From the IMG/VR virus record IMGVR_UViG_3300044641_002725: DNA of 64,000 bases; one strand, written 5' to 3'. The stretch's first letter is position 1, and the number at the start of each line of letters is the position of its first letter. The notes under the pieces are model-generated. The model made no database searches, had not been told where the DNA came from, and was given only the letters and a program-made list of their open reading frames with translations. The position numbers and the translations under genes were made by a program. This document shows positions 1 to 64,000 of this stretch, in pieces. The stretch comes from a virus.

Positions 1-2
1 TG

Positions 3-104
3 AGAAAAAATTCTAATAAATCAAAAATAAAAGTTATTAGTAGATCGCTTATTACATCGATCACATCAGATTTAAACAGTATTACCATGAAGCCTGTCGT
101 ATAA
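3..104 (+). CDS. gp53: C-terminal fragment of baseplate wedge protein gp53 (runs off window start)
   Basis: Frame 3 reads RKNSNKSKIKVISRSLITSITSDLNSITMKPVV*, resembling gp53 C-termini; the stop overlaps the next ATG (TAATG); baseplate synteny. Confidence 0.55.
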   Translation, partial: RKNSNKSKIKVISRSLITSITSDLNSITMKPVV

Positions 105-1603
105 TGGCCACTAATTTTTCTCCATTCACTATAATTTCTCCTGACATAGGAGAAAAGTCTGATATACAAATCACACAAAACTCAACAGTTGCTCCTGGAA
201 TTGGAAACACAGTTGATGTTAAAAGTGTTTTTATTAAAACTCTATACGGCGAGATTGTAAGTTTAATAGGTGTGTATAGAAGCATTGAAATCATTGAAGA
301 TATGTTTTCGTCTTGCATCAAGGGTGTAATCACCATTGACGATGCGGGCGGTGGGCTTGAGAAATTTGCAATACGTGGTGGCGAAACGATTGGAATTAAA
401 ATTGCAAAGCCAAACAATGGTGATATTATCATTTGGCGCCAAGACTTAGTTGTACATAAGATTGGTGAAAGTTCAGTAGATCAAACTACAATGAACACAA
501 CGTATCAACTACAATTTACATCAAGAACTTTTGTCAATTCAACTAAAAAATGTTTGTTTAAGAGTTATAAGAACATGTCAATTGGAACAGCAGTATCGTC
601 TATGTTTTCTGAGATGGGCGGAACAAACGATTTGATTGTAGAAGATCCAAAAATTACTTTAGAGAAACCATTTATATCTACAGGCTTAATGCCACACAAA
701 GCAATTGAAGCTATGGCGCATCGTGCTTGTGCAAAGGGTGGCTTTTATGTATTCTTTGAAAGATTAAATCCAGTATTTGGAACTAATACAAAAACTAATA
801 AGCCGTTTACTTCATCATATTACTTCGGTAGTTTAGAGAACTTAATTAAATACGCAAAAACTTATGGTGTTCACAATATTACTTTTTCACAAAAAACTGT
901 TGCAAATCAAGAAACTAGTTCTATAAGAACAATCAAATTTCAAAGAAGAACAACATTCAATCATATAAATGCAATGTTGTTAGGGCTATACAATACCACA
1001 GTAACATCGATAGATCCAATATCAAGAACACACTCAATGAGAAAATTGTCATACGCAAATGCAAAAAATGAATCTGAATTTAAAGATTTTTATTCATTTA
1101 AGACACTTGACAACTCAAATATTTTTTCAAGATATGACGATGTTGCTGGAGAGATTCCAGGTAGAAAAATTATTGCATCGTCACTAAATGATTCTGTTAA
1201 CAGAGATGATTGGCTATTGAATAACATATATGGGCATTTAAGCAAAAATTTATTCAGAATTGCTTTAGAGATTGAGGGTGGTAAAAATACTATTGGCGTT
1301 GGTCACATTGTAAATTTTACTGTGCCAAGTGCATTTGAGAAATTAGCAGATCCAACAAATGCAAATATACCTAACGATAAAATTTACTCGGGCAGTTATT
1401 TCGTTACTTCTGTTCAGCACAAAATAGGGCTAACATCATATACCAAAGAGTTGGAACTTGCTAGATCAACATTACCATATGATCTTAATACTGGAGTGAC
1501 ACTTTCAACTTCAGAAGCACCAGCATCAAATAAACGATATCAAGATAATACAAATTCAACGACACTAGTAAACAAATATTGGAGAAAAGGTTTGATACCA
1601 TGA
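104..1603 (+). CDS. Baseplate hub protein (gp27-like)
   Basis: IEIIEDMFSSCIKGVITIDD...GGETI and C-terminal SGSYFVTSVQH motifs typical of T4-like hub proteins; lies between gp53 and gp5. Confidence 0.65.
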   Translation: MATNFSPFTIISPDIGEKSDIQITQNSTVAPGIGNTVDVKSVFIKTLYGEIVSLIGVYRSIEIIEDMFSSCIKGVITIDDAGGGLEKFAIRGGETIGIKIAKPNNGDIIIWRQDLVVHKIGESSVDQTTMNTTYQLQFTSRTFVNSTKKCLFKSYKNMSIGTAVSSMFSEMGGTNDLIVEDPKITLEKPFISTGLMPHKAIEAMAHRACAKGGFYVFFERLNPVFGTNTKTNKPFTSSYYFGSLENLIKYAKTYGVHNITFSQKTVANQETSSIRTIKFQRRTTFNHINAMLLGLYNTTVTSIDPISRTHSMRKLSYANAKNESEFKDFYSFKTLDNSNIFSRYDDVAGEIPGRKIIASSLNDSVNRDDWLLNNIYGHLSKNLFRIALEIEGGKNTIGVGHIVNFTVPSAFEKLADPTNANIPNDKIYSGSYFVTSVQHKIGLTSYTKELELARSTLPYDLNTGVTLSTSEAPASNKRYQDNTNSTTLVNKYWRKGLIP

Positions 1604-2550
1604 AACTCAAATTTTCAGAGTATGTAGATTTAAAAGACTACAAAGCATATCAACTTGTAGAGAAACAAATTCTTTACAACAACGGCGCAAAGTACGGGCA
1701 GATTGTGTTCCTTGCTGGTGGTGCGGCGTCTGGTAAAAGTTTTGCTGTTCAACATTTTATGCAAGGATCAGAATTTAAAGTGCGTGACGTTGATAAATTG
1801 AAAATTGCATTTCAAAAATTAGATGAACTTGGTAAATTTACGACTCAAGATTTGCTAGACAAGTATGGCGATAAAATTTCAGAAAAAGACAAAGAACTTA
1901 TCCAAAAAGAATTGACTGACAAGAATCTGAAGATGGGTGACTTGAATCTTAAGACTCCAACGCATGTATACATTCTACACGTACTTGTTCGTGCTACTGG
2001 TTCAAAAGACAAAACACTAGAATTGATGCTTGCTGGTGCTGAAAAAGGTCAATTACCAAACATCATATTCGACAGTACGTTCAAAGAAGTTTCTGACATG
2101 ACAGATGTTTTGCCAAAATTATTTGCCGCTGGATATGAACCAAAGAACATTCACGTATCTTGGGTTCTGCAAAATTATCAAATTGCAATAGAAAATAACA
2201 AAACTCGCCCTAGAGTTGTGCCAGAAGATATTTTGCTTTCGACTCATGTGGGTGCCGCCCGAACCGTATATGATTTGGTAACAAAATCTATGCCACCCTC
2301 AGTACAAGGGGGCATTTACGTCATTCTAAATAATAAAGAGAATACAATTTATGTACTTGATCCAAAAACAAATGAACCATACCGAGACAAGAGAGATAAT
2401 CCTGTTATTAAAGACTTTAAATACTTGACGCTTAAAGAACCAGGAAAGCCCATAAAGACAGAACTTGATGTAAAAAAACAATTACTCACTTGGATTAAAG
2501 ACAATGTTCCTCCAGGTTCAGTAGACACATCAGAATTAGACAGACTATGA
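1600..2550 (+). CDS. P-loop kinase/NTPase (zeta-toxin/AAA_33-like) with capsid-targeting-like leader
   Basis: Walker A GGAASGKS, Walker-B-like IIFDST, RPRVVP motif; ATG at 1600 preferred (ATGA overlap with upstream stop). Confidence 0.6.
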   Translation: MKLKFSEYVDLKDYKAYQLVEKQILYNNGAKYGQIVFLAGGAASGKSFAVQHFMQGSEFKVRDVDKLKIAFQKLDELGKFTTQDLLDKYGDKISEKDKELIQKELTDKNLKMGDLNLKTPTHVYILHVLVRATGSKDKTLELMLAGAEKGQLPNIIFDSTFKEVSDMTDVLPKLFAAGYEPKNIHVSWVLQNYQIAIENNKTRPRVVPEDILLSTHVGAARTVYDLVTKSMPPSVQGGIYVILNNKENTIYVLDPKTNEPYRDKRDNPVIKDFKYLTLKEPGKPIKTELDVKKQLLTWIKDNVPPGSVDTSELDRL

Positions 2551-2780
2551 AAAAATTTAAACATTTTATACAAGGCACTACTGTTTCACAAGAAGAGTGG
2601 GAAGAAGACGTTTACGGTCCAGAATTAATTGAGACACTCAAACAAGTAGATGGCAGATGGGCGTTAGTCTCTAAGAAAACTAATAGACCTTTGCGCTATT
2701 ACAAAGGTGAAGGTAAACCATCAGAAGAATGGATTGCTCAACAAGAAAAAGAAATTCAGTACTTTAAGAACATGAGATAA
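2547..2780 (+). CDS. Small putative internal head protein
   Basis: 77 aa; starts MKKFKHFI, carries an LIE candidate gp21 site and a basic C-terminal half. Confidence 0.5.
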   Translation: MKKFKHFIQGTTVSQEEWEEDVYGPELIETLKQVDGRWALVSKKTNRPLRYYKGEGKPSEEWIAQQEKEIQYFKNMR

Positions 2781-2783
2781 TTG

Positions 2784-3410
2784 ATGAAAAATTTTATTGG
2801 TCAAGATGGATTCGTTTGGTGGATTGGAGTCGTTGAAGATGTCAACGATCCTCTGAAACTTGGTAGATGCAAAGTAAGATGCTTTGGTTATCATCCTGCA
2901 AAATCAACTAATCAAGTTCCAACTGAAGATTTGCCTTTTGCTTTAACTATTCATCCGTTAAATACTCCAAACTTATACGGAACACCTAGAATTGGTGAAT
3001 GGGTTTTTGGTTTCTTCTTGGATTCTATGTCTGCACAAGAGCCAGCAATTTTAGGATATCTTCCTGCAATTCCACAAGCCGCGGCAGAGTATTTTGGCAC
3101 AAAACCTAGTTTAACTAGAAACTTTGCTAACGTTGCTAATACAAGAGATGTTTTATGGGATGTAAACAATGCATCGATTCGAATTGCAAATAACAGTAAT
3201 ATAACAATTCAGTCTTCTAACAATACTGTTATAACTTCAACTAAAAATTTAACGTTGACTGGAAATAGTAGCTTAACTTTCTCTGACAGTAAAAATACCA
3301 CTACGCTTGATGCACTACTTTTAAGAGTAAAAGCAATTGAGAACAGATTGAATGCACCAACAAAAACATTAGTACCTAATACATCAATCACAGTTATAAC
3401 AAATATCTAA
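2784..3410 (+). CDS. gp5: Short gp5 baseplate hub/spike (OB fold plus short beta-helix, no lysozyme)
   Basis: FVWWIGVVEDVNDPLKLGRCKVRCFGYH and GEWVFGFFLD...QEPAILG are gp5 N-terminal motifs. Confidence 0.85.
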   Translation: MKNFIGQDGFVWWIGVVEDVNDPLKLGRCKVRCFGYHPAKSTNQVPTEDLPFALTIHPLNTPNLYGTPRIGEWVFGFFLDSMSAQEPAILGYLPAIPQAAAEYFGTKPSLTRNFANVANTRDVLWDVNNASIRIANNSNITIQSSNNTVITSTKNLTLTGNSSLTFSDSKNTTTLDALLLRVKAIENRLNAPTKTLVPNTSITVITNI

Positions 3411-3428
3411 AATCACAGTCTACACAGT

Positions 3429-3457
3429 AATATAACATACTGTCAAGCAAATGTCAA
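3429..3457 (-). promoter_or_regulatory. Antisense sigma70-type promoter
   Basis: Minus strand TTGACA(3457-3452)-N17-TATATT(3434-3429), with a second TTGACA inside the spacer. Confidence 0.55.
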
Positions 3458-3477
3458 TACTTTATAAGGAAATAATA

Positions 3478-3654
3478 ATGACGAATCACGAAAACTTAGT
3501 AAATTTATTTGAATCATATCTTGCAGAAAGCGCAAAGTTTGACGAAAAAGGAAATAAAGCCGCAGGAACGAGAGCAAGAAAAGCATTAGCAGAGTTCACC
3601 AAAGCCGCAAAAGAGCGAAGAAAAGAGATCCAAGACGCTAAAACGGTAGAATAA
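3478..3654 (+). CDS. Histone H1-like Hc1-family small basic protein
   Basis: KGNKAAGTRARKAL motif; AAGGA Shine-Dalgarno upstream of ATG 3478. Confidence 0.7.
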   Translation: MTNHENLVNLFESYLAESAKFDEKGNKAAGTRARKALAEFTKAAKERRKEIQDAKTVE

Positions 3655-3676
3655 CATACATAAATAAAAGAAAAAA

Positions 3677-4060
3677 ATGGCCGATATTATTTTTTACAAA
3701 GATTTACCATTAGATTTCACACCTCATCCTGTGACTGGTGACGTTCGTCCCATCACAAATGAAGTCGCAATTAGAAGGTCTTTGACAAATTTAATTAATA
3801 CGACAAAAGGATCACGTCCATTTTTTCCTGAGTATGGTAGTAGTGTTAAAAAGTATTTGTTTTCTGTAAATAGTGAATTTACACTTTACGAACTTAAAGA
3901 CAGTCTTAAGCGAGACATTGAAAAACATGAAAGACGCATAACACTAACAAATATACTAGTAGATTATTCAGATGATGGGTTTGATATCAAATTAGAATAT
4001 GTGATTAGAAATGCTTCTGGCATTTCAAGTTTACAAACAACAGTCAAAAGGACAGCATAA
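3677..4060 (+). CDS. gp25: Baseplate wedge subunit gp25
   Basis: YKDLPLDFTPHPVTGD, AIRRSLTNLINTTKGSRPFFPEYG, IEKHERRI; CATAAATA late box at 3659-3666. Confidence 0.9.
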   Translation: MADIIFYKDLPLDFTPHPVTGDVRPITNEVAIRRSLTNLINTTKGSRPFFPEYGSSVKKYLFSVNSEFTLYELKDSLKRDIEKHERRITLTNILVDYSDDGFDIKLEYVIRNASGISSLQTTVKRTA

Positions 4061-5877
4061 TGGCATCGGACAATAATTTGAAAATAGATGCATTAGATTT
4101 TCAAGGAATCAAAACCAACTTTAAATCTTATTTGCAATCACAGGATCAATTCAGAGATTATAACTTTGAAGGTTCTGGTCTTAACGTTTTACTTGACCTA
4201 TTAGCTTATAACACATACTACAATTCATTCTACCTCAACATGGTAGCCGCTGAAGCATTCTTGCCAACTGCACAAAAAAGAAATTCTGTTGTTAACTTAG
4301 CAAAGTCTTTAAACTATACACCACGTTCAGTTACCTCTGCATCTATTAGCGGAACTGCAACATTGACACTTACTAGTTCTCCAGTAAGTATAACTATTCC
4401 TGCATACACTTCTTTTACGGGAACTGTTGATGGTGTTACATACAACTTCTTAAATACCAGTTCAGTTATCGTATCACCAACAAGTGGTGTTTATAGTTCT
4501 GCTATGTCTCTCAGAGAGGGACAATATATCAACAGAAGATATACTGTAAATTTAAATGATCCAGATCAAAGATTTTTAATTCCAAACGTAAACGTTGATA
4601 CATCAACATTGACTGTTAGCGTTTTAAATTCTTCAGTTGATAGCACGACACGAACATTTTCAAAAGTCACTAATTTAGTTGAAGTCACATCTACAACTAG
4701 AGTATATTACATTGAAGAAGTTGAAGATGGCGAATTTGAAATTAAATTTGGCGATGGTGTTTTTGGTGTAGCGTTAGATGCGGGCAACATTGTTGTGCTT
4801 GAATATCTTGTGTCTAATGGTGCTTCAGCAAATGACATTGAGTCGTTGACATATGCAGATGCAATTGCAGGCGTGACAACAATTGACTTTGTTGCATCAG
4901 ATCCAGCCGCTGGTGGTGCAGACAGAGAAACAGTCAGTAAAATTAAATTTAACGCACCAAAAGCATATGAAGCACAGAATCGTGTGGTAACAGCCGAGGA
5001 CTATAAAACTCTAATGTTACAACAAGCGACAGTAGATTCTTGCGTTGTGTGGGGTGGTGAAGACAATGATCCGCCAACATTTGGAAAAGTATTCATTGCA
5101 ATCAAGCCAGCAACTGGCGATGTTCTGACTGCAACAGAAAAACTCAATTTAATTAATTCGGTAATTAAACCTAAAAAAGTTTTAACTATATCTACAGAAA
5201 TTGTTGATCCCGAATACATTTATATTATTGTTGATACGACTGTGAAGTATCAGTCCGATGCAACAATATCAACTTCGGGTGAAATCGAACAACTTGTAAT
5301 TGACACAATTAAAGCATACAATACAGATGAGATCAATCAATTCTCAAAATATTTTAGATATTCTAAATTATCTAGACTGATTGACGTTTCTGAAAGATCA
5401 ATCTTAAGTAGTGTCACTACAGCACAAATGAGAAAAGAACTTGACGTTCAATTGGGTGTTGGCACACGATATGAGATTAATTTCTCGAACGCAATTGATG
5501 GAGCAACAATTGGTAGACCAACAACTCATCCATTTGGCGTTGGTAATAAAATCACATCTAATGCATTTACTTTTGGTGGATTTGCAAATTGTTTCTTAGA
5601 AGACAACAATGGTATAATTCGTATATACAGAGTCTTGGGCATTGAAAACATTGCAGTTTCTATCAATGCTGGAACAATTGACTATACTACGGGTAAAATT
5701 ATATTAACAAGTTTTGCGCCAACCGCATTTAATGATGGCGGCACAGCATTAAAAATAACTGCAACACCGAAAGACAAAGACATTCTTCCATTGAGAGGTC
5801 AAATTATTGCAATTAGAGATGCGGATATTACAGTCACAATGGTTGATGACAAATCAATTAGTTTAGTAAGCAGATAA
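4060..5877 (+). CDS. gp6: Baseplate wedge subunit gp6
   Basis: LDFQGIKTNFKSYL, DYNFEGSGLNVLLDLLAYNT, FGDGVFG, QNRVVTAEDY, WGGEDNDPP. Confidence 0.95.
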   Translation: MASDNNLKIDALDFQGIKTNFKSYLQSQDQFRDYNFEGSGLNVLLDLLAYNTYYNSFYLNMVAAEAFLPTAQKRNSVVNLAKSLNYTPRSVTSASISGTATLTLTSSPVSITIPAYTSFTGTVDGVTYNFLNTSSVIVSPTSGVYSSAMSLREGQYINRRYTVNLNDPDQRFLIPNVNVDTSTLTVSVLNSSVDSTTRTFSKVTNLVEVTSTTRVYYIEEVEDGEFEIKFGDGVFGVALDAGNIVVLEYLVSNGASANDIESLTYADAIAGVTTIDFVASDPAAGGADRETVSKIKFNAPKAYEAQNRVVTAEDYKTLMLQQATVDSCVVWGGEDNDPPTFGKVFIAIKPATGDVLTATEKLNLINSVIKPKKVLTISTEIVDPEYIYIIVDTTVKYQSDATISTSGEIEQLVIDTIKAYNTDEINQFSKYFRYSKLSRLIDVSERSILSSVTTAQMRKELDVQLGVGTRYEINFSNAIDGATIGRPTTHPFGVGNKITSNAFTFGGFANCFLEDNNGIIRIYRVLGIENIAVSINAGTIDYTTGKIILTSFAPTAFNDGGTALKITATPKDKDILPLRGQIIAIRDADITVTMVDDKSISLVSR

Positions 5878-5878
5878 A

Positions 5879-8473
5879 ATGAATGATGTATTTTTCAAGC
5901 CGTCATTAAATGTAGAATCTTTTATTGGCGAAAATTCTTCCGTTAATACGGAAAGATTCTTGCTGTTCGTAAAAGCATACTACGAATGGATGCAATCTAC
6001 AACTATAACACTAACAAATAAGACTGGAACATTTGTAGTTGGTGAAACTGTTGTTGGTGCGTCTTCTGGTGCATTAGCTACAATCAAAGAAGTCAAAGCA
6101 AATTCTATTGTAGTTGCACCAACTTCAAGAACGGTATTTGTATATACTGAGACTGTCACTGGCCAAACTTCTGGTGCTACTGCAACAATCAGCATAATTA
6201 AAGATAATGTTGGTCGTGCATCAGGAAATATTTTAAATTATAAAAATATTGAAACTTCTGTTGACCAATACGTTGAATATCTTAGGGAAGAATTATATCC
6301 TAGCATACCTGCATCATACTATGGTGATAAGAAATTAGTTGCACAATACTTTAAAGATTTCTATGAATCTAAAAGTAATGAGCAATCTTACAGATTCTTG
6401 TTCAAACTTTTATACGATGAAGACATTGATTTTTATTATCCGGGAACTGACATTCTCCGAATATCGGATGGTAAATTTGAAAAAACACAAATTATCAGAA
6501 CTTCACCTGTAGGAACTGGATCTCTTTCAGACATATTTTTATTCTTAAATAAAACTATTCGTGGTCAGACTTCTGGATTTCTTGCAAACGTAGTTGACAT
6601 TAAAAAATTCTTTATTGGCACAGTAGAAGTTGCTGAAATGACACTTAAACTTGTAAGTGGAACATTTTCGGCAGGCGAAACTATTGTTGACATTGATAAC
6701 AACAATTTAACTTCAACTGTTCTTGGCATTGTATCTGGTATCACAGTTATTGATGGTGGTTCTGGATATCAAGTAGACGATAGCATTACGATATCTGGCA
6801 ATGGACTAGAGGCACAAGCTAAAGTTTCATCAATTAAAGAATCACCAATTAGTGCATTAACAGTAAACGCAATCGGGCATGGTTATCAATTAAATACTGA
6901 AGCGATAGTCAGCAACTCAGGCACTGGTGGTACTGGTTTTCTTTTTGAAGTTTCTGAACTTGCAAACACATACACAGTAACTTCTGGTGCAAACACATAT
7001 ACTGTCGGTGAAATTTCTAAATTATCTATTATCAATAGGGGTGAAGGATATTTTAAGAAGCCTTCTATTACACTACAAGACACAACCATCGCATCTTTGG
7101 GATTGTTGTCTGATAAGTTAATTACAATTTCAAATGCTGGTACCAATTATGGTGTTGGCAATACACTTATAATTACCAGCCTTCATGCAGGCAATAGTGG
7201 TGCAGGTATCATTGCATCGGTTGTAGAAACCACAACATTCGATCTTTTGTTTGAAGATGGATTTCAAATGAAGGCTGATGGTAGTTACTACGACATTATT
7301 AAAAATGAAGACTGGTTAGTAAAAGGTCCAATCAAACGTATTGAATTAACAGATTTTGGCGATGGCTACACACCGGGTTTGCTTCCACTTATCTCGGTTT
7401 CATCTACAACTGGTGCTGGCGCAAACTTAATTGCAACAGGCATTCAAGGCACAAGTGCAAATGTTAGTGTAGACACATCAAACAATATTACTGGTATCGG
7501 ATCTATTCGTTCTGTTGAAATTACCAATTTTGGTATCAACTACAGTACAGCCAATGCATCTGCATCTGCTATTGGTGATGGCAATGCAAATCTTGCGGTA
7601 ACTATTTCAGGATTAGGAATCAAAGAAGGCGTTTTATTGAATGACGATGGTAAAATTGATTACAAGATTATTCAAGACTCTTTCTATTATCAAGATTTTT
7701 CATATGTTATCCGAAGCGGATTAGTTTTTTCTGTGTACAGAGATACACTCAAAAGCATTATTCATCCTGCGGGCTTACAAACGTTTGGTGAGATTTTAAT
7801 CAAGAGTGTACTTGATGTTACACCAATTATCAGTAGCACAATTAGCACTTTGGTTAACGTGAATGAATACATTTTGTATATTCTTTCTGCATTCGATGTT
7901 GCTCCTAGTTTTGCACAAGCTAGATATTCTAGAATTATTAATAGTACAGCAGACGTAAGTTCTCCTTTGTTGTCAAATAGAGAAGTTCAGGTTCGTATTG
8001 CACCAAGCATATTAGATAACACATCAACATTCGATAGAACCTTACAAATTCGTACAGAAAATGAATTCGATCTTTCACAGAGCATAAGTAAACAATATAC
8101 ACTATCGATTCCTTCAGTTGAGTTTGCCGCATATGGAACATTTTATGGAGACTTGATTATTGGTGATTATGCAAATACGCCAATTTCAACATTCTCTGCA
8201 TTTTCATTCGATTCATTCTTCACATCCGATCCTAATGTAACTAGTACATACGCTAAAACTATTAAAATTACAGGAACAGTCACATTCTCAGGCAATACTG
8301 TCATTGGTACTGGAACAAATTTTGCCAATAACTTCTCGGTTGATGATTCTTTCATTGTAAATGATGAAAAATTCATTGTTAAAAGCGTGGCAAATTCAAC
8401 ATATCTGCAGGTAAACGTAAATCCTGTGGGGTCTTACACAAATGTTTTAGCATATAAGCAAGAAGTGGCTTAA
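5879..8473 (+). CDS. gp7: Baseplate wedge initiator gp7-like
   Basis: FVKAYYEWM, KDFYESKSNEQSYRFLFKLLY, IQDSFYYQDFSYVI, HPAGLQTFGE; between gp6 and gp8. Confidence 0.8.
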   Translation: MNDVFFKPSLNVESFIGENSSVNTERFLLFVKAYYEWMQSTTITLTNKTGTFVVGETVVGASSGALATIKEVKANSIVVAPTSRTVFVYTETVTGQTSGATATISIIKDNVGRASGNILNYKNIETSVDQYVEYLREELYPSIPASYYGDKKLVAQYFKDFYESKSNEQSYRFLFKLLYDEDIDFYYPGTDILRISDGKFEKTQIIRTSPVGTGSLSDIFLFLNKTIRGQTSGFLANVVDIKKFFIGTVEVAEMTLKLVSGTFSAGETIVDIDNNNLTSTVLGIVSGITVIDGGSGYQVDDSITISGNGLEAQAKVSSIKESPISALTVNAIGHGYQLNTEAIVSNSGTGGTGFLFEVSELANTYTVTSGANTYTVGEISKLSIINRGEGYFKKPSITLQDTTIASLGLLSDKLITISNAGTNYGVGNTLIITSLHAGNSGAGIIASVVETTTFDLLFEDGFQMKADGSYYDIIKNEDWLVKGPIKRIELTDFGDGYTPGLLPLISVSSTTGAGANLIATGIQGTSANVSVDTSNNITGIGSIRSVEITNFGINYSTANASASAIGDGNANLAVTISGLGIKEGVLLNDDGKIDYKIIQDSFYYQDFSYVIRSGLVFSVYRDTLKSIIHPAGLQTFGEILIKSVLDVTPIISSTISTLVNVNEYILYILSAFDVAPSFAQARYSRIINSTADVSSPLLSNREVQVRIAPSILDNTSTFDRTLQIRTENEFDLSQSISKQYTLSIPSVEFAAYGTFYGDLIIGDYANTPISTFSAFSFDSFFTSDPNVTSTYAKTIKITGTVTFSGNTVIGTGTNFANNFSVDDSFIVNDEKFIVKSVANSTYLQVNVNPVGSYTNVLAYKQEVA

Positions 8474-8480
8474 AAAGAAT

Positions 8481-8488
8481 TATAAATA
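8481..8488 (+). promoter_or_regulatory. T4-type late promoter (gp55-dependent)
   Basis: TATAAATA in the intergenic gap upstream of gp8. Confidence 0.75.
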
Positions 8489-8536
8489 CTACAGTTAAAA
8501 TAGTATCAACGAACAAATTTCAGTAAAGGGAAAAAC

Positions 8537-9817
8537 ATGGCTTCCATAGTAACTAGCAAATTCAGAGTCCACAATGCACAGCAGTTCGTGGAGTCTTTCT
8601 CAGAAGCGGCAAACACAACAATGTATTTGTTTGTCGGTAAAAATACAGCATTTCCAGACGATAACAATCCTCCAACTCCAGTAAATTCCACAGCAAATAT
8701 TGAATTTACTCCATGGCGTGATATGTTTGGTGCAAAGCGTATTCAATCGACTGACGTAACACACGCAATTGAACGCTATAACTGGACTTCAGGTACAGTT
8801 TATGACGCATATGACGACCAAGACACGAATTTATTAGATGACGATTTCTATGTTCTTACTGAAGACTATAATGTATACAAGTGTTTGTTTAATGCTGGAG
8901 GAACAGCATCAACAACAAAACCAACAGGTGTAAGCACATTACAATTTACAACTGCTGATGGTTATATTTGGAAATACATGTATACAGTTACTACTTCAAA
9001 TGCTTTGAAGTTTTTGACGAATGATTATATTCCAGTTCAGACTTTAACATCGGATGACGGATCCGATCAATGGGATGTTCAGCAAGCCGCAGTAAATGGC
9101 GGCATTCACGTTATTAAAGTGACTGCTGGTGGCTCTGGATACGCTACTGCGCCTGCGGTTACAATTACTGGTGACGGAACTGGTGCCACTGCAAATTCTA
9201 CAATTACTGCTAACGTAGTTACAGCAGTTACAGTTACTAACATTGGTTCAGGATATACAAGAGCAACAGTTTCATTTGCATCAGGTGCGGCAACTGCTAC
9301 AGCAGTCATTTCACCAAAAGGTGGGCATGGTGCAGATCCAGTTGAAGAGTTGGGTGGTAAGTATGTTATGATTAACTCTCGTTTAGATGGTAGTGAATCT
9401 AATACAATTTCCACAGCAAACGAATTCAGACAAGTCGGTTTAGTTAGAGATCCACTTTTATTTGGAACTACAACAAGAGCAACGGCATCTTCATTTAGAC
9501 AAACTTTCCGTTATACTGTAGCAAACACTGGTAACTATACAGTAGATGAAGTTGTTACAAGCGGAAGCAATACTGCATTTGTTGTTGAATGGGATGCAAC
9601 AAATAATTATTTGTATACAACTAAGCCTCTCAACCAAAACTTTGCAAATGGTGCATCAATCACTGGCGCTACTTCAGGAACATCTCGTACAATTACCGCA
9701 ATCAGTACTGCAAGTTTAGACCCATACTCTGGTGATCTATTGTATGTTGAAAATAGAGTTCCAATTGCAAGAGCGTCTGACCAAATTGAAGATGTGAAAC
9801 TAATTATTCAATTCTAA
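8537..9817 (+). CDS. gp8: Baseplate wedge subunit gp8
   Basis: [49 protein letters not shown]...EDVKLIIQF. Confidence 0.92.
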
Positions 9818-9839
9818 GATAAAATAGGTTTAAAATTAA

Positions 9840-12800
9840 ATGGCAAATACATATCCTGGTGGCATAGATTTAGACACCAGTCCATACTTTGACGATTACG
9901 ATGAAGACAAAAAGTTCGTAAGAATTCTTTATCGTCCTGGACGTGCTGTTCAAGCTAGAGAACTTACACAATCACAATCTCTTCAACAAGTACAGACTAA
10001 ACGTTTTGCTGAATATTTTTTCAAGCAAGGTGCATTAGTTGATGGATGTGAACAAAATCTAGACTTAAATTTAAATTTCGTAAAACTTCAGACAAACTAC
10101 AATGGTAGTGAAGTTGCGGTTGCAAATTTATTGAATACAATTGTCTATGGCGCAAACAGCGGCATCAAAGCATACTGTGGATTAGTTACTGACATTGATG
10201 GTGATGATCCTAAAACATTGTTCATCAGTTATGCAACAAATGGAACTCAAGTTCTTACAGTAAACGTTGCGCCAACTACACTCACATCAGGAAATACAAT
10301 TACCTTCTCAACAGGTAATACTGCTACGATTGAGACATTTTATACAGACCCAATTTCTGGTGTAATTAAAATATTTGTTTCAAACACAAATGGAACATTA
10401 ACTGCGACAACTGCAAACACAGTATTAAGCACTGGTGCAACTCAAGTAATTAACGTAACAGCCGTTTCAGATCAAAGTGCAAATACTGCATTTGCAAACT
10501 CAGAAACTATCTTTACAGCAAATACAACATCTAGAGTGTATGCATTGGCTGCGGCAACAAATGCAGTAAGAAATGTTGTTAACGAAGGTCTTGCAACTCA
10601 ACAAATCTATAACTACGGTTCTAAGATTACTGTTTCTGAAGGTGTTGTTTATGTTGCAGATCATTTTGTTAAGCATTCTACACAAACAATTTTACTCGAC
10701 AAGTATACAAACGAACCTTCTTATAAAATTGGATTAGTTCCAAATAAATCTTTTGTTGATTACATTGAAGATCAAACTCTTGTTGACAATGCACAAGGCA
10801 CACCGAACTTTCAAGCACCGGGTGCAGACAGATTGAAGATTGATACGACTTTAACAAAAGTTGCATTGAACGAAACTACAGATGAAAATGAATTCATCAC
10901 AATCACAGAAATTGAAAATGGTATTGCTAGAAAAAGAAAATCAATTACTGTAGAAAATAAATTAGAAGAAGTTCTTGCAAAACGCACACAAGAAGAATCT
11001 GGCAATTATACTTTGTCTGATCCAATTGTCGTTGTTCGTGAGCATTTAATAAATGGCGACAATGATGGCAGATACACTTCTGCTGAAGGTGGCAATACAG
11101 ATTTACTTTTAGTTGAAGTTGATCCATTCACATCTTATGTGTCTGGTTATAGAAATCAACTTATCACAAAAACTCCAATTGAAATTGAAAAAGGTCTTAG
11201 CACTCAATACGTAGAACAAACTAAGACACAAATCAATTATGGGCAATATATTGAAGTCAAAGAAGTTGTTGGTGCATGGGACATTATGGAATCAACTACT
11301 GTTGATCTATATGATACAGCACAACAAGTTATTACAAACTTAGCACATTCAACTGCAACCGCAGCCGGAAGTGCAATCGGTACTGCAAGAGTTCGTTCTA
11401 TTGAATATGTGAGTGGTGCTAAAGGTACTGCTGATGCAAGATACTATTTGTACTTGTACGATATCGTGATGAGTGCAGGAAAGAATTTTAAAGACGTTCG
11501 TTCTATTTTTGATTCTGCGACACCAAAACGTTTTGCCGATGTTGTAACAACAGCCGCTGGTGCTGTCTTACAAGAAACGTCATTTGGCACAATGATTTTT
11601 CCATTGCCATATGAAGCAATTAAAACCGTACGTGACAATTCAGAAAACGTTGAAACTTCTTTTAGATTTAAAAAGAAATTTACTGTTTCATTTACGTCTG
11701 GTGTTGCAACAGTTGCAACTGACGTTGTTAGCGAAACGTTTGTCGGTACAGGCTTATTGAATGCAACCCAGAAAAATGATTTCTACATGGTTGTTGTTAA
11801 TAATGCTGGTGCAAACGTAGCAACTTCTGCGTTGACTGGTACTGTTACTGTAGGTGCCGCCAATACTGTCGTTATTGGAAGTGGAACTTCTTTTAATACA
11901 CAGTTAAATGTTGGTGATTTAATCACTATCAATTCTTTAACAAGATCGGTCGCAAATATTGCATCGGCCACCGTATTAACTCTATCGACTGCACACACGA
12001 CTGGTTCTACCGCAAACACATTCACTAAAACCCTTGCAACAGGAACAATTCTATCGCTTTCTGGCAATGGTGGTTCAGGAGCCACACGAACAGTTAATGT
12101 TACTTCTCCAGGAACAGTAGCAATTGATGTTAAAGAGAATGCAACATTTACTGCTGATGTTATTGTCTCTATGGACAGAGCAAATTCAAAAGAAAAAGTT
12201 AAAACATTAAATTTTCAAACGCAAGCAAACATCAATCCAAATACGCACATTAGTGGGCTGTCTGGACCATTTGGTTTAGGTGTTGGTGATATCTATCAAT
12301 TACACGCTGTTTATCAATCATCATCATTCGCCATTGCCGCTACTACAGCAAACACAGACGTTACTGCAAATTATATATTAGATAATGGACAACGTGACTA
12401 TGCATACGAACATGGAACAATTACACCAATTACTGGTTATGTTCCAACAGGTAGATTGTTAGCAGTCTTTGACAACTTTGTACACGACACATCTCAGGGT
12501 GTTGGATATACATCAGTTAATTCTTATCCAGTTGATGATAATGCAACATCAAATACTACAATCACAACTGCTGACATTCCTGTATTCACTAGTCCTACGA
12601 CTAAGAAAGTTTTTAAACTTCGTGACTCTATTGATTTCAGACCAATCAAAACTGCAAACACATCATTGAATCCAATTGATGTTGGCACATATGAAGTTCC
12701 AACATTCGGTCTTCGTGTTCCAGAATCTGGTTCAGACTTTGATGCAGATTTAATCTACTACAAAGGTAGAATTTCTAAAGTATACATTAATAACGCTGGT

Positions 12801-15800
12801 GTGTTCGGTATCAATGATGGTGTTCCAGCACAAGCTGGTAATCAGAGAGCAGAATCTCCACCAACTAAACCTGATACATTAGAAATCGCAGAATTAACTA
12901 TTCCACCATATCCTTCTTTACCGTCAGAAGTAAAAATCAAATTGTTGAAAAACAAACGATTCACTATGCGTGACGTTGCAAGAATAAATGAGAGACTTGA
13001 AAGACTAGAGTATTTTACTGCATTGAGTTTCTTAGAAAAACAAGCGACTGATACAACAGAATTAGACAATGATGGATTAGACAGATTCAAAAATGGTATT
13101 CTTGTTGACCCATTTACAGGTTGGGCTGTAGCATCTACATCTAGTGATGGTAAAGATTGTGCAATTGATAAGAAGAACAAATTGTTGACATGTTTACAAG
13201 ACAACGCAAACACAGTTGGTCTTCGTTATTCTACTACAGCACCCGCTCTTTCAACAACAACTATAAATTCTGGCAACAAAATTATGTTGCCGTTTGCTGA
13301 AGTTGAAGCAAAGGGATTAAAACAAGATAAAGCATCTAGACAATTAAGACTTGCTGAAGAATTAAACTTTGTTTGGACTGGTGATTTAATCGCTGTACCA
13401 TTTACAGACAATTTCTTTGACACTACAAACGATCCTACAAAAGCAGTTGTTTACAATGATGACCAAGGTGCAGACAACTGGAAAGCATTAGTGAGTGCAT
13501 GGAACACAGAAGTTGCACCATTAAATCAAAAATGGATTGGTGGCACAACGCAAACTGCAATCGTTGCTGGAACAAATCAAACAGCACAAGTTGGTAATTT
13601 CAACGTTACTACTGCACTACAGCAAACGACACAAGAAGCATTTAATCAATTAGCGGCAGGCAATCAAACAACATCTTCTACACAAGATGTTAAGTTTGAT
13701 AGAGTTGTTCAAGTTGAAGCCGCACTCAGAATGCGTCCTCGTGACTTTGTTATTCAAGCTACAGGATTAAAAAATAATTCTAGAGTTTATGCATTCTTTG
13801 ATGGTGTAAACGTTACCGCAAATTGCTTTCAAATTTCATTGTTCGGTAATACTACAGTACAATCATTAAACGACTTGATGAACAGCGCAGGTCAACTGAC
13901 TGGCAATAGTGCAAGCACTTGGGAAGCTACTGCTAATGGTGCTACACAACCACTCATTGTTAAAAACAATCAAATTATATTATTGTTTGAAGTTCCAGCT
14001 GGTAAATTTTTTACAGGACAACGTGAATTCAAAGTTACAGACAGTCCTACAAATTCTGAGGGAACAACATTAACTAGTGCAAGAAATACAATTTTTTCAC
14101 AGGGAATTTTACAAAAAACTGGTTCATTTACAATCAACTCTCGCCCATTTAACGTAACATTTAATAGCACAAACAATATTAAATCGTTAGGTCGAAAAGT
14201 TATTTCTGAACAGAGAGTTGAAATAGCCAGGTCTGAAATTCCACCACCACCGCCACCAAGAAATTGGGATCCATTGTCTCAAAGTTTCTTTGTTGATCCA
14301 GATACATTCACAAAAGGATTCTATTTAACTTCTATTGATCTTTTCTTCAGAACAAAATCGCAAGAAGACACTAGAAATGTTAGAGTTGAAGTTCGTGAAA
14401 TGGAAAATGGATTTCCATCTGCACAATTTATTAGCGAAACTGATAGCGCAGTTGTCAACAATAGAAACATTTTAATTAGTGAAGATGCATCTAAGGCAAC
14501 TAAATTTACATTTAAGAATCCTATCTATTTGAGTCCTGGTAATGATTACTGTTTCACCGTTAAACCTGAAAACAATGATCCAGATTACGCAATTTGGGTT
14601 GCTGAATTAGGTGCAATTGACATTACTAATCCAGACAGACAGACTAGAATTGAAAGTGCATACAATAGTGGAATTTTGTTCACATCTTCAAATGATAAGA
14701 CATGGACAACAAAACAAAACATTGATATGAAATTTACAATGAGAGTTGCTGAATTTAATACTTCAGAGAAAGTTGCATTCTGGGCTAATATTCCACAAAC
14801 AACTGCATTTACTTATGATGCATTGACTCCAGCTATTAGCGATCAAATTCTTCCTGAAACAAGCATTACTTATGATATCAAGACTGCTGACAGTTCATTT
14901 ACAGTTGATTCTGATTATACTACAGTTAAAAACTATGAAAGATTGGTGTTACGTTCTAGAAAACAAATTTCTAATACCGCTTCAGAAACATCAAGCGCAT
15001 TTAAATCTTTGCAAGTAAAAGCAACATTGTCTACAGCTAATAAGTTTATTACTCCATACATCGACAATGAAAATATTAGATTTCACTTTGATAAAAATAT
15101 CATTAACAATTCAGATAGCACGGCCGTAACAGGAACAGTCGAATATAGTTCTGGCAATAATATTGTTATTGGTACTGGTACAACTTTTACGACACAAGTA
15201 TTCCCTGGTGAATACGCATACTTTGGTGACGAATACCGCAGAGTTTCTTCGGTAACAAGTAACACAGTTTTGACTGTTATAAACAACTTTACCACGTCAA
15301 ATGCAGTCAGTCAAGCAATGACAACTCGCAATGAAGAAAATCCAACTGGACCATATTCTTCACAGTCTAGATACATTACTAAAGTTGTGACGTTGAATGA
15401 CGGATTTGAAGCGGCTGATCTAGTCACTTATTTAAGAATCAATCGTCCACCAGGAACTTCAATTAAAGTTTATGCTAAGTTATTGAATGAGAATGACTCA
15501 GACGCATTTGATGATAAATTCTATACTCCTATGGAATTAGTTGGAACAGAAACGTTCACACTCAATCAAAATGAGTACAAAGAAGAAAAGTATGTTGTTC
15601 CGTCTGTAGCTAAAACTGGTGGTTCTGAATTGCTTACTGGTACAGTTGCAGTTTCTGACGTATCAACAACAGTTACTGGCACATCTACTCGCTTCATTGA
15701 AGACTTGAAGATTGGTGACACAATTGCTGTCGGTACAGCTAGAACAGAACGTGTGGTTTCTACGATTGCAAACAATACATCATTGACAGTTGAATCTGCA

Positions 15801-15983
15801 TTCACTACAGTTGCTTCTACGCAAGACGTTTTCCGTGTTCTAAATAACACAGTTGCATATACGACACCTGATGGAAGAACATTCCAAGGCTACAAACAAT
15901 TCGCAATTAAGATTGTTTTCTTGTCTAGCAATCCAAGTTTTGCACCAAAGATCAAAGATTTACGAGGCATAGCATTAGCATGA
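9840..15983 (+). CDS. Large virion structural protein (DUF4815/VrlC-like)
   Basis: PYFDDYDEDKKFVRILYRPGRAVQARELTQ, APGADRLKI, RFKNGILVDPF, DPLSQSF, PKIKDLRGIALA; follows gp8. Confidence 0.85.
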   Translation: MANTYPGGIDLDTSPYFDDYDEDKKFVRILYRPGRAVQARELTQSQSLQQVQTKRFAEYFFKQGALVDGCEQNLDLNLNFVKLQTNYNGSEVAVANLLNTIVYGANSGIKAYCGLVTDIDGDDPKTLFISYATNGTQVLTVNVAPTTLTSGNTITFSTGNTATIETFYTDPISGVIKIFVSNTNGTLTATTANTVLSTGATQVINVTAVSDQSANTAFANSETIFTANTTSRVYALAAATNAVRNVVNEGLATQQIYNYGSKITVSEGVVYVADHFVKHSTQTILLDKYTNEPSYKIGLVPNKSFVDYIEDQTLVDNAQGTPNFQAPGADRLKIDTTLTKVALNETTDENEFITITEIENGIARKRKSITVENKLEEVLAKRTQEESGNYTLSDPIVVVREHLINGDNDGRYTSAEGGNTDLLLVEVDPFTSYVSGYRNQLITKTPIEIEKGLSTQYVEQTKTQINYGQYIEVKEVVGAWDIMESTTVDLYDTAQQVITNLAHSTATAAGSAIGTARVRSIEYVSGAKGTADARYYLYLYDIVMSAGKNFKDVRSIFDSATPKRFADVVTTAAGAVLQETSFGTMIFPLPYEAIKTVRDNSENVETSFRFKKKFTVSFTSGVATVATDVVSETFVGTGLLNATQKNDFYMVVVNNAGANVATSALTGTVTVGAANTVVIGSGTSFNTQLNVGDLITINSLTRSVANIASATVLTLSTAHTTGSTANTFTKTLATGTILSLSGNGGSGATRTVNVTSPGTVAIDVKENATFTADVIVSMDRANSKEKVKTLNFQTQANINPNTHISGLSGPFGLGVGDIYQLHAVYQSSSFAIAATTANTDVTANYILDNGQRDYAYEHGTITPITGYVPTGRLLAVFDNFVHDTSQGVGYTSVNSYPVDDNATSNTTITTADIPVFTSPTTKKVFKLRDSIDFRPIKTANTSLNPIDVGTYEVPTFGLRVPESGSDFDADLIYYKGRISKVYINNAGVFGINDGVPAQAGNQRAESPPTKPDTLEIAELTIPPYPSLPSEVKIKLLKNKRFTMRDVARINERLERLEYFTALSFLEKQATDTTELDNDGLDRFKNGILVDPFTGWAVASTSSDGKDCAIDKKNKLLTCLQDNANTVGLRYSTTAPALSTTTINSGNKIMLPFAEVEAKGLKQDKASRQLRLAEELNFVWTGDLIAVPFTDNFFDTTNDPTKAVVYNDDQGADNWKALVSAWNTEVAPLNQKWIGGTTQTAIVAGTNQTAQVGNFNVTTALQQTTQEAFNQLAAGNQTTSSTQDVKFDRVVQVEAALRMRPRDFVIQATGLKNNSRVYAFFDGVNVTANCFQISLFGNTTVQSLNDLMNSAGQLTGNSASTWEATANGATQPLIVKNNQIILLFEVPAGKFFTGQREFKVTDSPTNSEGTTLTSARNTIFSQGILQKTGSFTINSRPFNVTFNSTNNIKSLGRKVISEQRVEIARSEIPPPPPPRNWDPLSQSFFVDPDTFTKGFYLTSIDLFFRTKSQEDTRNVRVEVREMENGFPSAQFISETDSAVVNNRNILISEDASKATKFTFKNPIYLSPGNDYCFTVKPENNDPDYAIWVAELGAIDITNPDRQTRIESAYNSGILFTSSNDKTWTTKQNIDMKFTMRVAEFNTSEKVAFWANIPQTTAFTYDALTPAISDQILPETSITYDIKTADSSFTVDSDYTTVKNYERLVLRSRKQISNTASETSSAFKSLQVKATLSTANKFITPYIDNENIRFHFDKNIINNSDSTAVTGTVEYSSGNNIVIGTGTTFTTQVFPGEYAYFGDEYRRVSSVTSNTVLTVINNFTTSNAVSQAMTTRNEENPTGPYSSQSRYITKVVTLNDGFEAADLVTYLRINRPPGTSIKVYAKLLNENDSDAFDDKFYTPMELVGTETFTLNQNEYKEEKYVVPSVAKTGGSELLTGTVAVSDVSTTVTGTSTRFIEDLKIGDTIAVGTARTERVVSTIANNTSLTVESAFTTVASTQDVFRVLNNTVAYTTPDGRTFQGYKQFAIKIVFLSSNPSFAPKIKDLRGIALA

Positions 15984-16231
15984 TAGTAGAAAAGATTTTA
16001 ATTGCTGAACCCGTTCGTGGATTCACCGAAAGGGATAAAAACTCTAAAGCCATCTTGAATACGGATGTAGACTCGCTTTTGAAATATAAAATTCAAAAAC
16101 GCAAAGCATCAGAACTAAATAAGAATGCCAACGACATAAATGTTCTAAGGTCTGAAGTAGTTCAAATCAAGTCGGATTTGAGTGAAATTAAAAGCATGTT
16201 ATTGCAAATAACTAATAATAACAGAAGATAA
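15980..16231 (+). CDS. Conserved small coiled-coil protein following the DUF4815 gene
   Basis: RDKNSKAILNTD...SEIKSMLLQI; ATGA coupling to the upstream gene. Confidence 0.65.
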   Translation: MIVEKILIAEPVRGFTERDKNSKAILNTDVDSLLKYKIQKRKASELNKNANDINVLRSEVVQIKSDLSEIKSMLLQITNNNRR

Positions 16232-16235
16232 AAAA

Positions 16236-17573
16236 ATGACAATTAATAGTGTAATTTTAGCAAATACGTTTAATGAGTTTAGATCGACCGTTAATGAAGT
16301 CATTACGACCGTTAATGCTGGATTCGGCGTATCAGCAGGCACTGGTACGGGACTAACATCTGGAAGAGTTGTTCTTGGTGGCGCATCAGGCTCATTCACA
16401 GACGATTCTGAACTCACGTATGATACAAGCACAAACGTACTAACGCTTGGTGGAACAACAGATGCAACTGCGGCTAATAATGGAACTCTTGTTGTCGCTG
16501 GTGGTGTTGGTATCGCTAAAAAGTTATATGTTGGAACAGACTTAAGAGTAACTGGAATAACAACATTTGAAGGTAACGTATTTTTCTTAGGTTCAAATAC
16601 TTCAATCTCTACTGTTAATATTGAAGTCAATGATCCAATGCTTCATTTAGCCAATAACAATGTATCAGACGCAGTTGATATTGGTTTTCATGGACAATAT
16701 AATCAAGGTGGTGCCAACTTACACTCTGGTTTTTTCAGAGATGCTTCAGATGATACTTGGAAGCTATTCAGAAATTACAACATTGAACCAGCGCCAGCAA
16801 TTGATATTACTGCTAACGGGTTTGCATGGGCAAACTTAGCTATTGGCGGACTTACGGCTGCCAACAGTATCAATATTGGACCAGGACAAACATACAAGAT
16901 TAATACTGTTGACGTTTTAAGCGCAACGGCATTAGGGTCTTCAGTTGTCACATCGTCACTCACATCAACTGGCACAATTACTTCAGGCACATGGTCTGGT
17001 TCTTTCGGTGCAGTTAGCGGTGCAAACTTAACTTCATTAAACGCAAACAACATTGCAACAGGAACAGTAGCGCCAGCAAGACTTGCTTCAGGCACAGCAG
17101 ACGCTACTACATTCTTGCGTGGTGACAGCACTTGGGCATCAGCGGCTGTTTCAATTACAGATAACACAGCAACAAATTCAACATTCTTTCCAGTATTTAC
17201 TAGTGTAACATCTGGATCAATTGTTGGTGCGAATACATCATCTACAAAATTAACTTTCAATCCAAGTTCTGGATTGTTAACGTCAACTGATTACAATTCA
17301 TCTTCTGATGTGACATTAAAAGAAAACTTTACAGAGATTGTAAATCCATTAGACATTATATCTCAACTTGACGGATTTGGATTTAGTTGGAAAGACACAA
17401 AAGAAAAATCTTATGGGCTGTCAGCGCAACAAGTCGAGACAGTACTTCCTGAAATCGTTAGGGTTCGTCCTGATGGCACAAAAGGTATTAATTATTTGAA
17501 TTTGATTGCCTTTTTAGTAGAAGGAATTAAAGATTTAAAAGAAGAAGTTCGCCAACTCAAGTCTTATAAATAA
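16236..17573 (+). CDS. Tail fibre protein with C-terminal intramolecular chaperone (peptidase S74-like)
   Basis: G/T/S-rich fibre body; C-terminal SDVTLKENF...YGLSAQQVETVLPEIV...INYLNLIAFLVEGIKDL. Confidence 0.85.
   Translation: MTINSVILANTFNEFRSTVNEVITTVNAGFGVSAGTGTGLTSGRVVLGGASGSFTDDSELTYDTSTNVLTLGGTTDATAANNGTLVVAGGVGIAKKLYVGTDLRVTGITTFEGNVFFLGSNTSISTVNIEVNDPMLHLANNNVSDAVDIGFHGQYNQGGANLHSGFFRDASDDTWKLFRNYNIEPAPAIDITANGFAWANLAIGGLTAANSINIGPGQTYKINTVDVLSATALGSSVVTSSLTSTGTITSGTWSGSFGAVSGANLTSLNANNIATGTVAPARLASGTADATTFLRGDSTWASAAVSITDNTATNSTFFPVFTSVTSGSIVGANTSSTKLTFNPSSGLLTSTDYNSSSDVTLKENFTEIVNPLDIISQLDGFGFSWKDTKEKSYGLSAQQVETVLPEIVRVRPDGTKGINYLNLIAFLVEGIKDLKEEVRQLKSYK
17565..17572 (+). promoter_or_regulatory. 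T4-type late promoter
   Basis: TATAAATA upstream of the 17599 ORF. Confidence 0.65.
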
Positions 17574-17598
17574 GATAAGTTGACACAAAGGATAAAAA

Positions 17599-18276
17599 AT
17601 GGCAATTAAAGTCGGCAGTTGTACAGTCATTGATGACACAAGAAATCTAGCAAACGTATGCTCTATTTCATTGGTGTCTGGTGGGCAAGGAACAACAGGG
17701 CAAGTTTTAAAATCCCAAGGCACAGGGCAACCCTCAACTTGGGGTGCAGTTGATGCTATTACCAATTATGCGTATGATAGCAGAAATGACCTTAGAGCCA
17801 CAACACCAACAAACGGATCACAAGCATTCGTAGAAAATTTAGGATACTTTTCATTCAGTTTGGCTTCCGATGAACCAGATGACGATGAAACATCATTCAG
17901 AACATCAAATGGTGCTTGGCTTCTCTCTGCACCTATTTGGGATACAATTGAAGCATTCAATGCCTTTGAACCAAATGGCGGAAACTACAGCCTTGAAGTT
18001 GTGAATCAATTTGCTGGTGTTTCACCTTGTACATTTGCATGTCAATGTGTTTCTCTGCCAGGTGCAGTTCAAAGCGATGTTGTAGAAATATATGCAGTAT
18101 GTGGCGGATCTTTTGGTGGTCAAGTCTTTATGCGATATTGTGATCCGGCGTGGTGTATTGTTGCGTGGGGCGGCCCATCTGTTTGTGCAAGCGGTCCATG
18201 TAGCCCATCTGCAAGCATATGCGGAACTTGCTATGCAAACGTATGCAAGTGGAAAATTCATGTTCAGAAGGTATAA
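17599..18276 (+). CDS. Tail fibre-associated protein with Cys-rich C-terminus
   Basis: Fibre-type N-terminus MAIKVGSCTVIDDTRNL and GTTGQVLKSQGTG motif; 13 Cys, 11 of them in the last ~85 aa. Confidence 0.65.
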   Translation: MAIKVGSCTVIDDTRNLANVCSISLVSGGQGTTGQVLKSQGTGQPSTWGAVDAITNYAYDSRNDLRATTPTNGSQAFVENLGYFSFSLASDEPDDDETSFRTSNGAWLLSAPIWDTIEAFNAFEPNGGNYSLEVVNQFAGVSPCTFACQCVSLPGAVQSDVVEIYAVCGGSFGGQVFMRYCDPAWCIVAWGGPSVCASGPCSPSASICGTCYANVCKWKIHVQKV

Positions 18277-18293
18277 ATAGATGACTATAAATA
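18272..18293 (+). promoter_or_regulatory. Tandem pair of T4-type late promoters
   Basis: TATAAATA at 18272-18279 and 18286-18293, directly upstream of the Cys-rich gene. Confidence 0.75.
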
Positions 18294-18324
18294 GAATACT
18301 AGAAATAATCAAGGGGAGAACACC

Positions 18325-21300
18325 ATGCCAGTGGTAAGAGGTATACGAGTTTTAAATGCAATATCGACAGGGAATACAACACCCGGCTGTCTTGATACTT
18401 TGCTATCCGATGGTGGACGATTAGCCGATGTAACACAGGTGCTAAGTTCTCCACAATATTCATGTGCGTTGGCGCAATCAAATACTGCGGCACACACTCT
18501 AGTTCGTTCTAATAATGCGATGACTGCATTGTTTGCAAATCCAATTGGATCATGCATATTCTATCAAACTACTAATAGTAGAGATGATATGTTGGGGTCT
18601 TCTTGTTACTACAACTACATGATGAGTTTTTCAACACCAGAGGCAACTAATGCGTTCAATCACTTTGGTAATACACCATGTATGATTAACTGTGCATTTG
18701 CTAGTAACACAGCATTTTTAGCTACCGCAGTATCATCAAACTCAGATATTACTAAGATGTTAACGTGCAATTCGTGTGTATCTGCATGTTTTAGAGGTAC
18801 TGCATGTTCAATAAAAGAAGCCGTTGGAACTGCAGGTCGTGCGGCATTTTGGTTAAGTGATGCAACTGCACTTGGTTGTTTGACTGCATCTGGTTTAAGT
18901 ACTGCACTTTGCACCAGCGGATTTACAGACACTCTCAATAGAGATGTTGCATGTGTGATGTGTACTGCGGCTTTTCAATGTTGTATTTTCGCTCTGTCCG
19001 AGCCAGCAAATACATACACTAGATTAGTGTGTGCAACAAACGAAATTATCACTAAAGGCGCATGTGGCGAAAACGAAACAAGCTGTAATTTTGCTAGATG
19101 GTCTAATACTTCCTTTGGTATTTGTTGTATGGCTAAATTTCTTGAGTCAGGAAATACGTATTTCATGGATTGCTTCGCTTCTTTTGGTAGCAATAGACAA
19201 AGAGCATGTCTTTTTTGCTTTTGTACCACATTGACTGGTTCAAACCCCATATGTCCTTGCGGCAGCCTCGGATCTGGCCTCGAGCAATATGGGCACCGTA
19301 TAATCAAGTCCGACGTTATCGGTCGTGGATGCTATGTCGAAAACGATCCTAATGCTCCACATTTATATTTTCCATGCGGTGGGTTTAGACAATGTCCAAT
19401 GACAATTGCAAATGGATCTCAACTTTCAAATACTGAAGTAGAATATCTAGGTCGATTCATCAAGTGTAACTATAACGTTATTACACACGCAGACTGTAGA
19501 TTTACGATGATTTCTCCAGGATTCTGGAATCAAAGTAGTGCTATTGCATGTTTTAGAACTTGCTATACATGTTCTTTGGACAGAACAACTGCAAACACAT
19601 CTGGTTTGACATTGAATTGTGGATTGTATTATACAACAGACAATGCGGCTACATTCAATCGCCTTTGTGTGCCTCTTCCAGCATGTATTTTCCAACAACT
19701 TTGTGGAAATGTTTGCTGTCAATTTACAGTTAGATATGCGTTAAGTACTTTTGCATGTTGCAACTACGTATACACTGGTTGGATTATTACTGATTGCGCT
19801 ACTAATAATGGTGCCTCTGGTGTCTGTGGTCCAGCATATTTCAAAACTGGGCACTCAAGAATGTGTCTGTTTGCCAACAGTCAACCAAATACTGCATCTT
19901 GGACTCACTTTCCAGATGTTCCGTTGCCATTCTATACAGTTGCATTCTGTGATGAGTACTTTGCTGGCGTAAGCCCAATGAGAACTGATGGATATCAAAC
20001 CACATTAGGAATTGAAAATCAATTATGTTGCCAAGAAGCTGGGCAATATGCTATGATGTTCTCTTTTGGTAAAGTTGGAGGTTGCGTTAGAATTAGTTGC
20101 GACCATTTTGTTCGAAATACACCTGCTGGTTTAGCATGTTTTACTCCATGTACATGCTGTAATGCATGTCTGTCATTGCCAGCGGCCACACATTGTATTT
20201 ACGGCAGATGTTATGAAGATTATTTTCAAGGGCATGGATCAGGAACGCTTCCATACTGTCTGTGCCAGGCTCCTCACGTTACCTGCACAGACACATGTTC
20301 GATCCTGAGACACATGATTAACCCAACTGCGGCATCTCACACATTAATTTATAAAAACCCAAACAATCAAGCGGATTCTAAAGCATTCCTTGTTGGCTGG
20401 AGATCATTTGCAATGTTATATGGCGGTACCGCTGGTGGCTCCATCGCCACTTGCACGATGCTAGGTGCCCGAGACCAATTCCATTATTACAATTGTTGTA
20501 CATGCCGTGGCCAAGCCGAAGGCACAGTAGGCGGCTGTGGATATTTTAGAAATACACCTGGTGTGAACGTCTGGTGCTATGGCTCTCAAGCAAATAATAC
20601 AATGCAAGGAACAGAACTTGATTGTACTAACGCTTTAGCGATTGGTGGTAGTGCATGTTCTTGGACAAACTTTACTTTTGCAAATGCTAAAATAATTGGA
20701 TGTAGACTTGTGTTATCTGGAGCATATCCTCCAGTAATGACTATGTGTGCATGTTGTGCCAGTTGTGACGGTACCTCTGGTAGCACCGCCGTAGGCACAT
20801 CAGAAGGCGCTCACATTGGAGGGAATTTTGGATGCCAAAACGCATTAGGACAAACCGGACACACAACAGTATTTAATACAGATGGTGTTGTTGGAACAAT
20901 TGTGTGCTGTTTTGAGTCTATGTATCATCAAACTCCAAATAGTAGAGGCTACGATAGTACAATATGTAATCAAGTTTTTCATTGCTCTTATTGTTCTGGC
21001 AGATGTTTTTGTTGTAATTCAGGAGTTTGCCAGTGCATGGGACATGCTGGACAGCGCCATCACTTTGCGGCCGCAATTCTTTCCGATGAAGCTGGCTTGA
21101 AGACAGTTAATTTTTATGGTTCATCAAATTCAGTATATTCAGTCCCAGCATTTCCTAACATGCCTCCAATGATTGCATGTAGGCCTAATTGTGCTCATGC
21201 CGATTATCAGAACACTACTTGCTATGTTTCTCCGGCACCTACTGGCAGTAATATTGTTAGATCAGACAAGAGTATATTTTGTGTTATAGATATAGGTGAT

Positions 21301-22503
21301 GCATTTCAGCTATGTCATTTTGGCAATGCCGGTTGCTGTTGCCATGCGTCCACAGCCGAATGTGATAACCGCTTTTTTCATCAATGTAATCCTGGAAACG
21401 CAAATTCTATCGGAATCGTTGTAGCACACCACCTCTTCGGCGCAACCGGGCCGCACCCAGGTTGCTTTGCGGCAGTTTATACTCCCAAAAACTGTAGTCA
21501 AGACATGACAACGTTTGATGAAACGTTCAACTTCTGTTATCTCATAGCACCACACAAAGATTTTTGTTTGGAAGGGCCATACTGCTTTAATAGAGCATGT
21601 GAGTGTTTTGGTCCTAATTGCTGTTTGAGTGTACCATGTTCTCCTTGTTGCCCTGCCTGTAATATTGTGCTTTGTTGTCAAACCGGCGTTTGTGGCGGCA
21701 CTTACTCGGCTGACCATCCAGTATGTAATTTTACTAGAGCCAACGGTTTCACCGCACAACATGTGTGTGTTAATCAGATTGATACTCACTATCCATGCTG
21801 TCAGACACCACCACGCCGTTGCTGTGCGGCCTTTGTGGGATGTTGTGGAATAGGCAATCATTTTAAAGTTGTGGCGAACAATAATTCAACGTTTCAATGT
21901 GCAATGCTTGTTTGCGTACATCAGGCATGTGGCTCATGCATTGCGGGCGGTGCCTACACTGGATGTTGTTTTTCTGACAGTCGCACATGTTGTAGAATGA
22001 TTCCTTATGATAGACTTATGAGAACGTGCAATCAAGCTGGCCCTAATTGTTTGTGGTTTGATTTTATATCAAGTGGTGTTCCTTCATGGGGCGCATGTAA
22101 CTCTTGCAATTATAGACCATGTAAATCATATTGGAATGCACAATATATGATGGATATAAGAGTTTCTTGTGCTGATACATGTTTCTGTTGCAACTGCCTC
22201 TGTTTTGCCGCCCAAGATCATCGTAAGAGATCAGGATTTCAACTTTATAGTGCATGTAATTCAACATACTTTGCCGTAGATTCCCTTTGTTATGAGGTGA
22301 TGCCTGCAACTCAAACAAGAGGTTCTGGAGCACCATTAAATACTCAAAATAGCGTACACATTGCATATTTTGATTTGACTCCATATAGATGTTCTGCCTC
22401 TGGTGGTGGTGGATTCTTTGCAAATGGTAATCCAAGCGGTACTGTGTCCGGATGTTCTTGCTGTTTGATGTTTACCAAAATAGATATGTTCTATAATCTA
22501 TAA
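18325..22503 (+). CDS. Extremely cysteine-rich putative fibre/receptor-binding protein (1392 aa)
   Basis: Uninterrupted ORF with GGAG Shine-Dalgarno and late promoters; about 145 Cys by hand count; flanked by fibre and fibre-assembly genes. Confidence 0.7.
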   Translation: MPVVRGIRVLNAISTGNTTPGCLDTLLSDGGRLADVTQVLSSPQYSCALAQSNTAAHTLVRSNNAMTALFANPIGSCIFYQTTNSRDDMLGSSCYYNYMMSFSTPEATNAFNHFGNTPCMINCAFASNTAFLATAVSSNSDITKMLTCNSCVSACFRGTACSIKEAVGTAGRAAFWLSDATALGCLTASGLSTALCTSGFTDTLNRDVACVMCTAAFQCCIFALSEPANTYTRLVCATNEIITKGACGENETSCNFARWSNTSFGICCMAKFLESGNTYFMDCFASFGSNRQRACLFCFCTTLTGSNPICPCGSLGSGLEQYGHRIIKSDVIGRGCYVENDPNAPHLYFPCGGFRQCPMTIANGSQLSNTEVEYLGRFIKCNYNVITHADCRFTMISPGFWNQSSAIACFRTCYTCSLDRTTANTSGLTLNCGLYYTTDNAATFNRLCVPLPACIFQQLCGNVCCQFTVRYALSTFACCNYVYTGWIITDCATNNGASGVCGPAYFKTGHSRMCLFANSQPNTASWTHFPDVPLPFYTVAFCDEYFAGVSPMRTDGYQTTLGIENQLCCQEAGQYAMMFSFGKVGGCVRISCDHFVRNTPAGLACFTPCTCCNACLSLPAATHCIYGRCYEDYFQGHGSGTLPYCLCQAPHVTCTDTCSILRHMINPTAASHTLIYKNPNNQADSKAFLVGWRSFAMLYGGTAGGSIATCTMLGARDQFHYYNCCTCRGQAEGTVGGCGYFRNTPGVNVWCYGSQANNTMQGTELDCTNALAIGGSACSWTNFTFANAKIIGCRLVLSGAYPPVMTMCACCASCDGTSGSTAVGTSEGAHIGGNFGCQNALGQTGHTTVFNTDGVVGTIVCCFESMYHQTPNSRGYDSTICNQVFHCSYCSGRCFCCNSGVCQCMGHAGQRHHFAAAILSDEAGLKTVNFYGSSNSVYSVPAFPNMPPMIACRPNCAHADYQNTTCYVSPAPTGSNIVRSDKSIFCVIDIGDAFQLCHFGNAGCCCHASTAECDNRFFHQCNPGNANSIGIVVAHHLFGATGPHPGCFAAVYTPKNCSQDMTTFDETFNFCYLIAPHKDFCLEGPYCFNRACECFGPNCCLSVPCSPCCPACNIVLCCQTGVCGGTYSADHPVCNFTRANGFTAQHVCVNQIDTHYPCCQTPPRRCCAAFVGCCGIGNHFKVVANNNSTFQCAMLVCVHQACGSCIAGGAYTGCCFSDSRTCCRMIPYDRLMRTCNQAGPNCLWFDFISSGVPSWGACNSCNYRPCKSYWNAQYMMDIRVSCADTCFCCNCLCFAAQDHRKRSGFQLYSACNSTYFAVDSLCYEVMPATQTRGSGAPLNTQNSVHIAYFDLTPYRCSASGGGGFFANGNPSGTVSGCSCCLMFTKIDMFYNL

Positions 22504-22516
22504 CGTGAATTAACAT

Positions 22517-22933
22517 ATGAAACTTATCGTAGAAAATAATCGTGTTATAGCAACAACATTTGATGGATATGAAGGACCTCAGCAATGGGTTTCTTCTCCA
22601 TCAGACTTTGTTGAGTCTAGAGCATTCGAATATACATATATTAATGGTGTTCTAGACTTACCAATGCTTCCATATCTTGAAATAGAAACACAAAGAAGAT
22701 TGGACACATTCGCACAAACAAGAGGATATGAAAATATCAATTCTGCAACGACATATATAAGTTCGTCAGTAACAAAATATAAGAATGAGGGTACATATGC
22801 CGCTACTGCTAGAGATAGCACTTGGTCTGCATTGTACCAAATCATCGATGATGCAACTGATGGTAGAAGAGAAAAGATTGTAAATTTTTCTGAAATTGAA
22901 TCTGAATTACCATCACTTGCTTGGCCAACATAA
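22517..22933 (+). CDS. Tail fibre assembly/chaperone-like protein
   Basis: QRRLDTFAQTRGYENINSATTY...RDSTWSALYQI...ELPSLAWP resembles fibre-assembly proteins of proteobacterial phages. Confidence 0.65.
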   Translation: MKLIVENNRVIATTFDGYEGPQQWVSSPSDFVESRAFEYTYINGVLDLPMLPYLEIETQRRLDTFAQTRGYENINSATTYISSSVTKYKNEGTYAATARDSTWSALYQIIDDATDGRREKIVNFSEIESELPSLAWPT

Positions 22934-22950
22934 AAAAATATCAAAAAGAC

Positions 22951-22979
22951 TTGACAAATTGAGTTATATATAGTATAGT
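22951..22979 (+). promoter_or_regulatory. sigma70-type promoter for the glycosyltransferase/carbamoyltransferase operon
   Basis: TTGACA-N17-TATAGT; the spacer contains a late-box-like TATATATA. Confidence 0.7.
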
Positions 22980-23027
22980 GTTTGATGTGAAGTAACACTA
23001 TTCATCTTGAAAGGATTATGAGATAAT

Positions 23028-23966
23028 ATGAAAAAAGTAATTTATATTGACGGTGGTGCAGGAAGAGCAATTGCGGCACTACCAGCACTTGAAAAATTAG
23101 TTAGAAACAAAAAACCAGAAGATGACATAAAAATTATTGTCATGGGATGGGACAATTTATATTGGGGCAATCAACTGCTTCAAGATATCACATTTAGTGC
23201 AGATACAAAAGGTATCTTTGATCTAGTCATTAAAGGCGCAGACAAACACATCAGCCCAGAACCATATAAAGTTCCAGAGTACTATAATCAAAAAGTATCT
23301 CTAGCGGAAGCGTTCGACATTGAAATCAATGGCACACATGACCATTCTGATTTACCTCCACTCAAGTTGTACACTAGCAAAGCAGAAGAAAAGAATGCCG
23401 CTAATATGATTGCAGACATAAAGATGCAACAGAAAAAAGACAAGACACTTGTGATTCAACCTTATGGTAGAAGTGCAAGAGTTGATCGTGCTGACATTAT
23501 CGATGATTCATCTAGAGGTCTTGATTCACACGCATACTTACGTTTAGTTAGAAAACTTTCAACAAAGTACAATCTTATTTTGTTTGCAGAGAAACCATTT
23601 CACCAGCCAGATGATAACTTCACCTTTAAACCTGAAATAGATTTAAGGTCATGGTCTGCTGTTATTGAAGCGGCTGATTATTTTGTTGGTTGTGATTCTG
23701 TCGGACAGCATATGGCAAGAGCGTTTAATAAGCCAGGAACTGTTTTCATCGGATCCACATTCGCAAAGAACGTTTCATATCCAGATTGGTTCAATATTTA
23801 CGAACGACCTGGAGTCGAAAAGAAATACTCTCCAATTCGTATTTCTGGTTTAGATTCACACTTAGCAGATAGATACAATGACAAGTGCATGGATTTATCT
23901 GATAAAGATGTAGACGAGTTGTTTATTTCAATTGTTAAAGATATAGAGAAGAAGGTAGGAAAATAA
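23028..23966 (+). CDS. Glycosyltransferase, GT9/heptosyltransferase-like (GT-B fold)
   Basis: N-terminal GGAGRAIAALPAL (cf. GxGDxxxxxP) and C-terminal ADYFVGCDSVGQHMARAFNKPGTVFIGST (cf. DSGxxHxAxAxxxPxxxxxGxT). Confidence 0.7.
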   Translation: MKKVIYIDGGAGRAIAALPALEKLVRNKKPEDDIKIIVMGWDNLYWGNQLLQDITFSADTKGIFDLVIKGADKHISPEPYKVPEYYNQKVSLAEAFDIEINGTHDHSDLPPLKLYTSKAEEKNAANMIADIKMQQKKDKTLVIQPYGRSARVDRADIIDDSSRGLDSHAYLRLVRKLSTKYNLILFAEKPFHQPDDNFTFKPEIDLRSWSAVIEAADYFVGCDSVGQHMARAFNKPGTVFIGSTFAKNVSYPDWFNIYERPGVEKKYSPIRISGLDSHLADRYNDKCMDLSDKDVDELFISIVKDIEKKVGK

Positions 23967-23967
23967 T

Positions 23968-25740
23968 ATGAGTTATAATATTTTAGGTATCAATCCTGGT
24001 CATAATGGTTCTGCGGCATTACTAGTTGATGGTGAAGTTGTATACTATGTTGAAGAAGAAAGATTAAGTCGTGCTAAGTATGATGGTAATCCATTCAGAG
24101 GCATGTTAGACATTATGCAGAAATGGCACGTTGATGAACTTGTCATTGCTGGTACTGGACAAGAAGAACATAAACTTCCGTGGACAGGTGAAGATGCGTA
24201 TACTGCGCTTGTTCGCAAATTCTATCCTAATGTAAAAGTACAAAGACTTGGAAATGAACATCACTTGGGTCATGCCGCATCTGCATTTTACAATTCTGGA
24301 TTTGAAACAGCAATTGCACTTATTGTAGATGGTGCTGGTTCACTCAAAAAAGAAAAAGTGGATGAGAAGAATGAAACTATCACAGCCGAAGGATATGAAA
24401 CAGAATCGATTTGGCATTGTGAATATCCAGGCAAATTTGCTTTAGTGCGAAAAGTTTATGGTAACAATGCCGGACCAAAAGTCGATACTGGAGTATTTGA
24501 TTTTGATGGTGGCGCAACAACTGTTACTAAAGCATACGAAGCAGTATCTCAGTACTTAGGCTTTGGTTTTATCGAAGCAGGTAAGACAATGGGACTTGCA
24601 CCATATGGTAAGTATGATGACAATATTCCTAGATTGTTTAATGGTAATAGGGGTTCAAAAGATGTTTTCATTCCTGCATATCCAGCGGGTGCTTACATCG
24701 ACCAAGGAAGATTTCCATATCTAAGACAATATGCAGATCCAAGAGATTGGCATAAAGACTCTGAAAAATTAACAACTGTTGAAAAGAATCTTGCTTGGCA
24801 TATTCAAAATGATACGCAACAGATAATTGGTGACTACATTGAACTTGCAGTTCAAGCTACAAAAGTAGAAAATATTGTTATCGCTGGTGGTTATGGTTTG
24901 AATTGCGTTGCAAACTATTACTTAAAGAAACGTTTTCCACATTTAAACATTTATGTTGAACCAGTCGCAAATGATGCTGGTACTGCAATTGGTGTTGCAA
25001 AACTTTCTTGGCACACTTCACAAAATGATAGTACAGTTCGCCCACAGAAAAGCATCTATTACGGACCTGAGTATTCAAAAGAATTGCTTGAGTATATCTT
25101 AGACGCAAACAAAGAAGCAATCAAAGTAACTCCTACTACAAAAGAAGAAGTTGCACAATTGATTGCTGATAAAAATATTGTTTCGATCTTTCAAGGTCGT
25201 TCTGAAGCTGGTCCTCGTGCATTGGGTAATCGTTCTATTCTTTATGATTCAAGAGATCCAGAAGGTAAAGACAAAGTTAATCTTGTCAAAGGTCGTGAAT
25301 GGTTTAGACCATTTGCAGGCTCTGTCTTGCTAGAAGACGCAAACGATTGGTTTGACATGGCTGGACTTGAAGAGTCTCCATTTATGATGTATGCAGTTAA
25401 TGTTGCCGCAGACAAAGTGAGTGAGATTCCGTGTGTTACACACGTTGATGAAACTTGTCGTGTGCAAACTGTTTCTGAAGAGAACAACAAGCATTACTAT
25501 GAATTGATTAAGGCATACAAAGACATTACTGGTGTTCCAGTTATCTTCAATACTTCATTCAATCTTGCTGGTCATCCTTTAGTTGAGACACTACAAGATG
25601 CATTGATGACAATCTTTAGTTCTAAACTAAAATATATCTACTTGCCTGAGTTAGGTGTTCTTGTCGAAAAGACAATTGATGATCCAACAGAGAAAGTTGA
25701 AGCTGAAGAAGTTGAAACAGAAACAGCAACTGAAGAATAA
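23968..25740 (+). CDS. O-carbamoyltransferase (NodU/CmcH/TobZ family)
   Basis: EEERLSRAK, HHLGHAASAF, DGAG, GKTMGLAPYG, GGYGLNCVAN, GPRALGNRS, REWFRPFA, NTSFN. Confidence 0.93.
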   Translation: MSYNILGINPGHNGSAALLVDGEVVYYVEEERLSRAKYDGNPFRGMLDIMQKWHVDELVIAGTGQEEHKLPWTGEDAYTALVRKFYPNVKVQRLGNEHHLGHAASAFYNSGFETAIALIVDGAGSLKKEKVDEKNETITAEGYETESIWHCEYPGKFALVRKVYGNNAGPKVDTGVFDFDGGATTVTKAYEAVSQYLGFGFIEAGKTMGLAPYGKYDDNIPRLFNGNRGSKDVFIPAYPAGAYIDQGRFPYLRQYADPRDWHKDSEKLTTVEKNLAWHIQNDTQQIIGDYIELAVQATKVENIVIAGGYGLNCVANYYLKKRFPHLNIYVEPVANDAGTAIGVAKLSWHTSQNDSTVRPQKSIYYGPEYSKELLEYILDANKEAIKVTPTTKEEVAQLIADKNIVSIFQGRSEAGPRALGNRSILYDSRDPEGKDKVNLVKGREWFRPFAGSVLLEDANDWFDMAGLEESPFMMYAVNVAADKVSEIPCVTHVDETCRVQTVSEENNKHYYELIKAYKDITGVPVIFNTSFNLAGHPLVETLQDALMTIFSSKLKYIYLPELGVLVEKTIDDPTEKVEAEEVETETATEE

Positions 25741-25765
25741 AAAAAGCCCCTTTTGGGGCTTTTTT
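25741..25765. terminator. Bidirectional rho-independent terminator
   Basis: AAAAAGCCCC-TTTT-GGGGCTTTTTT between convergent genes. Confidence 0.85.
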
Positions 25766-25766
25766 G

Positions 25767-26465
25767 TTATGCAAGAGAATTTGCAAAATCTAGTAGAGAG
25801 TTAAACGTCTTTGTTTTATTCTTTAACTCCTTATTTGCAAATGTATCTAGTTTAGACTCTACATCTTCATAACCAGGAGATTTAATTAGAATAGGTTTTG
25901 CATGTACAGAGTCGCCAGCTTTCAGATTATATAATTTGTTGCCTGCAAAGTATCCACCCTTGAATGCAACTTTCATATCATTCTCAGCACGTTTCATCAT
26001 ACCATTGTTTGGCATTGCAAACAAATCTTCTTTCATGTTGGATGTTGCATATAGAAGTCCGTCAATTGTAAAGATTCCAGCTTGACCAAAATAATTCATC
26101 AACTGTTGAACATTAGAATCTACTGCTTGAGTAGTTAATTTACCTTGACTGATTAGGGGTTCATTAAAGAATATGACAAGTTTATATCCTTTTAGACGAA
26201 TAGTACGAATTGCATCTAATGCACCAGGAAGTATTTCTATATCAGATGGATTAATAATAGGTTTAGTGTCATTTAAAATTACACCTCTATCAATACCAAT
26301 TGTTTCTTTAGGAAAATAAGTTGGCCAGTTTTGCTGTTGCTGAGGCATTTGTTGGCCATATGGTGAACTATAGTTTTGTTGTCCGTACGGTTGCATCTGT
26401 GGCATAGTAGGTGATGGTGGTTGACCACCAACGTTCATGCTTCTATCTATTGAAAATCTTCCCAT
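25767..26465 (-). CDS. gmhB: GmhB-like HAD protein (heptose bisphosphate phosphatase fold), catalytic motifs degenerate
   Basis: Aligns by eye to GmhB (ILPGALDAI, GYKLVIFFNE, IDGLLY, PNNGM, FAGNK) but lacks key residues; Q/P-rich N-terminal extension. Confidence 0.7.
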   Translation of the reverse strand: MGRFSIDRSMNVGGQPPSPTMPQMQPYGQQNYSSPYGQQMPQQQQNWPTYFPKETIGIDRGVILNDTKPIINPSDIEILPGALDAIRTIRLKGYKLVIFFNEPLISQGKLTTQAVDSNVQQLMNYFGQAGIFTIDGLLYATSNMKEDLFAMPNNGMMKRAENDMKVAFKGGYFAGNKLYNLKAGDSVHAKPILIKSPGYEDVESKLDTFANKELKNKTKTFNSLLDFANSLA

Positions 26466-26477
26466 TGTTAAATCCTC

Positions 26478-27392
26478 TCAAATCTTAAAAAATTCATTTA
26501 TACTTCTGAAATGCGTTTTAATTCCTGCATCTCTTAATTTAGTCATGTCAGCACACGTCCAATATTGATATTTTGTTTGATACTCTTTTGGAAAAGGAAC
26601 AGTTTCAACTTTAGCATTTTCTCTCTGTGCAATAATTTCAGCAACTCTAGCAAAAGATTCTGGTGCACCTGTGCCCAAATTAAAAATTCCACTATTCATT
26701 TTGTTGAATGCTAATTCTATTTTGGCTTGTACAATATCTTCAACACAAACGAAATCTCTGAATATACTTTCTGAGCCAGAGAATAATTTTATTTTTCCTG
26801 TTTCTCTTGCTTGAATAGTAAACTTGGTGATTGGGCTTGCTTGATCTTTCTTATGCAATTCATTTTCGCCATAAACATTGAAGTATCTTAGCCCTTGAAT
26901 GTTGAATTCAAACTTACTAGAGTATTCTGACTCCATCAATTTAATAATTTTTTTGTCAAACATATATTTAGAAAATGCATATGGTGTTTGTGGATACATT
27001 GAAGCAGATTCTGGCACTCTGAAGTTTGCGGGCATGTCACCGTAAACACTTGCACTAGATGCATATTGAAAAGGTATCTTATGTTCAAACGATTTTCTCA
27101 AAAGTTTTTCTGAGAATTCATAATTTCTTTTCATTAACAAAGTACCATTTGTTTCTCTAGTAGAAGAAATTGCACCTTCATGGAAAATAAACTTGACACT
27201 ATCCCAATCAGAGAATGTATCAAAAAATGAATCAACATCATAATAATCACCAAACGTTGTGCCGTTTAGATTCATCATCTTATTGCCATCAGTCAAATCA
27301 TCAACAACTATGATTTCTGATATGCCTCTTGCATTTAATGCTCTAATTAAATTTGATCCAATGAATCCAAATCCGCCAGTAACCAGTATCAT
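26478..27392 (-). CDS. hldD: ADP-L-glycero-D-manno-heptose 6-epimerase
   Basis: VTGGFGFIGSNL, FHEGAISST, YASSASVYG, YAFSK, LRYFNVYG, RDFVCVED, YQYWTCADMTKLRDAG. Confidence 0.92.
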   Translation of the reverse strand: MILVTGGFGFIGSNLIRALNARGISEIIVVDDLTDGNKMMNLNGTTFGDYYDVDSFFDTFSDWDSVKFIFHEGAISSTRETNGTLLMKRNYEFSEKLLRKSFEHKIPFQYASSASVYGDMPANFRVPESASMYPQTPYAFSKYMFDKKIIKLMESEYSSKFEFNIQGLRYFNVYGENELHKKDQASPITKFTIQARETGKIKLFSGSESIFRDFVCVEDIVQAKIELAFNKMNSGIFNLGTGAPESFARVAEIIAQRENAKVETVPFPKEYQTKYQYWTCADMTKLRDAGIKTHFRSINEFFKI

Positions 27393-27763
27393 TATTGTTC
27401 CTTGCTCTGCTGACTATCTCCAGGCAGAACACGATAATTATCTTGAACACTATCTGGTGTGGAGACTTCTATGATTGTGCCTTCTTCTAGGCAAATAACT
27501 TGATGTGGTTGTAGAGGACGATTACGCCAAACTTCTCCAGCTTTCAGCGTTACGTCATGCATACTTGCGTCTTTAGTCTCAATGAATTTAATCATAAATA
27601 AACCATCTAACACATACCAAGATTCATCTTTTTCAGCATGGAAGTGCATACTGAATTTTGCGCCTTTATTGAACTTCATCAATTTGCCGCAATACTTATC
27701 GTTGGTAGCCCAAATCAATTCGTGACCCCAACCCTTTTTCACAAAACCTTCTAGTCTTTCCAT
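27392..27763 (-). CDS. Cupin, sugar isomerase-like (mannose-6-phosphate/D-lyxose isomerase type)
   Basis: KGWGHE, SMHFHAEKDESWYV, PHQ, IEVST; GAGGTG Shine-Dalgarno before ATG 27763. Confidence 0.75.
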   Translation of the reverse strand: MERLEGFVKKGWGHELIWATNDKYCGKLMKFNKGAKFSMHFHAEKDESWYVLDGLFMIKFIETKDASMHDVTLKAGEVWRNRPLQPHQVICLEEGTIIEVSTPDSVQDNYRVLPGDSQQSKEQ

Positions 27764-27784
27764 ATTATTCACCTCGCTTATAAC

Positions 27785-27813
27785 ATTATACTTTATTTAG
27801 CACATTAAATCAA
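27785..27813 (-). promoter_or_regulatory. Composite sigma70/late promoter for cupin-hldD-gmhB
   Basis: Minus strand TTGATT-N17-TATAAT with CTAAATA embedded in the spacer. Confidence 0.65.
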
Positions 27814-27878
27814 GTGCGTTGGAGTGCAATTAATAAGAATGATAAATAGAAGATGAAATTCATAAGGGGCAAAAGTAA

Positions 27879-28628
27879 ATGAGTACAAGCAAACCAGCAA
27901 CAAGAGAAGAATTTAAGCAATTCTGCCTTAGAAGACTAGGTGCGCCTCTCTTAGAGATAAACGTAGCTGACGAACAAGTTGAAGACTGCATTGAGATTGC
28001 ATTTCAATATTACTACGATTACCACTATGACGCAACGGAAAAAGTCTATCTAGCACACGCAGTCACGCAAGATGACATAACAAACAAATACATCACATTA
28101 CCAGATTCTGTCATTGGTGTTATGAATATCTTTGACATTGGCGACAGTTATTCTACAAACAATCTTTTCAATTTGAGATATCAGATTTCTTTGAATGATT
28201 TGTATTCATTCAATACTGGTCCGTTTGCGCCATACTACATGGCATTTCAAAACGTTGCAATGGCAGAAGAACTGTTTGTGGGTAAACAATCCCTCAGATT
28301 CAATCGCCACATCAACAGAGTTTACATTGACATGTCTTGGGACACAAAAGTAACTATTGGTGAATTCATTATCATCGAAGGATATCAGAAGATTGATCCT
28401 GACACATTCACAGATGTATACAATGATAGATTCTTGCAGAAGTATTGTACCGCACAAATCAAAAAACAATGGGGTGAAAACCTTAAAAAGTTTGAGGGAC
28501 TTTCTATGCCAGGTGGTATTACGTTTAACGGACAGAAAATCTGGGATGAAGCTACAGATGAAATTCAAGCATTAGAAGCAGAAGTCATTAGCACGTATTC
28601 TCTACCTGTTACTGACATGCTAGGCTAA
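27879..28628 (+). CDS. gp13: Neck protein gp13
   Basis: PATREEFKQFCLRRLGAPLLEINV, KKQWGENLKKF, PGGITFNG. Confidence 0.93.
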   Translation: MSTSKPATREEFKQFCLRRLGAPLLEINVADEQVEDCIEIAFQYYYDYHYDATEKVYLAHAVTQDDITNKYITLPDSVIGVMNIFDIGDSYSTNNLFNLRYQISLNDLYSFNTGPFAPYYMAFQNVAMAEELFVGKQSLRFNRHINRVYIDMSWDTKVTIGEFIIIEGYQKIDPDTFTDVYNDRFLQKYCTAQIKKQWGENLKKFEGLSMPGGITFNGQKIWDEATDEIQALEAEVISTYSLPVTDMLG

Positions 28629-28633
28629 TCACA

Positions 28634-29458
28634 ATGGCACGCAATCGTTTTTTTAATCAATACACTCCTGTTAAGCAGGAACAAAATCTTGTTGAAGATT
28701 TAATTATAGAATCTATCAAGATTTATGGTATAGATGGTTATTACTTACCAAGAACGCACGTAAATTTAGATAAGATTTATGGCGAAGATGCGTCTATGCT
28801 TTTTGATGATGCACTTGAAATGGAACTGTATGTAAAAAGTTTTGATGGCTTTATGGGACAAGAAGACTTTATGGCAAAGTTTGGTCTTCAAGTTGACGAA
28901 TCAGTCACATTTGTTATTTCGCAAAAACGATTCACACAATCACTCAAAACATCTATAATCACAGAATACTCATACAACATGTTGACTGAAGATGGAGAAG
29001 AATTATTAAGCAACAGGAATGATGTGTCAGAGTATGATTACGAAGCCATTGTGAGACCAAGAGAGGGTGATTTAATTTGGATTCCTATGTTTGAAAGCAT
29101 GTATGAAATTAAATTCACTCAAAATATTGAGAACTTCTTTCAATTAGGCAAACTCTACACATACGAACTACGTTGTGACAGACTCGAATACTCTAGCGAA
29201 CGTATTAATACTGACATTACCGAAATTGATGCAAACGAAGATCAATACAGTTTGTCAACTGCTAATAATGAAAAATTACTTGACGAAGATAATTTCTTGT
29301 TCTTGCTTGAAGACGGCACATTCATTATCAACGAAGCTGATGTTGTTGTTCTAGCAGAGATTTCAGCAGACAATGAAGAGATTGGTCAGAAAATTATTGA
29401 CGATGATATTCTAGATTTCTCAGAACAAAACCCATTCTCATTGACAAGGACTTTCTAA
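28634..29458 (+). CDS. gp14: Neck protein gp14
   Basis: EQNLVEDLIIESIKIYG, RPREGDLI, FFQLGKLYTYELRC, LDFSEQNPF. Confidence 0.93.
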   Translation: MARNRFFNQYTPVKQEQNLVEDLIIESIKIYGIDGYYLPRTHVNLDKIYGEDASMLFDDALEMELYVKSFDGFMGQEDFMAKFGLQVDESVTFVISQKRFTQSLKTSIITEYSYNMLTEDGEELLSNRNDVSEYDYEAIVRPREGDLIWIPMFESMYEIKFTQNIENFFQLGKLYTYELRCDRLEYSSERINTDITEIDANEDQYSLSTANNEKLLDEDNFLFLLEDGTFIINEADVVVLAEISADNEEIGQKIIDDDILDFSEQNPFSLTRTF

Positions 29459-29459
29459 T

Positions 29460-30215
29460 ATGATGTTCGGACACGACTTCTATCACGGAACGCTAAGACG
29501 TTACGTAATCATGTTTGGTAATTTGTTTAACGAAATTCAAGTTGACAGATACGATTCTGCTGGAACTAAAATTCAAACTGTCAACGTTCCAATTGAGTAT
29601 GGACCAAAACAAAAGTTTATTCAAAGGGTGACTAGCGATCCTGATTTGAATCGCCATGTTTCTACTACATTGCCAAGACTTGGATTTGAGTTTACTAGCA
29701 TGTCATATGCGCCTCAGCGTAAATTAAACAGCGCACATAAAATAACTAGAGGCGTAAATACTGGAGGGCTAGACTTCAATTATATGCACACACCTGTGCC
29801 ATATGACTTCAGCTTTTCTTTACATGCACTTTTTAGAAACACCGAAGACGGCACACAAATTGTAGAACAGATTGTGCCATTCTTTACACCAGACTTTACT
29901 GTGACAATGAAGATGATTCCAGAGATGGCACTTAACATGGATATTCCAATTGAGTTAAACTCGGTAACTTCATCAGACACATACGAAGGAGATATGGATT
30001 CTCGCAGAATTCAAACGTACCAATTAGATTTTACAGTCAAAGGATATTTGTTTGGACCAACTAAGAAGTTCAAGTACATTGCTAAAGAAGATATTAATTT
30101 TATTGATGATGGCTCTGCAATCAACAAAGCAATCATATCTACTCAAACATTTACTGGAAACTCTGAGTTTGAAGTAACCGAAACGCAAACTAACAACAAT
30201 GGATATACGACATAA
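29460..30215 (+). CDS. gp15: Tail sheath stabiliser/completion protein gp15
   Basis: FYHGTLRRYVIMFGNLFNEI, VPIEYGPKQKF, QIVEQIVPFFTP. Confidence 0.93.
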   Translation: MMFGHDFYHGTLRRYVIMFGNLFNEIQVDRYDSAGTKIQTVNVPIEYGPKQKFIQRVTSDPDLNRHVSTTLPRLGFEFTSMSYAPQRKLNSAHKITRGVNTGGLDFNYMHTPVPYDFSFSLHALFRNTEDGTQIVEQIVPFFTPDFTVTMKMIPEMALNMDIPIELNSVTSSDTYEGDMDSRRIQTYQLDFTVKGYLFGPTKKFKYIAKEDINFIDDGSAINKAIISTQTFTGNSEFEVTETQTNNNGYTT

Positions 30216-30640
30216 TGAAGAAAACAGTTGATGATAAGTTAAATGACATATTTGATGTGCAAGGTAAGATTGTTGAACAAGCATTGGTACCTGTTGAACA
30301 CCCAAAGAAAGAAGTTATTTCTGGTGCACCAAATGATGAATCAATTGATGCTGACTATGAATATGCGAGAGAGAATTTAAAGCTATTCATTGAGCAAGGC
30401 AAAGTTGCTATGGAAAACATTATCTTTTTAGCAAAAGAAGGTGAGTCTCCAAGAGCATACGAAGTTGTAGGGCAATTGATTAAAACATTGTCAGACACAA
30501 ATAAAGATTTGTTAGACTTGGGTAAAAAAGTAAAAGACTTGAAGACAAAAAAAGATGATACACAACAACCACAACATGTGACTAATGCATTGTTTGTTGG
30601 TAGCACGGCAGAATTACAGAAACTAATTGGTAAAAGATGA
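30215..30640 (+). CDS. gp16: Terminase small subunit
   Basis: DYEYARENL, SPRAYEVVGQLIK, NALFVGSTAELQK. Confidence 0.93.
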   Translation: MKKTVDDKLNDIFDVQGKIVEQALVPVEHPKKEVISGAPNDESIDADYEYARENLKLFIEQGKVAMENIIFLAKEGESPRAYEVVGQLIKTLSDTNKDLLDLGKKVKDLKTKKDDTQQPQHVTNALFVGSTAELQKLIGKR

Positions 30641-32265
30641 CTGCAAAATCCTATCTAGGAAATTCTCTTTTAAAAGCATCTGGTGTACCACTCAATTTCA
30701 CCAAAGAAGAGATTGAAGAATACTTGAAATGTGCTGACGATCCAATATACTTCATTGAAAGTTATTGTAAGATTGTCACGTTAGATCATGGACTTCAGGC
30801 ATTTAAACTGTATGACTGCCAAAAGAACAAAGTAAAAATTATCCATGAGAATCGTAAAGTCATTCTTATGGAAGGGCGACAACAAGGTAAGACAACAACT
30901 TCTGCCGCTTACATCTTGTGGTACACATTGTTTCAAGGAAGCAAGACTGTAGCCATTCTAGCCAACAAAGCAACAGCCGCTAGAGAAGTTTTGTATCGTT
31001 ATCAAATCATGTATGAGAATCTTCCTACATGGCTACAGCAAGGTGTCACTACATGGAACAAGGGTGACATTGCTTTAGAAAATGGTTCAATTGTATTCAC
31101 AGCCGCAACAAGCACATCAGGTATTCGTGGTAAGTCAGTTAACTTATTGTACGTTGACGAAGCCGCTATCATACCGAACAATGTAGCAGAACAATTCTTT
31201 ACCTCAGTTTATCCTACGATTTCTGCTGGTGAAACAACAAAGATTCTGCTAAGTTCTACTCCACTTGGATACAATCACTTCTGGAAATTCTGGAATGATG
31301 CAGACAACAATAGAAATGGATTTGTCAATCTATTCATTCCATACTGGGAGATTCCTGGACGTGATGAGAAGTGGGCATCTGAACAAAGAGCAATGTTGGG
31401 TGAGTTGAAGTTTAATCAAGAGGTTTTATGTAACTTCTTAGGTTCTAGTCTTACACTCATTGCTTCCGATTCTATTGCACAAATGTCGGCTAGCCCTATT
31501 ACCTATCAAAAAGATGGGCTAGACATATACGAAAATGTTGAAAAAGATCATGCATATTGTATTGTAGCAGACACAGCAAAGGGTGTCGGTGGTGACTATT
31601 CGGCATTTCAGATTATTGACATAACTCAGATGCCATATAGAATTGTGGGTAAATATAGAAACAATGAAATCAGCCCTCTTTTGTATCCATCAGTACTTTA
31701 CAGAGTGGGTAAAGAATACAATGAGGCATATATTCTAATTGAGATCAATTCTTCAGAGCAAGTTGCAGAGATTCTTTATGGTGAGTATGAATATGAGAAT
31801 ATTATTTCTGTTAGCAGAACACCACAAGGCCAAGTTGTTAATGGTGGATTTGGTGGAAATAAAACGCAACTTGGTGTCATCACAGACAAAAAAGTTAAAC
31901 GCATTGGATGTTCTAACTTCAAGTCATTGGTCGAAGAGAAAAAACTCATTATCAATGATGCTGATACTATAGCTGAGATTTCAACATTCATTGAAAAAAG
32001 AAACAGTTATTCTGCTGACGAAGGATATCACGATGATTTGGTCATGCCTTTAGTGCTGTTTTCATGGCTGACAACAAACTCATATTTCAAAGAGTTGACA
32101 AACATCAATATACGAAAAGAATTGTACGAAACAAGAATTAAAATGATCGAAGAGGAAATGACTCCTTTCGGATTTATAAATAATGGTGACGAAGAAAATC
32201 AATTAGTCGATGCAGGAGGGCAAGTCTGGAACGTAGAGAACTATCACAAATCTGATTTTTTATAA
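30637..32265 (+). CDS. gp17: Terminase large subunit
   Basis: RQQGKTT Walker A, YVDEAA Walker B, SSTPLG, ADTAKG, HDDLVM nuclease motifs. Confidence 0.97.
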   Translation: MTAKSYLGNSLLKASGVPLNFTKEEIEEYLKCADDPIYFIESYCKIVTLDHGLQAFKLYDCQKNKVKIIHENRKVILMEGRQQGKTTTSAAYILWYTLFQGSKTVAILANKATAAREVLYRYQIMYENLPTWLQQGVTTWNKGDIALENGSIVFTAATSTSGIRGKSVNLLYVDEAAIIPNNVAEQFFTSVYPTISAGETTKILLSSTPLGYNHFWKFWNDADNNRNGFVNLFIPYWEIPGRDEKWASEQRAMLGELKFNQEVLCNFLGSSLTLIASDSIAQMSASPITYQKDGLDIYENVEKDHAYCIVADTAKGVGGDYSAFQIIDITQMPYRIVGKYRNNEISPLLYPSVLYRVGKEYNEAYILIEINSSEQVAEILYGEYEYENIISVSRTPQGQVVNGGFGGNKTQLGVITDKKVKRIGCSNFKSLVEEKKLIINDADTIAEISTFIEKRNSYSADEGYHDDLVMPLVLFSWLTTNSYFKELTNINIRKELYETRIKMIEEEMTPFGFINNGDEENQLVDAGGQVWNVENYHKSDFL

Positions 32266-32268
32266 ATA
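32261..32268 (+). promoter_or_regulatory. T4-type late promoter
   Basis: TATAAATA upstream of gp18. Confidence 0.75.
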
Positions 32269-32316
32269 AATTAAACAAACCTAACAACAGAATATCATTA
32301 TAACAAGGAGAATTCA

Positions 32317-34206
32317 ATGGCTATAAGTCTAATTTCACCAGGAATTAAGATCACCGAATCAGATTTGGTGTCTTCCTCACAAGCAGTATCTTCAACATCT
32401 GGCGCATTTTCTGGACAATTTCGTTGGGGTCCGATAGATAAAGCAGTACAAGTTACAAACGAAACTGAGTTGGTAAATCAATTTGGTAAACCAAATGCAA
32501 CTAACGTAGTTGACTTTTTGTCAGCCGCTAACTTTTTAGGCTACACTAGTTCATTGTTCGTTGTTCGTAGCGCAAACACAGCGTTGAATGCTACAGCAGA
32601 AGCGACAACTGGTTCAGGCACAGCGGGTACTGGTACATCTATTAAGAACGATGACGTATATATTAACACAGCATCTTTTAACGTTGGTCCATGGGCCGCT
32701 CGTTACTCTGGTGCATTAGGAAATGCACTTAAAGTTTCTTTGTGCCCAAGTTCAAATGCGTACTCTAACACATTGACTGGAACATATACTGTAACAGCAG
32801 GTTCTACGACAGTTACTGGTTCAGGTACTGCGGCAAACACAGAAATGCAAGTTGGCGACATTCTTGTATTGGGTGGACGTGCATCTAAAGTTACTGCTAT
32901 TACTAATGCAACATCATTGACGCTCGAATCTGCACACTTAACTGGTGCTTCAGCCGCAACAGGTGTACGCCGTTGGGAATTCTTTGGTGAGTTTGATTCT
33001 GCACCAAGAACATCTACAGCAGGAACAGCCGCAGGCGCAACTGGCGATGAATTGCACGTTGTTGTCGTTGACAAAACTGGTGATATCACTGGAACAGCAG
33101 GAACAGTTTTGGAAAAATACGCATATCTTTCTAAAGGCTCTGATGCTAAAGCTGACTCTGGTGGTAGCAACTACTACAAGAATGCTATTAATGACCGCTC
33201 AAAGTATATTTATTGGGCTGCCCATGATGCCGCAGGCACTAATTGGGGTAGCACATTATCTAACACAACATTTACGGCAATTAATACACCTAAGGCATAT
33301 TCTTTAGCTGGTGGTTCTGATGGTAACGCAATTACAGATGGCGATAGATCATCGGGTTATGTTTTACTTGCAAACAAGCAAGAAATTCCTGCATCTATTA
33401 TTGTAACTGGTCAAGCGACTGCCACAGTAGTAAATAGAATTATTGCTGACGTTGCTGAAGTTAGAAAAGACGTTATTGTTTGCGTATCTCCATTGAGAGC
33501 AAACGTTGTTAATAATGCTGGTTCTGAAGCGACTTCAATCTTATCTTGGGCAGACACAATCACACGTTCCACATACGCAGTTGCAGACAGCGGTTGGAAA
33601 TATCAGTACGACAAATACAATGATGCATATGTTTATGTACCATTGAATGCTGACACAGCAGGTTGTATGGCACGTAATGACTCTGTTCGTGAGCCATGGT
33701 TATCTCCAGCAGGTTTCAGCAATGGTCGTATTCAAAACTTAGTTCGTTTGGCCTACAATCCAAACCAAGCTGACAGAGACACATTGTACAAAGCCGCAGT
33801 TAATCCAGTTATTACACAAGTTGGTCAAGGTACAGTTTTGTTTGGCGACAAGACATTTACATTGAGAAACACTTCAATGAATCGTGTTAACGTTCGTAGA
33901 TTGTTCATTGAATTGCAAAAGACAATTGGCCAATCCGCAGACAATGTATTGTTTGACCAAAACGATGCAACAACAAGAAACGGTTTCGTAAGTCTAGTTG
34001 TTCCTTACTTGAGAAGCGTTCAGTCTAGAAGAGGTATTACAGCATTCAGAGTTGTTTGTGACGAATCAAACAATCCAGAAGATGTAGTAAATGCTAATGA
34101 ATTTGTTTGCGACATTTTCGTACAACCAATTCGTTCTGTTAACTTCATTCAACTTAACTTTGTCTCTGTAAGAGGTACCGCTACATTCGCTGAAATTGCC
34201 GCATAA
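32317..34206 (+). CDS. gp18: Tail sheath protein
   Basis: SPGIKITE, FRWGP, PWLSPAG, RVNVRRLF, VCDESNN, PIRSVNFIQLNF. Confidence 0.96.
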   Translation: MAISLISPGIKITESDLVSSSQAVSSTSGAFSGQFRWGPIDKAVQVTNETELVNQFGKPNATNVVDFLSAANFLGYTSSLFVVRSANTALNATAEATTGSGTAGTGTSIKNDDVYINTASFNVGPWAARYSGALGNALKVSLCPSSNAYSNTLTGTYTVTAGSTTVTGSGTAANTEMQVGDILVLGGRASKVTAITNATSLTLESAHLTGASAATGVRRWEFFGEFDSAPRTSTAGTAAGATGDELHVVVVDKTGDITGTAGTVLEKYAYLSKGSDAKADSGGSNYYKNAINDRSKYIYWAAHDAAGTNWGSTLSNTTFTAINTPKAYSLAGGSDGNAITDGDRSSGYVLLANKQEIPASIIVTGQATATVVNRIIADVAEVRKDVIVCVSPLRANVVNNAGSEATSILSWADTITRSTYAVADSGWKYQYDKYNDAYVYVPLNADTAGCMARNDSVREPWLSPAGFSNGRIQNLVRLAYNPNQADRDTLYKAAVNPVITQVGQGTVLFGDKTFTLRNTSMNRVNVRRLFIELQKTIGQSADNVLFDQNDATTRNGFVSLVVPYLRSVQSRRGITAFRVVCDESNNPEDVVNANEFVCDIFVQPIRSVNFIQLNFVSVRGTATFAEIAA

Positions 34207-34234
34207 ATACTAGAGAATAAATAAGGAGAATTAT

Positions 34235-34771
34235 ATGGCAATTACAACAATTAGCGATTTGAAAACCGCCCTTAATAGTGGCGCTCGTTCAAATCTGTTT
34301 AAAGTTACATTAAATGGATTTTATAGTACAACTACATCTGAAGATGAAGATTTTAGTTTTTTGTGCAAGGCAGCCCAACTGCCTGGCTCAACTTTAGGTA
34401 TTATTGAAGTTCCATTTTCAGCCGGCAGAAGATATAAAGCGCCTGGAGACAGAACATTTGCTGACTGGACAACAACAGTCATTAATGATTCTAATCACCA
34501 AATTAGAGAAGCATTAGAAAACCTACAAAAAGTTTATGGAACTACTGATTACAATTCAACAATTTCTAAAACTAGAACTGGTGGAACTCAAACGGACTTT
34601 TCTACTATTTTAGTTGAACAACTAGATCAAGCAGGCAATTCGATATATTCATATACGCTGAACAACTGTTGGCCACAAGATATCAGCACTATTGATCTGT
34701 CTTATGACTCTACAGACACTCTCGAAGAGTTTACTGTAACTTGGTCTTACGACTACTTTACATTCGAATAA
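34235..34771 (+). CDS. gp19: Tail tube protein, copy 1
   Basis: GARSNLFKV, LCKAAQLPGSTLG, GDRTFADWTTTVIND, EEFTVTWSYDY; CATAAATA at 34202-34209. Confidence 0.9.
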   Translation: MAITTISDLKTALNSGARSNLFKVTLNGFYSTTTSEDEDFSFLCKAAQLPGSTLGIIEVPFSAGRRYKAPGDRTFADWTTTVINDSNHQIREALENLQKVYGTTDYNSTISKTRTGGTQTDFSTILVEQLDQAGNSIYSYTLNNCWPQDISTIDLSYDSTDTLEEFTVTWSYDYFTFE

Positions 34772-34781
34772 GGAATAAAAA

Positions 34782-35375
34782 ATGACAACCGAATTTTTCA
34801 ATATCAATACATTTAGAGAAAAACTAAATGGCGGATCAAAAGCAAATTTATTTCGTATGGACATTGAACTCAATGATGATATAGACGGTGTTGATCTAGA
34901 TGCGGCCAATTTTTCTGTTTTGTGTAAATCTGGTGCAATTCCAGCATTTACACTAGGTGTTATTGAAGTTCCATTCAGAGGAAGACGCATTAAAATTCCT
35001 GGTGACAGAACATACGGAGATTGGACAGCAACATTTGTTAACGATGGTAACCAAAACATTCGTAAAACTTTTGACAATTGGCTAAAAAGCATTGTCGATC
35101 CTGATGGAGAGGAAGATTTGAGAGTAGATAGCGAAGATACATACCGTTCTACTATTACTGTGAATCAGTTAAGACCAGATGGCACAGTCGCTAGAGTATA
35201 TAAATTGTATGATGCGTTTCCAACTGATGTTTCTGCTATTGATTTATCTTATGACACTACAGATGCAATTCAAGAGTTTACTGTTACATTCCAATATCAC
35301 TATCTAGATGTTGGTAATACTTCATTGGCTGGCCAAGACGCATCTGCGCCAGACTCAGCAACAGCAACAGTATAA
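34782..35375 (+). CDS. gp19: Tail tube protein, copy 2
   Basis: GGSKANLF, IEVPFRGRRIKIPGDRTYGDW, FPTDVSAIDLSYD, QEFTVTFQY. Confidence 0.9.
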   Translation: MTTEFFNINTFREKLNGGSKANLFRMDIELNDDIDGVDLDAANFSVLCKSGAIPAFTLGVIEVPFRGRRIKIPGDRTYGDWTATFVNDGNQNIRKTFDNWLKSIVDPDGEEDLRVDSEDTYRSTITVNQLRPDGTVARVYKLYDAFPTDVSAIDLSYDTTDAIQEFTVTFQYHYLDVGNTSLAGQDASAPDSATATV

Positions 35376-35392
35376 AAAGTAAATAATGAATT

Positions 35393-35417
35393 TTACGCAA
35401 CATAAATAATTGCGTAA
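35393..35417 (+). promoter_or_regulatory. Late promoter inside an inverted repeat
   Basis: TTACGCAA-CATAAATAA-TTGCGTAA. Confidence 0.55.
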
Positions 35418-35429
35418 TAGTTGTCAAAC

Positions 35430-35460
35430 AATGGGGGCTATTACGGCCCCCATTTTTTTT
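35430..35460 (+). terminator. Rho-independent terminator-like hairpin upstream of the portal gene
   Basis: AATGGGGGC-loop-GCCCCCATT followed by a T run. Confidence 0.75.
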
Positions 35461-35474
35461 AGAGAGACTCAAAT

Positions 35475-37145
35475 ATGGCGATAAAACTTTTTGGATATAA
35501 AATTGGTAAAGATGATGTTGAAGCAGAACAGTTAAAATCGTTTGTGCCACCTACCGATGACGATGCATCCGTTGCAATTTCTGGCGGCGGTGTCTATGGT
35601 ACATACTTAGACCTTGAAGGACAGATTAGAACAGACGCAGATTTAATTAAGAAGTATCGTGAGATGGCACTTCAGCCAGAATGCGATGCGGCTATTGAAG
35701 ACATTGTTAATGAATCATTAGTCTTTGAAGATGGTGATTATCCAGTTCAAATCATTTTAGATAAACTTGAACAGCCTGAATCAATCAAGAAAAAAATTCG
35801 TGATGAATATCATTACGTTATGAAACTTCTTGACTTCAACAATCAGGGATACGATATCTTTCGTAGATGGTATGTTGATGGTCGATTGTATTATCACATG
35901 GTCATTGACGAAAAGAATCCTAGATCAGGATTGAAAGAAGTTCGTTACATTGATCCACGTAAAATTCGTAAAGTGCGTGAAAACAAAAGAACTGACAATC
36001 GTCCTGGAACAGCAGACACATCACAACAGTATCACGAATACTTTATCTACTCTGATAAAGGATTTGCTAAAGATGGTTCACAAGGTATCAAAATTGCAGT
36101 AGATTCAGTTTGCTATACCAACTCTGGTATCACAGACAAAGATGGCAAAGTAATTGTTTCACATTTACACAAAGCAATCAAACCCCTCAATCAATTACGT
36201 ATGCTTGAAGATGCGACAGTTATCTATCGTATTTCAAGAGCGCCAGAGCGTAGAATTTTTTACATTGATGTGGGTAATTTACCTAAGATGAAAGCTGAAC
36301 AATACTTGCGTGAAATCATGCAGAAGTATAAAAACAAATTAGTCTATGATGCACAGACTGGTGAAATTCGTGATGACAGAAGATTCCAAACAATGCTAGA
36401 AGATTACTGGTTGCCACGTAGAGAAGGTGGTAAAGGTACTGAGATTACCACACTACAGGGTGGACAAAACTTAGGTGAGATTGAAGATGTATTGTACTTT
36501 CAAAAGAAGATGTTCAAATCATTGAACGTTCCAGTTTCTCGCATAGAAGCTGACAATGGATTTTCACTAGGTCGTGCTTCTGAAATTACTAGAGATGAAT
36601 TGAAGTTTGGTAAGTTCATTGCACGTTTGCGTTTAAGATTCTCACACTTGTTTGACAAGATGCTTGAAACACAGCTTCTGCTTAAAGGTGTTTGCACTCG
36701 TAAAGAGTGGGAACAAATGAAAGAAGAAATCAGTTATGACTATCAATCAGACTCACACTTCAGCGAACTTAAAAATGCCGAATTGATGAAAGATCGATTG
36801 AGTGTTCTTTCAGACATTGACGGGTATGTTGGCAAATATTTCTCCATTAATTATATCAGAAAAAATGTTTTACATCAAAGCGAAGAAGATATAAAACAAA
36901 TGGACGAAGAAATGCAAGAAGACAAAGCAAACATGGAGGGAGAAGATTCTGTAGCAGAAGATTTGCCACCTCCAGCACCGCCTGCACCTCCACCGCAACA
37001 ACTTGTTGTGAGTGTAAAAAAAGAAGAAACTGAAAACAATGCTAGAGTAATCGATGACGTAGACCAAAGAGAATTAGCTAAGTCTATGACTGCATTTTTT
37101 GGTACATTAGTTGAAGAGGCTAAAGTTGACAAAGAAGGAAACTAA
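35475..37145 (+). CDS. gp20: Portal protein
   Basis: FRRWYVDGRLYY, IYRISRAPERRIFYIDVGNLPK, EDYWLPRREGGKGTEITTL; Pro-rich C-terminal extension. Confidence 0.97.
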   Translation: MAIKLFGYKIGKDDVEAEQLKSFVPPTDDDASVAISGGGVYGTYLDLEGQIRTDADLIKKYREMALQPECDAAIEDIVNESLVFEDGDYPVQIILDKLEQPESIKKKIRDEYHYVMKLLDFNNQGYDIFRRWYVDGRLYYHMVIDEKNPRSGLKEVRYIDPRKIRKVRENKRTDNRPGTADTSQQYHEYFIYSDKGFAKDGSQGIKIAVDSVCYTNSGITDKDGKVIVSHLHKAIKPLNQLRMLEDATVIYRISRAPERRIFYIDVGNLPKMKAEQYLREIMQKYKNKLVYDAQTGEIRDDRRFQTMLEDYWLPRREGGKGTEITTLQGGQNLGEIEDVLYFQKKMFKSLNVPVSRIEADNGFSLGRASEITRDELKFGKFIARLRLRFSHLFDKMLETQLLLKGVCTRKEWEQMKEEISYDYQSDSHFSELKNAELMKDRLSVLSDIDGYVGKYFSINYIRKNVLHQSEEDIKQMDEEMQEDKANMEGEDSVAEDLPPPAPPAPPPQQLVVSVKKEETENNARVIDDVDQRELAKSMTAFFGTLVEEAKVDKEGN

Positions 37146-40100
37146 TTTTAGCAGTACACTCAGCGAAGCAGTTTCTGTTGCAACATCTGTAGCATACACA
37201 AGACAAGAGATACAAAAACTTAAGACGGAATTCGTATCTCTTCTAGAAAAGAAAACAGCAGAAGTAATCGTTGAACAAGTTCCTGGTCCAGTCGGCCCAC
37301 GTGGAGCCCTTGGTGCAACTGGCGCTCAGGGACCTAAAGGCGACAAAGGTGACAAGGGCGATGTTGGCGAACGTGGTGAAAAAGGTGATGTTGGTCAACA
37401 GGGTGAAATAGGGCCAGAAGGTCCGCAGGGAATAAAAGGCGACAAAGGCGATATTGGTCCACAAGGCATACAGGGAATTACTGGCGAGCGTGGCGAAAAG
37501 GGCGATAAGGGTGAAGACGGCAAAAACGGTTTGGACGGAAGAGATGGAGAAGCGGGCAATATTGGTCCCGCTGGACCAGCTGGCGCACAGGGAATTCAAG
37601 GTGAGCGTGGTGAAAAGGGTGACAGAGGCGACAGAGGAGAGTCAGGAAAAGACGGACAACAAGGAATTCAAGGATCAGTTGGGCCAAGAGGCGAAATCGG
37701 ACCACAGGGCATTCAAGGTCTCCCAGGTAAAGATGGTAAAGACGCAGACGTAAAAGCAATTGAACAATCTATCAGTAAGTTCAAAGAAGTTCTACAAAAA
37801 GATGTAAGTCAATACAAAGCAAAAGTCAATACTATCATATCAAGTGGTATCGGTGGTGGTTCACATGGTGGTGGTGAAGTTAATCTACGTAGACTTGATG
37901 ATGTTGACACAACTAATCTTACTGATGGATATGTTTTAGCATTTAATGAGTCTACGCAAAAATTTGAATTCGTTGAAGGTGGCACTGGCGGCGGTACAGT
38001 AGATACGATAGCAAGAACAAGAGCAAATAATGCATGGAACACAGCCAACTCAGCGTACTTACAAGCAAACTCGGCATACAATCAAGCAAATTCAGCAAAC
38101 TCATTAGCACAAGCCGCATACAATTATGCTAATACATTAAGTGGTTCTGGAACAGATAACTTAGCACGTTCAATTGCCAATAGTGCATATGCTACAGCAA
38201 ATACTAAGTCATATACATTCAGTCAGAACACCGCGCCAGCTACAGCAAACTCAAATGATTTTTGGGCTAATACTGACAGCGCAGTTGTATATTACAATTT
38301 TGGTAATACATCAAGTCCTCTTTGGGTAGAGTTTGGTCCAACAGGAACATCTACTAGCGGTGGTAATACAGACTTGACTGGATATGCAGTTAATACAACC
38401 GTTAATTTAATTTGGTCTACAGCAAATTTAGCATACACTCAAGCAAACACGGGAACCACATTAGCACAAGCGGCATATAATTATGCTAACACCATTATTG
38501 TTCCTAGTTTAAGTGGTTATGCTGTTAACACAACCGTTAATACGATTTGGTCGACTACTAACTCAGCATATACTCAAGCGAACACCGCTACAACTTTAGC
38601 ACAAGCCGCATACAATTATGCTAACACTATTGTTGTTCCAAGTCTAAGCGGATATGCAGTCAATGCTATAGTCGATATTGTTTGGTCAAATTCAAATTCG
38701 GCATTCTCTACAGCCAATGCATCATATAATCAGGCTAACACAGCAACTACTAATGCATCTAATGCCGATGTAAAAGCACAAGCCGCTTACAATTACGCTA
38801 ACACTATTGTTGTTCCAAGTCTTTCTGGTTATGCAACAAACACTACTGTCAATCTGGTTTGGTCTACCGCTAATAGCGCATATACACAAGCAAACTTAGC
38901 ATTCAATACTGCTAACTCTGCATGGACAACAGCAAACACACAGTCCGATTGGAACGTTTCTGATAATACTAGTGTAGCGTTCATTAAAAACAAACCAACA
39001 TTAGTAACGACACTCAATGACTTAAGCGATGCAACAATCGTAAGTCCATTAAACGAACAAGTTTTAGTATACAATACTGCAACTGGTCAATGGATTAATC
39101 AGGCGATTGGTATCTCTGCTAACAATCTAACAACAGGTTATTTTGGCGGATTCTTTTATAACGGCGCAAACGTTGCACTTTCAAACACATCATTAGCATA
39201 TACTGTTCCTATTTCAAGTTCATATGATGGTACGAATGGCGTAACTATTGGTGGTAATAATGATATTTTAATTGCTTATGCAGGAACTTATCACGTTGAA
39301 TATTCTATTCAGTTTGAAAATAATGGAAATTCTGAAGATGCGATTGACATATGGGTTCGAGTGAATGGAGTAAACGTAGCAAATTCGGCTAGCAAGTTTT
39401 CTATTCACAGAAAAAATGGTAATGATCCAGGATTTCTTATTGCTGTTACACCACTTTTATTGACATGTAATGCGGCTGATAGAATTCAGTTTGAGGTTTC
39501 GTCTTCTACGGGTCAGACTAAGATAGCATCATATCCTACACAAATTGATCCAACGACACCTGCAATACCTGCTGTTATTGCTAACGTTCAGCAAGTATCA
39601 TCTATTGTTATTCCAAACGACATTACTGGTACTGCAAATAATGCAAACTATCTTGGTGGTTATGCGGCTAACACTTATGCAACAACTGCTACTACAAATA
39701 CAATTGCGACAAATGTAGCAAGCGCATGGTCTACAGCAAACTCTGCATTTGCACAAGCAAACTCTGCGTGGGCACAAGCCAACACTGGTGGTGCCGCTGG
39801 TACTGATAACGTGGCACGTTCAATTGCTAATAGTGCATTCTCTACTGCCAACTCAGCATTCGCTAAAGCAAATACTGGCACCAGTCAATTAGTCAACGAT
39901 GCTAGTACAGTTAGTCTTAGTGCAAATGGTAACTTAACAGTACCAGGACCAATTGGTGGATTAGGAAATGCTAAACTAGATTTTACTACTTACGGAGCCA
40001 ATGTTGCATATCTAACAACCACTAGTGATGATTCTACTGCATTGTATATGGGGTCGGTATCTGCTGAATTATACGCTCATACAAATATACTCATTAGGAC

Positions 40101-40863
40101 AAATACCGCAGGAGTATCGAAAAATTGGACATTTGGTGCAGATGGTAGCACAACACTTCCAGGCACAGTTGATATAACTTATACTCCAGACACAGCAACT
40201 GGTTCTGCTATAACAATCAATGGCGCTAACACACAGGGTGGTACAGGCTACTTTGACTTTTTAAGGGCCACTAATACTACCAGTGGTGCAACCAATCCAA
40301 ACAAGACATTCCGTTTAAACAGCACAGGTGCGGTAGAAATTATCAATAGTGCCTACACAGCAACTTTATTCAATTTAAGTGATGCTGGTAATTTAAGTAT
40401 CAGCGGAGATTATCAAGTCAACGGTAAAAAAGCAGTCAATGGTCCTGCGTTTAGAGCATACGTAGCAACTGGACAAGCCATTACATCAGGTAGTCAGCAA
40501 AAAGTAACATTCGGCACCGAAAATTTTGACACTAACAATAATTTTGCCAGCAGTAGATTCACACCTACAATAGAAGGATATTATCAGTTGAATGCTACTA
40601 TTCGTATTGATGGTACATCCAGCACCGGCGAAGTTATGATTATTCTTTACAAAAATGGTTCAGAATATGCCCGTGGCCACAATCAATCTGGAACAGAACA
40701 AGGTGCTAGTTTCTATTCAATGAGTGTATCTGACATAGCATACGCTAACGGATCTACCGATTACTTTGAAGTTTATATACAACAGAGTAGTGGTGGTAAT
40801 AGAAATACTACAGCAGGTTCTCCCATTTCATATTTCAGCGGCAGTATGATTAGAGGCGCATAA
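37126..40863 (+). CDS. Collagen-like fibre protein with heptad repeats and C1q/TNF-like domains
   Basis: 51 consecutive Gly-X-Y triplets, A(Y/F/W)xxAN repeats, C-terminal PAFRAY...FTPTIEGYYQ...YKNG...SYFSG; start TTG 37126 (GAGG upstream) or TTG 37111. Confidence 0.8.
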   Translation: MTKKETNFSSTLSEAVSVATSVAYTRQEIQKLKTEFVSLLEKKTAEVIVEQVPGPVGPRGALGATGAQGPKGDKGDKGDVGERGEKGDVGQQGEIGPEGPQGIKGDKGDIGPQGIQGITGERGEKGDKGEDGKNGLDGRDGEAGNIGPAGPAGAQGIQGERGEKGDRGDRGESGKDGQQGIQGSVGPRGEIGPQGIQGLPGKDGKDADVKAIEQSISKFKEVLQKDVSQYKAKVNTIISSGIGGGSHGGGEVNLRRLDDVDTTNLTDGYVLAFNESTQKFEFVEGGTGGGTVDTIARTRANNAWNTANSAYLQANSAYNQANSANSLAQAAYNYANTLSGSGTDNLARSIANSAYATANTKSYTFSQNTAPATANSNDFWANTDSAVVYYNFGNTSSPLWVEFGPTGTSTSGGNTDLTGYAVNTTVNLIWSTANLAYTQANTGTTLAQAAYNYANTIIVPSLSGYAVNTTVNTIWSTTNSAYTQANTATTLAQAAYNYANTIVVPSLSGYAVNAIVDIVWSNSNSAFSTANASYNQANTATTNASNADVKAQAAYNYANTIVVPSLSGYATNTTVNLVWSTANSAYTQANLAFNTANSAWTTANTQSDWNVSDNTSVAFIKNKPTLVTTLNDLSDATIVSPLNEQVLVYNTATGQWINQAIGISANNLTTGYFGGFFYNGANVALSNTSLAYTVPISSSYDGTNGVTIGGNNDILIAYAGTYHVEYSIQFENNGNSEDAIDIWVRVNGVNVANSASKFSIHRKNGNDPGFLIAVTPLLLTCNAADRIQFEVSSSTGQTKIASYPTQIDPTTPAIPAVIANVQQVSSIVIPNDITGTANNANYLGGYAANTYATTATTNTIATNVASAWSTANSAFAQANSAWAQANTGGAAGTDNVARSIANSAFSTANSAFAKANTGTSQLVNDASTVSLSANGNLTVPGPIGGLGNAKLDFTTYGANVAYLTTTSDDSTALYMGSVSAELYAHTNILIRTNTAGVSKNWTFGADGSTTLPGTVDITYTPDTATGSAITINGANTQGGTGYFDFLRATNTTSGATNPNKTFRLNSTGAVEIINSAYTATLFNLSDAGNLSISGDYQVNGKKAVNGPAFRAYVATGQAITSGSQQKVTFGTENFDTNNNFASSRFTPTIEGYYQLNATIRIDGTSSTGEVMIILYKNGSEYARGHNQSGTEQGASFYSMSVSDIAYANGSTDYFEVYIQQSSGGNRNTTAGSPISYFSGSMIRGA
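37285..37743 (+). repeat. Collagen Gly-X-Y repeat (51 triplets)
   Basis: GPV GPR GAL ... GKD GKD, uninterrupted. Confidence 0.95.
38380..38940 (+). repeat. Four imperfect ~45-aa tandem protein repeats
   Basis: GYAVNTTVNxxWSTxNxAYTQANTxTTLAQAAYNYANTIxVPSLS repeated, also visible at the DNA level. Confidence 0.85.
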
Positions 40864-40864
40864 C

Positions 40865-41413
40865 ATGGCACTTAATTTTCCATCATCACCAGCATTAAAT
40901 CAAACACACACAGTCGGAAGTAAGACTTGGAAGTGGAATGGTTATGCGTGGGACGTACAACTACAAGATGTCGCTGATAGTGCATTTGTAATAGCCGCTT
41001 TTGCAACTGCAAATTCTGCATTCGCACAAGCCAATGCCGCTTATGCACAAGCGAATACTGGTGGCGCTGGTGCTACTGAGTCTCTAAACGTAGTCTTTGA
41101 CAATATTACCGCAACTCAATATAAGATTGTTGCTTTGAACGCTAATGCACAAACTGTCCTTGCAACATCATTAGAAATAGGTCAAATTGATAGAGTTTTG
41201 GGTGTATTAGATAATGCTGGTGAAACAGTTACTTTTGGTGCTATCACAAACCCGTCATGGACTTGGACTCCAGAACAGTCATTGTATCTTGGAAGTAATG
41301 GCACAATAGTGACAACATCTACAATTGACGGTGCGGCATTTTCTCTAAAAATTGGTTACGCAATCTCATCAACAAAAGCATTCATAAAAATCGGAACACC
41401 CGTTGTTTTATAA
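40865..41413 (+). CDS. Small fibre/decoration-like virion protein
   Basis: MALNFPSSP...TWKWNGYAW fibre-type N-terminus; shares the ANSAFAQAN...ANTGG segment with the upstream protein. Confidence 0.6.
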   Translation: MALNFPSSPALNQTHTVGSKTWKWNGYAWDVQLQDVADSAFVIAAFATANSAFAQANAAYAQANTGGAGATESLNVVFDNITATQYKIVALNANAQTVLATSLEIGQIDRVLGVLDNAGETVTFGAITNPSWTWTPEQSLYLGSNGTIVTTSTIDGAAFSLKIGYAISSTKAFIKIGTPVVL

Positions 41414-41416
41414 ATA
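41409..41416 (+). promoter_or_regulatory. T4-type late promoter
   Basis: TATAAATA upstream of the 41440 ORF. Confidence 0.7.
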
Positions 41417-41439
41417 AGTAAAAACTAGGAGCAATCTAC

Positions 41440-41841
41440 ATGGCAAACGCACTTTACTCAAAAGCAAAAGAAGCATTTTTAAATGGTTCCATCAATATGG
41501 TAGCCAACACTATTACTATAGCACTTGTTGATACTGGTGTTTATACTTATAGTGCATCACATCAATTTAGAAATGAAGTGTCAAACTCTGCTGTAATTTC
41601 GTCAACAACATTGGCAAATAAAACAATTACAAATGGCGTATTTGATGCAGATGATGCAACATTCAGTTCTGTAACTGGCGCAAATTGTGAAGCATTATTG
41701 ATATTCCAAGATACTGGAATTCAGACTACATCTAGATTAATTGCGTACATTGATAGCGCAACTGGTCTTCCAATTCTACCTAACGGCGGTGATATTTCTG
41801 TTGCATTCTCTAGCGGATCAAGTAAGATTTTTGCTCTTTAA
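41440..41841 (+). CDS. Virion structural protein resembling siphovirus minor tail proteins
   Basis: MANALYSKAKEAFLNG...FDADD...LIAYIDSATGLPILPNGGDI...KIFAL; family recalled from memory, unverified. Confidence 0.6.
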   Translation: MANALYSKAKEAFLNGSINMVANTITIALVDTGVYTYSASHQFRNEVSNSAVISSTTLANKTITNGVFDADDATFSSVTGANCEALLIFQDTGIQTTSRLIAYIDSATGLPILPNGGDISVAFSSGSSKIFAL

Positions 41842-41862
41842 TTTTTTGATATAAATTAAATC

Positions 41863-42666
41863 ATGGCTAATACTCAAGTCATACAGCTTGACGGTATAAT
41901 TAGTGATGTACAAAATGTACAAGTACAAACCGAATCGTCAAACACCATACTTCAACTTGGTGATAGATTCGATTACGCCATCGATTCCGTGCTCCTTTTC
42001 GGAACACCAAAAACAATATTCATTGCGTATCCAGATACAGTAGCAAGTACACTTGCATTTGGAACCACACAACTCAATACTACAATATATGCAACTTCAG
42101 TAGAGTCTACTGTAAGTTTTGGTGATAGCTTACCACAGTTTAAGATTGCAGTTAATTCTACAGTTAACGAACAAACATTTGGAACAGCACAACTTAATAG
42201 TAGAATCTTTATAAACTCAGTAGAATCTGTTGCTGAAGTTTCACAGCCAAACGTAAGACCAGCAATTAGTCCAGTTTCGATTGCATCTGCTGAAGCATTT
42301 GGAAATCTTCAAATCAATATGCAGATTGAAGATGTTCCGTTTCCATCAATCGAATCTACACTTGTTGTTTCTAACCCATCGGTTAGGTTTGTTATTGGAC
42401 CATTGGGCATTGCACCAACAAACAATTTTGGTACTGCAACATTCATTGATAATATTCATAGATTGCTTGTCTTTAAAGATGACAACATTTCTAAAGTTGG
42501 TGAGAATGATGCAGTCGTTATCGCAGGTGGTATTAGAGTAAATCCTGCATCTGCCGTATCAGAAACAGCAACTTCTGGAAGTGCAACATTGCCAAACAAT
42601 CCAGTTGGATTCATATCTGTAAACATTGGTGGTAGAGACTATTTAATGCCATATTACAATGCTTAA
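41863..42666 (+). CDS. Repeat-containing virion protein (~20-aa S(I/V)xSxxxFG repeats)
   Basis: About eight repeats such as TVASTLAFGT, SVESTVSFGD, SIASAEAFGN. Confidence 0.6.
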   Translation: MANTQVIQLDGIISDVQNVQVQTESSNTILQLGDRFDYAIDSVLLFGTPKTIFIAYPDTVASTLAFGTTQLNTTIYATSVESTVSFGDSLPQFKIAVNSTVNEQTFGTAQLNSRIFINSVESVAEVSQPNVRPAISPVSIASAEAFGNLQINMQIEDVPFPSIESTLVVSNPSVRFVIGPLGIAPTNNFGTATFIDNIHRLLVFKDDNISKVGENDAVVIAGGIRVNPASAVSETATSGSATLPNNPVGFISVNIGGRDYLMPYYNA

Positions 42667-42677
42667 AATCGATAAAG

Positions 42678-42685
42678 TATAAATA
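42678..42685 (+). promoter_or_regulatory. T4-type late promoter
   Basis: TATAAATA upstream of the prohead core genes. Confidence 0.75.
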
Positions 42686-42710
42686 AGTTAGCAAACAAAG
42701 GAAATATAAC

Positions 42711-42932
42711 ATGGAAAATGTACAGACAGCAATTCAACACGCATATGATGCAAGACCAGCTGAGTTTAAAAACTCAATTCTTGACGCACTAAACGACAAG
42801 ATACAGAATCATATTGAAGTTAAAAGAATGGAATTAGCTAGTTCACTTTTCAAAGATAGCGAAGAAGTCGCATCTAACGGTGAAGAAGAATTTCAATCCA
42901 GTTCAGAAGGAAATGTAGATGAAGAACTTTAA
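42711..42932 (+). CDS. gp67: Prohead core protein gp67-like
   Basis: Small acidic protein, FKNSILDALNDKI...RMELASSLF; position before gp68/gp21. Confidence 0.65.
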   Translation: MENVQTAIQHAYDARPAEFKNSILDALNDKIQNHIEVKRMELASSLFKDSEEVASNGEEEFQSSSEGNVDEEL

Positions 42933-43473
42933 AAGTTTTATCCAGTTGGATGAAGTAGAAAGAGTCAAGTATAAAGACGGCATTGCCAATAAAATGGCAT
43001 ATGCGAATGATGAAGTCAAAACTAAAGGCAATAGGCTTGATAACAAGCAAGCATTTGGTGAAGGCGATGCATACGACAAAGACGTTAAGGCTAGTCCAAA
43101 ACCGCACGATAAAGAAGCGGCCGCCCAACGTGCGAAGCTAGCCGCTCTTGCCGCTAGAAAAGCAATGATGACGAACAAAATGAGTGAAGCTGAAAGTCAT
43201 CAGTCTAAGACTACAATGAAGCACATCAGCAATCCAAATGCCGCTGAAAAGAAAGCCGCTAAAGATATCAAACCGGGCATTAAAGGTGTTCGTGATAGAT
43301 TAGCGATGCTTGATGCGGCAAAGAAACGTGGTGCTTTAAAAAATGAAGAAGTTGATTTACTTTCTGATTTGTACGATCAGTTAGATGAAAGCAACCAAGA
43401 AATCTTTTTGAATCAGTTAGAAGAAGATGCTGAAGTACTTTTAGCATTCGCAAAAACTATAGCGGAAGAATAA
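42919..43473 (+). CDS. Putative internal head/core protein
   Basis: MKNFKSFIQLDE leader, basic middle, acidic C-terminus; in the head module. Confidence 0.55.
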   Translation: MKNFKSFIQLDEVERVKYKDGIANKMAYANDEVKTKGNRLDNKQAFGEGDAYDKDVKASPKPHDKEAAAQRAKLAALAARKAMMTNKMSEAESHQSKTTMKHISNPNAAEKKAAKDIKPGIKGVRDRLAMLDAAKKRGALKNEEVDLLSDLYDQLDESNQEIFLNQLEEDAEVLLAFAKTIAEE

Positions 43474-43474
43474 A

Positions 43475-43939
43475 ATGGCAGATACAGTAACATCACAAAC
43501 GCTAAAAGATAGCGCAACTGCATGGGCAGTTAAGTTAACTAATGTGTCTGACGGCACTGGTGAAGCGGGCGTTGTAAAAGTTTCTGCAAACACATTAGTC
43601 GCTTCTGATGGTGGAGCAACTCAACGGTTGTCAATCAATAAAATATTTTGGAATGTGGCAAGAGGCACTTCATCAGCGCAAGACCCTAGAGTTACATTGG
43701 CGTGGAGAGGAACATCAAACACAACTATCGTAACTTTAACTGGCTCTGGCACTTTAGATTTGACAACAAGTTTTCAAGCACCACTCACAAACAATGCTGG
43801 CGCTGGAGCTAATGGAGATATCTTGTTGACTACTACAGGTTTTACTGCTAGTGCTGGATATACACTCATATTAGAAGGTAAGAAAACTGCTGGATATTCT
43901 AGCAGAGAAACTACCGATGATGGAGTGACCGGTAGCTAA
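43475..43939 (+). CDS. Conserved virion structural protein of unknown function
   Basis: MADTVTSQTLKD...KLTNVSDGTGE...GDILLTT; head module. Confidence 0.55.
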   Translation: MADTVTSQTLKDSATAWAVKLTNVSDGTGEAGVVKVSANTLVASDGGATQRLSINKIFWNVARGTSSAQDPRVTLAWRGTSNTTIVTLTGSGTLDLTTSFQAPLTNNAGAGANGDILLTTTGFTASAGYTLILEGKKTAGYSSRETTDDGVTGS

Positions 43940-43940
43940 T

Positions 43941-44231
43941 ATGTTGAACTTTAAAGATTTTATATCTTTGTCTGAAGAACAACTAGATGAAGCTAGGCTT
44001 GTCAAAGTTAACAGAGTACGTGCTGGAGTTATTCAGCGCAGAAAAGCTGTATCAGCGACACCAGGATATAAAGTTTTAAATGGTAAACTTGTGAGAATGT
44101 CTTCACAAGAAAAAATGCATCGTAGAATTGCACAGCGTAAAGCGGCTAGAAAACGTGCGCCAAAACTCGCATTGATTTTACGCAAGAGAACAAAGTCACT
44201 TAGAAAACGAACATCAGCAGGACTAAAATGA
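43941..44231 (+). CDS. gp68: Prohead core protein gp68
   Basis: Highly basic after an LDE site (RVRAGVIQRRK...RKRTKSLRKR); immediately before gp21. Confidence 0.8.
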   Translation: MLNFKDFISLSEEQLDEARLVKVNRVRAGVIQRRKAVSATPGYKVLNGKLVRMSSQEKMHRRIAQRKAARKRAPKLALILRKRTKSLRKRTSAGLK

Positions 44232-44878
44232 AACTAATTACAGAAATCAATGAGCAAGTAAATATCATCACCGAAGCTAACGAAGCGGGCGGTAAAAACT
44301 TCTTCATTGAAGGCATCTTCATGCAAGCAGAACAAGAAAACAGAAACAAAAGAATGTATCCGTTAGAAGTTTTGCAAAAAGAAACAGACCGATATGTTAC
44401 TGAGTATGTGATGAAGAATCGTGCTTATGGTGAGTTGGGACATCCAGATGGTCCAACAATCAATTTAGAACGTGTTTCACACATTACTAAAAGTTTGCGT
44501 CAAGATGGAAACAATTTCATCGGCAAAGCAAAAATTATGGACACACCATACGGCAACATTGTAAAGAACTTAATGAGTGAAGGTGCAGTAGTTGGTGTGT
44601 CAACAAGAGGTCTAGGAAGTCTTGTTGAAGGTAAGAATGGAGTTAAGGTTGTTGGCAATGACTTTTATCTTGCAACTTGTGCAGATATTGTAGCAGACCC
44701 TTCAGCACCAGATGCATATGTACGTGGTATTATGGAAAATAAAGCGTGGGTTTGGGATAACGGAATCATTAGAGAAGCTGATGTTTCAGTACAGAAACAA
44801 GTTATTCAAAAGTCTTCACAAAAGGACTTAGAAGAAAACATGATAAAAGTGTTCAAAGATTTTATCTCCAAGCTATAA
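44228..44878 (+). CDS. gp21: Prohead core protease
   Basis: MKLITE, IEGIFMQ, NRNKRMY, GELGHP, GVSTRGLGS, DIVADPSAPDA. Confidence 0.96.
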   Translation: MKLITEINEQVNIITEANEAGGKNFFIEGIFMQAEQENRNKRMYPLEVLQKETDRYVTEYVMKNRAYGELGHPDGPTINLERVSHITKSLRQDGNNFIGKAKIMDTPYGNIVKNLMSEGAVVGVSTRGLGSLVEGKNGVKVVGNDFYLATCADIVADPSAPDAYVRGIMENKAWVWDNGIIREADVSVQKQVIQKSSQKDLEENMIKVFKDFISKL

Positions 44879-44883
44879 TTTTT

Positions 44884-44891
44884 TATAAATA
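44884..44891 (+). promoter_or_regulatory. T4-type late promoter
   Basis: TATAAATA upstream of gp22. Confidence 0.75.
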
Positions 44892-44932
44892 CATATACTA
44901 ATAATTTTAAATATCATACAAAGGAGACTGCT

Positions 44933-45841
44933 ATGACAGAACAAGTAATGGACAAGGTTGAAGACCTTGAAAACAAAAACTTAGAAGAAGGTGAAATGCC
45001 ACCTGCTCTTAAAGCCTATATTGATAAAAAAGGCAAAAAGGGTGAAAAGTCTAAAGATGATGAAGAAGACATGGAAGATGATGAAGAAGAAAAGATGATG
45101 AAAGAGAAAAAGAAAGCAAAAATGAAAGAAGACATTGATGCTATTTTCTCTGGTGAATCTCTTTCTGAAGAATTCAAGCAGAATGCACAATCAATTTTTG
45201 AAGCGGCTATTCATTCTAAAGTAGAAGAAGCAGTTATTTCAATTGAAGAACACTATGCAACTAAACTTGATGCAGAAGTTGCATCTATCAACGAAAATTT
45301 GGTTACAAAAGTTGACGAATACCTTGAGTATGTCGTTACTGAGTGGATGGAAGAGAACAAACTTGCTATTGAAAAAGGTATCAAAGCTGAGTTAGTTGAA
45401 GATTTCATGATTGGTTTAAAGAACCTATTCACAGAACACTATGTTGACATCCCAGAAGATAAAGTAGATGTTGTTGAACAATTCGCAGAACAAGTTGAAG
45501 TACTTGAGTCTGAATTGGACAAAGCAGTTACTGAAGTTTCAAATTTGAATGCACAAATCAATATCTTCAAAAAAGAACACATTGTTAGCGAAGTCTCAGA
45601 AGGTCTTAGCGAAGTTCAATTTGCAAAATTAAAATCTCTTGCAGAAGGAATTGATTTTGTTTCAGAACAAGACTACAAAGAAAAACTTCTTTTAACAAAA
45701 AAGAAATATTTTGATGGATCTACACAAGAAACGGTCAAAAAGTCGGCTCCATTGGACGATGATACAACTTCAATTGAAGAATCATTTACTCCAGTTATGA
45801 ACCACTATGTACAAAATATTTCTAGAACACTCAAGAAATAA
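44933..45841 (+). CDS. gp22: Prohead core scaffold protein
   Basis: LSEEFK...IFEAA, VDEYLEYVVTEWMEENKLAIEKG, LKNLFTEHYVDIP. Confidence 0.93.
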   Translation: MTEQVMDKVEDLENKNLEEGEMPPALKAYIDKKGKKGEKSKDDEEDMEDDEEEKMMKEKKKAKMKEDIDAIFSGESLSEEFKQNAQSIFEAAIHSKVEEAVISIEEHYATKLDAEVASINENLVTKVDEYLEYVVTEWMEENKLAIEKGIKAELVEDFMIGLKNLFTEHYVDIPEDKVDVVEQFAEQVEVLESELDKAVTEVSNLNAQINIFKKEHIVSEVSEGLSEVQFAKLKSLAEGIDFVSEQDYKEKLLLTKKKYFDGSTQETVKKSAPLDDDTTSIEESFTPVMNHYVQNISRTLKK

Positions 45842-45846
45842 GTTTT

Positions 45847-45854
45847 TATAAATA
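45847..45854 (+). promoter_or_regulatory. T4-type late promoter
   Basis: TATAAATA upstream of gp23. Confidence 0.8.
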
Positions 45855-45882
45855 AATTAAACAATACTCAAAGGAGAAAAAC

Positions 45883-47214
45883 ATGAGCGTAGAAAATCTT
45901 TTAAAAAAATGGGCACCAGTTCTTGACCATGGCGACTTAGCCGCAATCAAGGATTCCCATAAGCGTTCCGTAACAGCGCAACTTCTTGAGAACCAAGAAA
46001 TTGCTTGCCGTCAAGACGCACAAGGTTCTGGTGGTTATCGTAACCAAACATCGTTGCTTTCTGAAGCCGCACCTACTAACAATATGGGCGCATCTTCATC
46101 TACAGCTGGTGATGGTTCAATCGACATTTATGATCCAGTTTTAATCAGCTTGGTTCGCCGTGCGGCACCAAACTTGATCGCTTACGACATTTGCGGTGTT
46201 CAGCCAATGACAGGTCCAACAGGCTTGATCTTTGCGATGCGTAGCCGTTACAAAACACAAGATGGCACAGAAGCCTTGTTCAACGAAGCTAACACAGCAT
46301 TCCCATCTACAGCACAATCACAGACAGGTGCATCACCTGCTGATTTGTCTGGTGGTACAGAGTACACACGTGGTACAGGTTTGACAACAGCACAAGCTGA
46401 AGCATTAGGTGATGGCGCTGGTCAAGCATTCCAAGAGATGGCATTCTCTATTGAAAAAGTTGCTGTTACTGCACGTAGCCGTGCTTTGAAAGCAGAATAC
46501 ACAATGGAACTTGCACAAGACTTGAAAGCAGTTCATGGTTTGGATGCTGAACAAGAATTGGCTAACATTCTTTCTACAGAAATCTTAGCTGAAATTAACC
46601 GTGAAGTTGTTCGTACTATCAACTTGACTGCTACAGTTGGCGCACAAGAAAACGTTACAACTGCTGGTACATTCAACCTTGACGTTGATGCTAACGGTCG
46701 TTGGTCAGTTGAGAAGTTCAAGGGCTTGATGTTCCAATTGGAGCGTGAGTCTAACGCAATTGCTAAAGCAACTCGTAGAGGTAAAGGTAACGTGCTTATC
46801 TGTTCTTCAGACGTAGCATCTGCATTGCAAATGGCTGGTGTATTAGATTACACTCCAGCACTTGCATCTAACAACTTACAAGTTGATGACACAGGTAACA
46901 CATTCGCTGGTGTATTGAACGGTCGTATCAAGGTTTATATCGATCCATATTTCGCCGCAACATCTGGTACACACTATGCAACAATCGGTTACAAAGGCTC
47001 TTCTGCTTTTGACGCTGGTTTGTTCTACTGCCCATACGTTCCATTGCAAATGGTTCGTGCAGTTGGTCAAGATTCTTTCCAACCAAAAATTGGATTCAAG
47101 ACTCGCTACGGCATGGTTGCAAACCCATTTGCAACATCAGCGGCTGATGGTACATTAGCATTCGCTAACAAGAACGTCTACTATCGTAGAATTGCAATTA
47201 CTAACTTGATGTAA
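45883..47214 (+). CDS. gp23: Major capsid protein
   Basis: KWAPVLDH, PNLIAYDICGVQPMTGPTGLIFAMR, RALKAEYTMELAQDLKAVHGLDAE, FQPKIGFKTRYG. Confidence 0.98.
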   Translation: MSVENLLKKWAPVLDHGDLAAIKDSHKRSVTAQLLENQEIACRQDAQGSGGYRNQTSLLSEAAPTNNMGASSSTAGDGSIDIYDPVLISLVRRAAPNLIAYDICGVQPMTGPTGLIFAMRSRYKTQDGTEALFNEANTAFPSTAQSQTGASPADLSGGTEYTRGTGLTTAQAEALGDGAGQAFQEMAFSIEKVAVTARSRALKAEYTMELAQDLKAVHGLDAEQELANILSTEILAEINREVVRTINLTATVGAQENVTTAGTFNLDVDANGRWSVEKFKGLMFQLERESNAIAKATRRGKGNVLICSSDVASALQMAGVLDYTPALASNNLQVDDTGNTFAGVLNGRIKVYIDPYFAATSGTHYATIGYKGSSAFDAGLFYCPYVPLQMVRAVGQDSFQPKIGFKTRYGMVANPFATSAADGTLAFANKNVYYRRIAITNLM

Positions 47215-47242
47215 TTGATTAAACCGAGATACATCGGTATTC

Positions 47243-47271
47243 AAAAGAGGGCCTTAGGGCCCTCTTTTTTT
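47243..47271 (+). terminator. Rho-independent terminator after gp23
   Basis: AAAAGAGGGCC-TTAG-GGCCCTCTTTTTTT. Confidence 0.88.
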
Positions 47272-47303
47272 GTCTGCATAAATAGAAGACAAGAGGAGAT
47301 AAT

Positions 47304-47819
47304 ATGGCTACCCTAACGACAACACCAGTAAATAAAAGTTTTCTTTCTAATAACAAGTTTGATTTTGTTCTTAGACGAATTCCCAACTTCACATATTTTG
47401 TACAAGCTGTAAATCTACCAAGTATATCTTTACAGTCTACTACTGTTAACACACCATTTTCTGCATTAAGTGTGCCAGGAAATCAAATCAACTTTGGCAC
47501 ATTAGCTTTAACATTCATAGTTGATGAAGATATGCAGTCATGGTACGAATTATATAATTGGATATTCAAACTAGGCAATCCAAAAGGATTTGATAAAAGA
47601 GGCGGGCTAAAAGATAAAGATGAATTAATTGATAGCGTAACTTCTGACGCAACATTATTCATTAAGACAAACGCAAATAATCCAAATTTTAAAATTGATT
47701 TCTATGGAGTATATCCTACAGACTTAGGAGACATGCAGTTTTCATCTGTAGATAATCAAGACTTCATTACTTCTACGGCAACGTTTAATTATACTTACTA
47801 CGAAGCAACAAACATTTGA
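47304..47819 (+). CDS. gp3: Tail completion/tube terminator protein gp3
   Basis: NKSFLSNNKF...YFVQAVNLPSI, FIVDEDM...ELYNW, SDATL; CATAAATA at 47277-47284. Confidence 0.88.
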   Translation: MATLTTTPVNKSFLSNNKFDFVLRRIPNFTYFVQAVNLPSISLQSTTVNTPFSALSVPGNQINFGTLALTFIVDEDMQSWYELYNWIFKLGNPKGFDKRGGLKDKDELIDSVTSDATLFIKTNANNPNFKIDFYGVYPTDLGDMQFSSVDNQDFITSTATFNYTYYEATNI

Positions 47820-47844
47820 CATTTACCTTTAAATGTGTTATTAT
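47816..47844 (+). promoter_or_regulatory. sigma70-type promoter for uvsY-uvsW
   Basis: TTGACA-N17-TATTAT with an extended TG. Confidence 0.65.
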
Positions 47845-47876
47845 GATGAATACGAATATTGACTTGAGGAATTATT

Positions 47877-48314
47877 ATGACTTTAGACCAAATGATGGAA
47901 GAGTGGAGACTAGACGCTACAGTTGACTCCACAGAGTTAGGTATCGCATCTTTGAAGATACCAGAACTACACAGTAAATATCTCAAAATTTATTTTGACG
48001 AAAGACGCAAACTCAAAGCACTTGAGTTTCAAAGCAAAGATTTATCTTTGAAGAAGTATGAGTATTACAATGGAAAACTTTCACAAGAAGAACTTGACGA
48101 ACTCAATTGGGAGCCATTCGTTAAGCGTCTGATGAAGAATGAAGTTGATATGTACCTTGATTCTGATAAAGATATTATACACAACAATGTTCGCATAATC
48201 AATCAAAAAGAAAAGTTAGCGTTTCTGGAAGAAGTCCTTAAGAACGTCAACCAACGCAATTTTCAGATTAAGAATGCTATAGAATGGAAGAAGTTTACGC
48301 AAGGTGTACAATAA
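47877..48314 (+). CDS. uvsY: Recombination mediator UvsY
   Basis: SLKIPELHSKYL, KYEYYNGK, YLDSDKD, RNFQIKNAIEWKKF. Confidence 0.92.
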   Translation: MTLDQMMEEWRLDATVDSTELGIASLKIPELHSKYLKIYFDERRKLKALEFQSKDLSLKKYEYYNGKLSQEELDELNWEPFVKRLMKNEVDMYLDSDKDIIHNNVRIINQKEKLAFLEEVLKNVNQRNFQIKNAIEWKKFTQGVQ

Positions 48315-49764
48315 ACTCTATATCTCAAAAGTAGATGAAGTCTACGCACACATCAAGTGTGAGAATTCCGATGCAATGGAGTTAAATGAATACTTCACGT
48401 TCTACGTTCCCGGTTACAAATTCATGCCCGCATTTAGAAATAAAATATGGGATGGAAAGATACGACTATTCAATTCACAGAGTAGACAAATCTATTATGG
48501 TTTGATTCCATACTTAGAAAAGTTTGCTAAAGAACGTGAGTATGAAATTGAATTTGATGAATCAGTAGAAACGTATGATGAATTTTCTGTAGCAGAAGCA
48601 AAAGACTTCATTGATACTCTAGGCATACCATTTGAAGTTAGAGACTATCAAATAGATGCATTCATTCATGCTGTACGTAGCAGAAGAAATCTATTAGTAT
48701 CACCCACAGCATCAGGTAAGTCACTCATCATATATCTCATTGCGAGATATTTAAATTGCAAGACTCTTATCATTGTTCCCACTATCTCACTTGTCGCACA
48801 GCTATACAAAGACTTTGAGGACTATGGATTTGAGAGTGATAAATACATACACCAGATTATGTCAGGTGCAAGCAAACAAACTGATTGCCCCATTGTCATA
48901 TCTACATGGCAGTCAATTTACAAGATGCCAAAAGAATGGTTCGAAGAATTTGAATTAGTTGTTGGAGATGAAGCGCATTTGTTTAAGGCAAAGTCGTTGA
49001 TATCGATTCTAACAAAACTAACAGAGTGCAAGTATAGATTTGGTCTGACAGGTACACTAGATGGCACACAGACACATAGATTAGTATTAGAAGGTTTGTT
49101 CGGTAAAGTCAAACAGATAACAACAACAAAAGAATTGATTGACTCTGGACGATTAGCGAAGTTTAGAATTAAAGCGTTAGTGCTTAAGCATAACGAAGAA
49201 TCATGCAAGCTAGGTAAGAATTTTAAATATCAAGATGAAATAAATTATATTATAGGTAAGCCATCACGTAATAGATTCATTAGAAATTTGACTCTGAGTT
49301 TAGAAGGTAACACTCTTTTACTTTATCAATTTGTTGACAAACATGGCAGAATATTGTATAATATGATTAAAGACGCAGTAGAAGAAAATAGACCTGTATT
49401 CTTTATTCATGGTGCGGTTGGCGTAGATGAGCGAGAAGAAGTTCGTAGAATTACTGAGAATGAAGAAAATGCAGTCATCGTAGCATCATATGGAACATTT
49501 TCTACTGGTATTAATATTCGTAATTTACACAATGTTATTTTTGCTTCACCAAGCAAGAGTAAGATTAGAACACTACAGTCTATTGGTCGAGGATTGCGTT
49601 TGGGTGATAACAAGAAAGAAGCTATTCTATATGACATATCGGATGACATGACACACAAGAGTAGAAAGAATTTTACGTTAGAACATTTTATCGAAAGAAT
49701 GAAAATCTATAATGATGAAAAGTTTGAATATAAAATTTACACTTTAAACTTAAAGGAAGAATAA
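48304..49764 (+). CDS. uvsW: DNA helicase UvsW
   Basis: WDGKIRLF, SPTASGKS, GDEAH, GLTGT, STGINI, LQSIGRGLR. Confidence 0.96.
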   Translation: MYNKLYISKVDEVYAHIKCENSDAMELNEYFTFYVPGYKFMPAFRNKIWDGKIRLFNSQSRQIYYGLIPYLEKFAKEREYEIEFDESVETYDEFSVAEAKDFIDTLGIPFEVRDYQIDAFIHAVRSRRNLLVSPTASGKSLIIYLIARYLNCKTLIIVPTISLVAQLYKDFEDYGFESDKYIHQIMSGASKQTDCPIVISTWQSIYKMPKEWFEEFELVVGDEAHLFKAKSLISILTKLTECKYRFGLTGTLDGTQTHRLVLEGLFGKVKQITTTKELIDSGRLAKFRIKALVLKHNEESCKLGKNFKYQDEINYIIGKPSRNRFIRNLTLSLEGNTLLLYQFVDKHGRILYNMIKDAVEENRPVFFIHGAVGVDEREEVRRITENEENAVIVASYGTFSTGINIRNLHNVIFASPSKSKIRTLQSIGRGLRLGDNKKEAILYDISDDMTHKSRKNFTLEHFIERMKIYNDEKFEYKIYTLNLKEE

Positions 49765-50156
49765 TGCTTTGCAAATTATTAAAACTTGTAAACGGTGATA
49801 CTATTATTGGAAATGTTGTTGAAGAAGGTAGAAATTTCATTGAAGTTCATCGTCCTATGAAAGTTGTTCTTGTTCCTAAGATTTCTGATAGTCATATGTT
49901 TAGTTTATCTATGATGAAGTGGGATCCACTTAGTGATTTTGATTTGCCTGCTAGAATATTTAAACAGAGTATTGTTTCGGTGTCTGAAGCAACATCTGAG
50001 ATCGTAAGAGTATATGGTGAAACGTATAAAGAATTTGAATCTATTGAGAATAGTGAGATTGAAATTCAGTCAGACAGCAGAGTGTCTGAAATTAAAGAGG
50101 AGATTGAGAGACTGAGATCAGCAATGACTTCATCTAACAATCATATATTACATTAA
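49764..50156 (+). CDS. Conserved hypothetical protein between uvsW and gp55
   Basis: KLLKLVNGDTIIG N-terminus; conserved position in T4-like phages. Confidence 0.6.
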   Translation: MLCKLLKLVNGDTIIGNVVEEGRNFIEVHRPMKVVLVPKISDSHMFSLSMMKWDPLSDFDLPARIFKQSIVSVSEATSEIVRVYGETYKEFESIENSEIEIQSDSRVSEIKEEIERLRSAMTSSNNHILH

Positions 50157-50180
50157 GTCTTTATCAAACATCACACAGCA

Positions 50181-50209
50181 ATGATAACTCATTGTCAAGT
50201 GTTTGTCAA
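50181..50209 (-). promoter_or_regulatory. Antisense sigma70-type promoter upstream of gp55
   Basis: Minus strand TTGACA(50209-50204)-N17-TATCAT(50186-50181), second TTGACA in the spacer. Confidence 0.6.
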
Positions 50210-50225
50210 CCAATTGAGGTGAAAC

Positions 50226-50861
50226 ATGAGCATTACTACCACTACCGAAAAACCAACAAAAGTAAAACACTACGTAAACAATGAACATTTTTTAGAAAAG
50301 ATGGTTGTCTTTCGTGCGGCTGTTAAAGAGGCAGAAGCAACAAATGCAGAACGCCCAAGAGTACCAGAGTACATCGGTGAATGCTTGTTTAAGATTGCAA
50401 CGCACTTGGCACGTAAGCCAAACTTTGCAAACTATACATTCAAAGAAGATATGGTATCTGATGGTATCGAAAACTGTCTACTGTACATTGATAACTTTGA
50501 TCCTGAGAAGTCTAAAAATCCATTTGCATACTTTACCCAAATCATTTACTATGCATTCTTGCGAAGAATTCAAAAAGAGAAAAAACATTTGTACATCAAG
50601 TACAAGAGCATGGACAATCTTATCATCACCTCTCTCATTGAGAACAACGGCGAAGAATATGTCTCTTCAAGTCTAAACGGCGTGATGCATGATTCATATA
50701 GTGAAGAATTCATTAGTGACTTTATCAAAGCATTCGAAGTGAATAAAGATAAAAAGATTGCCAGTGCAAAGCCTAGAAAGAAAAAGGTTACCGGCAATAC
50801 TGTGTTTGATGAATTTATGGAGAACAATAGTGCAGACACAAATACCAGTCCATCTTCTTGA
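50226..50861 (+). CDS. gp55: Late transcription sigma factor
   Basis: HYVNN, YIGECLFKIA, NFANYTFKEDMVSDGIENC, NPFAYFTQIIYYAFLRRI. Confidence 0.96.
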   Translation: MSITTTTEKPTKVKHYVNNEHFLEKMVVFRAAVKEAEATNAERPRVPEYIGECLFKIATHLARKPNFANYTFKEDMVSDGIENCLLYIDNFDPEKSKNPFAYFTQIIYYAFLRRIQKEKKHLYIKYKSMDNLIITSLIENNGEEYVSSSLNGVMHDSYSEEFISDFIKAFEVNKDKKIASAKPRKKKVTGNTVFDEFMENNSADTNTSPSS

Positions 50862-50862
50862 T

Positions 50863-50891
50863 TTGCATTTGACTGCAATTTGTGTTATACT
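50863..50891 (+). promoter_or_regulatory. sigma70-type promoter for gp47 operon
   Basis: TTGCAT-N17-TATACT with an extended TG. Confidence 0.6.
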
Positions 50892-50926
50892 TGATAAGTC
50901 TTTAGGTACAATAGGTCAATAAAAGT

Positions 50927-52003
50927 ATGAGAATATGTCTATTAGGTGATACGCACTTTGGTGTTAGAAATGACTCGAAAGCGTTTCACGCTTACTATGA
51001 AAAATTTTATGATGAAATATTCTTTCCACAATTAGCAGAGCGTGGTGTAAGAACAATCATTCAGCTTGGTGATTTATTTGATAGACGTAAGTACATCAAC
51101 TTTCATTCACTAATGGAAAGTCGTAGATACTTCTTTGACAAATGCGTTGAATCGGGCATCACACTTCATGCATTGATTGGTAATCACGATATCTTTTGGA
51201 AAGAAAGTCTCGAAGTTAATTCACCAGACTTGCTGTTGCGTGACTATCATAACGTTCGTTTATGGCAAAATCATGGCACGTTAGAAGTCGATGGAATTAA
51301 AATCGATATGGTACCGTGGATATGCAAAAGCAATGAAGCAGAAACATTTGACTTCATTAAGAACAGCACATCTTCATTGTGCATGGGTCACTTTGAACTT
51401 TCTGGCTTTCCATTGTCCAGAGGTGTAGATAGCCATGACGGGATTGACTATAAGTTCTTAAGCAACTATAATAGAGTGTTCAGCGGACATTACCATACGT
51501 TCTCCGAACATGATAGCATCACGTATGTTGGAACTCCATACGAACTCTTTTGGTCAGACTATCAAGATCAAAAGAAATTTGCTATCTTAGATACTGATAG
51601 TATGAAAGTTGAATATGTAAACAATCCTAATAAGATGTTTCATAAAGTACATTATGATGATAACAGTATAAAAATTGAAGACTTGAAGGCGATGGATTTT
51701 TCTAAGTATGCAAATGCTTATGTGAAAGTTGTTGTTGTCAATAAACAAGACCCATACTTATTTGAAAAACTAGTTGATGAAATATATAAAGTAAGTCCAG
51801 TCGATGTTACGATTGTCGAAGACTTTACAGAATTTAATGAGACAGAAGAAGATGAAGACATTGTTAATCAAGCAGAAGACACTATGTCAATTCTATCTAA
51901 ATTCATTGATGCACAAAGTTTGAGTATCAATGATCCAAATAAACTTAAAACATTGATGCGTGAACTTTATGTTGAAGCATTGTCAACGGAAAATATAGAA
52001 TGA
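50927..52003 (+). CDS. gp47: Recombination endonuclease subunit (Mre11/SbcD-like)
   Basis: GDTHFG, LGDLFDRR, GNHD, GHFE, SGHYH phosphoesterase motifs. Confidence 0.95.
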   Translation: MRICLLGDTHFGVRNDSKAFHAYYEKFYDEIFFPQLAERGVRTIIQLGDLFDRRKYINFHSLMESRRYFFDKCVESGITLHALIGNHDIFWKESLEVNSPDLLLRDYHNVRLWQNHGTLEVDGIKIDMVPWICKSNEAETFDFIKNSTSSLCMGHFELSGFPLSRGVDSHDGIDYKFLSNYNRVFSGHYHTFSEHDSITYVGTPYELFWSDYQDQKKFAILDTDSMKVEYVNNPNKMFHKVHYDDNSIKIEDLKAMDFSKYANAYVKVVVVNKQDPYLFEKLVDEIYKVSPVDVTIVEDFTEFNETEEDEDIVNQAEDTMSILSKFIDAQSLSINDPNKLKTLMRELYVEALSTENIE

Positions 52004-52614
52004 GTACATATAAATGTATTAGTAATGATACGCAATCACGAAAATTATTGATTCCATGGATGGTTTTAAAACCAGCGTTTAGTCCAGCCGAATTGACAAC
52101 TATCGAAAATCATTGTAAATCAATATCTTTAACTGCCGGCGAAAGTTTCTTCAGCGAAGAAACTGAACCAAAGTCTCGCACATCAAATATAGGATTTCAC
52201 TTTTCAGATGACCCAAAGTTGAAATTTGTATTTGAAAAATTTAATAGCGTATTTGAATATGTGAATTCGATGTTTTATAATTTTGATATAAATGGATATG
52301 ATTATTTTCAGTATGCAGAATATGACGCTAAAGAATCAGGCCAATATAATTGGCATACAGATTTAAGTTTTGGCGAACATTCCAAAGATGTATACACAAC
52401 TAGAAAATTATCAATGAGTATGCTTTTAAATACTCCAGGAGTAGATTTTGAAGGTGGAGACTTTTCAACATTTCTTTCTAAAGAACAAAATATTCCATTA
52501 AAAAAAGGTGAAATACTTATATTCCCATCATTCATTGTTCATAGCGTTAAACCAGTAACTAAAGGAATTAGAAAGTCGTTGGTCATTTGGGTTACTGGAC
52601 CAAAATTTAAATAA
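52000..52614 (+). CDS. 2OG-Fe(II) oxygenase (prolyl-hydroxylase/PKHD-like)
   Basis: WHTD (HxD), RKLS, FEGGD, FPSF.VH.VKPVTKGIRKSLVIW. Confidence 0.9.
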   Translation: MSTYKCISNDTQSRKLLIPWMVLKPAFSPAELTTIENHCKSISLTAGESFFSEETEPKSRTSNIGFHFSDDPKLKFVFEKFNSVFEYVNSMFYNFDINGYDYFQYAEYDAKESGQYNWHTDLSFGEHSKDVYTTRKLSMSMLLNTPGVDFEGGDFSTFLSKEQNIPLKKGEILIFPSFIVHSVKPVTKGIRKSLVIWVTGPKFK

Positions 52615-52617
52615 TAT

Positions 52618-54330
52618 ATGATAATTTTTCGTAATTTACGTTGGAAGAACTTCCTAAGCACTGGCAACTTTTTTACTGAACTTAAGTTAGACAACGACAA
52701 CACCACATTGATTGTTGGCTCTAATGGTTCAGGCAAATCAACTATGCTTGATGCATTGACGTTCGTACTATTTGGTAAACCATTTCGTAATATCAACAAG
52801 GGTCAACTTGTAAATACTATCAATGGTAAAGATGCAGTTGTTGAAATTGAATTTGACACAGGCAACAAATCATACAAGATTGTACGTGGCATCAAACCGA
52901 ATATCTTTGAGATTTACTGCAACGGACACTTAGTCAATCAAGATGCCGCAGTCAGAGACTATCAAGAACATCTAGAGAAATTCATTCTCAAACTCAATTA
53001 CAAATCGTTTACTCAAATTGTTGTTTTGGGTTCAGCGTCATTTACTCCATTCATGCAGTTGTCTGCAAGTGATAGACGTTCTATCATTGAAGACTTGTTG
53101 GACATTCAAATCTTTTCACGCATGAATGGTGTGTTAAAAGATAAATTTCTTTTGTTGAAAGAAAAACACTCTCAGACAAAGTATGCAGTAGACTTGAAGA
53201 GTGAAAAGATTCAATATCAAATTCAATTCATTGATTCTTTGAAAAAGAGCAATCAAGCACAAATTTCATCTAAGCAACAAGACATTGCAAACACACAATA
53301 TCTAGTTACTGAAAGCGAAAACAAGTGTACAACGATACAACAGAATTTGTCTGATTTGTGTGTACAGATTTCAGACAAAGATAAAGTTGATGGTAAGATG
53401 ACAAAGTTTTCTGCTATCAAATTAAATCTGAACAAGACTCTTAAGAAAGTCAATACTGACATTTCATTCTATCACGACAACAATGATTGCCCGACATGTA
53501 AGCAGGCGATTAATGAAGAGTACAAAGCACACATTCTTGAAGAAAGAAATAAAAAGATTGAAGAAGTAAACGATGCGTTGAAAAAAGTCGATGAAGAACT
53601 CAATCTACTGAATACCCGATATGAAGGCATTCAAATCTTTGTTGAAGAAATTCAAGCACAGAATTCTCAGTTGACATTCGAACAAAGCGAAATCAAAGCT
53701 AATCTTAGATACATTGAAAGCCTTAAGAAAGAAATCGAAAAACTGTCTCATGTCAAAGATGACTTGCAGACTGAAGAAATCAAACTAACGACACTACATC
53801 AGGAACTTGCTGAGTTAGAATCTGAAATCAAAGAACTCTCAGAAGAACGTCTGTATTACGAAGTTGCAATATCATTGTTGAAAGACACAGGTATCAAAAC
53901 GAAAATCATTCGGCAATACATACCAGTAATCAACAAGCTAGTCAACAAGTATCTTGCGGCATTAGAGTTTTTTGTGAACTTCAATCTTGATGAGTCTTTC
54001 AAAGAAACAATTAAGTCTAGACACAGAGATGACTTCACGTATGCATCATTCAGCGAAGGCGAAAAGCAACGTATTGATATGGCATTGATGTTGACATGGA
54101 GAGCAGTTGCCAAACTGAAGAACAGCGCCAGCACAAACATATTGATACTTGATGAAATCTTTGATTCATCATTAGACACAAATGGTACAGAAGACTTAAT
54201 GAAAATCCTAAATATGCTTGAGGGCTCCAATCTGTTTGTCATATCGCACAAGGGCGATGTTCTACAAGACAAGTTTGCCAATGTGATTAAATTTGAAAAA
54301 GTAAATAACTTCTCAAGGGTCGCAAAATGA
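52618..54330 (+). CDS. gp46: Recombination endonuclease subunit (Rad50/SbcC-like)
   Basis: GSNGSGKST, CPTC zinc hook, FSEGEK signature, LILDEIFD, ISH. Confidence 0.96.
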   Translation: MIIFRNLRWKNFLSTGNFFTELKLDNDNTTLIVGSNGSGKSTMLDALTFVLFGKPFRNINKGQLVNTINGKDAVVEIEFDTGNKSYKIVRGIKPNIFEIYCNGHLVNQDAAVRDYQEHLEKFILKLNYKSFTQIVVLGSASFTPFMQLSASDRRSIIEDLLDIQIFSRMNGVLKDKFLLLKEKHSQTKYAVDLKSEKIQYQIQFIDSLKKSNQAQISSKQQDIANTQYLVTESENKCTTIQQNLSDLCVQISDKDKVDGKMTKFSAIKLNLNKTLKKVNTDISFYHDNNDCPTCKQAINEEYKAHILEERNKKIEEVNDALKKVDEELNLLNTRYEGIQIFVEEIQAQNSQLTFEQSEIKANLRYIESLKKEIEKLSHVKDDLQTEEIKLTTLHQELAELESEIKELSEERLYYEVAISLLKDTGIKTKIIRQYIPVINKLVNKYLAALEFFVNFNLDESFKETIKSRHRDDFTYASFSEGEKQRIDMALMLTWRAVAKLKNSASTNILILDEIFDSSLDTNGTEDLMKILNMLEGSNLFVISHKGDVLQDKFANVIKFEKVNNFSRVAK

Positions 54331-54515
54331 AAATATTAAATCAATATTTTGGACAAGATTTAGATAGACTATCAGAAATATTCTTTGATGAAAATTTCTA
54401 TAAAGTAAGAGCAAGAAATGAATTTGGCACATATTTTGTTGCATTTTTTGAGAGACTAGATGATGCAGAAAATTTTGCAGAGAATTACGTATTAGGAGAA
54501 ACCCATGAACCTTGA
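54327..54515 (+). CDS. Hypothetical protein
   Basis: 62-aa ORF overlapping both neighbours; AENFAENYVL tail. Confidence 0.55.
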   Translation: MKILNQYFGQDLDRLSEIFFDENFYKVRARNEFGTYFVAFFERLDDAENFAENYVLGETHEP

Positions 54516-55011
54516 ATTTGTTCCAGAAACATCACCAATTCTTTTGCAAGAATGTAAAGTGTTTGATTTTGATAATCCACCATTTGACCCTAAAGAGTTT
54601 GCACAAGCATTGCACAATAAGATGGTCAAGAGCGATGGGCTTGGATTGTCAGCAAATCAAGTCGGACAGCCATATCGTGTTTTTGTTATGAGAACTGGAG
54701 ATGAGCCATATGCAATATTCAATCCAAAAGTTGTTGATGTATCAGATAAAGAACTTTCAATGAAAGAAGGTTGTCTAAGTTTTCCTCTGTTATATTTAAG
54801 TGTCAAACGTCCAGACTCTGTACGAATTCGTTTTCAAGATGAGAGTGGCGAAACAAGAACTGAAAAGTTTATTGGCATGACTGCACGAATTGCATTGCAT
54901 GAATTTGACCATATGCTTGGAAAAGTGTATACTCAAAAGGCTTCACAATATGAAACACAAAGAGCATTGCGTAAACGTACAATATTAAAGCGTAAGGTGA
55001 AAAAAATCTAA
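54505..55011 (+). CDS. def: Peptide deformylase
   Basis: GLGLSANQVG, EGCLS, HEFDH motifs. Confidence 0.95.
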   Translation: MNLEFVPETSPILLQECKVFDFDNPPFDPKEFAQALHNKMVKSDGLGLSANQVGQPYRVFVMRTGDEPYAIFNPKVVDVSDKELSMKEGCLSFPLLYLSVKRPDSVRIRFQDESGETRTEKFIGMTARIALHEFDHMLGKVYTQKASQYETQRALRKRTILKRKVKKI

Positions 55012-55028
55012 TATAAAAGGAGTCGGAC

Positions 55029-55280
55029 ATGAGTAACGAAGAAGATAAATTTAAAAAATCTAAGCGAATCCTTAAAGACAAAAATGCAATACGAAAGCAA
55101 ATGAAAATTGCTAAAGCATATAATATACCAGTTGAGTCACCACACCAATTAGCTAAACATCATGTACTAGATTGTGGAAATCCAAATTGTGTGATGTGTG
55201 CAAATCCTAGAAAAGTATGGAAAGAAAAAACGATCCAAGAGAAACGTTTTGAACAAACTGAAAAATTTGATAATGATTAA
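55029..55280 (+). CDS. Hypothetical basic protein with CGNPNCVMC motif
   Basis: AGGAG Shine-Dalgarno; possible Zn-binding His/Cys cluster. Confidence 0.6.
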   Translation: MSNEEDKFKKSKRILKDKNAIRKQMKIAKAYNIPVESPHQLAKHHVLDCGNPNCVMCANPRKVWKEKTIQEKRFEQTEKFDND

Positions 55281-55707
55281 AGAGAAATATCTTGGCGCAT
55301 ACATGAAGACTGCAAGAGTCTTTGCTGAATTGAGTACTTCAAAACGCAAACAAGTTGGTGCTGTTATTGTTAAAGATGATAGAATTATTTCAATCGGTTA
55401 CAATGGTATGCCAAGTGGATGGGACAATGATTGTGAAGTTATTACCCATACAGATTTTACTGGCACTATAGTGACAAAAACAAAACCCGAAGTTCTTCAT
55501 GCAGAATCAAATGCAATTGCCAAACTAGCAAAGTCTACCGAGAGTGGTGATGGTGCAAGTATGTTCATCACTTGCTCTCCATGCATAGAATGTGCTAAAA
55601 TGATATTTCAAAGCGGGATCAAAGAAGTATTTTATGGCGAAGATTACCGTGATGATCGTGGTATTATTTTCCTAAATAAATGCGGTATAACAGTAAAACA
55701 AATATGA
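55273..55707 (+). CDS. cd: dCMP deaminase
   Basis: VGAVIV, IGYNGMPSG, HAESNAI, SPCIECAK; ATG 55273 preferred. Confidence 0.92.
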   Translation: MIKEKYLGAYMKTARVFAELSTSKRKQVGAVIVKDDRIISIGYNGMPSGWDNDCEVITHTDFTGTIVTKTKPEVLHAESNAIAKLAKSTESGDGASMFITCSPCIECAKMIFQSGIKEVFYGEDYRDDRGIIFLNKCGITVKQI

Positions 55708-56081
55708 GTGTAGATACAATGAACAAACCAAAAATTGAAGAATCATCTCAATATCAAAATTTGATTGGCGAGAAAAAAGTGGCTGATAAACCTCTTTCTC
55801 TTTTAGACCACATGAATCTAGATGAAGATGAGAAAGAGAAGTATTCTGACCAAGGTGAAAAAGAATGGAAGAAACTTTGGAAAGGTATGCCTGAGTTTGA
55901 ACAAGAAGATAATCCGACATACAAAACACTATATGTGCATTTCAGAACTGAATCGGATTACAAAGATTTTGCTAAATTAGTCAATCAAAATCTTTCAAAC
56001 AAGACAAAGAGTATCTGGCATCCAGCACTTGATAGAACACAAAACTCTCTTCTTAGATGGGTAGTCGATGATTCAGAATGA
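55704..56081 (+). CDS. Small protein of the type found next to TET-associated glycosyltransferases
   Basis: WKGMPEFEQED...VHFRTESDYKDFAKLVNQ...KTKSIWHP; ATGA-coupled to cd. Confidence 0.55.
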   Translation: MSVDTMNKPKIEESSQYQNLIGEKKVADKPLSLLDHMNLDEDEKEKYSDQGEKEWKKLWKGMPEFEQEDNPTYKTLYVHFRTESDYKDFAKLVNQNLSNKTKSIWHPALDRTQNSLLRWVVDDSE

Positions 56082-56859
56082 ATTCTTAAACGAAAAGCCG
56101 TTGATTCTTTTCGATAAATTTTTAAACGATTATGGAAATATTTTTGATATTGACCATAACGAAGCTAAAAAGATGTTGAGAGATGATTCTCTTTTTCGTA
56201 GACTGACTTCTGAGTGGTATGAAAAACTAGATCAGAACAATTTAGATGATGCATTTAAAGTGTATGATGATGATTACTATTTTGTAGATATTTTCAATTG
56301 CTATAGAACATACAGTAGAAGTTACATTAAACGATTGCTAAAGCCATCAATGGCAAATGGTGAATCTGTTTATGATTTACTTAAAAATTCTGCATCGTTT
56401 GTTGACATTGGCTGTGGAATCAGTTATAGTACATGTGCGATAAAAACTCTTTTGCCTAACGCAAAAGCATATGGCATCAATTTGAAAAACACTAAGCAAT
56501 GGAAGTTATGTGAAGTCATGGCAAAGAAACATGATTTCAATCTGATTGAAAGTGTACATGAGATAGACCACAATGTAGATTTTGTTTTTGCATCTGAATA
56601 CTTTGAACACATTCATAACCCGACTCAGCATGTAAAAGAAATCATTGATGCAATATCGCCAAAGTATTTTATTATTGCGAATGCATTTAACACACATTCG
56701 ATTGGTCACTTCAAGACGTATGAATACGAAAACAAAATTGTAGATCAATCAAAAATTTCTGCTATATTTAATAAGTTCTTAGTTGAAAATGGATATGAAA
56801 AAGTGTTATGCAAAATGTGGAATAACAAACCAACAATATGGAGAAGAGTGAATGCATAA
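56068..56859 (+). CDS. Class I SAM-dependent methyltransferase
   Basis: FVDIGCG motif I and FVFASEYFEHI. Confidence 0.75.
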   Translation: MIQNEFLNEKPLILFDKFLNDYGNIFDIDHNEAKKMLRDDSLFRRLTSEWYEKLDQNNLDDAFKVYDDDYYFVDIFNCYRTYSRSYIKRLLKPSMANGESVYDLLKNSASFVDIGCGISYSTCAIKTLLPNAKAYGINLKNTKQWKLCEVMAKKHDFNLIESVHEIDHNVDFVFASEYFEHIHNPTQHVKEIIDAISPKYFIIANAFNTHSIGHFKTYEYENKIVDQSKISAIFNKFLVENGYEKVLCKMWNNKPTIWRRVNA

Positions 56860-57787
56860 TCCTGAACATCCAGTTTATATCATATCAAAGGGTCGTGCTG
56901 ACTCAATGATTACTTCAAGGTCTCTTTCAAGAATGAAAGTGCCTCACTATATCATCATTGAACCTCAAGATGAAATACCATATGAAAATGCACTAGACAC
57001 ATTCAATATTAGACCATGGGTTACATTGATTGTTGCACCATTTTCAAATCACGGTGACGGTCCTGGTCGTGCAAGAAATTATGCTTGGGATCATTCGATA
57101 TCTATTGGTGCAGAAAAACATTGGGTGATGGATGACAACATTTCAGATTTCTATAGACTACATAAGAACCAACGAATTCGTGTAGAGTCTGGCATACTCT
57201 TCTATATCTGCGAACAGTTTATTGATAGATTTGAAAACGTTCCTGTGTCTGGTCTGCAATATAGATTCTTCATTGCACCAAATCAAAAGTATCCACCTTT
57301 TGTGAAGAACACTCGAATCTATTCATGTCTTTTAATTGACAATGCTTGCAAACATCGTTGGCGTGGTCGTTACAATGAAGATACAATTCTAAGTCTTGAC
57401 GTTCTTAAAGATGGTGATTGTACAATTCAATTCAATGTATTCATGCAAGGTAAAGCCGCAACTCAAACTGTCAAAGGTGGCAATACTTCAGAATTTTATC
57501 ATGCTGAAGTTGGTTTTGATGATGAAACTGGTGAAGCAATTAAAGCAGATAAGTTAGTTGATGCAAAAGGCAAAAAATACAATGAAGCTGGCACAATTGC
57601 AAAATCACAAATGCTTGCCGATGTTCACTCAGACGTTTCTAGCGTTGTTTGGAGATATGATCGTTGGCACCATTACGTTGACTACTCTCAATTTAAAAGC
57701 AATCAGTTAAGATTGAAGCCAAACATAATTATACCGAATGAAACTAACAATTATGGAATGAAACTTGTTACGAACTGGCAGGGTTAA
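56852..57787 (+). CDS. GT-A glycosyltransferase, TET-associated/GREB1-like
   Basis: PVYIISKGRA, ARNYAWDHS, HWVMDDNI, NTRIYSC, RGRYNEDTILSL, TQTVKGGNT. Confidence 0.75.
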   Translation: MHNPEHPVYIISKGRADSMITSRSLSRMKVPHYIIIEPQDEIPYENALDTFNIRPWVTLIVAPFSNHGDGPGRARNYAWDHSISIGAEKHWVMDDNISDFYRLHKNQRIRVESGILFYICEQFIDRFENVPVSGLQYRFFIAPNQKYPPFVKNTRIYSCLLIDNACKHRWRGRYNEDTILSLDVLKDGDCTIQFNVFMQGKAATQTVKGGNTSEFYHAEVGFDDETGEAIKADKLVDAKGKKYNEAGTIAKSQMLADVHSDVSSVVWRYDRWHHYVDYSQFKSNQLRLKPNIIIPNETNNYGMKLVTNWQG

Positions 57788-57790
57788 ATT

Positions 57791-58252
57791 ATGAAATTAA
57801 ATTTATTTGGTGATTCATACGATGAACCAACTAAAAAGTGTTCCAAGTGCAAACAAGATTTGCAATTACATATGTTTGGTAAAGCAAGTGGCGGAAACTA
57901 TCTTAGGGGTGAATGTAAAAAATGCAATAGAGAAATTTACAAGTCTAGGGAAAAAGCCAAATCTACTGCCTCAGCAGTACCAACCAATCATATTTGTCCT
58001 ATTTGCCTCAGAAAAGAAGATGCTGTAAAAAATAGAGGTGGCAAAAAATCAGGTACATGGTGTTGTGACCATGACCACGTTTCAGAAAAATTTAGAGGAT
58101 GGTTATGCCATGATTGTAATCGAGGCATAGGTAATTTAGGTGAAGATATAGCTAGATTGCAAAGATCAATTGAGTATTTAAGTGATGCAAAAAAACATCA
58201 AGAGACTTCTAAGTTAACAGAATTTTTTATTTCAGACCCTGTAAGTGGTTGA
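57791..58252 (+). CDS. Endonuclease VII-like (His-Me finger) nuclease
   Basis: CPIC...DHDH...FRGWLCHDCNRGIG...IEYL, plus an N-terminal CxxC/CxxC finger. Confidence 0.85.
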   Translation: MKLNLFGDSYDEPTKKCSKCKQDLQLHMFGKASGGNYLRGECKKCNREIYKSREKAKSTASAVPTNHICPICLRKEDAVKNRGGKKSGTWCCDHDHVSEKFRGWLCHDCNRGIGNLGEDIARLQRSIEYLSDAKKHQETSKLTEFFISDPVSG

Positions 58253-58257
58253 TTCAT

Positions 58258-58294
58258 AAGGGGTTTTTCTTCTATTTTTGAGAAAAACCCCTTT
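58258..58294. terminator. 13-bp hairpin, probable terminator
   Basis: AAGGGGTTTTTCT-N10-AGAAAAACCCCTT followed by T-rich sequence. Confidence 0.6.
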
Positions 58295-58308
58295 ATTTTG
58301 TACAAATG

Positions 58309-58370
58309 TGTTGTTTTGACGCTACACTACATCAAATAATCGTTGACTTTCATTCCTGCTATGCTATACT
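58309..58370 (+). promoter_or_regulatory. Early promoter with upstream palindromic operator
   Basis: TGTTG-N8-CTACA (58309-58326), then TTGACT-N16-TATACT (58343-58370) with an extended TG. Confidence 0.6.
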
Positions 58371-58401
58371 GTATACATAGATTGAGATTACAAAGGAATT
58401 T

Positions 58402-59004
58402 ATGTCACACATTGAACATCCTGCCGCATATGAAGCCGCTACCAAGCGCAACATCATAAACAATGCTACCAAAACGTTCTACAGGACATATCCCGATGCT
58501 GGCGATATCGTCCAATTCCTTGTTGACAATTCTGAGAGGAATTCTTTCTATTCAAATCTTCTAGGTTCGTTGAACACTTATGGTAAGTTGACAGAAAAAC
58601 AAGTTCTTGCTGTACGCAAATCAATTACCACTCAAGCTGAACGTAAAGCACAATGGATTGCACAGGCGGCAGAGAAAAACGTAACACGTACATTCCTTGG
58701 CACCGAAAAGAAAAAGATTACTGTTACTCTTACAGTTAAAAAAACAATTGTAGTTGATCGTCCTAAATTTTACTGGGCTGATTCTGGCAGAAGTCTTCTC
58801 CGTATTTGCGAAGATGTAGATGGCAATGTAATTGTATTCAGCGGCAATGCAGATTTTCCTGCTGAAGGTGAAACTGCAACAATTACCGCTACTGTAAAAA
58901 TGCACCGCTACTATAAACAAAACGACATTGAAGTACCACAGACAGTTATCATCCGTCCCAAGACTGTTGCCATTGTGCAACAGCCTGTTGCAGAAACCGC
59001 TTGA
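58402..59004 (+). CDS. Hypothetical early protein, possible C-terminal OB fold
   Basis: AAGGA Shine-Dalgarno; YGKLTEKQ motif; beta-rich C-terminus ending QTVIIRPK. Confidence 0.6.
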   Translation: MSHIEHPAAYEAATKRNIINNATKTFYRTYPDAGDIVQFLVDNSERNSFYSNLLGSLNTYGKLTEKQVLAVRKSITTQAERKAQWIAQAAEKNVTRTFLGTEKKKITVTLTVKKTIVVDRPKFYWADSGRSLLRICEDVDGNVIVFSGNADFPAEGETATITATVKMHRYYKQNDIEVPQTVIIRPKTVAIVQQPVAETA

Positions 59005-59029
59005 CATTTTAATCCACCTGAGTTAAGAT
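59001..59029 (+). promoter_or_regulatory. sigma70-type promoter, possibly giving a near-leaderless transcript
   Basis: TTGACA-N17-TAAGAT; ATG only 6 nt downstream of the -10 box. Confidence 0.6.
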
Positions 59030-59035
59030 ACATAC

Positions 59036-61240
59036 ATGCTTAAAACACAAATTTCAAAATCCACTCTAGCAAAGTTACTTGCTACAGAGAATATTTCGGT
59101 AGAGTATCGCAAGGTGCAAACTGCATCATTCGATATCGTGAATCGCCGTCTTACTCTTCCCATTATGAATGACACTACACCTGAAATGACAGACCTTTTG
59201 GTTGGTCATGAAGTTGGTCACGCATTAGACACACCACAATCATACGTTGAATCAGCTAAAGCTGGCGGTTCTGCATTTTCTACATTCTTGAATGTTGTTG
59301 AGGATGCAAGGGTTGAACGTAGAATGAAGGATCGTTATCCTGGTTTACGTAAGCCTATGGCTATTGCATATCGTCAATTTACTGAACGTGATTTCTTTGG
59401 CATCAAAGGTCAAGATGTAAATGAACTTATGTTGATTGATAGAATCAATTTGCATTTTAAACTTGGTGCAATTGCAGGCATTAAATTCAATGCCGAAGAA
59501 ATGATGTACGTTAACGAAGTTGAAACGGCAGATTCGTTTGAGCAAGTGAAAGATATCACCGAACGTTTGTATGATTTTTGCAAAGCAGAGTTAGACCAAA
59601 AACGTCAAGAGGCTAAAGAAGAATTCGAAAGACGCAAAGAGAATGGCGAATTCGATGGCGAAGATTATGATTATGATAATGACGATATTTTCGGTGATGA
59701 TAACGAAGACTATGATGACGGAGATTCGAATAGTTCTGGCTCTGGTTCTGATAATGATGAAGATGACGATTATGAATCAGAAGAACGTTTTGACAATGGC
59801 TATTCTAATGAGCCGACATTCGAACAGGCAATGCCTAATGAGTTGAAGGTGTATGGCGATGAAGTTAAATCTGTAACGGATGAAAAATTTCAACAAGCAT
59901 TGAAAGGTCTTGCAGAAACAAAAGAAATTAATGTTGGTAAGATCGTAAGTCAAAAGAAAATCAATTTAAAGAATTATATTGTTCCTTTCAAAGAGTTACA
60001 ATTCTTTGATGAATCAATCTATGATAATGAAGAATTGAAAGGTCAAGACCGTTATGATACTAGTCTGCTGATGAAATTCGAAGCCAAGAATAAGAATCCA
60101 ATTGCTTATCTTGTAAAAGAATTTGAAATGAAAAAGAAAGCGGCTGAGTTGCGCCGTGTAACAGTCTCCGATACTGGTACACTTGACACTAACAAATTGC
60201 ATACTTACAAATTCAATGACGATATCTTCCGTAAGATTGGCTCTGTTGCACAAGGTAAGAATCACGGCATTGTAATGTTCATTGACTGGTCTGGTTCAAT
60301 GACAGACAATATGGCTGGTACAATCGAACAATTGATTACAATGGCAACGTTCTGCCGCAAAGTGAATATTCCGTTTGATGTTTATGCTTTCACTACTGAG
60401 TATCACAAGTGTTTGACAAACCGGCAAGAGCGTTTCGATATAGATACCGAAGCCAATCAATTAGACATTGACCATCTTTCTTTGATGAATATTTTGTCTA
60501 GCAGTATGAAAAACCAAACGTATCGCAAATTTGCAAATGATTTGTTGAATGTTGCTGAAGCATATCAACCTTACTTGCACTATCGTAGAAATTATAAAGC
60601 AAACTATATCAAAGAGGGCATGGGTCTCGGTGGTACTCCGTTGAATGCAACAATTCAAGTGGCATCTAATGTTGTCAACGATTTTCGTAAACGCACTCGG
60701 TCTGAAATTGTGAATGTTATCTTTTTGACTGATGGCGAAGACAGTAGCACATTGTGGACTTCATCTGGTGAAGCATATCGTGGCACTCGCATCGGACCTT
60801 CTGACTTCCGTTCAGTATCTTATATTGAAGACAAAGATTCCGCAAAGAATTATCGTGTAAGTGACAAAGGTGTAACACCAACGTTATTGCAAATTCTAAA
60901 AGATCGTACTGGTTGTAATTTGATTGGATTCTACATCCTGCCAAAAAGCAAACGTTACTTCCAAAATGCAATGACACGTTTCAATATGATAATGACGGAT
61001 GATGGATACAAACAATTCCGCAATGAAAAGTTTTTCTCTATCAACGGATATGGATACTCTGAGTACTTCTTAATTCCTGGTGGCAATGATTTGTCTACCG
61101 ATGATGATTCGCTATCAGACATTCTTGGCGAAAGCAAAGATGTTTCTGCACGTAAGTTGAAAGGTGCATTCTTAAAGATGAACCAGAATCGTTTGACTAA
61201 CCGTGTTTTACTTTCTAGAGTAATCAAGGAAATTGCTTGA
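59036..61240 (+). CDS. Metallopeptidase-like plus vWA (CobT-like) protein
   Basis: HEVGH (HExxH), NVVEDARVE, acidic linker, MIDAS DWSGS...T...LTDGE. Confidence 0.85.
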   Translation: MLKTQISKSTLAKLLATENISVEYRKVQTASFDIVNRRLTLPIMNDTTPEMTDLLVGHEVGHALDTPQSYVESAKAGGSAFSTFLNVVEDARVERRMKDRYPGLRKPMAIAYRQFTERDFFGIKGQDVNELMLIDRINLHFKLGAIAGIKFNAEEMMYVNEVETADSFEQVKDITERLYDFCKAELDQKRQEAKEEFERRKENGEFDGEDYDYDNDDIFGDDNEDYDDGDSNSSGSGSDNDEDDDYESEERFDNGYSNEPTFEQAMPNELKVYGDEVKSVTDEKFQQALKGLAETKEINVGKIVSQKKINLKNYIVPFKELQFFDESIYDNEELKGQDRYDTSLLMKFEAKNKNPIAYLVKEFEMKKKAAELRRVTVSDTGTLDTNKLHTYKFNDDIFRKIGSVAQGKNHGIVMFIDWSGSMTDNMAGTIEQLITMATFCRKVNIPFDVYAFTTEYHKCLTNRQERFDIDTEANQLDIDHLSLMNILSSSMKNQTYRKFANDLLNVAEAYQPYLHYRRNYKANYIKEGMGLGGTPLNATIQVASNVVNDFRKRTRSEIVNVIFLTDGEDSSTLWTSSGEAYRGTRIGPSDFRSVSYIEDKDSAKNYRVSDKGVTPTLLQILKDRTGCNLIGFYILPKSKRYFQNAMTRFNMIMTDDGYKQFRNEKFFSINGYGYSEYFLIPGGNDLSTDDDSLSDILGESKDVSARKLKGAFLKMNQNRLTNRVLLSRVIKEIA

Positions 61241-61302
61241 TGTTGCGTAAAAACAACAGTCCAAAACAATCACTTGACTCGCCATAAATACTCTGTTAAA
61301 CT
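61241..61302 (+). promoter_or_regulatory. Early promoter with upstream palindromic operator
   Basis: TGTTG-N8-CAACA (61241-61258), then TTGACT-N17-TAAACT (61274-61302) with embedded CATAAATA. Confidence 0.65.
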
Positions 61303-61345
61303 ACTAGTATTGAAATTGATTTTTACTTGAAAGAACCTTTATATT

Positions 61346-62524
61346 ATGACTACCAAAGCTGAAAAGATTTTATTTGTCACCGAAGCCGCAAAACGTTTTG
61401 GTGAAGTTGTGACCCACGATCAACTGGTAACTCTATCAGAAGAAACTGGAATGAAACGTCAAGTGTGGCTAGAGGGCAAACAATACCGAGTTGCACGTGG
61501 CAAGTACCAATTGCCTCTTCAAGAATTCAACATTAACATGGCTGGTCTCGCATTAGTCAAATCTAAACCTATGACAATTAGTGAACCGACTGTAACGCCT
61601 GTTACAAAAGCAATTGCAAAAATGTCATCCGTTGCACGTATGCAAGAGGGTGCAATTATTCCTAAAGTGAATTCTTTGTACGTGCCTTTCGGTTTCTTTG
61701 ATAACATGAAACGCATTGTTGCATCAAAGAAATTTTATCCAGTATTCGTTTCTGGTCTCTCTGGTAACGGCAAGACTTTCATGGTTGAGCAAGCCTGTGC
61801 CCAATTGAAGACAGAATGCCTCCGTGTAAACATTTCACCAGAGACTGATGAAGATGATTTGATTGGTGGTTTCCGTTTGATTGACGGAGAAACAAAATGG
61901 TTTGACGGTCCAGTTGTTCAAGCAATGAAGTCTGGTGCTGTTTTGATTCTTGATGAAATTGATCGTGGTTCAAATAAACTAATGTGTCTGCAAGGTGTAC
62001 TTGAAGGCAAAGGTTTGTTCGTTAAGAAGACTGGTGAATTCGTTGAGCCAGTTACGGGTTTCAACGTTATCGCTACCGCAAACACTAAAGGTAAGGGTGA
62101 TGAATCTGGTCGCTACATGGCAGCCACAATTCTTGATGATGCGTTTCTCGAACGTTTCCCAATTACAGTTGAGCAAGAATATCCTGATGTTAAAATCGAA
62201 ACCAAGATTTTGACTAAGTTGTTTGCAAGTCTTGACATTGATGACAAAGCATTTGCAGAAAATCTTGTGAAGTGGGCTGATATCATTCGTAAGACTTTCG
62301 AAGAAGGTGCTATCGATGAATTGATTTCCACTCGCCGTCTGTCTCACATTGCCGAAGCATACACCATCTTCAACGATAAGATGGAAGCAATCAAGTACTG
62401 TATCAACCGTTTCGATGGTGAAACAAAGACTGCATTCCTTGACCTCTACAGCAAGATTGATGCTGGTATCGATCCGACTGCCGAAGTGAAGTCCGAAACA
62501 AATACGGATGAAGTTCCGTTCTAA
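61346..62524 (+). CDS. cobS: MoxR/CobS-like AAA+ ATPase
   Basis: GLSGNGKT, ETDEDDLIGG, LILDEID, ATANTKGKG, AFLERF, ISTRRL. Confidence 0.92.
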   Translation: MTTKAEKILFVTEAAKRFGEVVTHDQLVTLSEETGMKRQVWLEGKQYRVARGKYQLPLQEFNINMAGLALVKSKPMTISEPTVTPVTKAIAKMSSVARMQEGAIIPKVNSLYVPFGFFDNMKRIVASKKFYPVFVSGLSGNGKTFMVEQACAQLKTECLRVNISPETDEDDLIGGFRLIDGETKWFDGPVVQAMKSGAVLILDEIDRGSNKLMCLQGVLEGKGLFVKKTGEFVEPVTGFNVIATANTKGKGDESGRYMAATILDDAFLERFPITVEQEYPDVKIETKILTKLFASLDIDDKAFAENLVKWADIIRKTFEEGAIDELISTRRLSHIAEAYTIFNDKMEAIKYCINRFDGETKTAFLDLYSKIDAGIDPTAEVKSETNTDEVPF

Positions 62525-62555
62525 ATCTCCTTGGCATAATTGAAAATATGCCTTT

Positions 62556-62584
62556 AGAGGCCACTTGACGTGGCCTCTTTTTTT
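62556..62584 (+). terminator. Rho-independent terminator overlapping a promoter
   Basis: AGAGGCCAC-TTGAC-GTGGCCTCT-TTTTTT. Confidence 0.85.
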
Positions 62585-62593
62585 ATATATAAT
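62565..62593 (+). promoter_or_regulatory. sigma70-type promoter
   Basis: TTGACG-N17-TATAAT. Confidence 0.7.
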
Positions 62594-62625
62594 AGTGTAA
62601 GATAATTTAACAACATGGAGAAAAT

Positions 62626-63477
62626 ATGCAATTTGAAATTGATATTGAAAAACTAAGAACCAAAAAACTGTTTATTGCAACACCGATGTATGGCGGACAA
62701 TGCCACGGGTCTTATACTAAAGCAGTTTCTGACTTAATGGTATTATGTACCAAATATGGAATTGAAGCGAGACTATTCTTTATCTTCAATGAATCACTAG
62801 TGCAACGTGCTAGAAATTACTTGACAGATGAATTTGTTCGAAGTGAAATGGATTACATGCTATTCATTGATAGCGATATTCATTTTGAAGCACAAGACAT
62901 TTTCGTTATGATGCACCATGCAATCACTAGGGATGACATGGATGTTATTTGTGGTCCATATCCAAAAAAAGCAATTTCTTGGGAGAAAATCAAATCAGCA
63001 GTTGACAAAGGTTTCGCAGACCAAAATCCAAATCAATTGGAAGAGTTTGTTGGCGACTACGTTTTCAATCCAGCGGAAGACACTCAAACTTTTCGACTTG
63101 ACGAGCCAGTTCAAGTGAAAGAAAGTGGCACTGGATTTATGCTCATTAAGAGAACTGCATTGGAGAAATTCGACAAAGCATTCCCAATGCAAAGCTATAA
63201 GCCGGACCATGCACGTACAGTAAACTTTGATGGTAGCAGAGAAATCATGGCTTACTTTGATTGCGTTATTTGCCCAGATACAAAACGTTATCTCTCTGAA
63301 GACTATATGTTCTGCCAGTGGATGCGTAAAGCTGGTGGAAAAATTTGGTTGCTTCCATGGTTACGTTTGAAACATGCTGGCACTTATATCTTTGGTGGTT
63401 CGTTAGCCGCATTAGCCGCTATCAATGCGTCACCAACGGCAGGTGAAAATGTTTCAAAAAGAGGAAACGGTGTGTAA
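62626..63477 (+). CDS. GT-A fold glycosyltransferase-like protein
   Basis: IATPMYGG, ESLVQRARN, FIDSDI (DxD), GTGFMLIKR, LSEDYMFC. Confidence 0.8.
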   Translation: MQFEIDIEKLRTKKLFIATPMYGGQCHGSYTKAVSDLMVLCTKYGIEARLFFIFNESLVQRARNYLTDEFVRSEMDYMLFIDSDIHFEAQDIFVMMHHAITRDDMDVICGPYPKKAISWEKIKSAVDKGFADQNPNQLEEFVGDYVFNPAEDTQTFRLDEPVQVKESGTGFMLIKRTALEKFDKAFPMQSYKPDHARTVNFDGSREIMAYFDCVICPDTKRYLSEDYMFCQWMRKAGGKIWLLPWLRLKHAGTYIFGGSLAALAAINASPTAGENVSKRGNGV

Positions 63478-63785
63478 TGATAGATTATCGTTATAATGAA
63501 GATAAGACTTTGAAAGAATTGAAGTCTTATATTGATACAACATACAATCAACATTACTCCCGTGACAAATTTCAAGCAACAGAATTCATCATCGATGGTG
63601 GACATGGTGAAGGATTCTGTATTGGAAACGTGCTGAAATATGCACAAAGGTATGGCAAGAAAGATGGAAGAAATCGTAAAGACTTGCTAAAAATTATACA
63701 CTATGCTATAATCATGTTACACGTACATGACTTAAATGAAGGAAATGAAAATGAAATTAAGCGAATCAACAATCAATGTTCTTAA
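63477..63785 (+). CDS. Conserved T4-like protein (DUF3310-like)
   Basis: TYNQHY, GEGFCIGNVLKYAQRYGKK, DLLKIIHYA. Confidence 0.7.
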   Translation: MIDYRYNEDKTLKELKSYIDTTYNQHYSRDKFQATEFIIDGGHGEGFCIGNVLKYAQRYGKKDGRNRKDLLKIIHYAIIMLHVHDLNEGNENEIKRINNQCS

Positions 63786-64000
63786 AAACTTTGCTACCAT
63801 CAATGCTGGTATGCAATTCAAAGAAGGCTCCGTAGTACGAACTATCTCTAAAGGACAGAACGTGCTCGGTAAAGCTACAGTAACAGAAAACTTTGAAAAA
63901 GATTTTGTTATCTATGATCTGAATAGGTTTCTTTCTCTTTGCAGTTCTTTAACTGATCCTGAGATTGTTATCAATACTGATGCAAACAATCTTACAGTTA
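63751..64000 (+). CDS. gp45: DNA polymerase sliding clamp, partial (runs off window end)
   Basis: MKLSESTINVLKNFATIN...RTIS...DFVIYDLNRFLS read directly from the sequence; not in the ORF track. Confidence 0.9.
   Translation, partial: MKLSESTINVLKNFATINAGMQFKEGSVVRTISKGQNVLGKATVTENFEKDFVIYDLNRFLSLCSSLTDPEIVINTDANNLTV

Follow-up and report, generated by a model that had tools for sequence, protein, structure and literature searches.

A marine T4-like phage, represented by a 64-kb window (the whole stretch of DNA analysed, 64,000 nucleotides), carries genes for sugar-modifying enzymes next to genes for Cys-rich, presumed fibre proteins. This locus raises the question whether the enzymes act on the fibre of the phage itself or on the envelope of its host. 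The enzyme cassette is already present in published cyanophage genomes, where it goes under the name of 'LPS genes'. The explanation that we prefer, at roughly even chances, is a tail-fibre tailoring module, in which the enzymes decorate the hypervariable fibre of the phage with (carbamoyl-)heptose.

Layout of the island and its Cys-rich proteins

The island is located between the genes of gp8 (8537–9817) and gp13/14/15 (27879–30215), which agrees with the compact island that the first-pass annotation had placed in the T4 gp9–gp12/wac slot. ORFs were called mechanically. On the plus strand, two Cys-rich late genes, a 138-aa ORF and the genes of a GT9-fold enzyme and a carbamoyltransferase follow each other up to an intrinsic terminator (25740–25765). 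Beyond it the genes of a GmhB-like protein, HldD and a cupin converge from the minus strand, as first annotated. The convergent genes meet at this terminator, a perfect hairpin whose 11-bp stem has an A-run on one side and a T-run on the other; it is indeed bidirectional and shared.

The upstream neighbour of the Cys-rich genes encodes a tail-fibre protein of 445 aa without any Cys (16236–17573, plus strand), which matches many PHROG tail-fibre families and ends in a Peptidase_S74 domain (Pfam PF13884, E 6e-12), an intramolecular chaperone. This protein is hypervariable: it is 67% identical to its counterpart in the related locus L009, where gp13–15 are 99% identical. Each of the two Cys-rich genes has a late promoter of its own, which agrees with the late expression proposed for them earlier. 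T4-type late boxes TATAAATA are found immediately 5' of the 225-aa gene (17565–17572) and, as a pair starting at 18272 and 18286 (18272–18293), of the 1392-aa gene. Ten such boxes are present in the window, all on the plus strand, against 4.9 expected, and at least ten were reached in 3 of 100 shuffles.

Both Cys-rich proteins are recognised from ORF call and composition. The smaller one (17599–18276, plus strand, 225 aa) contains 13 Cys (5.8%), concentrated in its C-terminal 85 residues. It belongs to no known family in Pfam, PHROGs or NCBIfam, and homologues were detected in the five closest loci, L009–L013, alone. The larger one (18325–22503, plus strand, 1392 aa) contains 145 Cys (10.4%) and little Lys and Glu. 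In Pfam, PHROGs and NCBIfam it has no match, and so no homology to known fibres there; 22 metagenomic homologues share 43–66% identity. Among the 54 window ORFs of at least 100 aa, Endonuclease VII (6.5%) is the only other one with at least 4% Cys. The 1392-aa protein is 65% identical to that of L009, with flanking genes there (gp13–15, HldD, cupin and transferase) at 97–100%, and L012 and L013 share with it just the N-terminal ~290 aa. It is presumably a hypervariable fibre or receptor-binding protein.

Its cysteines are aperiodic, as had been noticed before, with a spacing near random (CC 22 versus 15 expected, CxxC 11 versus 12 expected). In 13 aligned homologues the Cys content stays within 9.4–10.5%, while of the 145 Cys positions only 57 do not vary, and in 81 alignment columns just one sequence has a Cys. 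Cys is nevertheless the best-conserved common residue, with a mean identity of 0.73. The Cys-rich neighbours of the transferase in relatives fall into more than 20 families that BLAST does not link and that have Cys richness alone in common; the recognisable domains among them are Gly_rich_2, Peptidase_S74 or Phage_Tail_Tip. Since the total is held while positions and spacing vary, and unlinked families share the trait, the composition appears to be conserved and not a fixed disulfide or metal pattern.

In relatives the next gene after the Cys-rich one encodes a Phage_tail_APC chaperone. Here this position is occupied by the 138-aa ORF (22517–22933, plus strand), which has no match in Pfam, PHROGs or NCBIfam and no profile similarity to those Phage_tail_APC proteins (hhalign probability 0.2%). 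Its earlier description as a fibre-assembly protein is thus unconfirmed.

The transferase and the other enzymes

The transferase (23028–23966, plus strand, 312 aa) belongs to an essentially phage-restricted family: a search of 185,579 species genomes yields 14 loci, each of them on a MAG contig, and none in an isolate bacterial genome. Its AF2 model (pLDDT 97.5) adopts the fold of WaaC, WaaF and other GT9 enzymes (PDB 2GT1, 2H1H, 1PSW, 3TOV), with VIA Z values of 24.4 to 3tov, 22.0 to WaaF, 21.0 to TibC and 19.8 to WaaC, versus 12.1 or less to other GT-B families. The GT9-like glycosyltransferase of the first annotation is thus confirmed by fold, at a Pfam GT9 score (16.1 bits) below the cut-off of 22. 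The C-terminal donor-binding motif is shared with WaaF (hhalign probability 88.7%, E 2.6e-6, 164 columns), whereas sequence comparison detects no resemblance of the N-terminal acceptor domain to that of WaaC or WaaF. This domain is acidic to neutral, with a median net charge of –3 over 57 diverse family members, and those of WaaF (+6) and WaaC (+8) are basic. The motif DSxGxH of the donor domain is invariant in the family, and D223, S224, H228, R163, R207 and D159 vary little or not at all among the 57 members, which argues for an active enzyme. Catalysis is uncertain because an Arg stands at the position of Asp13 of WaaC. From the GT9 fold, the motif similarity and the presence of HldD we infer heptose as the donor sugar. 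In close relatives the transferase is better conserved than the neck proteins, and one family member is a GT8–GT9 fusion. To our knowledge, LPS is the substrate of every characterised GT9 enzyme outside the TibC/AAH family.

The carbamoyltransferase (23968–25740, plus strand, 590 aa) starts 2 nt past the transferase stop. It has both Pfam domains, Carbam_trans_N and Carbam_trans_C, as do the O-carbamoyltransferases TobZ, NodU, CmcH, NovN and GdmN, and it matches phrog_1601, TobZ (E 9e-57) and, over residues 11–559, chain 7xb6; its NodU/CmcH assignment stands. The known enzymes carbamoylate small-molecule sugars and macrolactams, whereas the substrate of the phage enzyme is presumed to be a protein- or nucleotide-linked heptose.

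On the minus strand, HldD (26478–27392, 304 aa), the ADP-glycero-manno-heptose 6-epimerase, scores 301.1 bits against TIGR02197 (cut-off 274.6) and contains GxxGxxG and YxxxK. GmhB is the best NCBIfam and PDB match of the GmhB-like HAD-fold protein (25767–26465, 232 aa), yet below cut-off. Its N-terminus is extended by a Gln/Pro-rich segment, and the HAD motifs I–IV are degenerate without exception (DR-G, FFNEP, MPN and GNKxxN versus DRDG, TNQGG, KPN and GDKxxD in relatives). Judged by these motifs, it is probably a catalytically dead pseudo-phosphatase. Among the window ORFs neither GmhA nor a heptose kinase nor an adenylyltransferase was detected, so HldD is the sole recognisable enzyme of the ADP-heptose pathway. 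Of the ADP-heptose enzymes first claimed for the island, HldD holds and the GmhB-like protein does not. The metal-type cupin (27392–27772, 126 aa) matches Cupin_2 and phrog_7851, a WbuC family below cut-off and, weakly, bicupins in the PDB. It corresponds to T4-GC 307 of cyanophages, where the label 'cysteine dioxygenase' finds no support in Pfam, PHROG, NCBIfam or PDB matches.

Sigma-70-like promoter matches, called by consensus only, are found in the gap 5' of the transferase gene (22951–22979, plus strand, TTGACA-17-TATAGT, 11/12) and 5' of the cupin–HldD–GmhB-like operon (27785–27813, minus strand, TTGATT-17-TATAAT). Such matches are not above shuffles in regional total. The best of them precede both enzyme operons, whose expression may therefore be early and separate from that of the fibre.

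Linkage of the transferase to Cys-rich genes

The linkage was analysed in the best 80 of 593 confirmed IMG/VR loci, a non-random sample of close relatives, at thresholds (at least 5% Cys, at least 100 aa) that were set after the first examples had been seen. In these 80 loci, ORFs of at least 5% Cys account for 76 of 351 upstream and 7 of 529 downstream of the transferase (Fisher p 5e-25). Upstream sequence of at least 3 kb is available for 63 loci. A Cys-rich ORF lies upstream in 50 of them, in 47 within 2.5 kb, and when the transferases are clustered at 70% identity, 11 of the 14 clusters have one. In 73 of 79 loci the transferase is directly followed by the ORF of the carbamoyltransferase. 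At the 5% threshold 13 of the 63 informative loci have no Cys-rich upstream ORF, and in some of these the enzyme pair lies amid GT1, sulfotransferase and methyltransferase genes, which are typical of polysaccharide synthesis.

The independent set of MAG contigs has a Cys-rich neighbour in 12 of 13 loci. The transferase also adjoins Cys-enriched fibre-type genes in the cyanophages P-SSM2, S-SSM7, S-CAM1 and S-CAM3. The Cys-rich family of S-SSM7 gp114, a paralogue that matches Gly_rich_2, was found in 21 records of the phage collection; 20 are among the 55 transferase-bearing records and the 21st is another contig of a same-named virus. Two further carriers, Aeromonas phage HJ05 and an N4-like Vibrio phage, have no heptose or carbamoyl genes, yet in both the transferase adjoins a tail protein, with a Cys content of 4.4% or 4.1%. 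In five T4-like phages without the transferase, 4 of 195 ORFs in 250 kb of structural regions reach 5% Cys; these are 106–290 aa long and none is fibre-like. The transferase, the carbamoyltransferase and the Cys-rich fibre gene are thus tightly linked, and the co-occurrence expected from the first annotation extends over three unrelated phage groups. Taken with the controls, it favours an enzyme–fibre link over a purely host-directed role.

The closest counterpart is the cyanomyovirus 'LPS gene' cassette T4-GC 302–308 (PSSM2_307–313 in P-SSM2, SSSM7_120–131 in S-SSM7; also S-CAM1, S-CAM3 and Sf-FS3). As in the window, the same transferase family (37–39% identity) is followed by the same carbamoyltransferase, cupin (T4-GC 307) and heptose epimerase (T4-GC 308) are present, and the cassette lies directly behind tail-fibre genes, with Cys-rich ORFs of 10–11.5% Cys. 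In the cyanophages these are two or three short paralogues (260–360 aa), while the window has the giant 1392-aa and the 225-aa proteins. By record annotations, GmhA, kinase and adenylyltransferase are present there, in P-SSM2 and S-SSM7 together with transferase and epimerase, and GmhB is absent; the window has only HldD, cupin and the degenerate GmhB-like gene.

Proposed fibre tailoring and its alternatives

Fibre tailoring would proceed as follows. The two Cys-rich late proteins would be fast-evolving, fibre-type host-recognition parts of the virion. This identity is suggested by their own late promoters, the Phage_tail_APC gene behind the Cys-rich gene of relatives, the domains recognised in Cys-rich neighbours and the divergence of the 1392-aa protein from its counterparts in L009, L012 and L013. 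In the cytoplasm the GT9-fold enzyme would probably transfer heptose from ADP-heptose to them, and the TobZ/NodU-type enzyme would probably then add carbamoyl to a hydroxyl of this heptose. Most of the ADP-heptose pathway would be supplied by the host. The phage would contribute HldD, for conversion of D,D- to L,D-heptose, and the cupin, whose step is unassigned, and would retain an apparently inactive GmhB-like protein. The (carbamoyl-)heptose coat that was suggested at the outset gains from the enzyme–fibre linkage and its controls and loses from the incomplete phage pathway. P-SSM2 and S-SSM7 carry heptose genes and the transferase although cyanobacterial LPS, according to the part of PMC4515613 available to us, is devoid of heptose and Kdo, which supports fibre tailoring.

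Bacterial TibC and AAH, which heptosylate the adhesins TibA and AIDA-I of their own cell (PDB 4RAP, 4RB4; PMC4358343), offer the precedent: in the cytoplasm a GT9-like core transfers heptose from ADP-heptose to a protein, and the enzyme gene adjoins that of the substrate, in the phage the presumed one. The phage enzyme superimposes on TibC (Z 21.0, rmsd 3.0, 266 residues) without detected sequence similarity to TibC or AAH. It aligns to TibC 97–393 only and thus lacks the N-terminal beta-barrel, cannot form the four-Cys iron finger with its 2 Cys, and carries an Arg close to where the catalytic Asp would be. Virion proteins of mycobacteriophages are reportedly decorated by phage-encoded glycosyltransferases as well (Freeman et al. 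2023 is said to describe this), with other GT families, sugars and virion targets than in the window. We know of no dedicated nucleotide-sugar pathway, carbamoylation or Cys-rich substrate in that system.

The enzymes could instead modify the LPS core, capsule or S-layer glycan of the host, for instance to block superinfection or to keep progeny off lysed cells, and their adjacency to the fibre would reflect shared hypervariable-region dynamics. Host LPS synthesis, or 'stuffer DNA', is what Sullivan et al. 2005 and 2010 (PMC1079782, PMC3037559) propose for the cassette in the sections available, and those of the 2010 paper contain neither the word cysteine nor the word heptose; an excerpt of a 2025 paper (PMC12801897) files such genes under cell-wall synthesis or modification. 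The WaaC- and WaaF-like fold and donor motif, the GT8–GT9 fusion, the sigma-70-like promoters of both enzyme operons and the GT1, GT2, sulfotransferase, methyltransferase and sugar-dehydratase genes that flank the pair in Cys-poor relatives agree with this explanation, which the first annotation had also named. It is weakened, and in our view rather unlikely, by the lack of canonical heptose/Kdo acceptors in cyanobacterial LPS (PMC4515613, in the same part), the charge of the acceptor domain, the absence of the family from isolate bacteria, the conservation of the transferase relative to neck proteins, and the Cys-enriched tail proteins beside it even in the Vibrio and Aeromonas phages, where further sugar genes are absent.

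The cysteines themselves might accept heptose, as the first annotation had considered, or be carbamoylated directly, which we regard as improbable. Precedents are the S-glycosylation of glycocins and HypF, which is related to this carbamoyltransferase class and transfers a carbamoyl group to a Cys thiol of HypE. Their constant total at shifting positions, the near-random spacing without CxxC excess and the many unlinked Cys-rich families are consistent with such acceptors, and a thiolate might tolerate the Arg in place of the GT9 catalytic-base Asp. However, the S-glycosyltransferases that we know of belong to another family than the GT9-fold enzyme, the closest solved carbamoyltransferases (TobZ and the novobiocin and geldanamycin enzymes) are small-molecule O-carbamoyltransferases, and structural disulfides would be expected to make Cys the best-conserved common residue, as it is. 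Disulfide-linked cyanophage fibres are documented: in the portion of PMC9942802 available, Pam3 fibre gp24, with a glycine-rich tip domain and structural tail cysteines, is disulfide-bonded to the baseplate wedge and lost under DTT. That text mentions no tailoring enzymes, and Pam3 relies on a few defined Cys, far short of 10% of the residues. Cysteines for oxidative cross-linking or metal binding could accordingly harden the released fibre in oxic seawater, next to functionally unrelated enzymes that make a soluble heptose-containing product, or to a transferase that is a non-catalytic assembly factor. The missing Asp13 equivalent and the decay of the heptose pathway in this clade (pseudo-GmhB, no kinase or adenylyltransferase) fit this explanation, which we consider just as improbable as thiol modification. 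If there were no functional tie, a linkage that spans three phage groups and hundreds of loci would be difficult to account for, and the near-invariant donor-site residues speak for an active enzyme.

The island and its Cys-rich proteins

The window holds the structural half of a T4-like myophage. Upstream of the island the gene order is gp25, gp6, gp8, a 2047-aa DUF4815 protein and a fibre with a Peptidase_S74 chaperone, and downstream it is gp13, gp14, gp15, terminase, sheath, tube, portal, prohead genes and gp23. The gp23 protein is 68% identical to that of Stenotrophomonas phage DLP6, 66% to those of Methylophilales phage Melnitz and Pelagibacter phage Mosig, and about 63% to those of cyanophages. 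It is about equidistant from several phages and points to no single host; the phage is not clearly a cyanophage. A tandem pair of gp19-type tail-tube paralogues (178 and 197 aa) is found at 34235-35375, and a 1250-aa protein that combines collagen triple-helix repeats with an alanine-zipper region lies between the portal and prohead genes (37111-40863). A dCMP/cytidine deaminase, a SAM methyltransferase-like protein and a TET-associated glycosyltransferase (Pfam TAGT, E 1e-38) are encoded in a row at 55198-57787. Together with a 2OG-Fe(II) oxygenase at 52000-52614 they may form a DNA base hypermodification module.

ORF translation of the plus strand of the island gives a 225-aa protein with 13 Cys (5.8%; 17599-18276), a 1392-aa protein with 145 Cys (10.4%; 18325-22503), a 138-aa protein (22517-22933), a transferase-like protein of 312 aa (23028-23966) and a carbamoyltransferase of 590 aa (23968-25740), which starts two bases past the transferase stop. 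The GmhB-like gene (25767-26465), hldD (26478-27392) and the cupin gene (27392-27772) are located on the minus strand at 25767-27772, convergent with the plus-strand genes. Between the convergent gene ends, at 25740-25765, lies a perfect hairpin bordered by an A-run and a T-run, which agrees with the shared bidirectional terminator proposed in the first-pass annotation. T4-type late promoter boxes of the sequence TATAAATA are found at 17565, 18272 and 18286, immediately 5' of both Cys-rich genes. The window holds ten such boxes, all on the plus strand, and the majority precede structural genes. Of the sigma-70-like matches in the region, the best precede the transferase gene and the cupin operon, within the intergenic gaps; overall, such matches are no more common than in shuffled sequences.

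The cysteine content of the two proteins is real and unusual, as had been noticed at first pass: the window's remaining ORFs of 100 aa or more contain 0-3% Cys, with Endonuclease VII excepted. The 1392-aa frame is the sole long frame in its stretch, and its product has 22 metagenomic homologues with 43-66% identity, mostly over the full length. Across 13 aligned homologues the Cys content ranges from 9.4% to 10.5%. Invariance is limited to 57 of the 145 Cys positions in this alignment, so the high density is kept while many positions turn over; Cys occurs in a single sequence in 81 alignment columns. The spacing is near random (22 CC against 15 expected, 11 CxxC against 12), and the cysteines are aperiodic, as originally described. 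CxxC and CxC spacings show no excess in the 1392-aa protein, which makes Zn or Fe-S clusters a less likely reason for the cysteines.

A comparison with the closest relative, L009, shows 97-100% identity for gp13-15, HldD, the cupin and the transferase, 65% for the 1392-aa protein and 67% for the adjoining fibre. Two further relatives (L012 and L013) have the N-terminal ~290 residues alone in common with the 1392-aa protein. A late promoter, a place in the tail module, a conserved N-terminus with a replaceable distal part, and hypervariability are all found for this protein. This pattern, in which the attachment end stays constant and the distal part is exchanged, is that of a receptor-binding fibre, and we presume the protein to be one. 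No family match was obtained in Pfam, PHROGs or NCBIfam, and a search of the ESM Atlas gave no usable match. The AF2 model of residues 1-800 has a mean pLDDT of 36, and only the helical residues 1-200 reach 70-80. In a wide VIA search with the model of this protein the best Z was 8.0 (7qlr, a phage receptor-binding protein), below the meaningful level for helical repeats. Neither tblastn of both Cys-rich proteins against 50,697 phage records nor megablast of the island against phage records returned a match.

In relatives, a Phage_tail_APC chaperone gene comes right after the Cys-rich gene, and the 138-aa gene (22517-22933) occupies this position here. Its earlier designation as a fibre-assembly protein is not confirmed. 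The protein has no Pfam match at E up to 1, PF16778 included, and against positional equivalents that carry PF16778 hhalign gives a probability of 0.2% and BLASTP no alignment. Its homologue in L013 (7324-7929) ends in a C-terminal tandem 'EVSNT' peptide repeat, which is absent from the other homologues.

The GT9-like transferase and the heptose genes

The transferase (23028-23966) scores 16.1 bits against Pfam GT9 (PF01075; cut-off 22), with only residues 197-236 matched. Among eight longer family members scanned, two (P0127 and P0048) lie above the cut-off with 22.7 and 22.9 bits. The GT9-like assignment made at first pass is nevertheless borne out by the fold, in spite of this sub-threshold score. 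The AF2 model, built from a 57-sequence alignment, has a pLDDT of 97.5, and its best VIA matches are all GT9 proteins: 3tov (Z 24.4), WaaF (1psw, 22.0), the protein heptosyltransferase TibC (21.0) and WaaC (19.8). Other GT-B families reach a Z of at most 12.1. The family comprises 378 clusters at 50% identity in a search of 1.84 billion representatives. Among 185,579 prokaryote species (one genome each) there were 14 occurrences, every one on a MAG contig of incoherent taxonomy, and the family is therefore essentially a phage family.

The two lobes of the protein behave differently in the comparison with WaaC and WaaF. The C-terminal donor domain matches E. coli WaaF in hhalign (probability 88.7%, E 2.6e-6). 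The DSGxxH region of this domain aligns with the same stretch of WaaF, WaaC, 1psw and 3tov; D223 and H228 are invariant and S224 is present in 56 of 57 members. Based on the fold, this motif and the neighbouring HldD, we infer ADP-heptose as the donor. The N-terminal (acceptor) domain of the family gives no hhalign match to WaaC or WaaF. An ungapped alignment of residues 1-21, which is short and scores 27, places G12-R13 and L18-P19-A20-L21 opposite G12-D13 and L18-P19-A20-L21 of WaaC. By this short sequence alignment, 53 of 57 family members carry Arg at the apparent equivalent of WaaC Asp13, the catalytic base of that enzyme. The median net charge of the acceptor domain is -3 in the phage family, compared with +6 in WaaF and +8 in WaaC.

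The TibC/AAH study (PMC4358343) describes an N-terminal beta-barrel, a four-Cys iron finger and a dodecamer. The alignment of our model covers TibC residues 97-393 only, without this beta-barrel, and the transferase has two Cys in all, too few for the iron finger. Residues 150-159 of the AF2 model form a beta-hairpin in the C-lobe which ends at the invariant D159. The same study reports a beta-hairpin 'thumb' in the C-lobe of TibC that mediates oligomerisation (PMC4358343). To be noted, in P0127, a metagenomic transferase-family protein of 558 aa, a GT8 glycosyltransferase domain is naturally fused to the phage GT9-like domain, which hints that in some phages the heptose may be extended to an oligosaccharide.

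The neighbouring enzyme (23968-25740) is a full-length TobZ/NodU-type carbamoyltransferase. Both Pfam domains score above the cut-off (Carbam_trans_N 102.2 bits, Carbam_trans_C 198.8 bits) and the match to TobZ has an E of 9e-57, so the NodU/CmcH-type label of the first-pass annotation stands. That annotation also listed two ADP-heptose enzymes, and here the outcome is divided. HldD (26478-27392) passes the equivalog TIGR02197 with 301.1 bits (cut-off 274.6), and the SDR motifs GxxGxxG and YxxxK can be read in the translation. The GmhB-like protein (25767-26465) has GmhB as its best match, yet at 57 bits against a cut-off of 178. Its HAD motifs I-IV are degenerate (DR-G, FFNEP, MPN and GNKxxN), whereas many relatives keep DRDG, TNQGG, KPN and GDKxxD.

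No PfkB kinase, adenylyltransferase or GmhA was found in the 64-kb window; relatives such as L056 and L033 additionally have genes for a PfkB kinase and a cytidylyltransferase-like adenylyltransferase. The donor pathway here would consist of HldD, the cupin and an apparently inactive GmhB-like protein. Such a partial pathway suggests a host that produces ADP-heptose. The degenerate GmhB-like form is also present at L009-L013, L016, L017, L034, L040, L042 and L088 and is kept in several clades, and in those inspected the heptose kinase and adenylyltransferase are absent too. In the window, about 55 Gln/Pro-rich residues extend the N-terminus of the GmhB-like protein. This degenerate form may be a pseudo-enzyme that has taken on a new role.

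The cupin (27392-27772) is labelled cysteine dioxygenase in PHROG and GenBank entries, which would offer a link to the cysteines. We rejected this label as an annotation artefact: neither Pfam nor NCBIfam gives a cysteine-dioxygenase family match, and oxalate-decarboxylase-type bicupins are its top matches in the PDB.

Linkage of the transferase to Cys-rich genes

The first-pass annotation had raised the association of transferase homologues with neighbouring Cys-rich genes as a test, and it is borne out. Among the best 80 of 593 IMG/VR loci, which are the closest relatives and no random sample, a Cys-rich ORF lies upstream in 50 of 63 informative loci and in 11 of 14 transferase clusters. Cys-rich ORFs account for 76 of the 351 upstream and 7 of the 529 downstream in these loci, with ORFs called mechanically and thresholds chosen after the first examples. 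The transferase adjoins a Cys-rich ORF in 12 of 13 MAG loci. The cyanophages P-SSM2 and S-SSM7 contain the same transferase-carbamoyltransferase pair with ORFs of 10-11.5% Cys directly upstream, and their records annotate heptose genes, a cupin and an epimerase near the pair. Three AG-345 marine virus contigs have the same arrangement.

In the phage collection, 55 records contain the transferase and 21 the S-SSM7 gp114 family. Of the 21, 20 are among the records with the transferase, and the last is another contig of the same-named virus. In an N4-like Vibrio phage and in Aeromonas phage HJ05 the transferase is found without other sugar genes and adjoins a tail protein of 4.4% and 4.1% Cys, respectively. 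As a control, five T4-like phages without the transferase (250 kb) contain no Cys-rich fibre-like gene. The Cys-rich neighbours fall into more than 20 groups without BLAST links between them, and all recognisable domains among them are fibre domains: Gly_rich_2 (S-SSM7 gp114), Peptidase_S74 (L065) and Phage_Tail_Tip (Vibrio phage).

Proposed fibre tailoring, host LPS and possible roles of the cysteines

The most economical reading of these data is that the enzymes decorate fibre proteins of the phage itself with carbamoylated heptose. The transferase would put heptose on the fibre and the carbamoyltransferase would then carbamoylate the bound sugar. TibC and AAH, which act on their adhesins according to PMC4358343, provide a model. 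The published idea is that such enzymes act on host LPS, as put forward in PMC1079782 and PMC3037559. We favour the fibre as the substrate over host LPS because the linkage to fibre genes spans unrelated phage groups, because the acceptor domain of the transferase is not basic, and because cyanobacterial LPS is without heptose and Kdo, as stated in PMC4515613. On the other side, Cys-poor relatives place the transferase-carbamoyltransferase pair in polysaccharide-type gene sets, which speaks against fibre tailoring, and the catalytic Asp that appears to be absent from the transferase also counts against it.

A narrower proposal concerns the cysteines themselves. The GT9-derived enzyme, with Arg in place of Asp, would join heptose to the Cys thiols of hypervariable fibres. 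Selection would then act on the Cys density (~10%) and not on the positions, because the cysteines would be the modification sites. We regard it as improbable that the GT9-derived enzyme heptosylates fibre thiols and the TobZ-like enzyme then carbamoylates the attached heptose, as an unrecognised modification in many marine and aquatic phages. Disulfide cross-linking, as described for Pam3 in PMC9942802, is at least as likely an explanation of the cysteines. If this proposal were true, both the S-linked heptosylation of a protein and the carbamoylated protein glycan would be firsts.

The enzyme cassette itself is known already and has been listed in cyanophage genomes since 2005. We know of no function demonstrated since then for the 'LPS genes' of large cyanophages. 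Sullivan 2010 (PMC3037559) notes that it was not known whether these genes are functional or 'stuffer DNA'. In our data they are tied tightly, and almost exclusively, to fibre genes that are Cys-rich and evolve fast, and this holds for T4-like, N4-like and other phages. Our literature search, over main texts with few subscription journals among them, found no published link between these enzymes and Cys-rich fibres. The linkage makes the function of the 'LPS genes' directly accessible in cultured phages. Should fibre tips prove to be glycosylated, a glycan layer would have to enter the models of how abundant ocean phages recognise hosts, evolve their host range and keep their virions stable, and the GT9 family would gain a new branch directed at proteins. 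The window contributes a variant with a giant candidate substrate of 1392 aa and a decaying donor pathway, and this decay suggests that the host itself supplies ADP-heptose.

Other sugar-tailoring genes surround the transferase-carbamoyltransferase pair in two relatives without a strongly Cys-rich fibre, L050 (3100-11526) and L068 (2074-9269). Each encodes a GT1 glycosyltransferase, two sulfotransferases and one methyltransferase, which is TylF-like and fused to a GT2-like region in L050 and of the FkbM type in L068. L050, whose fibre contains 4.7% Cys, has in addition a GDP-mannose-dehydratase-like enzyme. By gene content, these are a larger glycan-tailoring set behind a fibre. In Pelagibacter phage Mosig (L091, 29702-46306) a carbamoyltransferase lies beside tail-fibre genes without a GT9-like transferase. 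Radical-SAM-like 'MoaA' proteins, an aminotransferase, methyltransferases, oxygenases and nitroreductase-like genes are also found there, and the group may be a different fibre-linked or glycan-tailoring set.

Follow-up and report, generated by a model that had tools for sequence, protein, structure and literature searches.

A protein of 1392 aa, which is encoded by an intact open reading frame (P0001; positions 18325–22503, + strand) in the analyzed window of 64,000 nucleotides of viral DNA, contains 145 cysteines (10.42%) and is probably a virion (tail) protein. Across its relatives the Cys percentage was held while about half of the Cys positions moved, which suggests that Cys density is under selection. 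Among the three roles raised in the original prediction, which were modification acceptor sites, disulfide armor and a metal-scavenging surface, the sequence evidence leans toward density-dependent cross-linking. The protein may serve in host attachment and be cross-linked or bind metals, a kind of protein that has not been described in phages. Its composition, conservation pattern, genomic context and N-domain homology were observed directly, and from these we infer its place in the virion, its contacts with partners, and the redox state and function of its cysteines.

Cysteine content, spacing and turnover

The 49 other plus-strand ORFs of the window together contain 109 Cys in 17,859 aa (0.61%), and the excess in the 1392-aa protein over this background has a binomial tail of ~1e-124. 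Adjoining genes in the same mutational regime encode 0–1% Cys, and the wedge-like proteins of the window have 0–2 Cys each. The original prediction described about 145 aperiodic Cys, a low content of Lys and Glu, and only a handful of Cys in the DUF4815 neighbor. All three descriptions were accurate, with Lys at 1.36%, Glu at 1.80%, and 6 Cys in the 2047 aa of the neighbor. Aromatic residues are frequent in the Cys-rich protein (F 6.1%, Y 4.1%; F+Y+W 11%). Successive segments of 100 aa contain 4, 8, 13, 7, 12, 7, 11, 9, 13, 7, 14, 17, 17, and 6 Cys; the predicted rise toward the C-terminus holds up to aa 1001–1300 but gives way to a drop over the final 92 aa. Counts of C-x(0–6)-C match the expectation from shuffled sequences (z = −0.4 for CxC and +0.7 for CxxC), except for a modest enrichment of CC (22 versus 15.5 expected, z = 1.9). 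The CC enrichment recurs across ten relatives (z = 1.2–3.2), and no family member tested has an excess of CxC or CxxC over shuffles (z about 0). No internal repeats were found when 120-aa windows were compared by hhalign (best probability 5%).

Searches of the 1392-aa protein against Pfam, PHROG, NCBIfam and PDB gave no match. With 18 family members, Pfam searches at E-values up to 10 returned only one chance match (DUF1604, E = 0.34), and searches with the Cys-rich family against NCBIfam and, by profile at E = 10, against PDB were blank, in agreement with the earlier statement that no known Cys-repeat family could be recognized. Zn finger, EGF, ferredoxin, hevein and other described Cys-repeat domains do not fit the protein, which lacks both a profile match and a periodic Cys spacing.

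Cys accounts for 9.4–10.8% of residues in all 20 full-length relatives checked, including two deep types of 1050–1095 aa (P0027, 10.7%; P0028, 9.5%). Among the 18 aligned full-length relatives (9.4–10.65%), its coefficient of variation (0.03) is the lowest of the 20 residues. Even the unalignable distal parts of P0027 and P0028 contain 11.2% and 10.9% Cys, respectively, compared to 12.0% in the distal part of the 1392-aa protein. Whether the Cys positions are conserved, one of the checks proposed earlier, has a divided answer, as 53 of the 319 Cys columns in this alignment are invariant and the remainder vary. In a pair at 52% identity, 91 Cys are common, 54 are private to one protein and 53 to the other, and 20 of the 54 private Cys lie close to a private Cys of the partner (10.6 expected from shuffles). 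Another proposed check asked whether Cys replace Ser, Thr or Asn. The variable Cys do so, exchanging preferentially with N, Q, R, E, D, G, T and S (1.7-fold for N, 1.5-fold for Q) and rarely with V, I, L and M (0.3–0.65-fold). Because these swaps favor polar residues, the variable Cys are probably surface-exposed. Variable Cys columns co-occur no more frequently than columns of control residues, and the Cys counts of family members are odd or even without a rule. The random spacing, the lack of column co-occurrence and of a parity rule, and the polar exchange suggest a density-type rather than a pair-type chemistry.

Genomic setting, protein parts and probable partner genes

The gene order in the window (gp6/gp7/gp8-like genes, DUF4815 gene, S74-chaperone fiber gene, 225-aa gene, 1392-aa gene and, farther downstream, neck protein, gp15 and TerL genes) places the Cys-rich protein in the tail/baseplate module of a T4-like myovirus, after the VrlC/DUF4815 gene and before the neck genes. 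This slot is the “host recognition cluster” of pelagi- and cyanomyophages (PMC7029224). The sequence TATAAATAG is present twice ahead of the 1392-aa gene, each copy with a match to TATAAATA. These matches correspond to the two tandem late boxes reported in the original prediction, and are predicted T4-type late-promoter boxes of the form TATAAATA(G) at 18272–18279 and 18286–18293 (+ strand), 33–53 nt upstream of the gene. A further motif match resembling a late promoter precedes the 225-aa gene (17565–17572, + strand), and the window has ten TATAAATA sites in total, all of them on the + strand and most of them right before late genes. A Shine-Dalgarno-like site (GGGGAG; 18313–18318, + strand) is located 6 nt ahead of the ATG of the 1392-aa gene.

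The N-terminal domain of ~83 aa (MPxVRGxRxLN..G..L.TLL..R..; 18325–18573, + strand) is common to Cys-poor phage proteins that resemble tail fibers. A profile search of 1.84e9 proteins retrieved ~20 Cys-poor proteins that match only the N-terminal 75–200 aa, and which have ASSTAM repeats, PHROG matches to tail fiber or virion structural families (phrog_7809 tail fiber, phrog_10356), or BNR-like C-termini. Only the N-terminal ~80–200 aa tie the Cys-rich protein to those with PHROG matches. In IMG/VR, the genes of the Cys-poor N-domain proteins come next to either tape-measure and distal-tail genes or DUF4815 genes, which precede them, and on their other side is a small ORF with homology to the 138-aa gene that lies downstream of the Cys-rich protein. 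This putative docking domain of fiber-like proteins is widespread, being present but unannotated in >100 viral contigs. The six Cys-rich N-domains group in a single clade (support 92/89) nested in the Cys-poor family, which indicates that the Cys-rich type arose once. Residues C22 and C47 are invariant in and specific to this clade, whereas the Cys-poor relatives have Q/A and R at these positions.

A stack of short S/T/N-capped helices is predicted for aa ~40–335 (18442–19329, + strand). The AF2 pLDDT was 60–83 up to aa ~200 (≥70 in most blocks), and ~20–27 for aa 335–1392. Fold matches, among them one with the receptor-binding protein of a phage (7qlr_A, Z = 7.9), fell under the noise bar for helical repeats. 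The most conserved core, aa ~355–700 (19387–20424, + strand), has a mean identity of 80–83% at aa 401–600 and 63% at aa 601–700 and is rich in invariant Cys, among which are the doublets C464C465 and C478C479. Invariant His occur near invariant Cys, for example in C381-x6-H388-x2-C391 and H510-x3-C514. The P0027 and P0028 types align to the 1392-aa protein over only the first ~600 aa, including the N-terminal part of the core but not the variable distal part at aa ~701–1330 (20425–22314, + strand). In this distal part Cys are densest and the fewest of their positions are fixed. The alignment also revealed a conserved C-terminal tail (..QTRGSG..LNTQNS.H.AYFDL.P..C...F.ANGN...CC.MF.K.D.F.N; 22315–22500, + strand), which weakly resembles that of P0028.

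In two sister phages (L006 and L007), TerL and the downstream GT-like gene are 94–95% identical to those of the window phage. Most flanking genes share 77–95% identity, compared to 26–52% for the Cys-rich protein (52% in L006; 26%, over 550 aa only, in L007). This divergence is fiber-like, with a conserved proximal part and a distal part that diverges faster than the flanking genes. The proteins encoded on either side of the Cys-rich protein co-diverge with it and probably act as partners: the 225-aa protein is 58% identical in L007, and the 138-aa protein 63% in L007 and 88% in L006. The 225-aa protein (17599–18276, + strand) has a fiber-like N-terminus and a Cys-dense C-terminal stretch of ~85 aa. 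With 13 Cys (5.8%) it is also Cys-rich; its family (42 aligned members) has 9–15 Cys, with C8, C21, C168, C186, C201 and C216 conserved and the others in flux. The 138-aa protein (22517–22933, + strand) is free of Cys, and its first 49 aa share homology with a small ORF that is located 3′ of a Cys-poor N-domain fiber gene and has a C-terminus matching PHROG tail families. The fiber-assembly gene that had been proposed to follow the Cys-rich protein thus has an indirect tie to tail families, but no family match of its own. The more general proposal, that the Cys-rich protein probably belongs to the virion, gains from the late promoters, the host-recognition slot, the fiber-type N-domain and the conserved small downstream partner.

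Possible roles of the cysteines

Our preferred reading, which we hold tentatively, is a tail fiber or receptor-binding protein held by a dense and redundant disulfide network that forms after lysis. The gene product would be a late-expressed protein of this type, encoded in the host-recognition cluster of a T4-like myovirus that has not been cultured, and attached at the baseplate periphery by its N-terminal docking domain of ~80 aa and a stalk of short helices. Its proximal part of ~600 aa is conserved and its distal 400–750 aa are replaced or fast-diverging between sister phages, as would be expected for a receptor-contacting end. The co-diverging 225-aa protein with its Cys-dense C-terminus and the Cys-free, perhaps chaperone- or tip-like 138-aa protein would be its partners. 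The ~10% Cys would remain reduced inside the host cytoplasm and, in oxic water after lysis, oxidize to dense, redundant disulfides within and between chains, probably including the 225-aa partner. At such a density each Cys may have on the order of one other Cys in reach, and the network would therefore depend on Cys density and not on fixed pairs. It would permit fast surface change on a rigid, protease-resistant scaffold. Covariation between partners and even counts are usual for disulfides. We saw no such covariation and no preference for even Cys counts, an objection which we infer is answered by the redundancy of the network. Furthermore, the raised His and Met contents also fit the binding of soft metals, and a search of the 64-kb window gave no motif of a thiol oxidase or isomerase.

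A more general proposition is that a phage host-recognition protein is selected on its Cys density and not on Cys positions, and forms a “statistical” thiol surface or scaffold, either as a disulfide mesh curing in oxic water or as a soft-metal coat. We regard this as possible but rather doubtful. If it were true, a receptor-binding surface could evolve very fast, adsorption or triggering could be redox- or metal-dependent, and the protein would represent a design principle undescribed for any phage protein together with a new fold of ~1000 residues.

That the protein is a metal-thiolate protein, with Cys, His and Met as ligands for soft metals (Zn, Cu, Fe, Cd), seems unlikely. Such metals could form structural clusters holding the fiber or load a surface that engages a metal-uptake receptor of the host, the latter being a thiol version of the iron-in-tail-fiber idea; T4 gp37 binds Fe via HxH motifs. 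Cys, His and Met all exceed their levels in the other structural proteins of the window (by 10.2, 2.1 and 1.9 points, respectively), although the His and Met contents are ordinary for the proteome, and the difference reflects depletion in the other structural proteins. Consistent with metal binding are the CC doublets enriched in every member tested, the several invariant His close to invariant Cys, the apparent exposure of the variable Cys, and the frequent failure of AF2 on metal-dependent folds. However, the usual spacings CxC and CxxC are unenriched in all members, no metal-binding family matches the Cys-rich protein even at E = 10, and its large size and high aromatic content are unlike those of metallothioneins.

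Enzymatic modification of the Cys is less probable still. A radical-SAM enzyme from another part of the genome could introduce thioether cross-links, or the neighboring GT9-like/ADP-heptose-type genes could provide S-glycosylation. Genes for a GT9-like protein (a weak assignment; Pfam E = 0.007, TIGR02201 E = 6e-5), a carbamoyltransferase, a GmhB-like phosphatase, an epimerase and a cupin protein are located directly downstream, and their order is kept in all related loci that reach far enough. Radical-SAM cassettes are mentioned in host-recognition clusters, which speaks for modification, but sugar genes of this kind are usually read as modifiers of the host envelope (PMC7029224). Neither the 64-kb window nor the related loci L002–L007 contained an ORF of at least 100 aa with CxxxCxxC, three related viral records, each 11–16% complete, contained no Radical_SAM (PF04055) match, and the aperiodic Cys are unlike CXXX-repeat substrates. 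Moreover, the GT-like gene remains 94–95% identical while the Cys-rich protein drops to 26%, and among isolates, 55 records (P-SSM2, S-SSM7, Vibrio phages) contain a homolog of the GT-like gene, in a collection that gave no tblastn match to the Cys-rich protein. A specific tie to the sugar enzymes is weakened because the GT-like gene is thus conserved and also present without the Cys-rich protein.

Least probable is the absence of any special thiol chemistry, with reduced Cys serving as small residues, a lineage quirk (founder effect, fast-evolving orphan gene) or a non-virion protein: partner covariation, motifs and a parity rule are indeed lacking, but the 17-fold excess is kept at 9.4–10.8% in lineages with as little as 26% identity and also where the sequences cannot be aligned, Cys gains balance losses, neighbors in the same mutational regime have 0–1% Cys, 53 Cys are invariant, and the late promoters, the fiber-type N-domain and the conserved partners point to a virion role.

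Comparison with known systems and significance

Tail fibers decide which hosts a phage infects and are normally almost Cys-free, because they are assembled in the reducing cytoplasm. To our knowledge, no described fiber of pelagi- or cyanomyophages has more than a few Cys. The Cys-rich protein resembles the fibers and receptor-binding proteins of T4-like aquatic myophages in its slot between VrlC/DUF4815 and neck genes, late promoters, small downstream partner, sugar-enzyme neighbors, conserved N-terminus and rapidly diverging C-terminus (PMC7029224). It differs from them in its 145 Cys, its unpredicted and non-repetitive body and the lack of a family match. In the freshwater myophage Pam3, the fibers are linked to the wedge by disulfides via a Cys in their N-terminal helical domain and are released by DTT; each fiber chain contributes one Cys, and the wedge has small Cys-rich loops (PMC9942802). 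The Cys-rich protein likewise belongs to an aquatic myophage and has Cys in the N-terminal helical domain (C22, C47), as in Pam3 (PMC9942802), but Cys make up 10% of its whole length, and the wedge-like proteins are Cys-poor. Radical-SAM-matured Cys-repeat fiber proteins of the TIGR04114/TIGR04115 type have periodic C-x3 or 12-residue repeats and an adjacent radical-SAM/SPASM enzyme, whereas the spacing here is random and neither the window nor the related fragments contain an ORF with a radical-SAM motif.

Outside phages, Giardia VSPs and ciliate immobilization antigens contain ~10–12% Cys in periodic CxxC-type repeats and are exported via an oxidizing secretory pathway. Like them, the Cys-rich protein is large, fast-varying and about 10% Cys, and probably exposed, but its Cys are aperiodic and not enriched in CxxC, and its synthesis takes place in the bacterial cytoplasm. 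Keratin-associated proteins, Chlamydia OmcB/OmcA and the C. difficile exosporium protein CdeC undergo density-type cross-linking after exit from a reducing compartment. They share the high Cys content and the cross-linking role proposed here, but are matrix or coat proteins without sequence relation to this host-recognition fiber candidate. Metallothioneins and copper-storage proteins also have a high Cys content and CC doublets, whereas the Cys-rich protein shows no CxC/CxxC enrichment, has many aromatics and conserved non-Cys blocks, and is ~20 times larger.

That the family keeps 10% Cys while nearly all of its sequence turns over points to a chemistry not yet considered in phage adsorption, for which oxidative curing, redox gating and metal capture are candidates, in a protein with a region of ~1000 residues beyond the reach of current structure prediction. 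If the host is sulfur-limited, the 180 sulfur atoms per fiber chain would represent a notable cost.

Composition and genomic setting of the cysteine-rich protein

The ORF at window positions 18325-22503 (+) was intact and encodes a protein of 1392 aa, here referred to as P0001, with 145 Cys residues (10.42%; 103 TGT and 42 TGC codons), in agreement with the length and approximate Cys count of the original prediction. The scarcity of Lys and Glu noted there was also recovered (1.36% and 1.80%, respectively). Forty-nine other plus-strand ORFs in the window together contain fewer Cys than P0001, namely 109 among 17,859 residues (0.61%; binomial tail about 1e-124). The Cys counts per 100 aa of P0001 were 4, 8, 13, 7, 12, 7, 11, 9, 13, 7, 14, 17, 17, and 6. 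Compared with the remaining structural proteins encoded in the window, P0001 showed gains in Cys (+10.2 percentage points), His (+2.1), Met (+1.9), and Phe (+1.6), and losses in Thr, Val, Lys, Ile, Glu, and Asp. In the phage's baseplate and fibre proteins (4060-17573 and 37111-40863), Cys, Met, and His are markedly under-represented (pooled 0.18%, 0.64%, and 0.46%), which makes the Cys-rich pair of P0001 and its 225-aa upstream neighbour more conspicuous.

The Cys residues follow no repeating spacing, as had been proposed, with CxC (z = −0.4) and CxxC (z = +0.7) at the level of random placement. CC doublets were mildly in excess in P0001 (22 vs 15.5 expected; z = 1.9) and in ten of its relatives (z = 1.2-3.2). 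A comparison of 120-aa windows of the family alignment by hhalign revealed no internal repeats, and an origin of P0001 by internal duplication was thus not supported (best probability 5%).

The window phage is a T4-like myovirus. Genes identified in the window encode gp6-, gp7-, and gp8-like wedge proteins, the 2047-aa DUF4815 protein VrlC, the sheath, a 445-aa fibre ending in a Peptidase_S74 chaperone, a neck protein, gp15, TerS/TerL, and the portal. Portal and TerL share just 50-57% identity with their counterparts in cyanomyophages and the Methylophilales phage Melnitz, and the phage collection searched contained no cultured close relative of this lineage. The two late boxes reported in front of P0001 were found, with TATAAATAG occurring twice upstream and TATAAATA matching at 18272 and 18286; the ten TATAAATA sites in the window are without exception on the plus strand and mostly directly upstream of late genes. 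The P0001 gene is located in the interval from VrlC to the neck genes, a slot that in pelagi- and cyanomyophages is a hypervariable "host recognition cluster" containing tail fibres and glycosyltransferases (Zaragoza-Solas et al., PMC7029224).

A conserved gene block within this cluster (23028-27772) encodes a GT9-like protein (weak match), whose homologues occur in P-SSM2, S-SSM7, and Vibrio phages; a carbamoyltransferase of the NodU/CmcH type; a GmhB-like HAD phosphatase extended at its N-terminus by a Q/P-rich segment; an NAD epimerase; and a cupin protein. Elsewhere in the window, a 1250-aa protein that contains collagen triple-helix repeats and matches an alanine zipper is encoded at 37111-40863 (+), where the start of its gene overlaps the end of the portal gene, and a 323-aa protein in the baseplate operon (1579-2550, +) weakly matches Zeta_toxin/P-loop kinases (E = 1e-5).

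Homologues, N-terminal domain, and predicted structure

P0001 had no match in Pfam, PHROG, or NCBIfam, which agrees with the original statement that it resembles no recognised Cys-repeat family. Neither P0001 nor its deep Cys-rich relative P0027 matched any of 50,697 phage records by blastn/tblastn. A PDB profile search with P0001 returned nothing even at E = 10, the ESM Atlas contained the P0001 sequence but neither a model of it nor a look-alike, and no homologues were found among 185,579 prokaryote genomes. Viral-contig scans with P0028, a second deep Cys-rich relative, and P0039, a short N-domain relative, gave no matches. P0001 was named in no source searched, and no published description of a comparably Cys-dense phage fibre was found in the literature.

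A word-indexed search retrieved 23 metagenomic relatives (43-66% identical), all of them unnamed. Five IMG/VR loci share the gene order fibre, 221-225 aa Cys-rich, ~1390 aa Cys-rich, 138 aa, 312 aa, 590 aa, and onwards. Searching 1.84 billion representatives with a P0001 profile (aa 1-1190) recovered only 27 proteins, which were sorted into same-clade fragments, P0027 and P0028, and about 20 N-terminal-only matches. P0027 (1095 aa, 10.7% Cys) and P0028 (1053 aa, 9.5% Cys) align with the profile at positions 1-620 only. The N-terminal-only matches share just the first 75-200 aa with P0001, and most are Cys-poor (0-1.4%). The Cys-poor proteins bear 10-residue repeats of the ASSTAMxAV type, have Q or A in place of C22 and R in place of C47, and in some cases match phrog_7809 (tail fiber), phrog_10356 (virion structural), or BNR/sialidase-like C-termini. 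Three short proteins that possess the N-domain, the first ~80 aa of P0001, are Cys-rich (P0029, P0031, and P0039; 7-12%). In the N-domain tree, the six Cys-rich sequences formed one clade (support 92/89), with shared Cys adding to the signal, and the three giant types formed a sub-clade (starred).

The Cys-poor N-domain or its repeats are encoded on over 100 viral contigs; at the loci that were inspected, the gene comes after either tape-measure and distal-tail genes or DUF4815 genes. At one such locus (L011), the next ORF encodes 173 aa, with an N-terminus homologous to the 138-aa protein encoded downstream of P0001 (39% over 49 aa, E = 1e-12) and a C-terminus that matches PHROG tail families 2837 and 1807. 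The N-domain (18325-18573 in the window; L008-L087) has the consensus MPxVRxxRLLNAIExGxTTGxQLETLL..GRLAEF.. and is not represented by a dedicated Pfam or PHROG model. Over 100 fibre-like proteins on viral contigs of 52-64% GC start with this domain but differ in their C-termini (ASSTAM repeats, BNR-like propellers); we consider it a candidate new family of docking domains. On a viral contig of 54% GC (L013:3872-7075), a DUF4815/VrlC homologue split into 655-aa and 407-aa proteins (phrog_877/358/5986) precedes a Cys-poor N-domain fibre, and hence the VrlC-fibre pairing recurs beyond T4-like phages.

P0001 was modelled by AF2 as two halves with alignments of 20-22 sequences. For aa 1 to ~335 (22 sequences), stacked short helices with S/T/N caps and a weak 10-12-residue periodicity were predicted. 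The pLDDT was 60-83 up to ~aa 200 (≥70 in most blocks), and only aa 1 to ~200 constitute a usable model; aa 335-1392 gave no model (pLDDT 20-27). Fold matches of the usable part were of the generic alpha-solenoid kind and below noise level, and were not counted as evidence. The best were, in the PDB, the receptor-binding protein of C. difficile phage CDHS-1 (7qlr_A; Z = 7.9) and, in BFVD, a hit with E = 6e-3 and TM 0.24, besides two "tail fiber" models at E = 0.01-0.1, all likewise below noise. What is new about P0001 is a putative host-recognition fibre of a composition without precedent, with a ~1000-aa body that AF2 could not model.

Variation among relatives and sister phages

The 18 aligned full-length members contain 130-148 Cys (9.4-10.65%), and their counts follow no odd/even rule. 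Among the 20 residues, the Cys fraction had the smallest coefficient of variation (0.03), followed by Asn (0.051). Even the distal unalignable segments of the three giant types contain 12.0%, 11.2%, and 10.9% Cys. Any Cys occurred in 319 alignment columns, with 53 invariant, 70 at least 90% conserved, and 139 below 25%. A pair at 52% identity shared 91 Cys, while 54 and 53 were private to one or the other member. In the most distant pairs, private Cys tended to lie within three columns of a private Cys of the partner (20 of 54 vs 10.6 in shuffles, p = 0.004; second pair 17 of 50 vs 9.8 expected, p = 0.01); this excess was not significant in closer pairs. The spread of total Cys was slightly under the independent-column expectation (SD 4.5 vs 5.9). 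Shared presence/absence among variable Cys columns (0.59 per 1000 pairs) did not exceed that of S, T, A, G, and N columns (0.27-3.6), and paired gain or loss of Cys was therefore not supported. According to these data, Cys density is selected, but only about half of the Cys positions are.

Whether Cys replace Ser, Thr, or Asn among homologues had been put forward as a check, and for the variable Cys this was indeed observed: their exchange partners were N (1.7x), Q (1.5x), R, E, D, G, T, and S, whereas exchange was below expectation for V, I, and L (about 0.6x), M (0.33x), and W (0.18x). Since exchange favours polar residues and disfavours V/I/L/M/W, this suggests that variable Cys occupy polar, probably exposed positions. 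The positionally mobile half of the Cys is thus probably exposed.

The upstream 225-aa protein has 13 Cys (5.8%), mostly within its last ~85 aa. Its family (41 homologues and the window's protein) contains 9-15 Cys, six of them conserved and the others in flux, and so mirrors the behaviour of P0001 on a small scale. Encoded at 17599-18276 (+), it combines a fibre-like N-terminus (..GGQGTTGQVLKSQGTGQPSTWG..) with the Cys-dense C-terminal part, and the 42 aligned sequences fall into two groups corresponding to two giant Cys protein types.

In the sister phage L007, TerL and the GT-like protein are 95% and 94% identical to those of the window, and the slot of P0001 is occupied by the P0027 type, whose first ~550 aa are 26% identical to P0001 and whose remainder is unalignable. 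The adjacent 225-aa and 138-aa proteins are 58% and 63% identical, the remaining flanking genes 77-95%. A second sister phage (L006) has a TerL of 94% and a Cys protein of 52% identity. P0027 and P0028 share 35% identity over ~630 aa and a 44-aa C-terminal tail (E = 1e-5), with nothing alignable between; the tail similarity of P0001 and P0028 was alone not significant (E = 0.64). Because the proximal part is conserved, the distal part is replaceable, and the small neighbours co-diverge, this is the pattern of a receptor-binding module.

Function and cysteine chemistry

Judging from context and homology, P0001 is very likely a fibre or receptor-binding protein. As its Cys density is selected, the mobile Cys are probably exposed, and neither metal-type spacing nor pairwise coupling is seen, a disulfide mesh is the simplest fitting chemistry. 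Once P0001 is released into oxic water, its Cys would oxidise to a redundant mesh; with a Cys content of ~10%, ordinary packing numbers would give each Cys of the order of one neighbouring Cys in space. Such bonds could link Cys of a single chain or of symmetry-related chains, and could also join P0001 to the Cys-dense C-terminal part of its 225-aa partner. In the freshwater myophage Pam3, experiments have demonstrated that fibre attachment depends on disulfides (PMC9942802). We tentatively favour the combined reading, a fibre or receptor-binding protein held by a post-release disulfide mesh, at somewhat below even chances.

That the Cys serve as metal-thiolate ligands seems unlikely: the joint enrichment of Cys, His, and Met would fit, as would the excess of CC doublets and certain Cys/His clusters, but CxC and CxxC are not in excess and no family match was obtained. 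Adjoining sugar-enzyme genes could point to Cys as substrates of enzymatic modification, which we regard as improbable, since the P0001 Cys are aperiodic and the GT-like gene does not co-vary with the Cys protein and occurs also in phages without it. Moreover, no CxxxCxxC ORF was present in the window and related loci, and PF04055 had no match in three related records; a radical-SAM enzyme near P0001 was accordingly not supported. Thioredoxin- or glutaredoxin-type motifs were not found in the window ORFs. Least probable is that the Cys have no special chemistry or that P0001 is not a virion protein, a reading difficult to reconcile with the conservation pattern of the Cys.

Besides P0001 and its 225-aa partner, the sole Cys-rich ORF in the window (57791-58252, +) encodes a 153-aa protein whose 10 Cys (6.5%) are arranged as CxxC pairs and which looks like a zinc-binding endonuclease VII-type protein.
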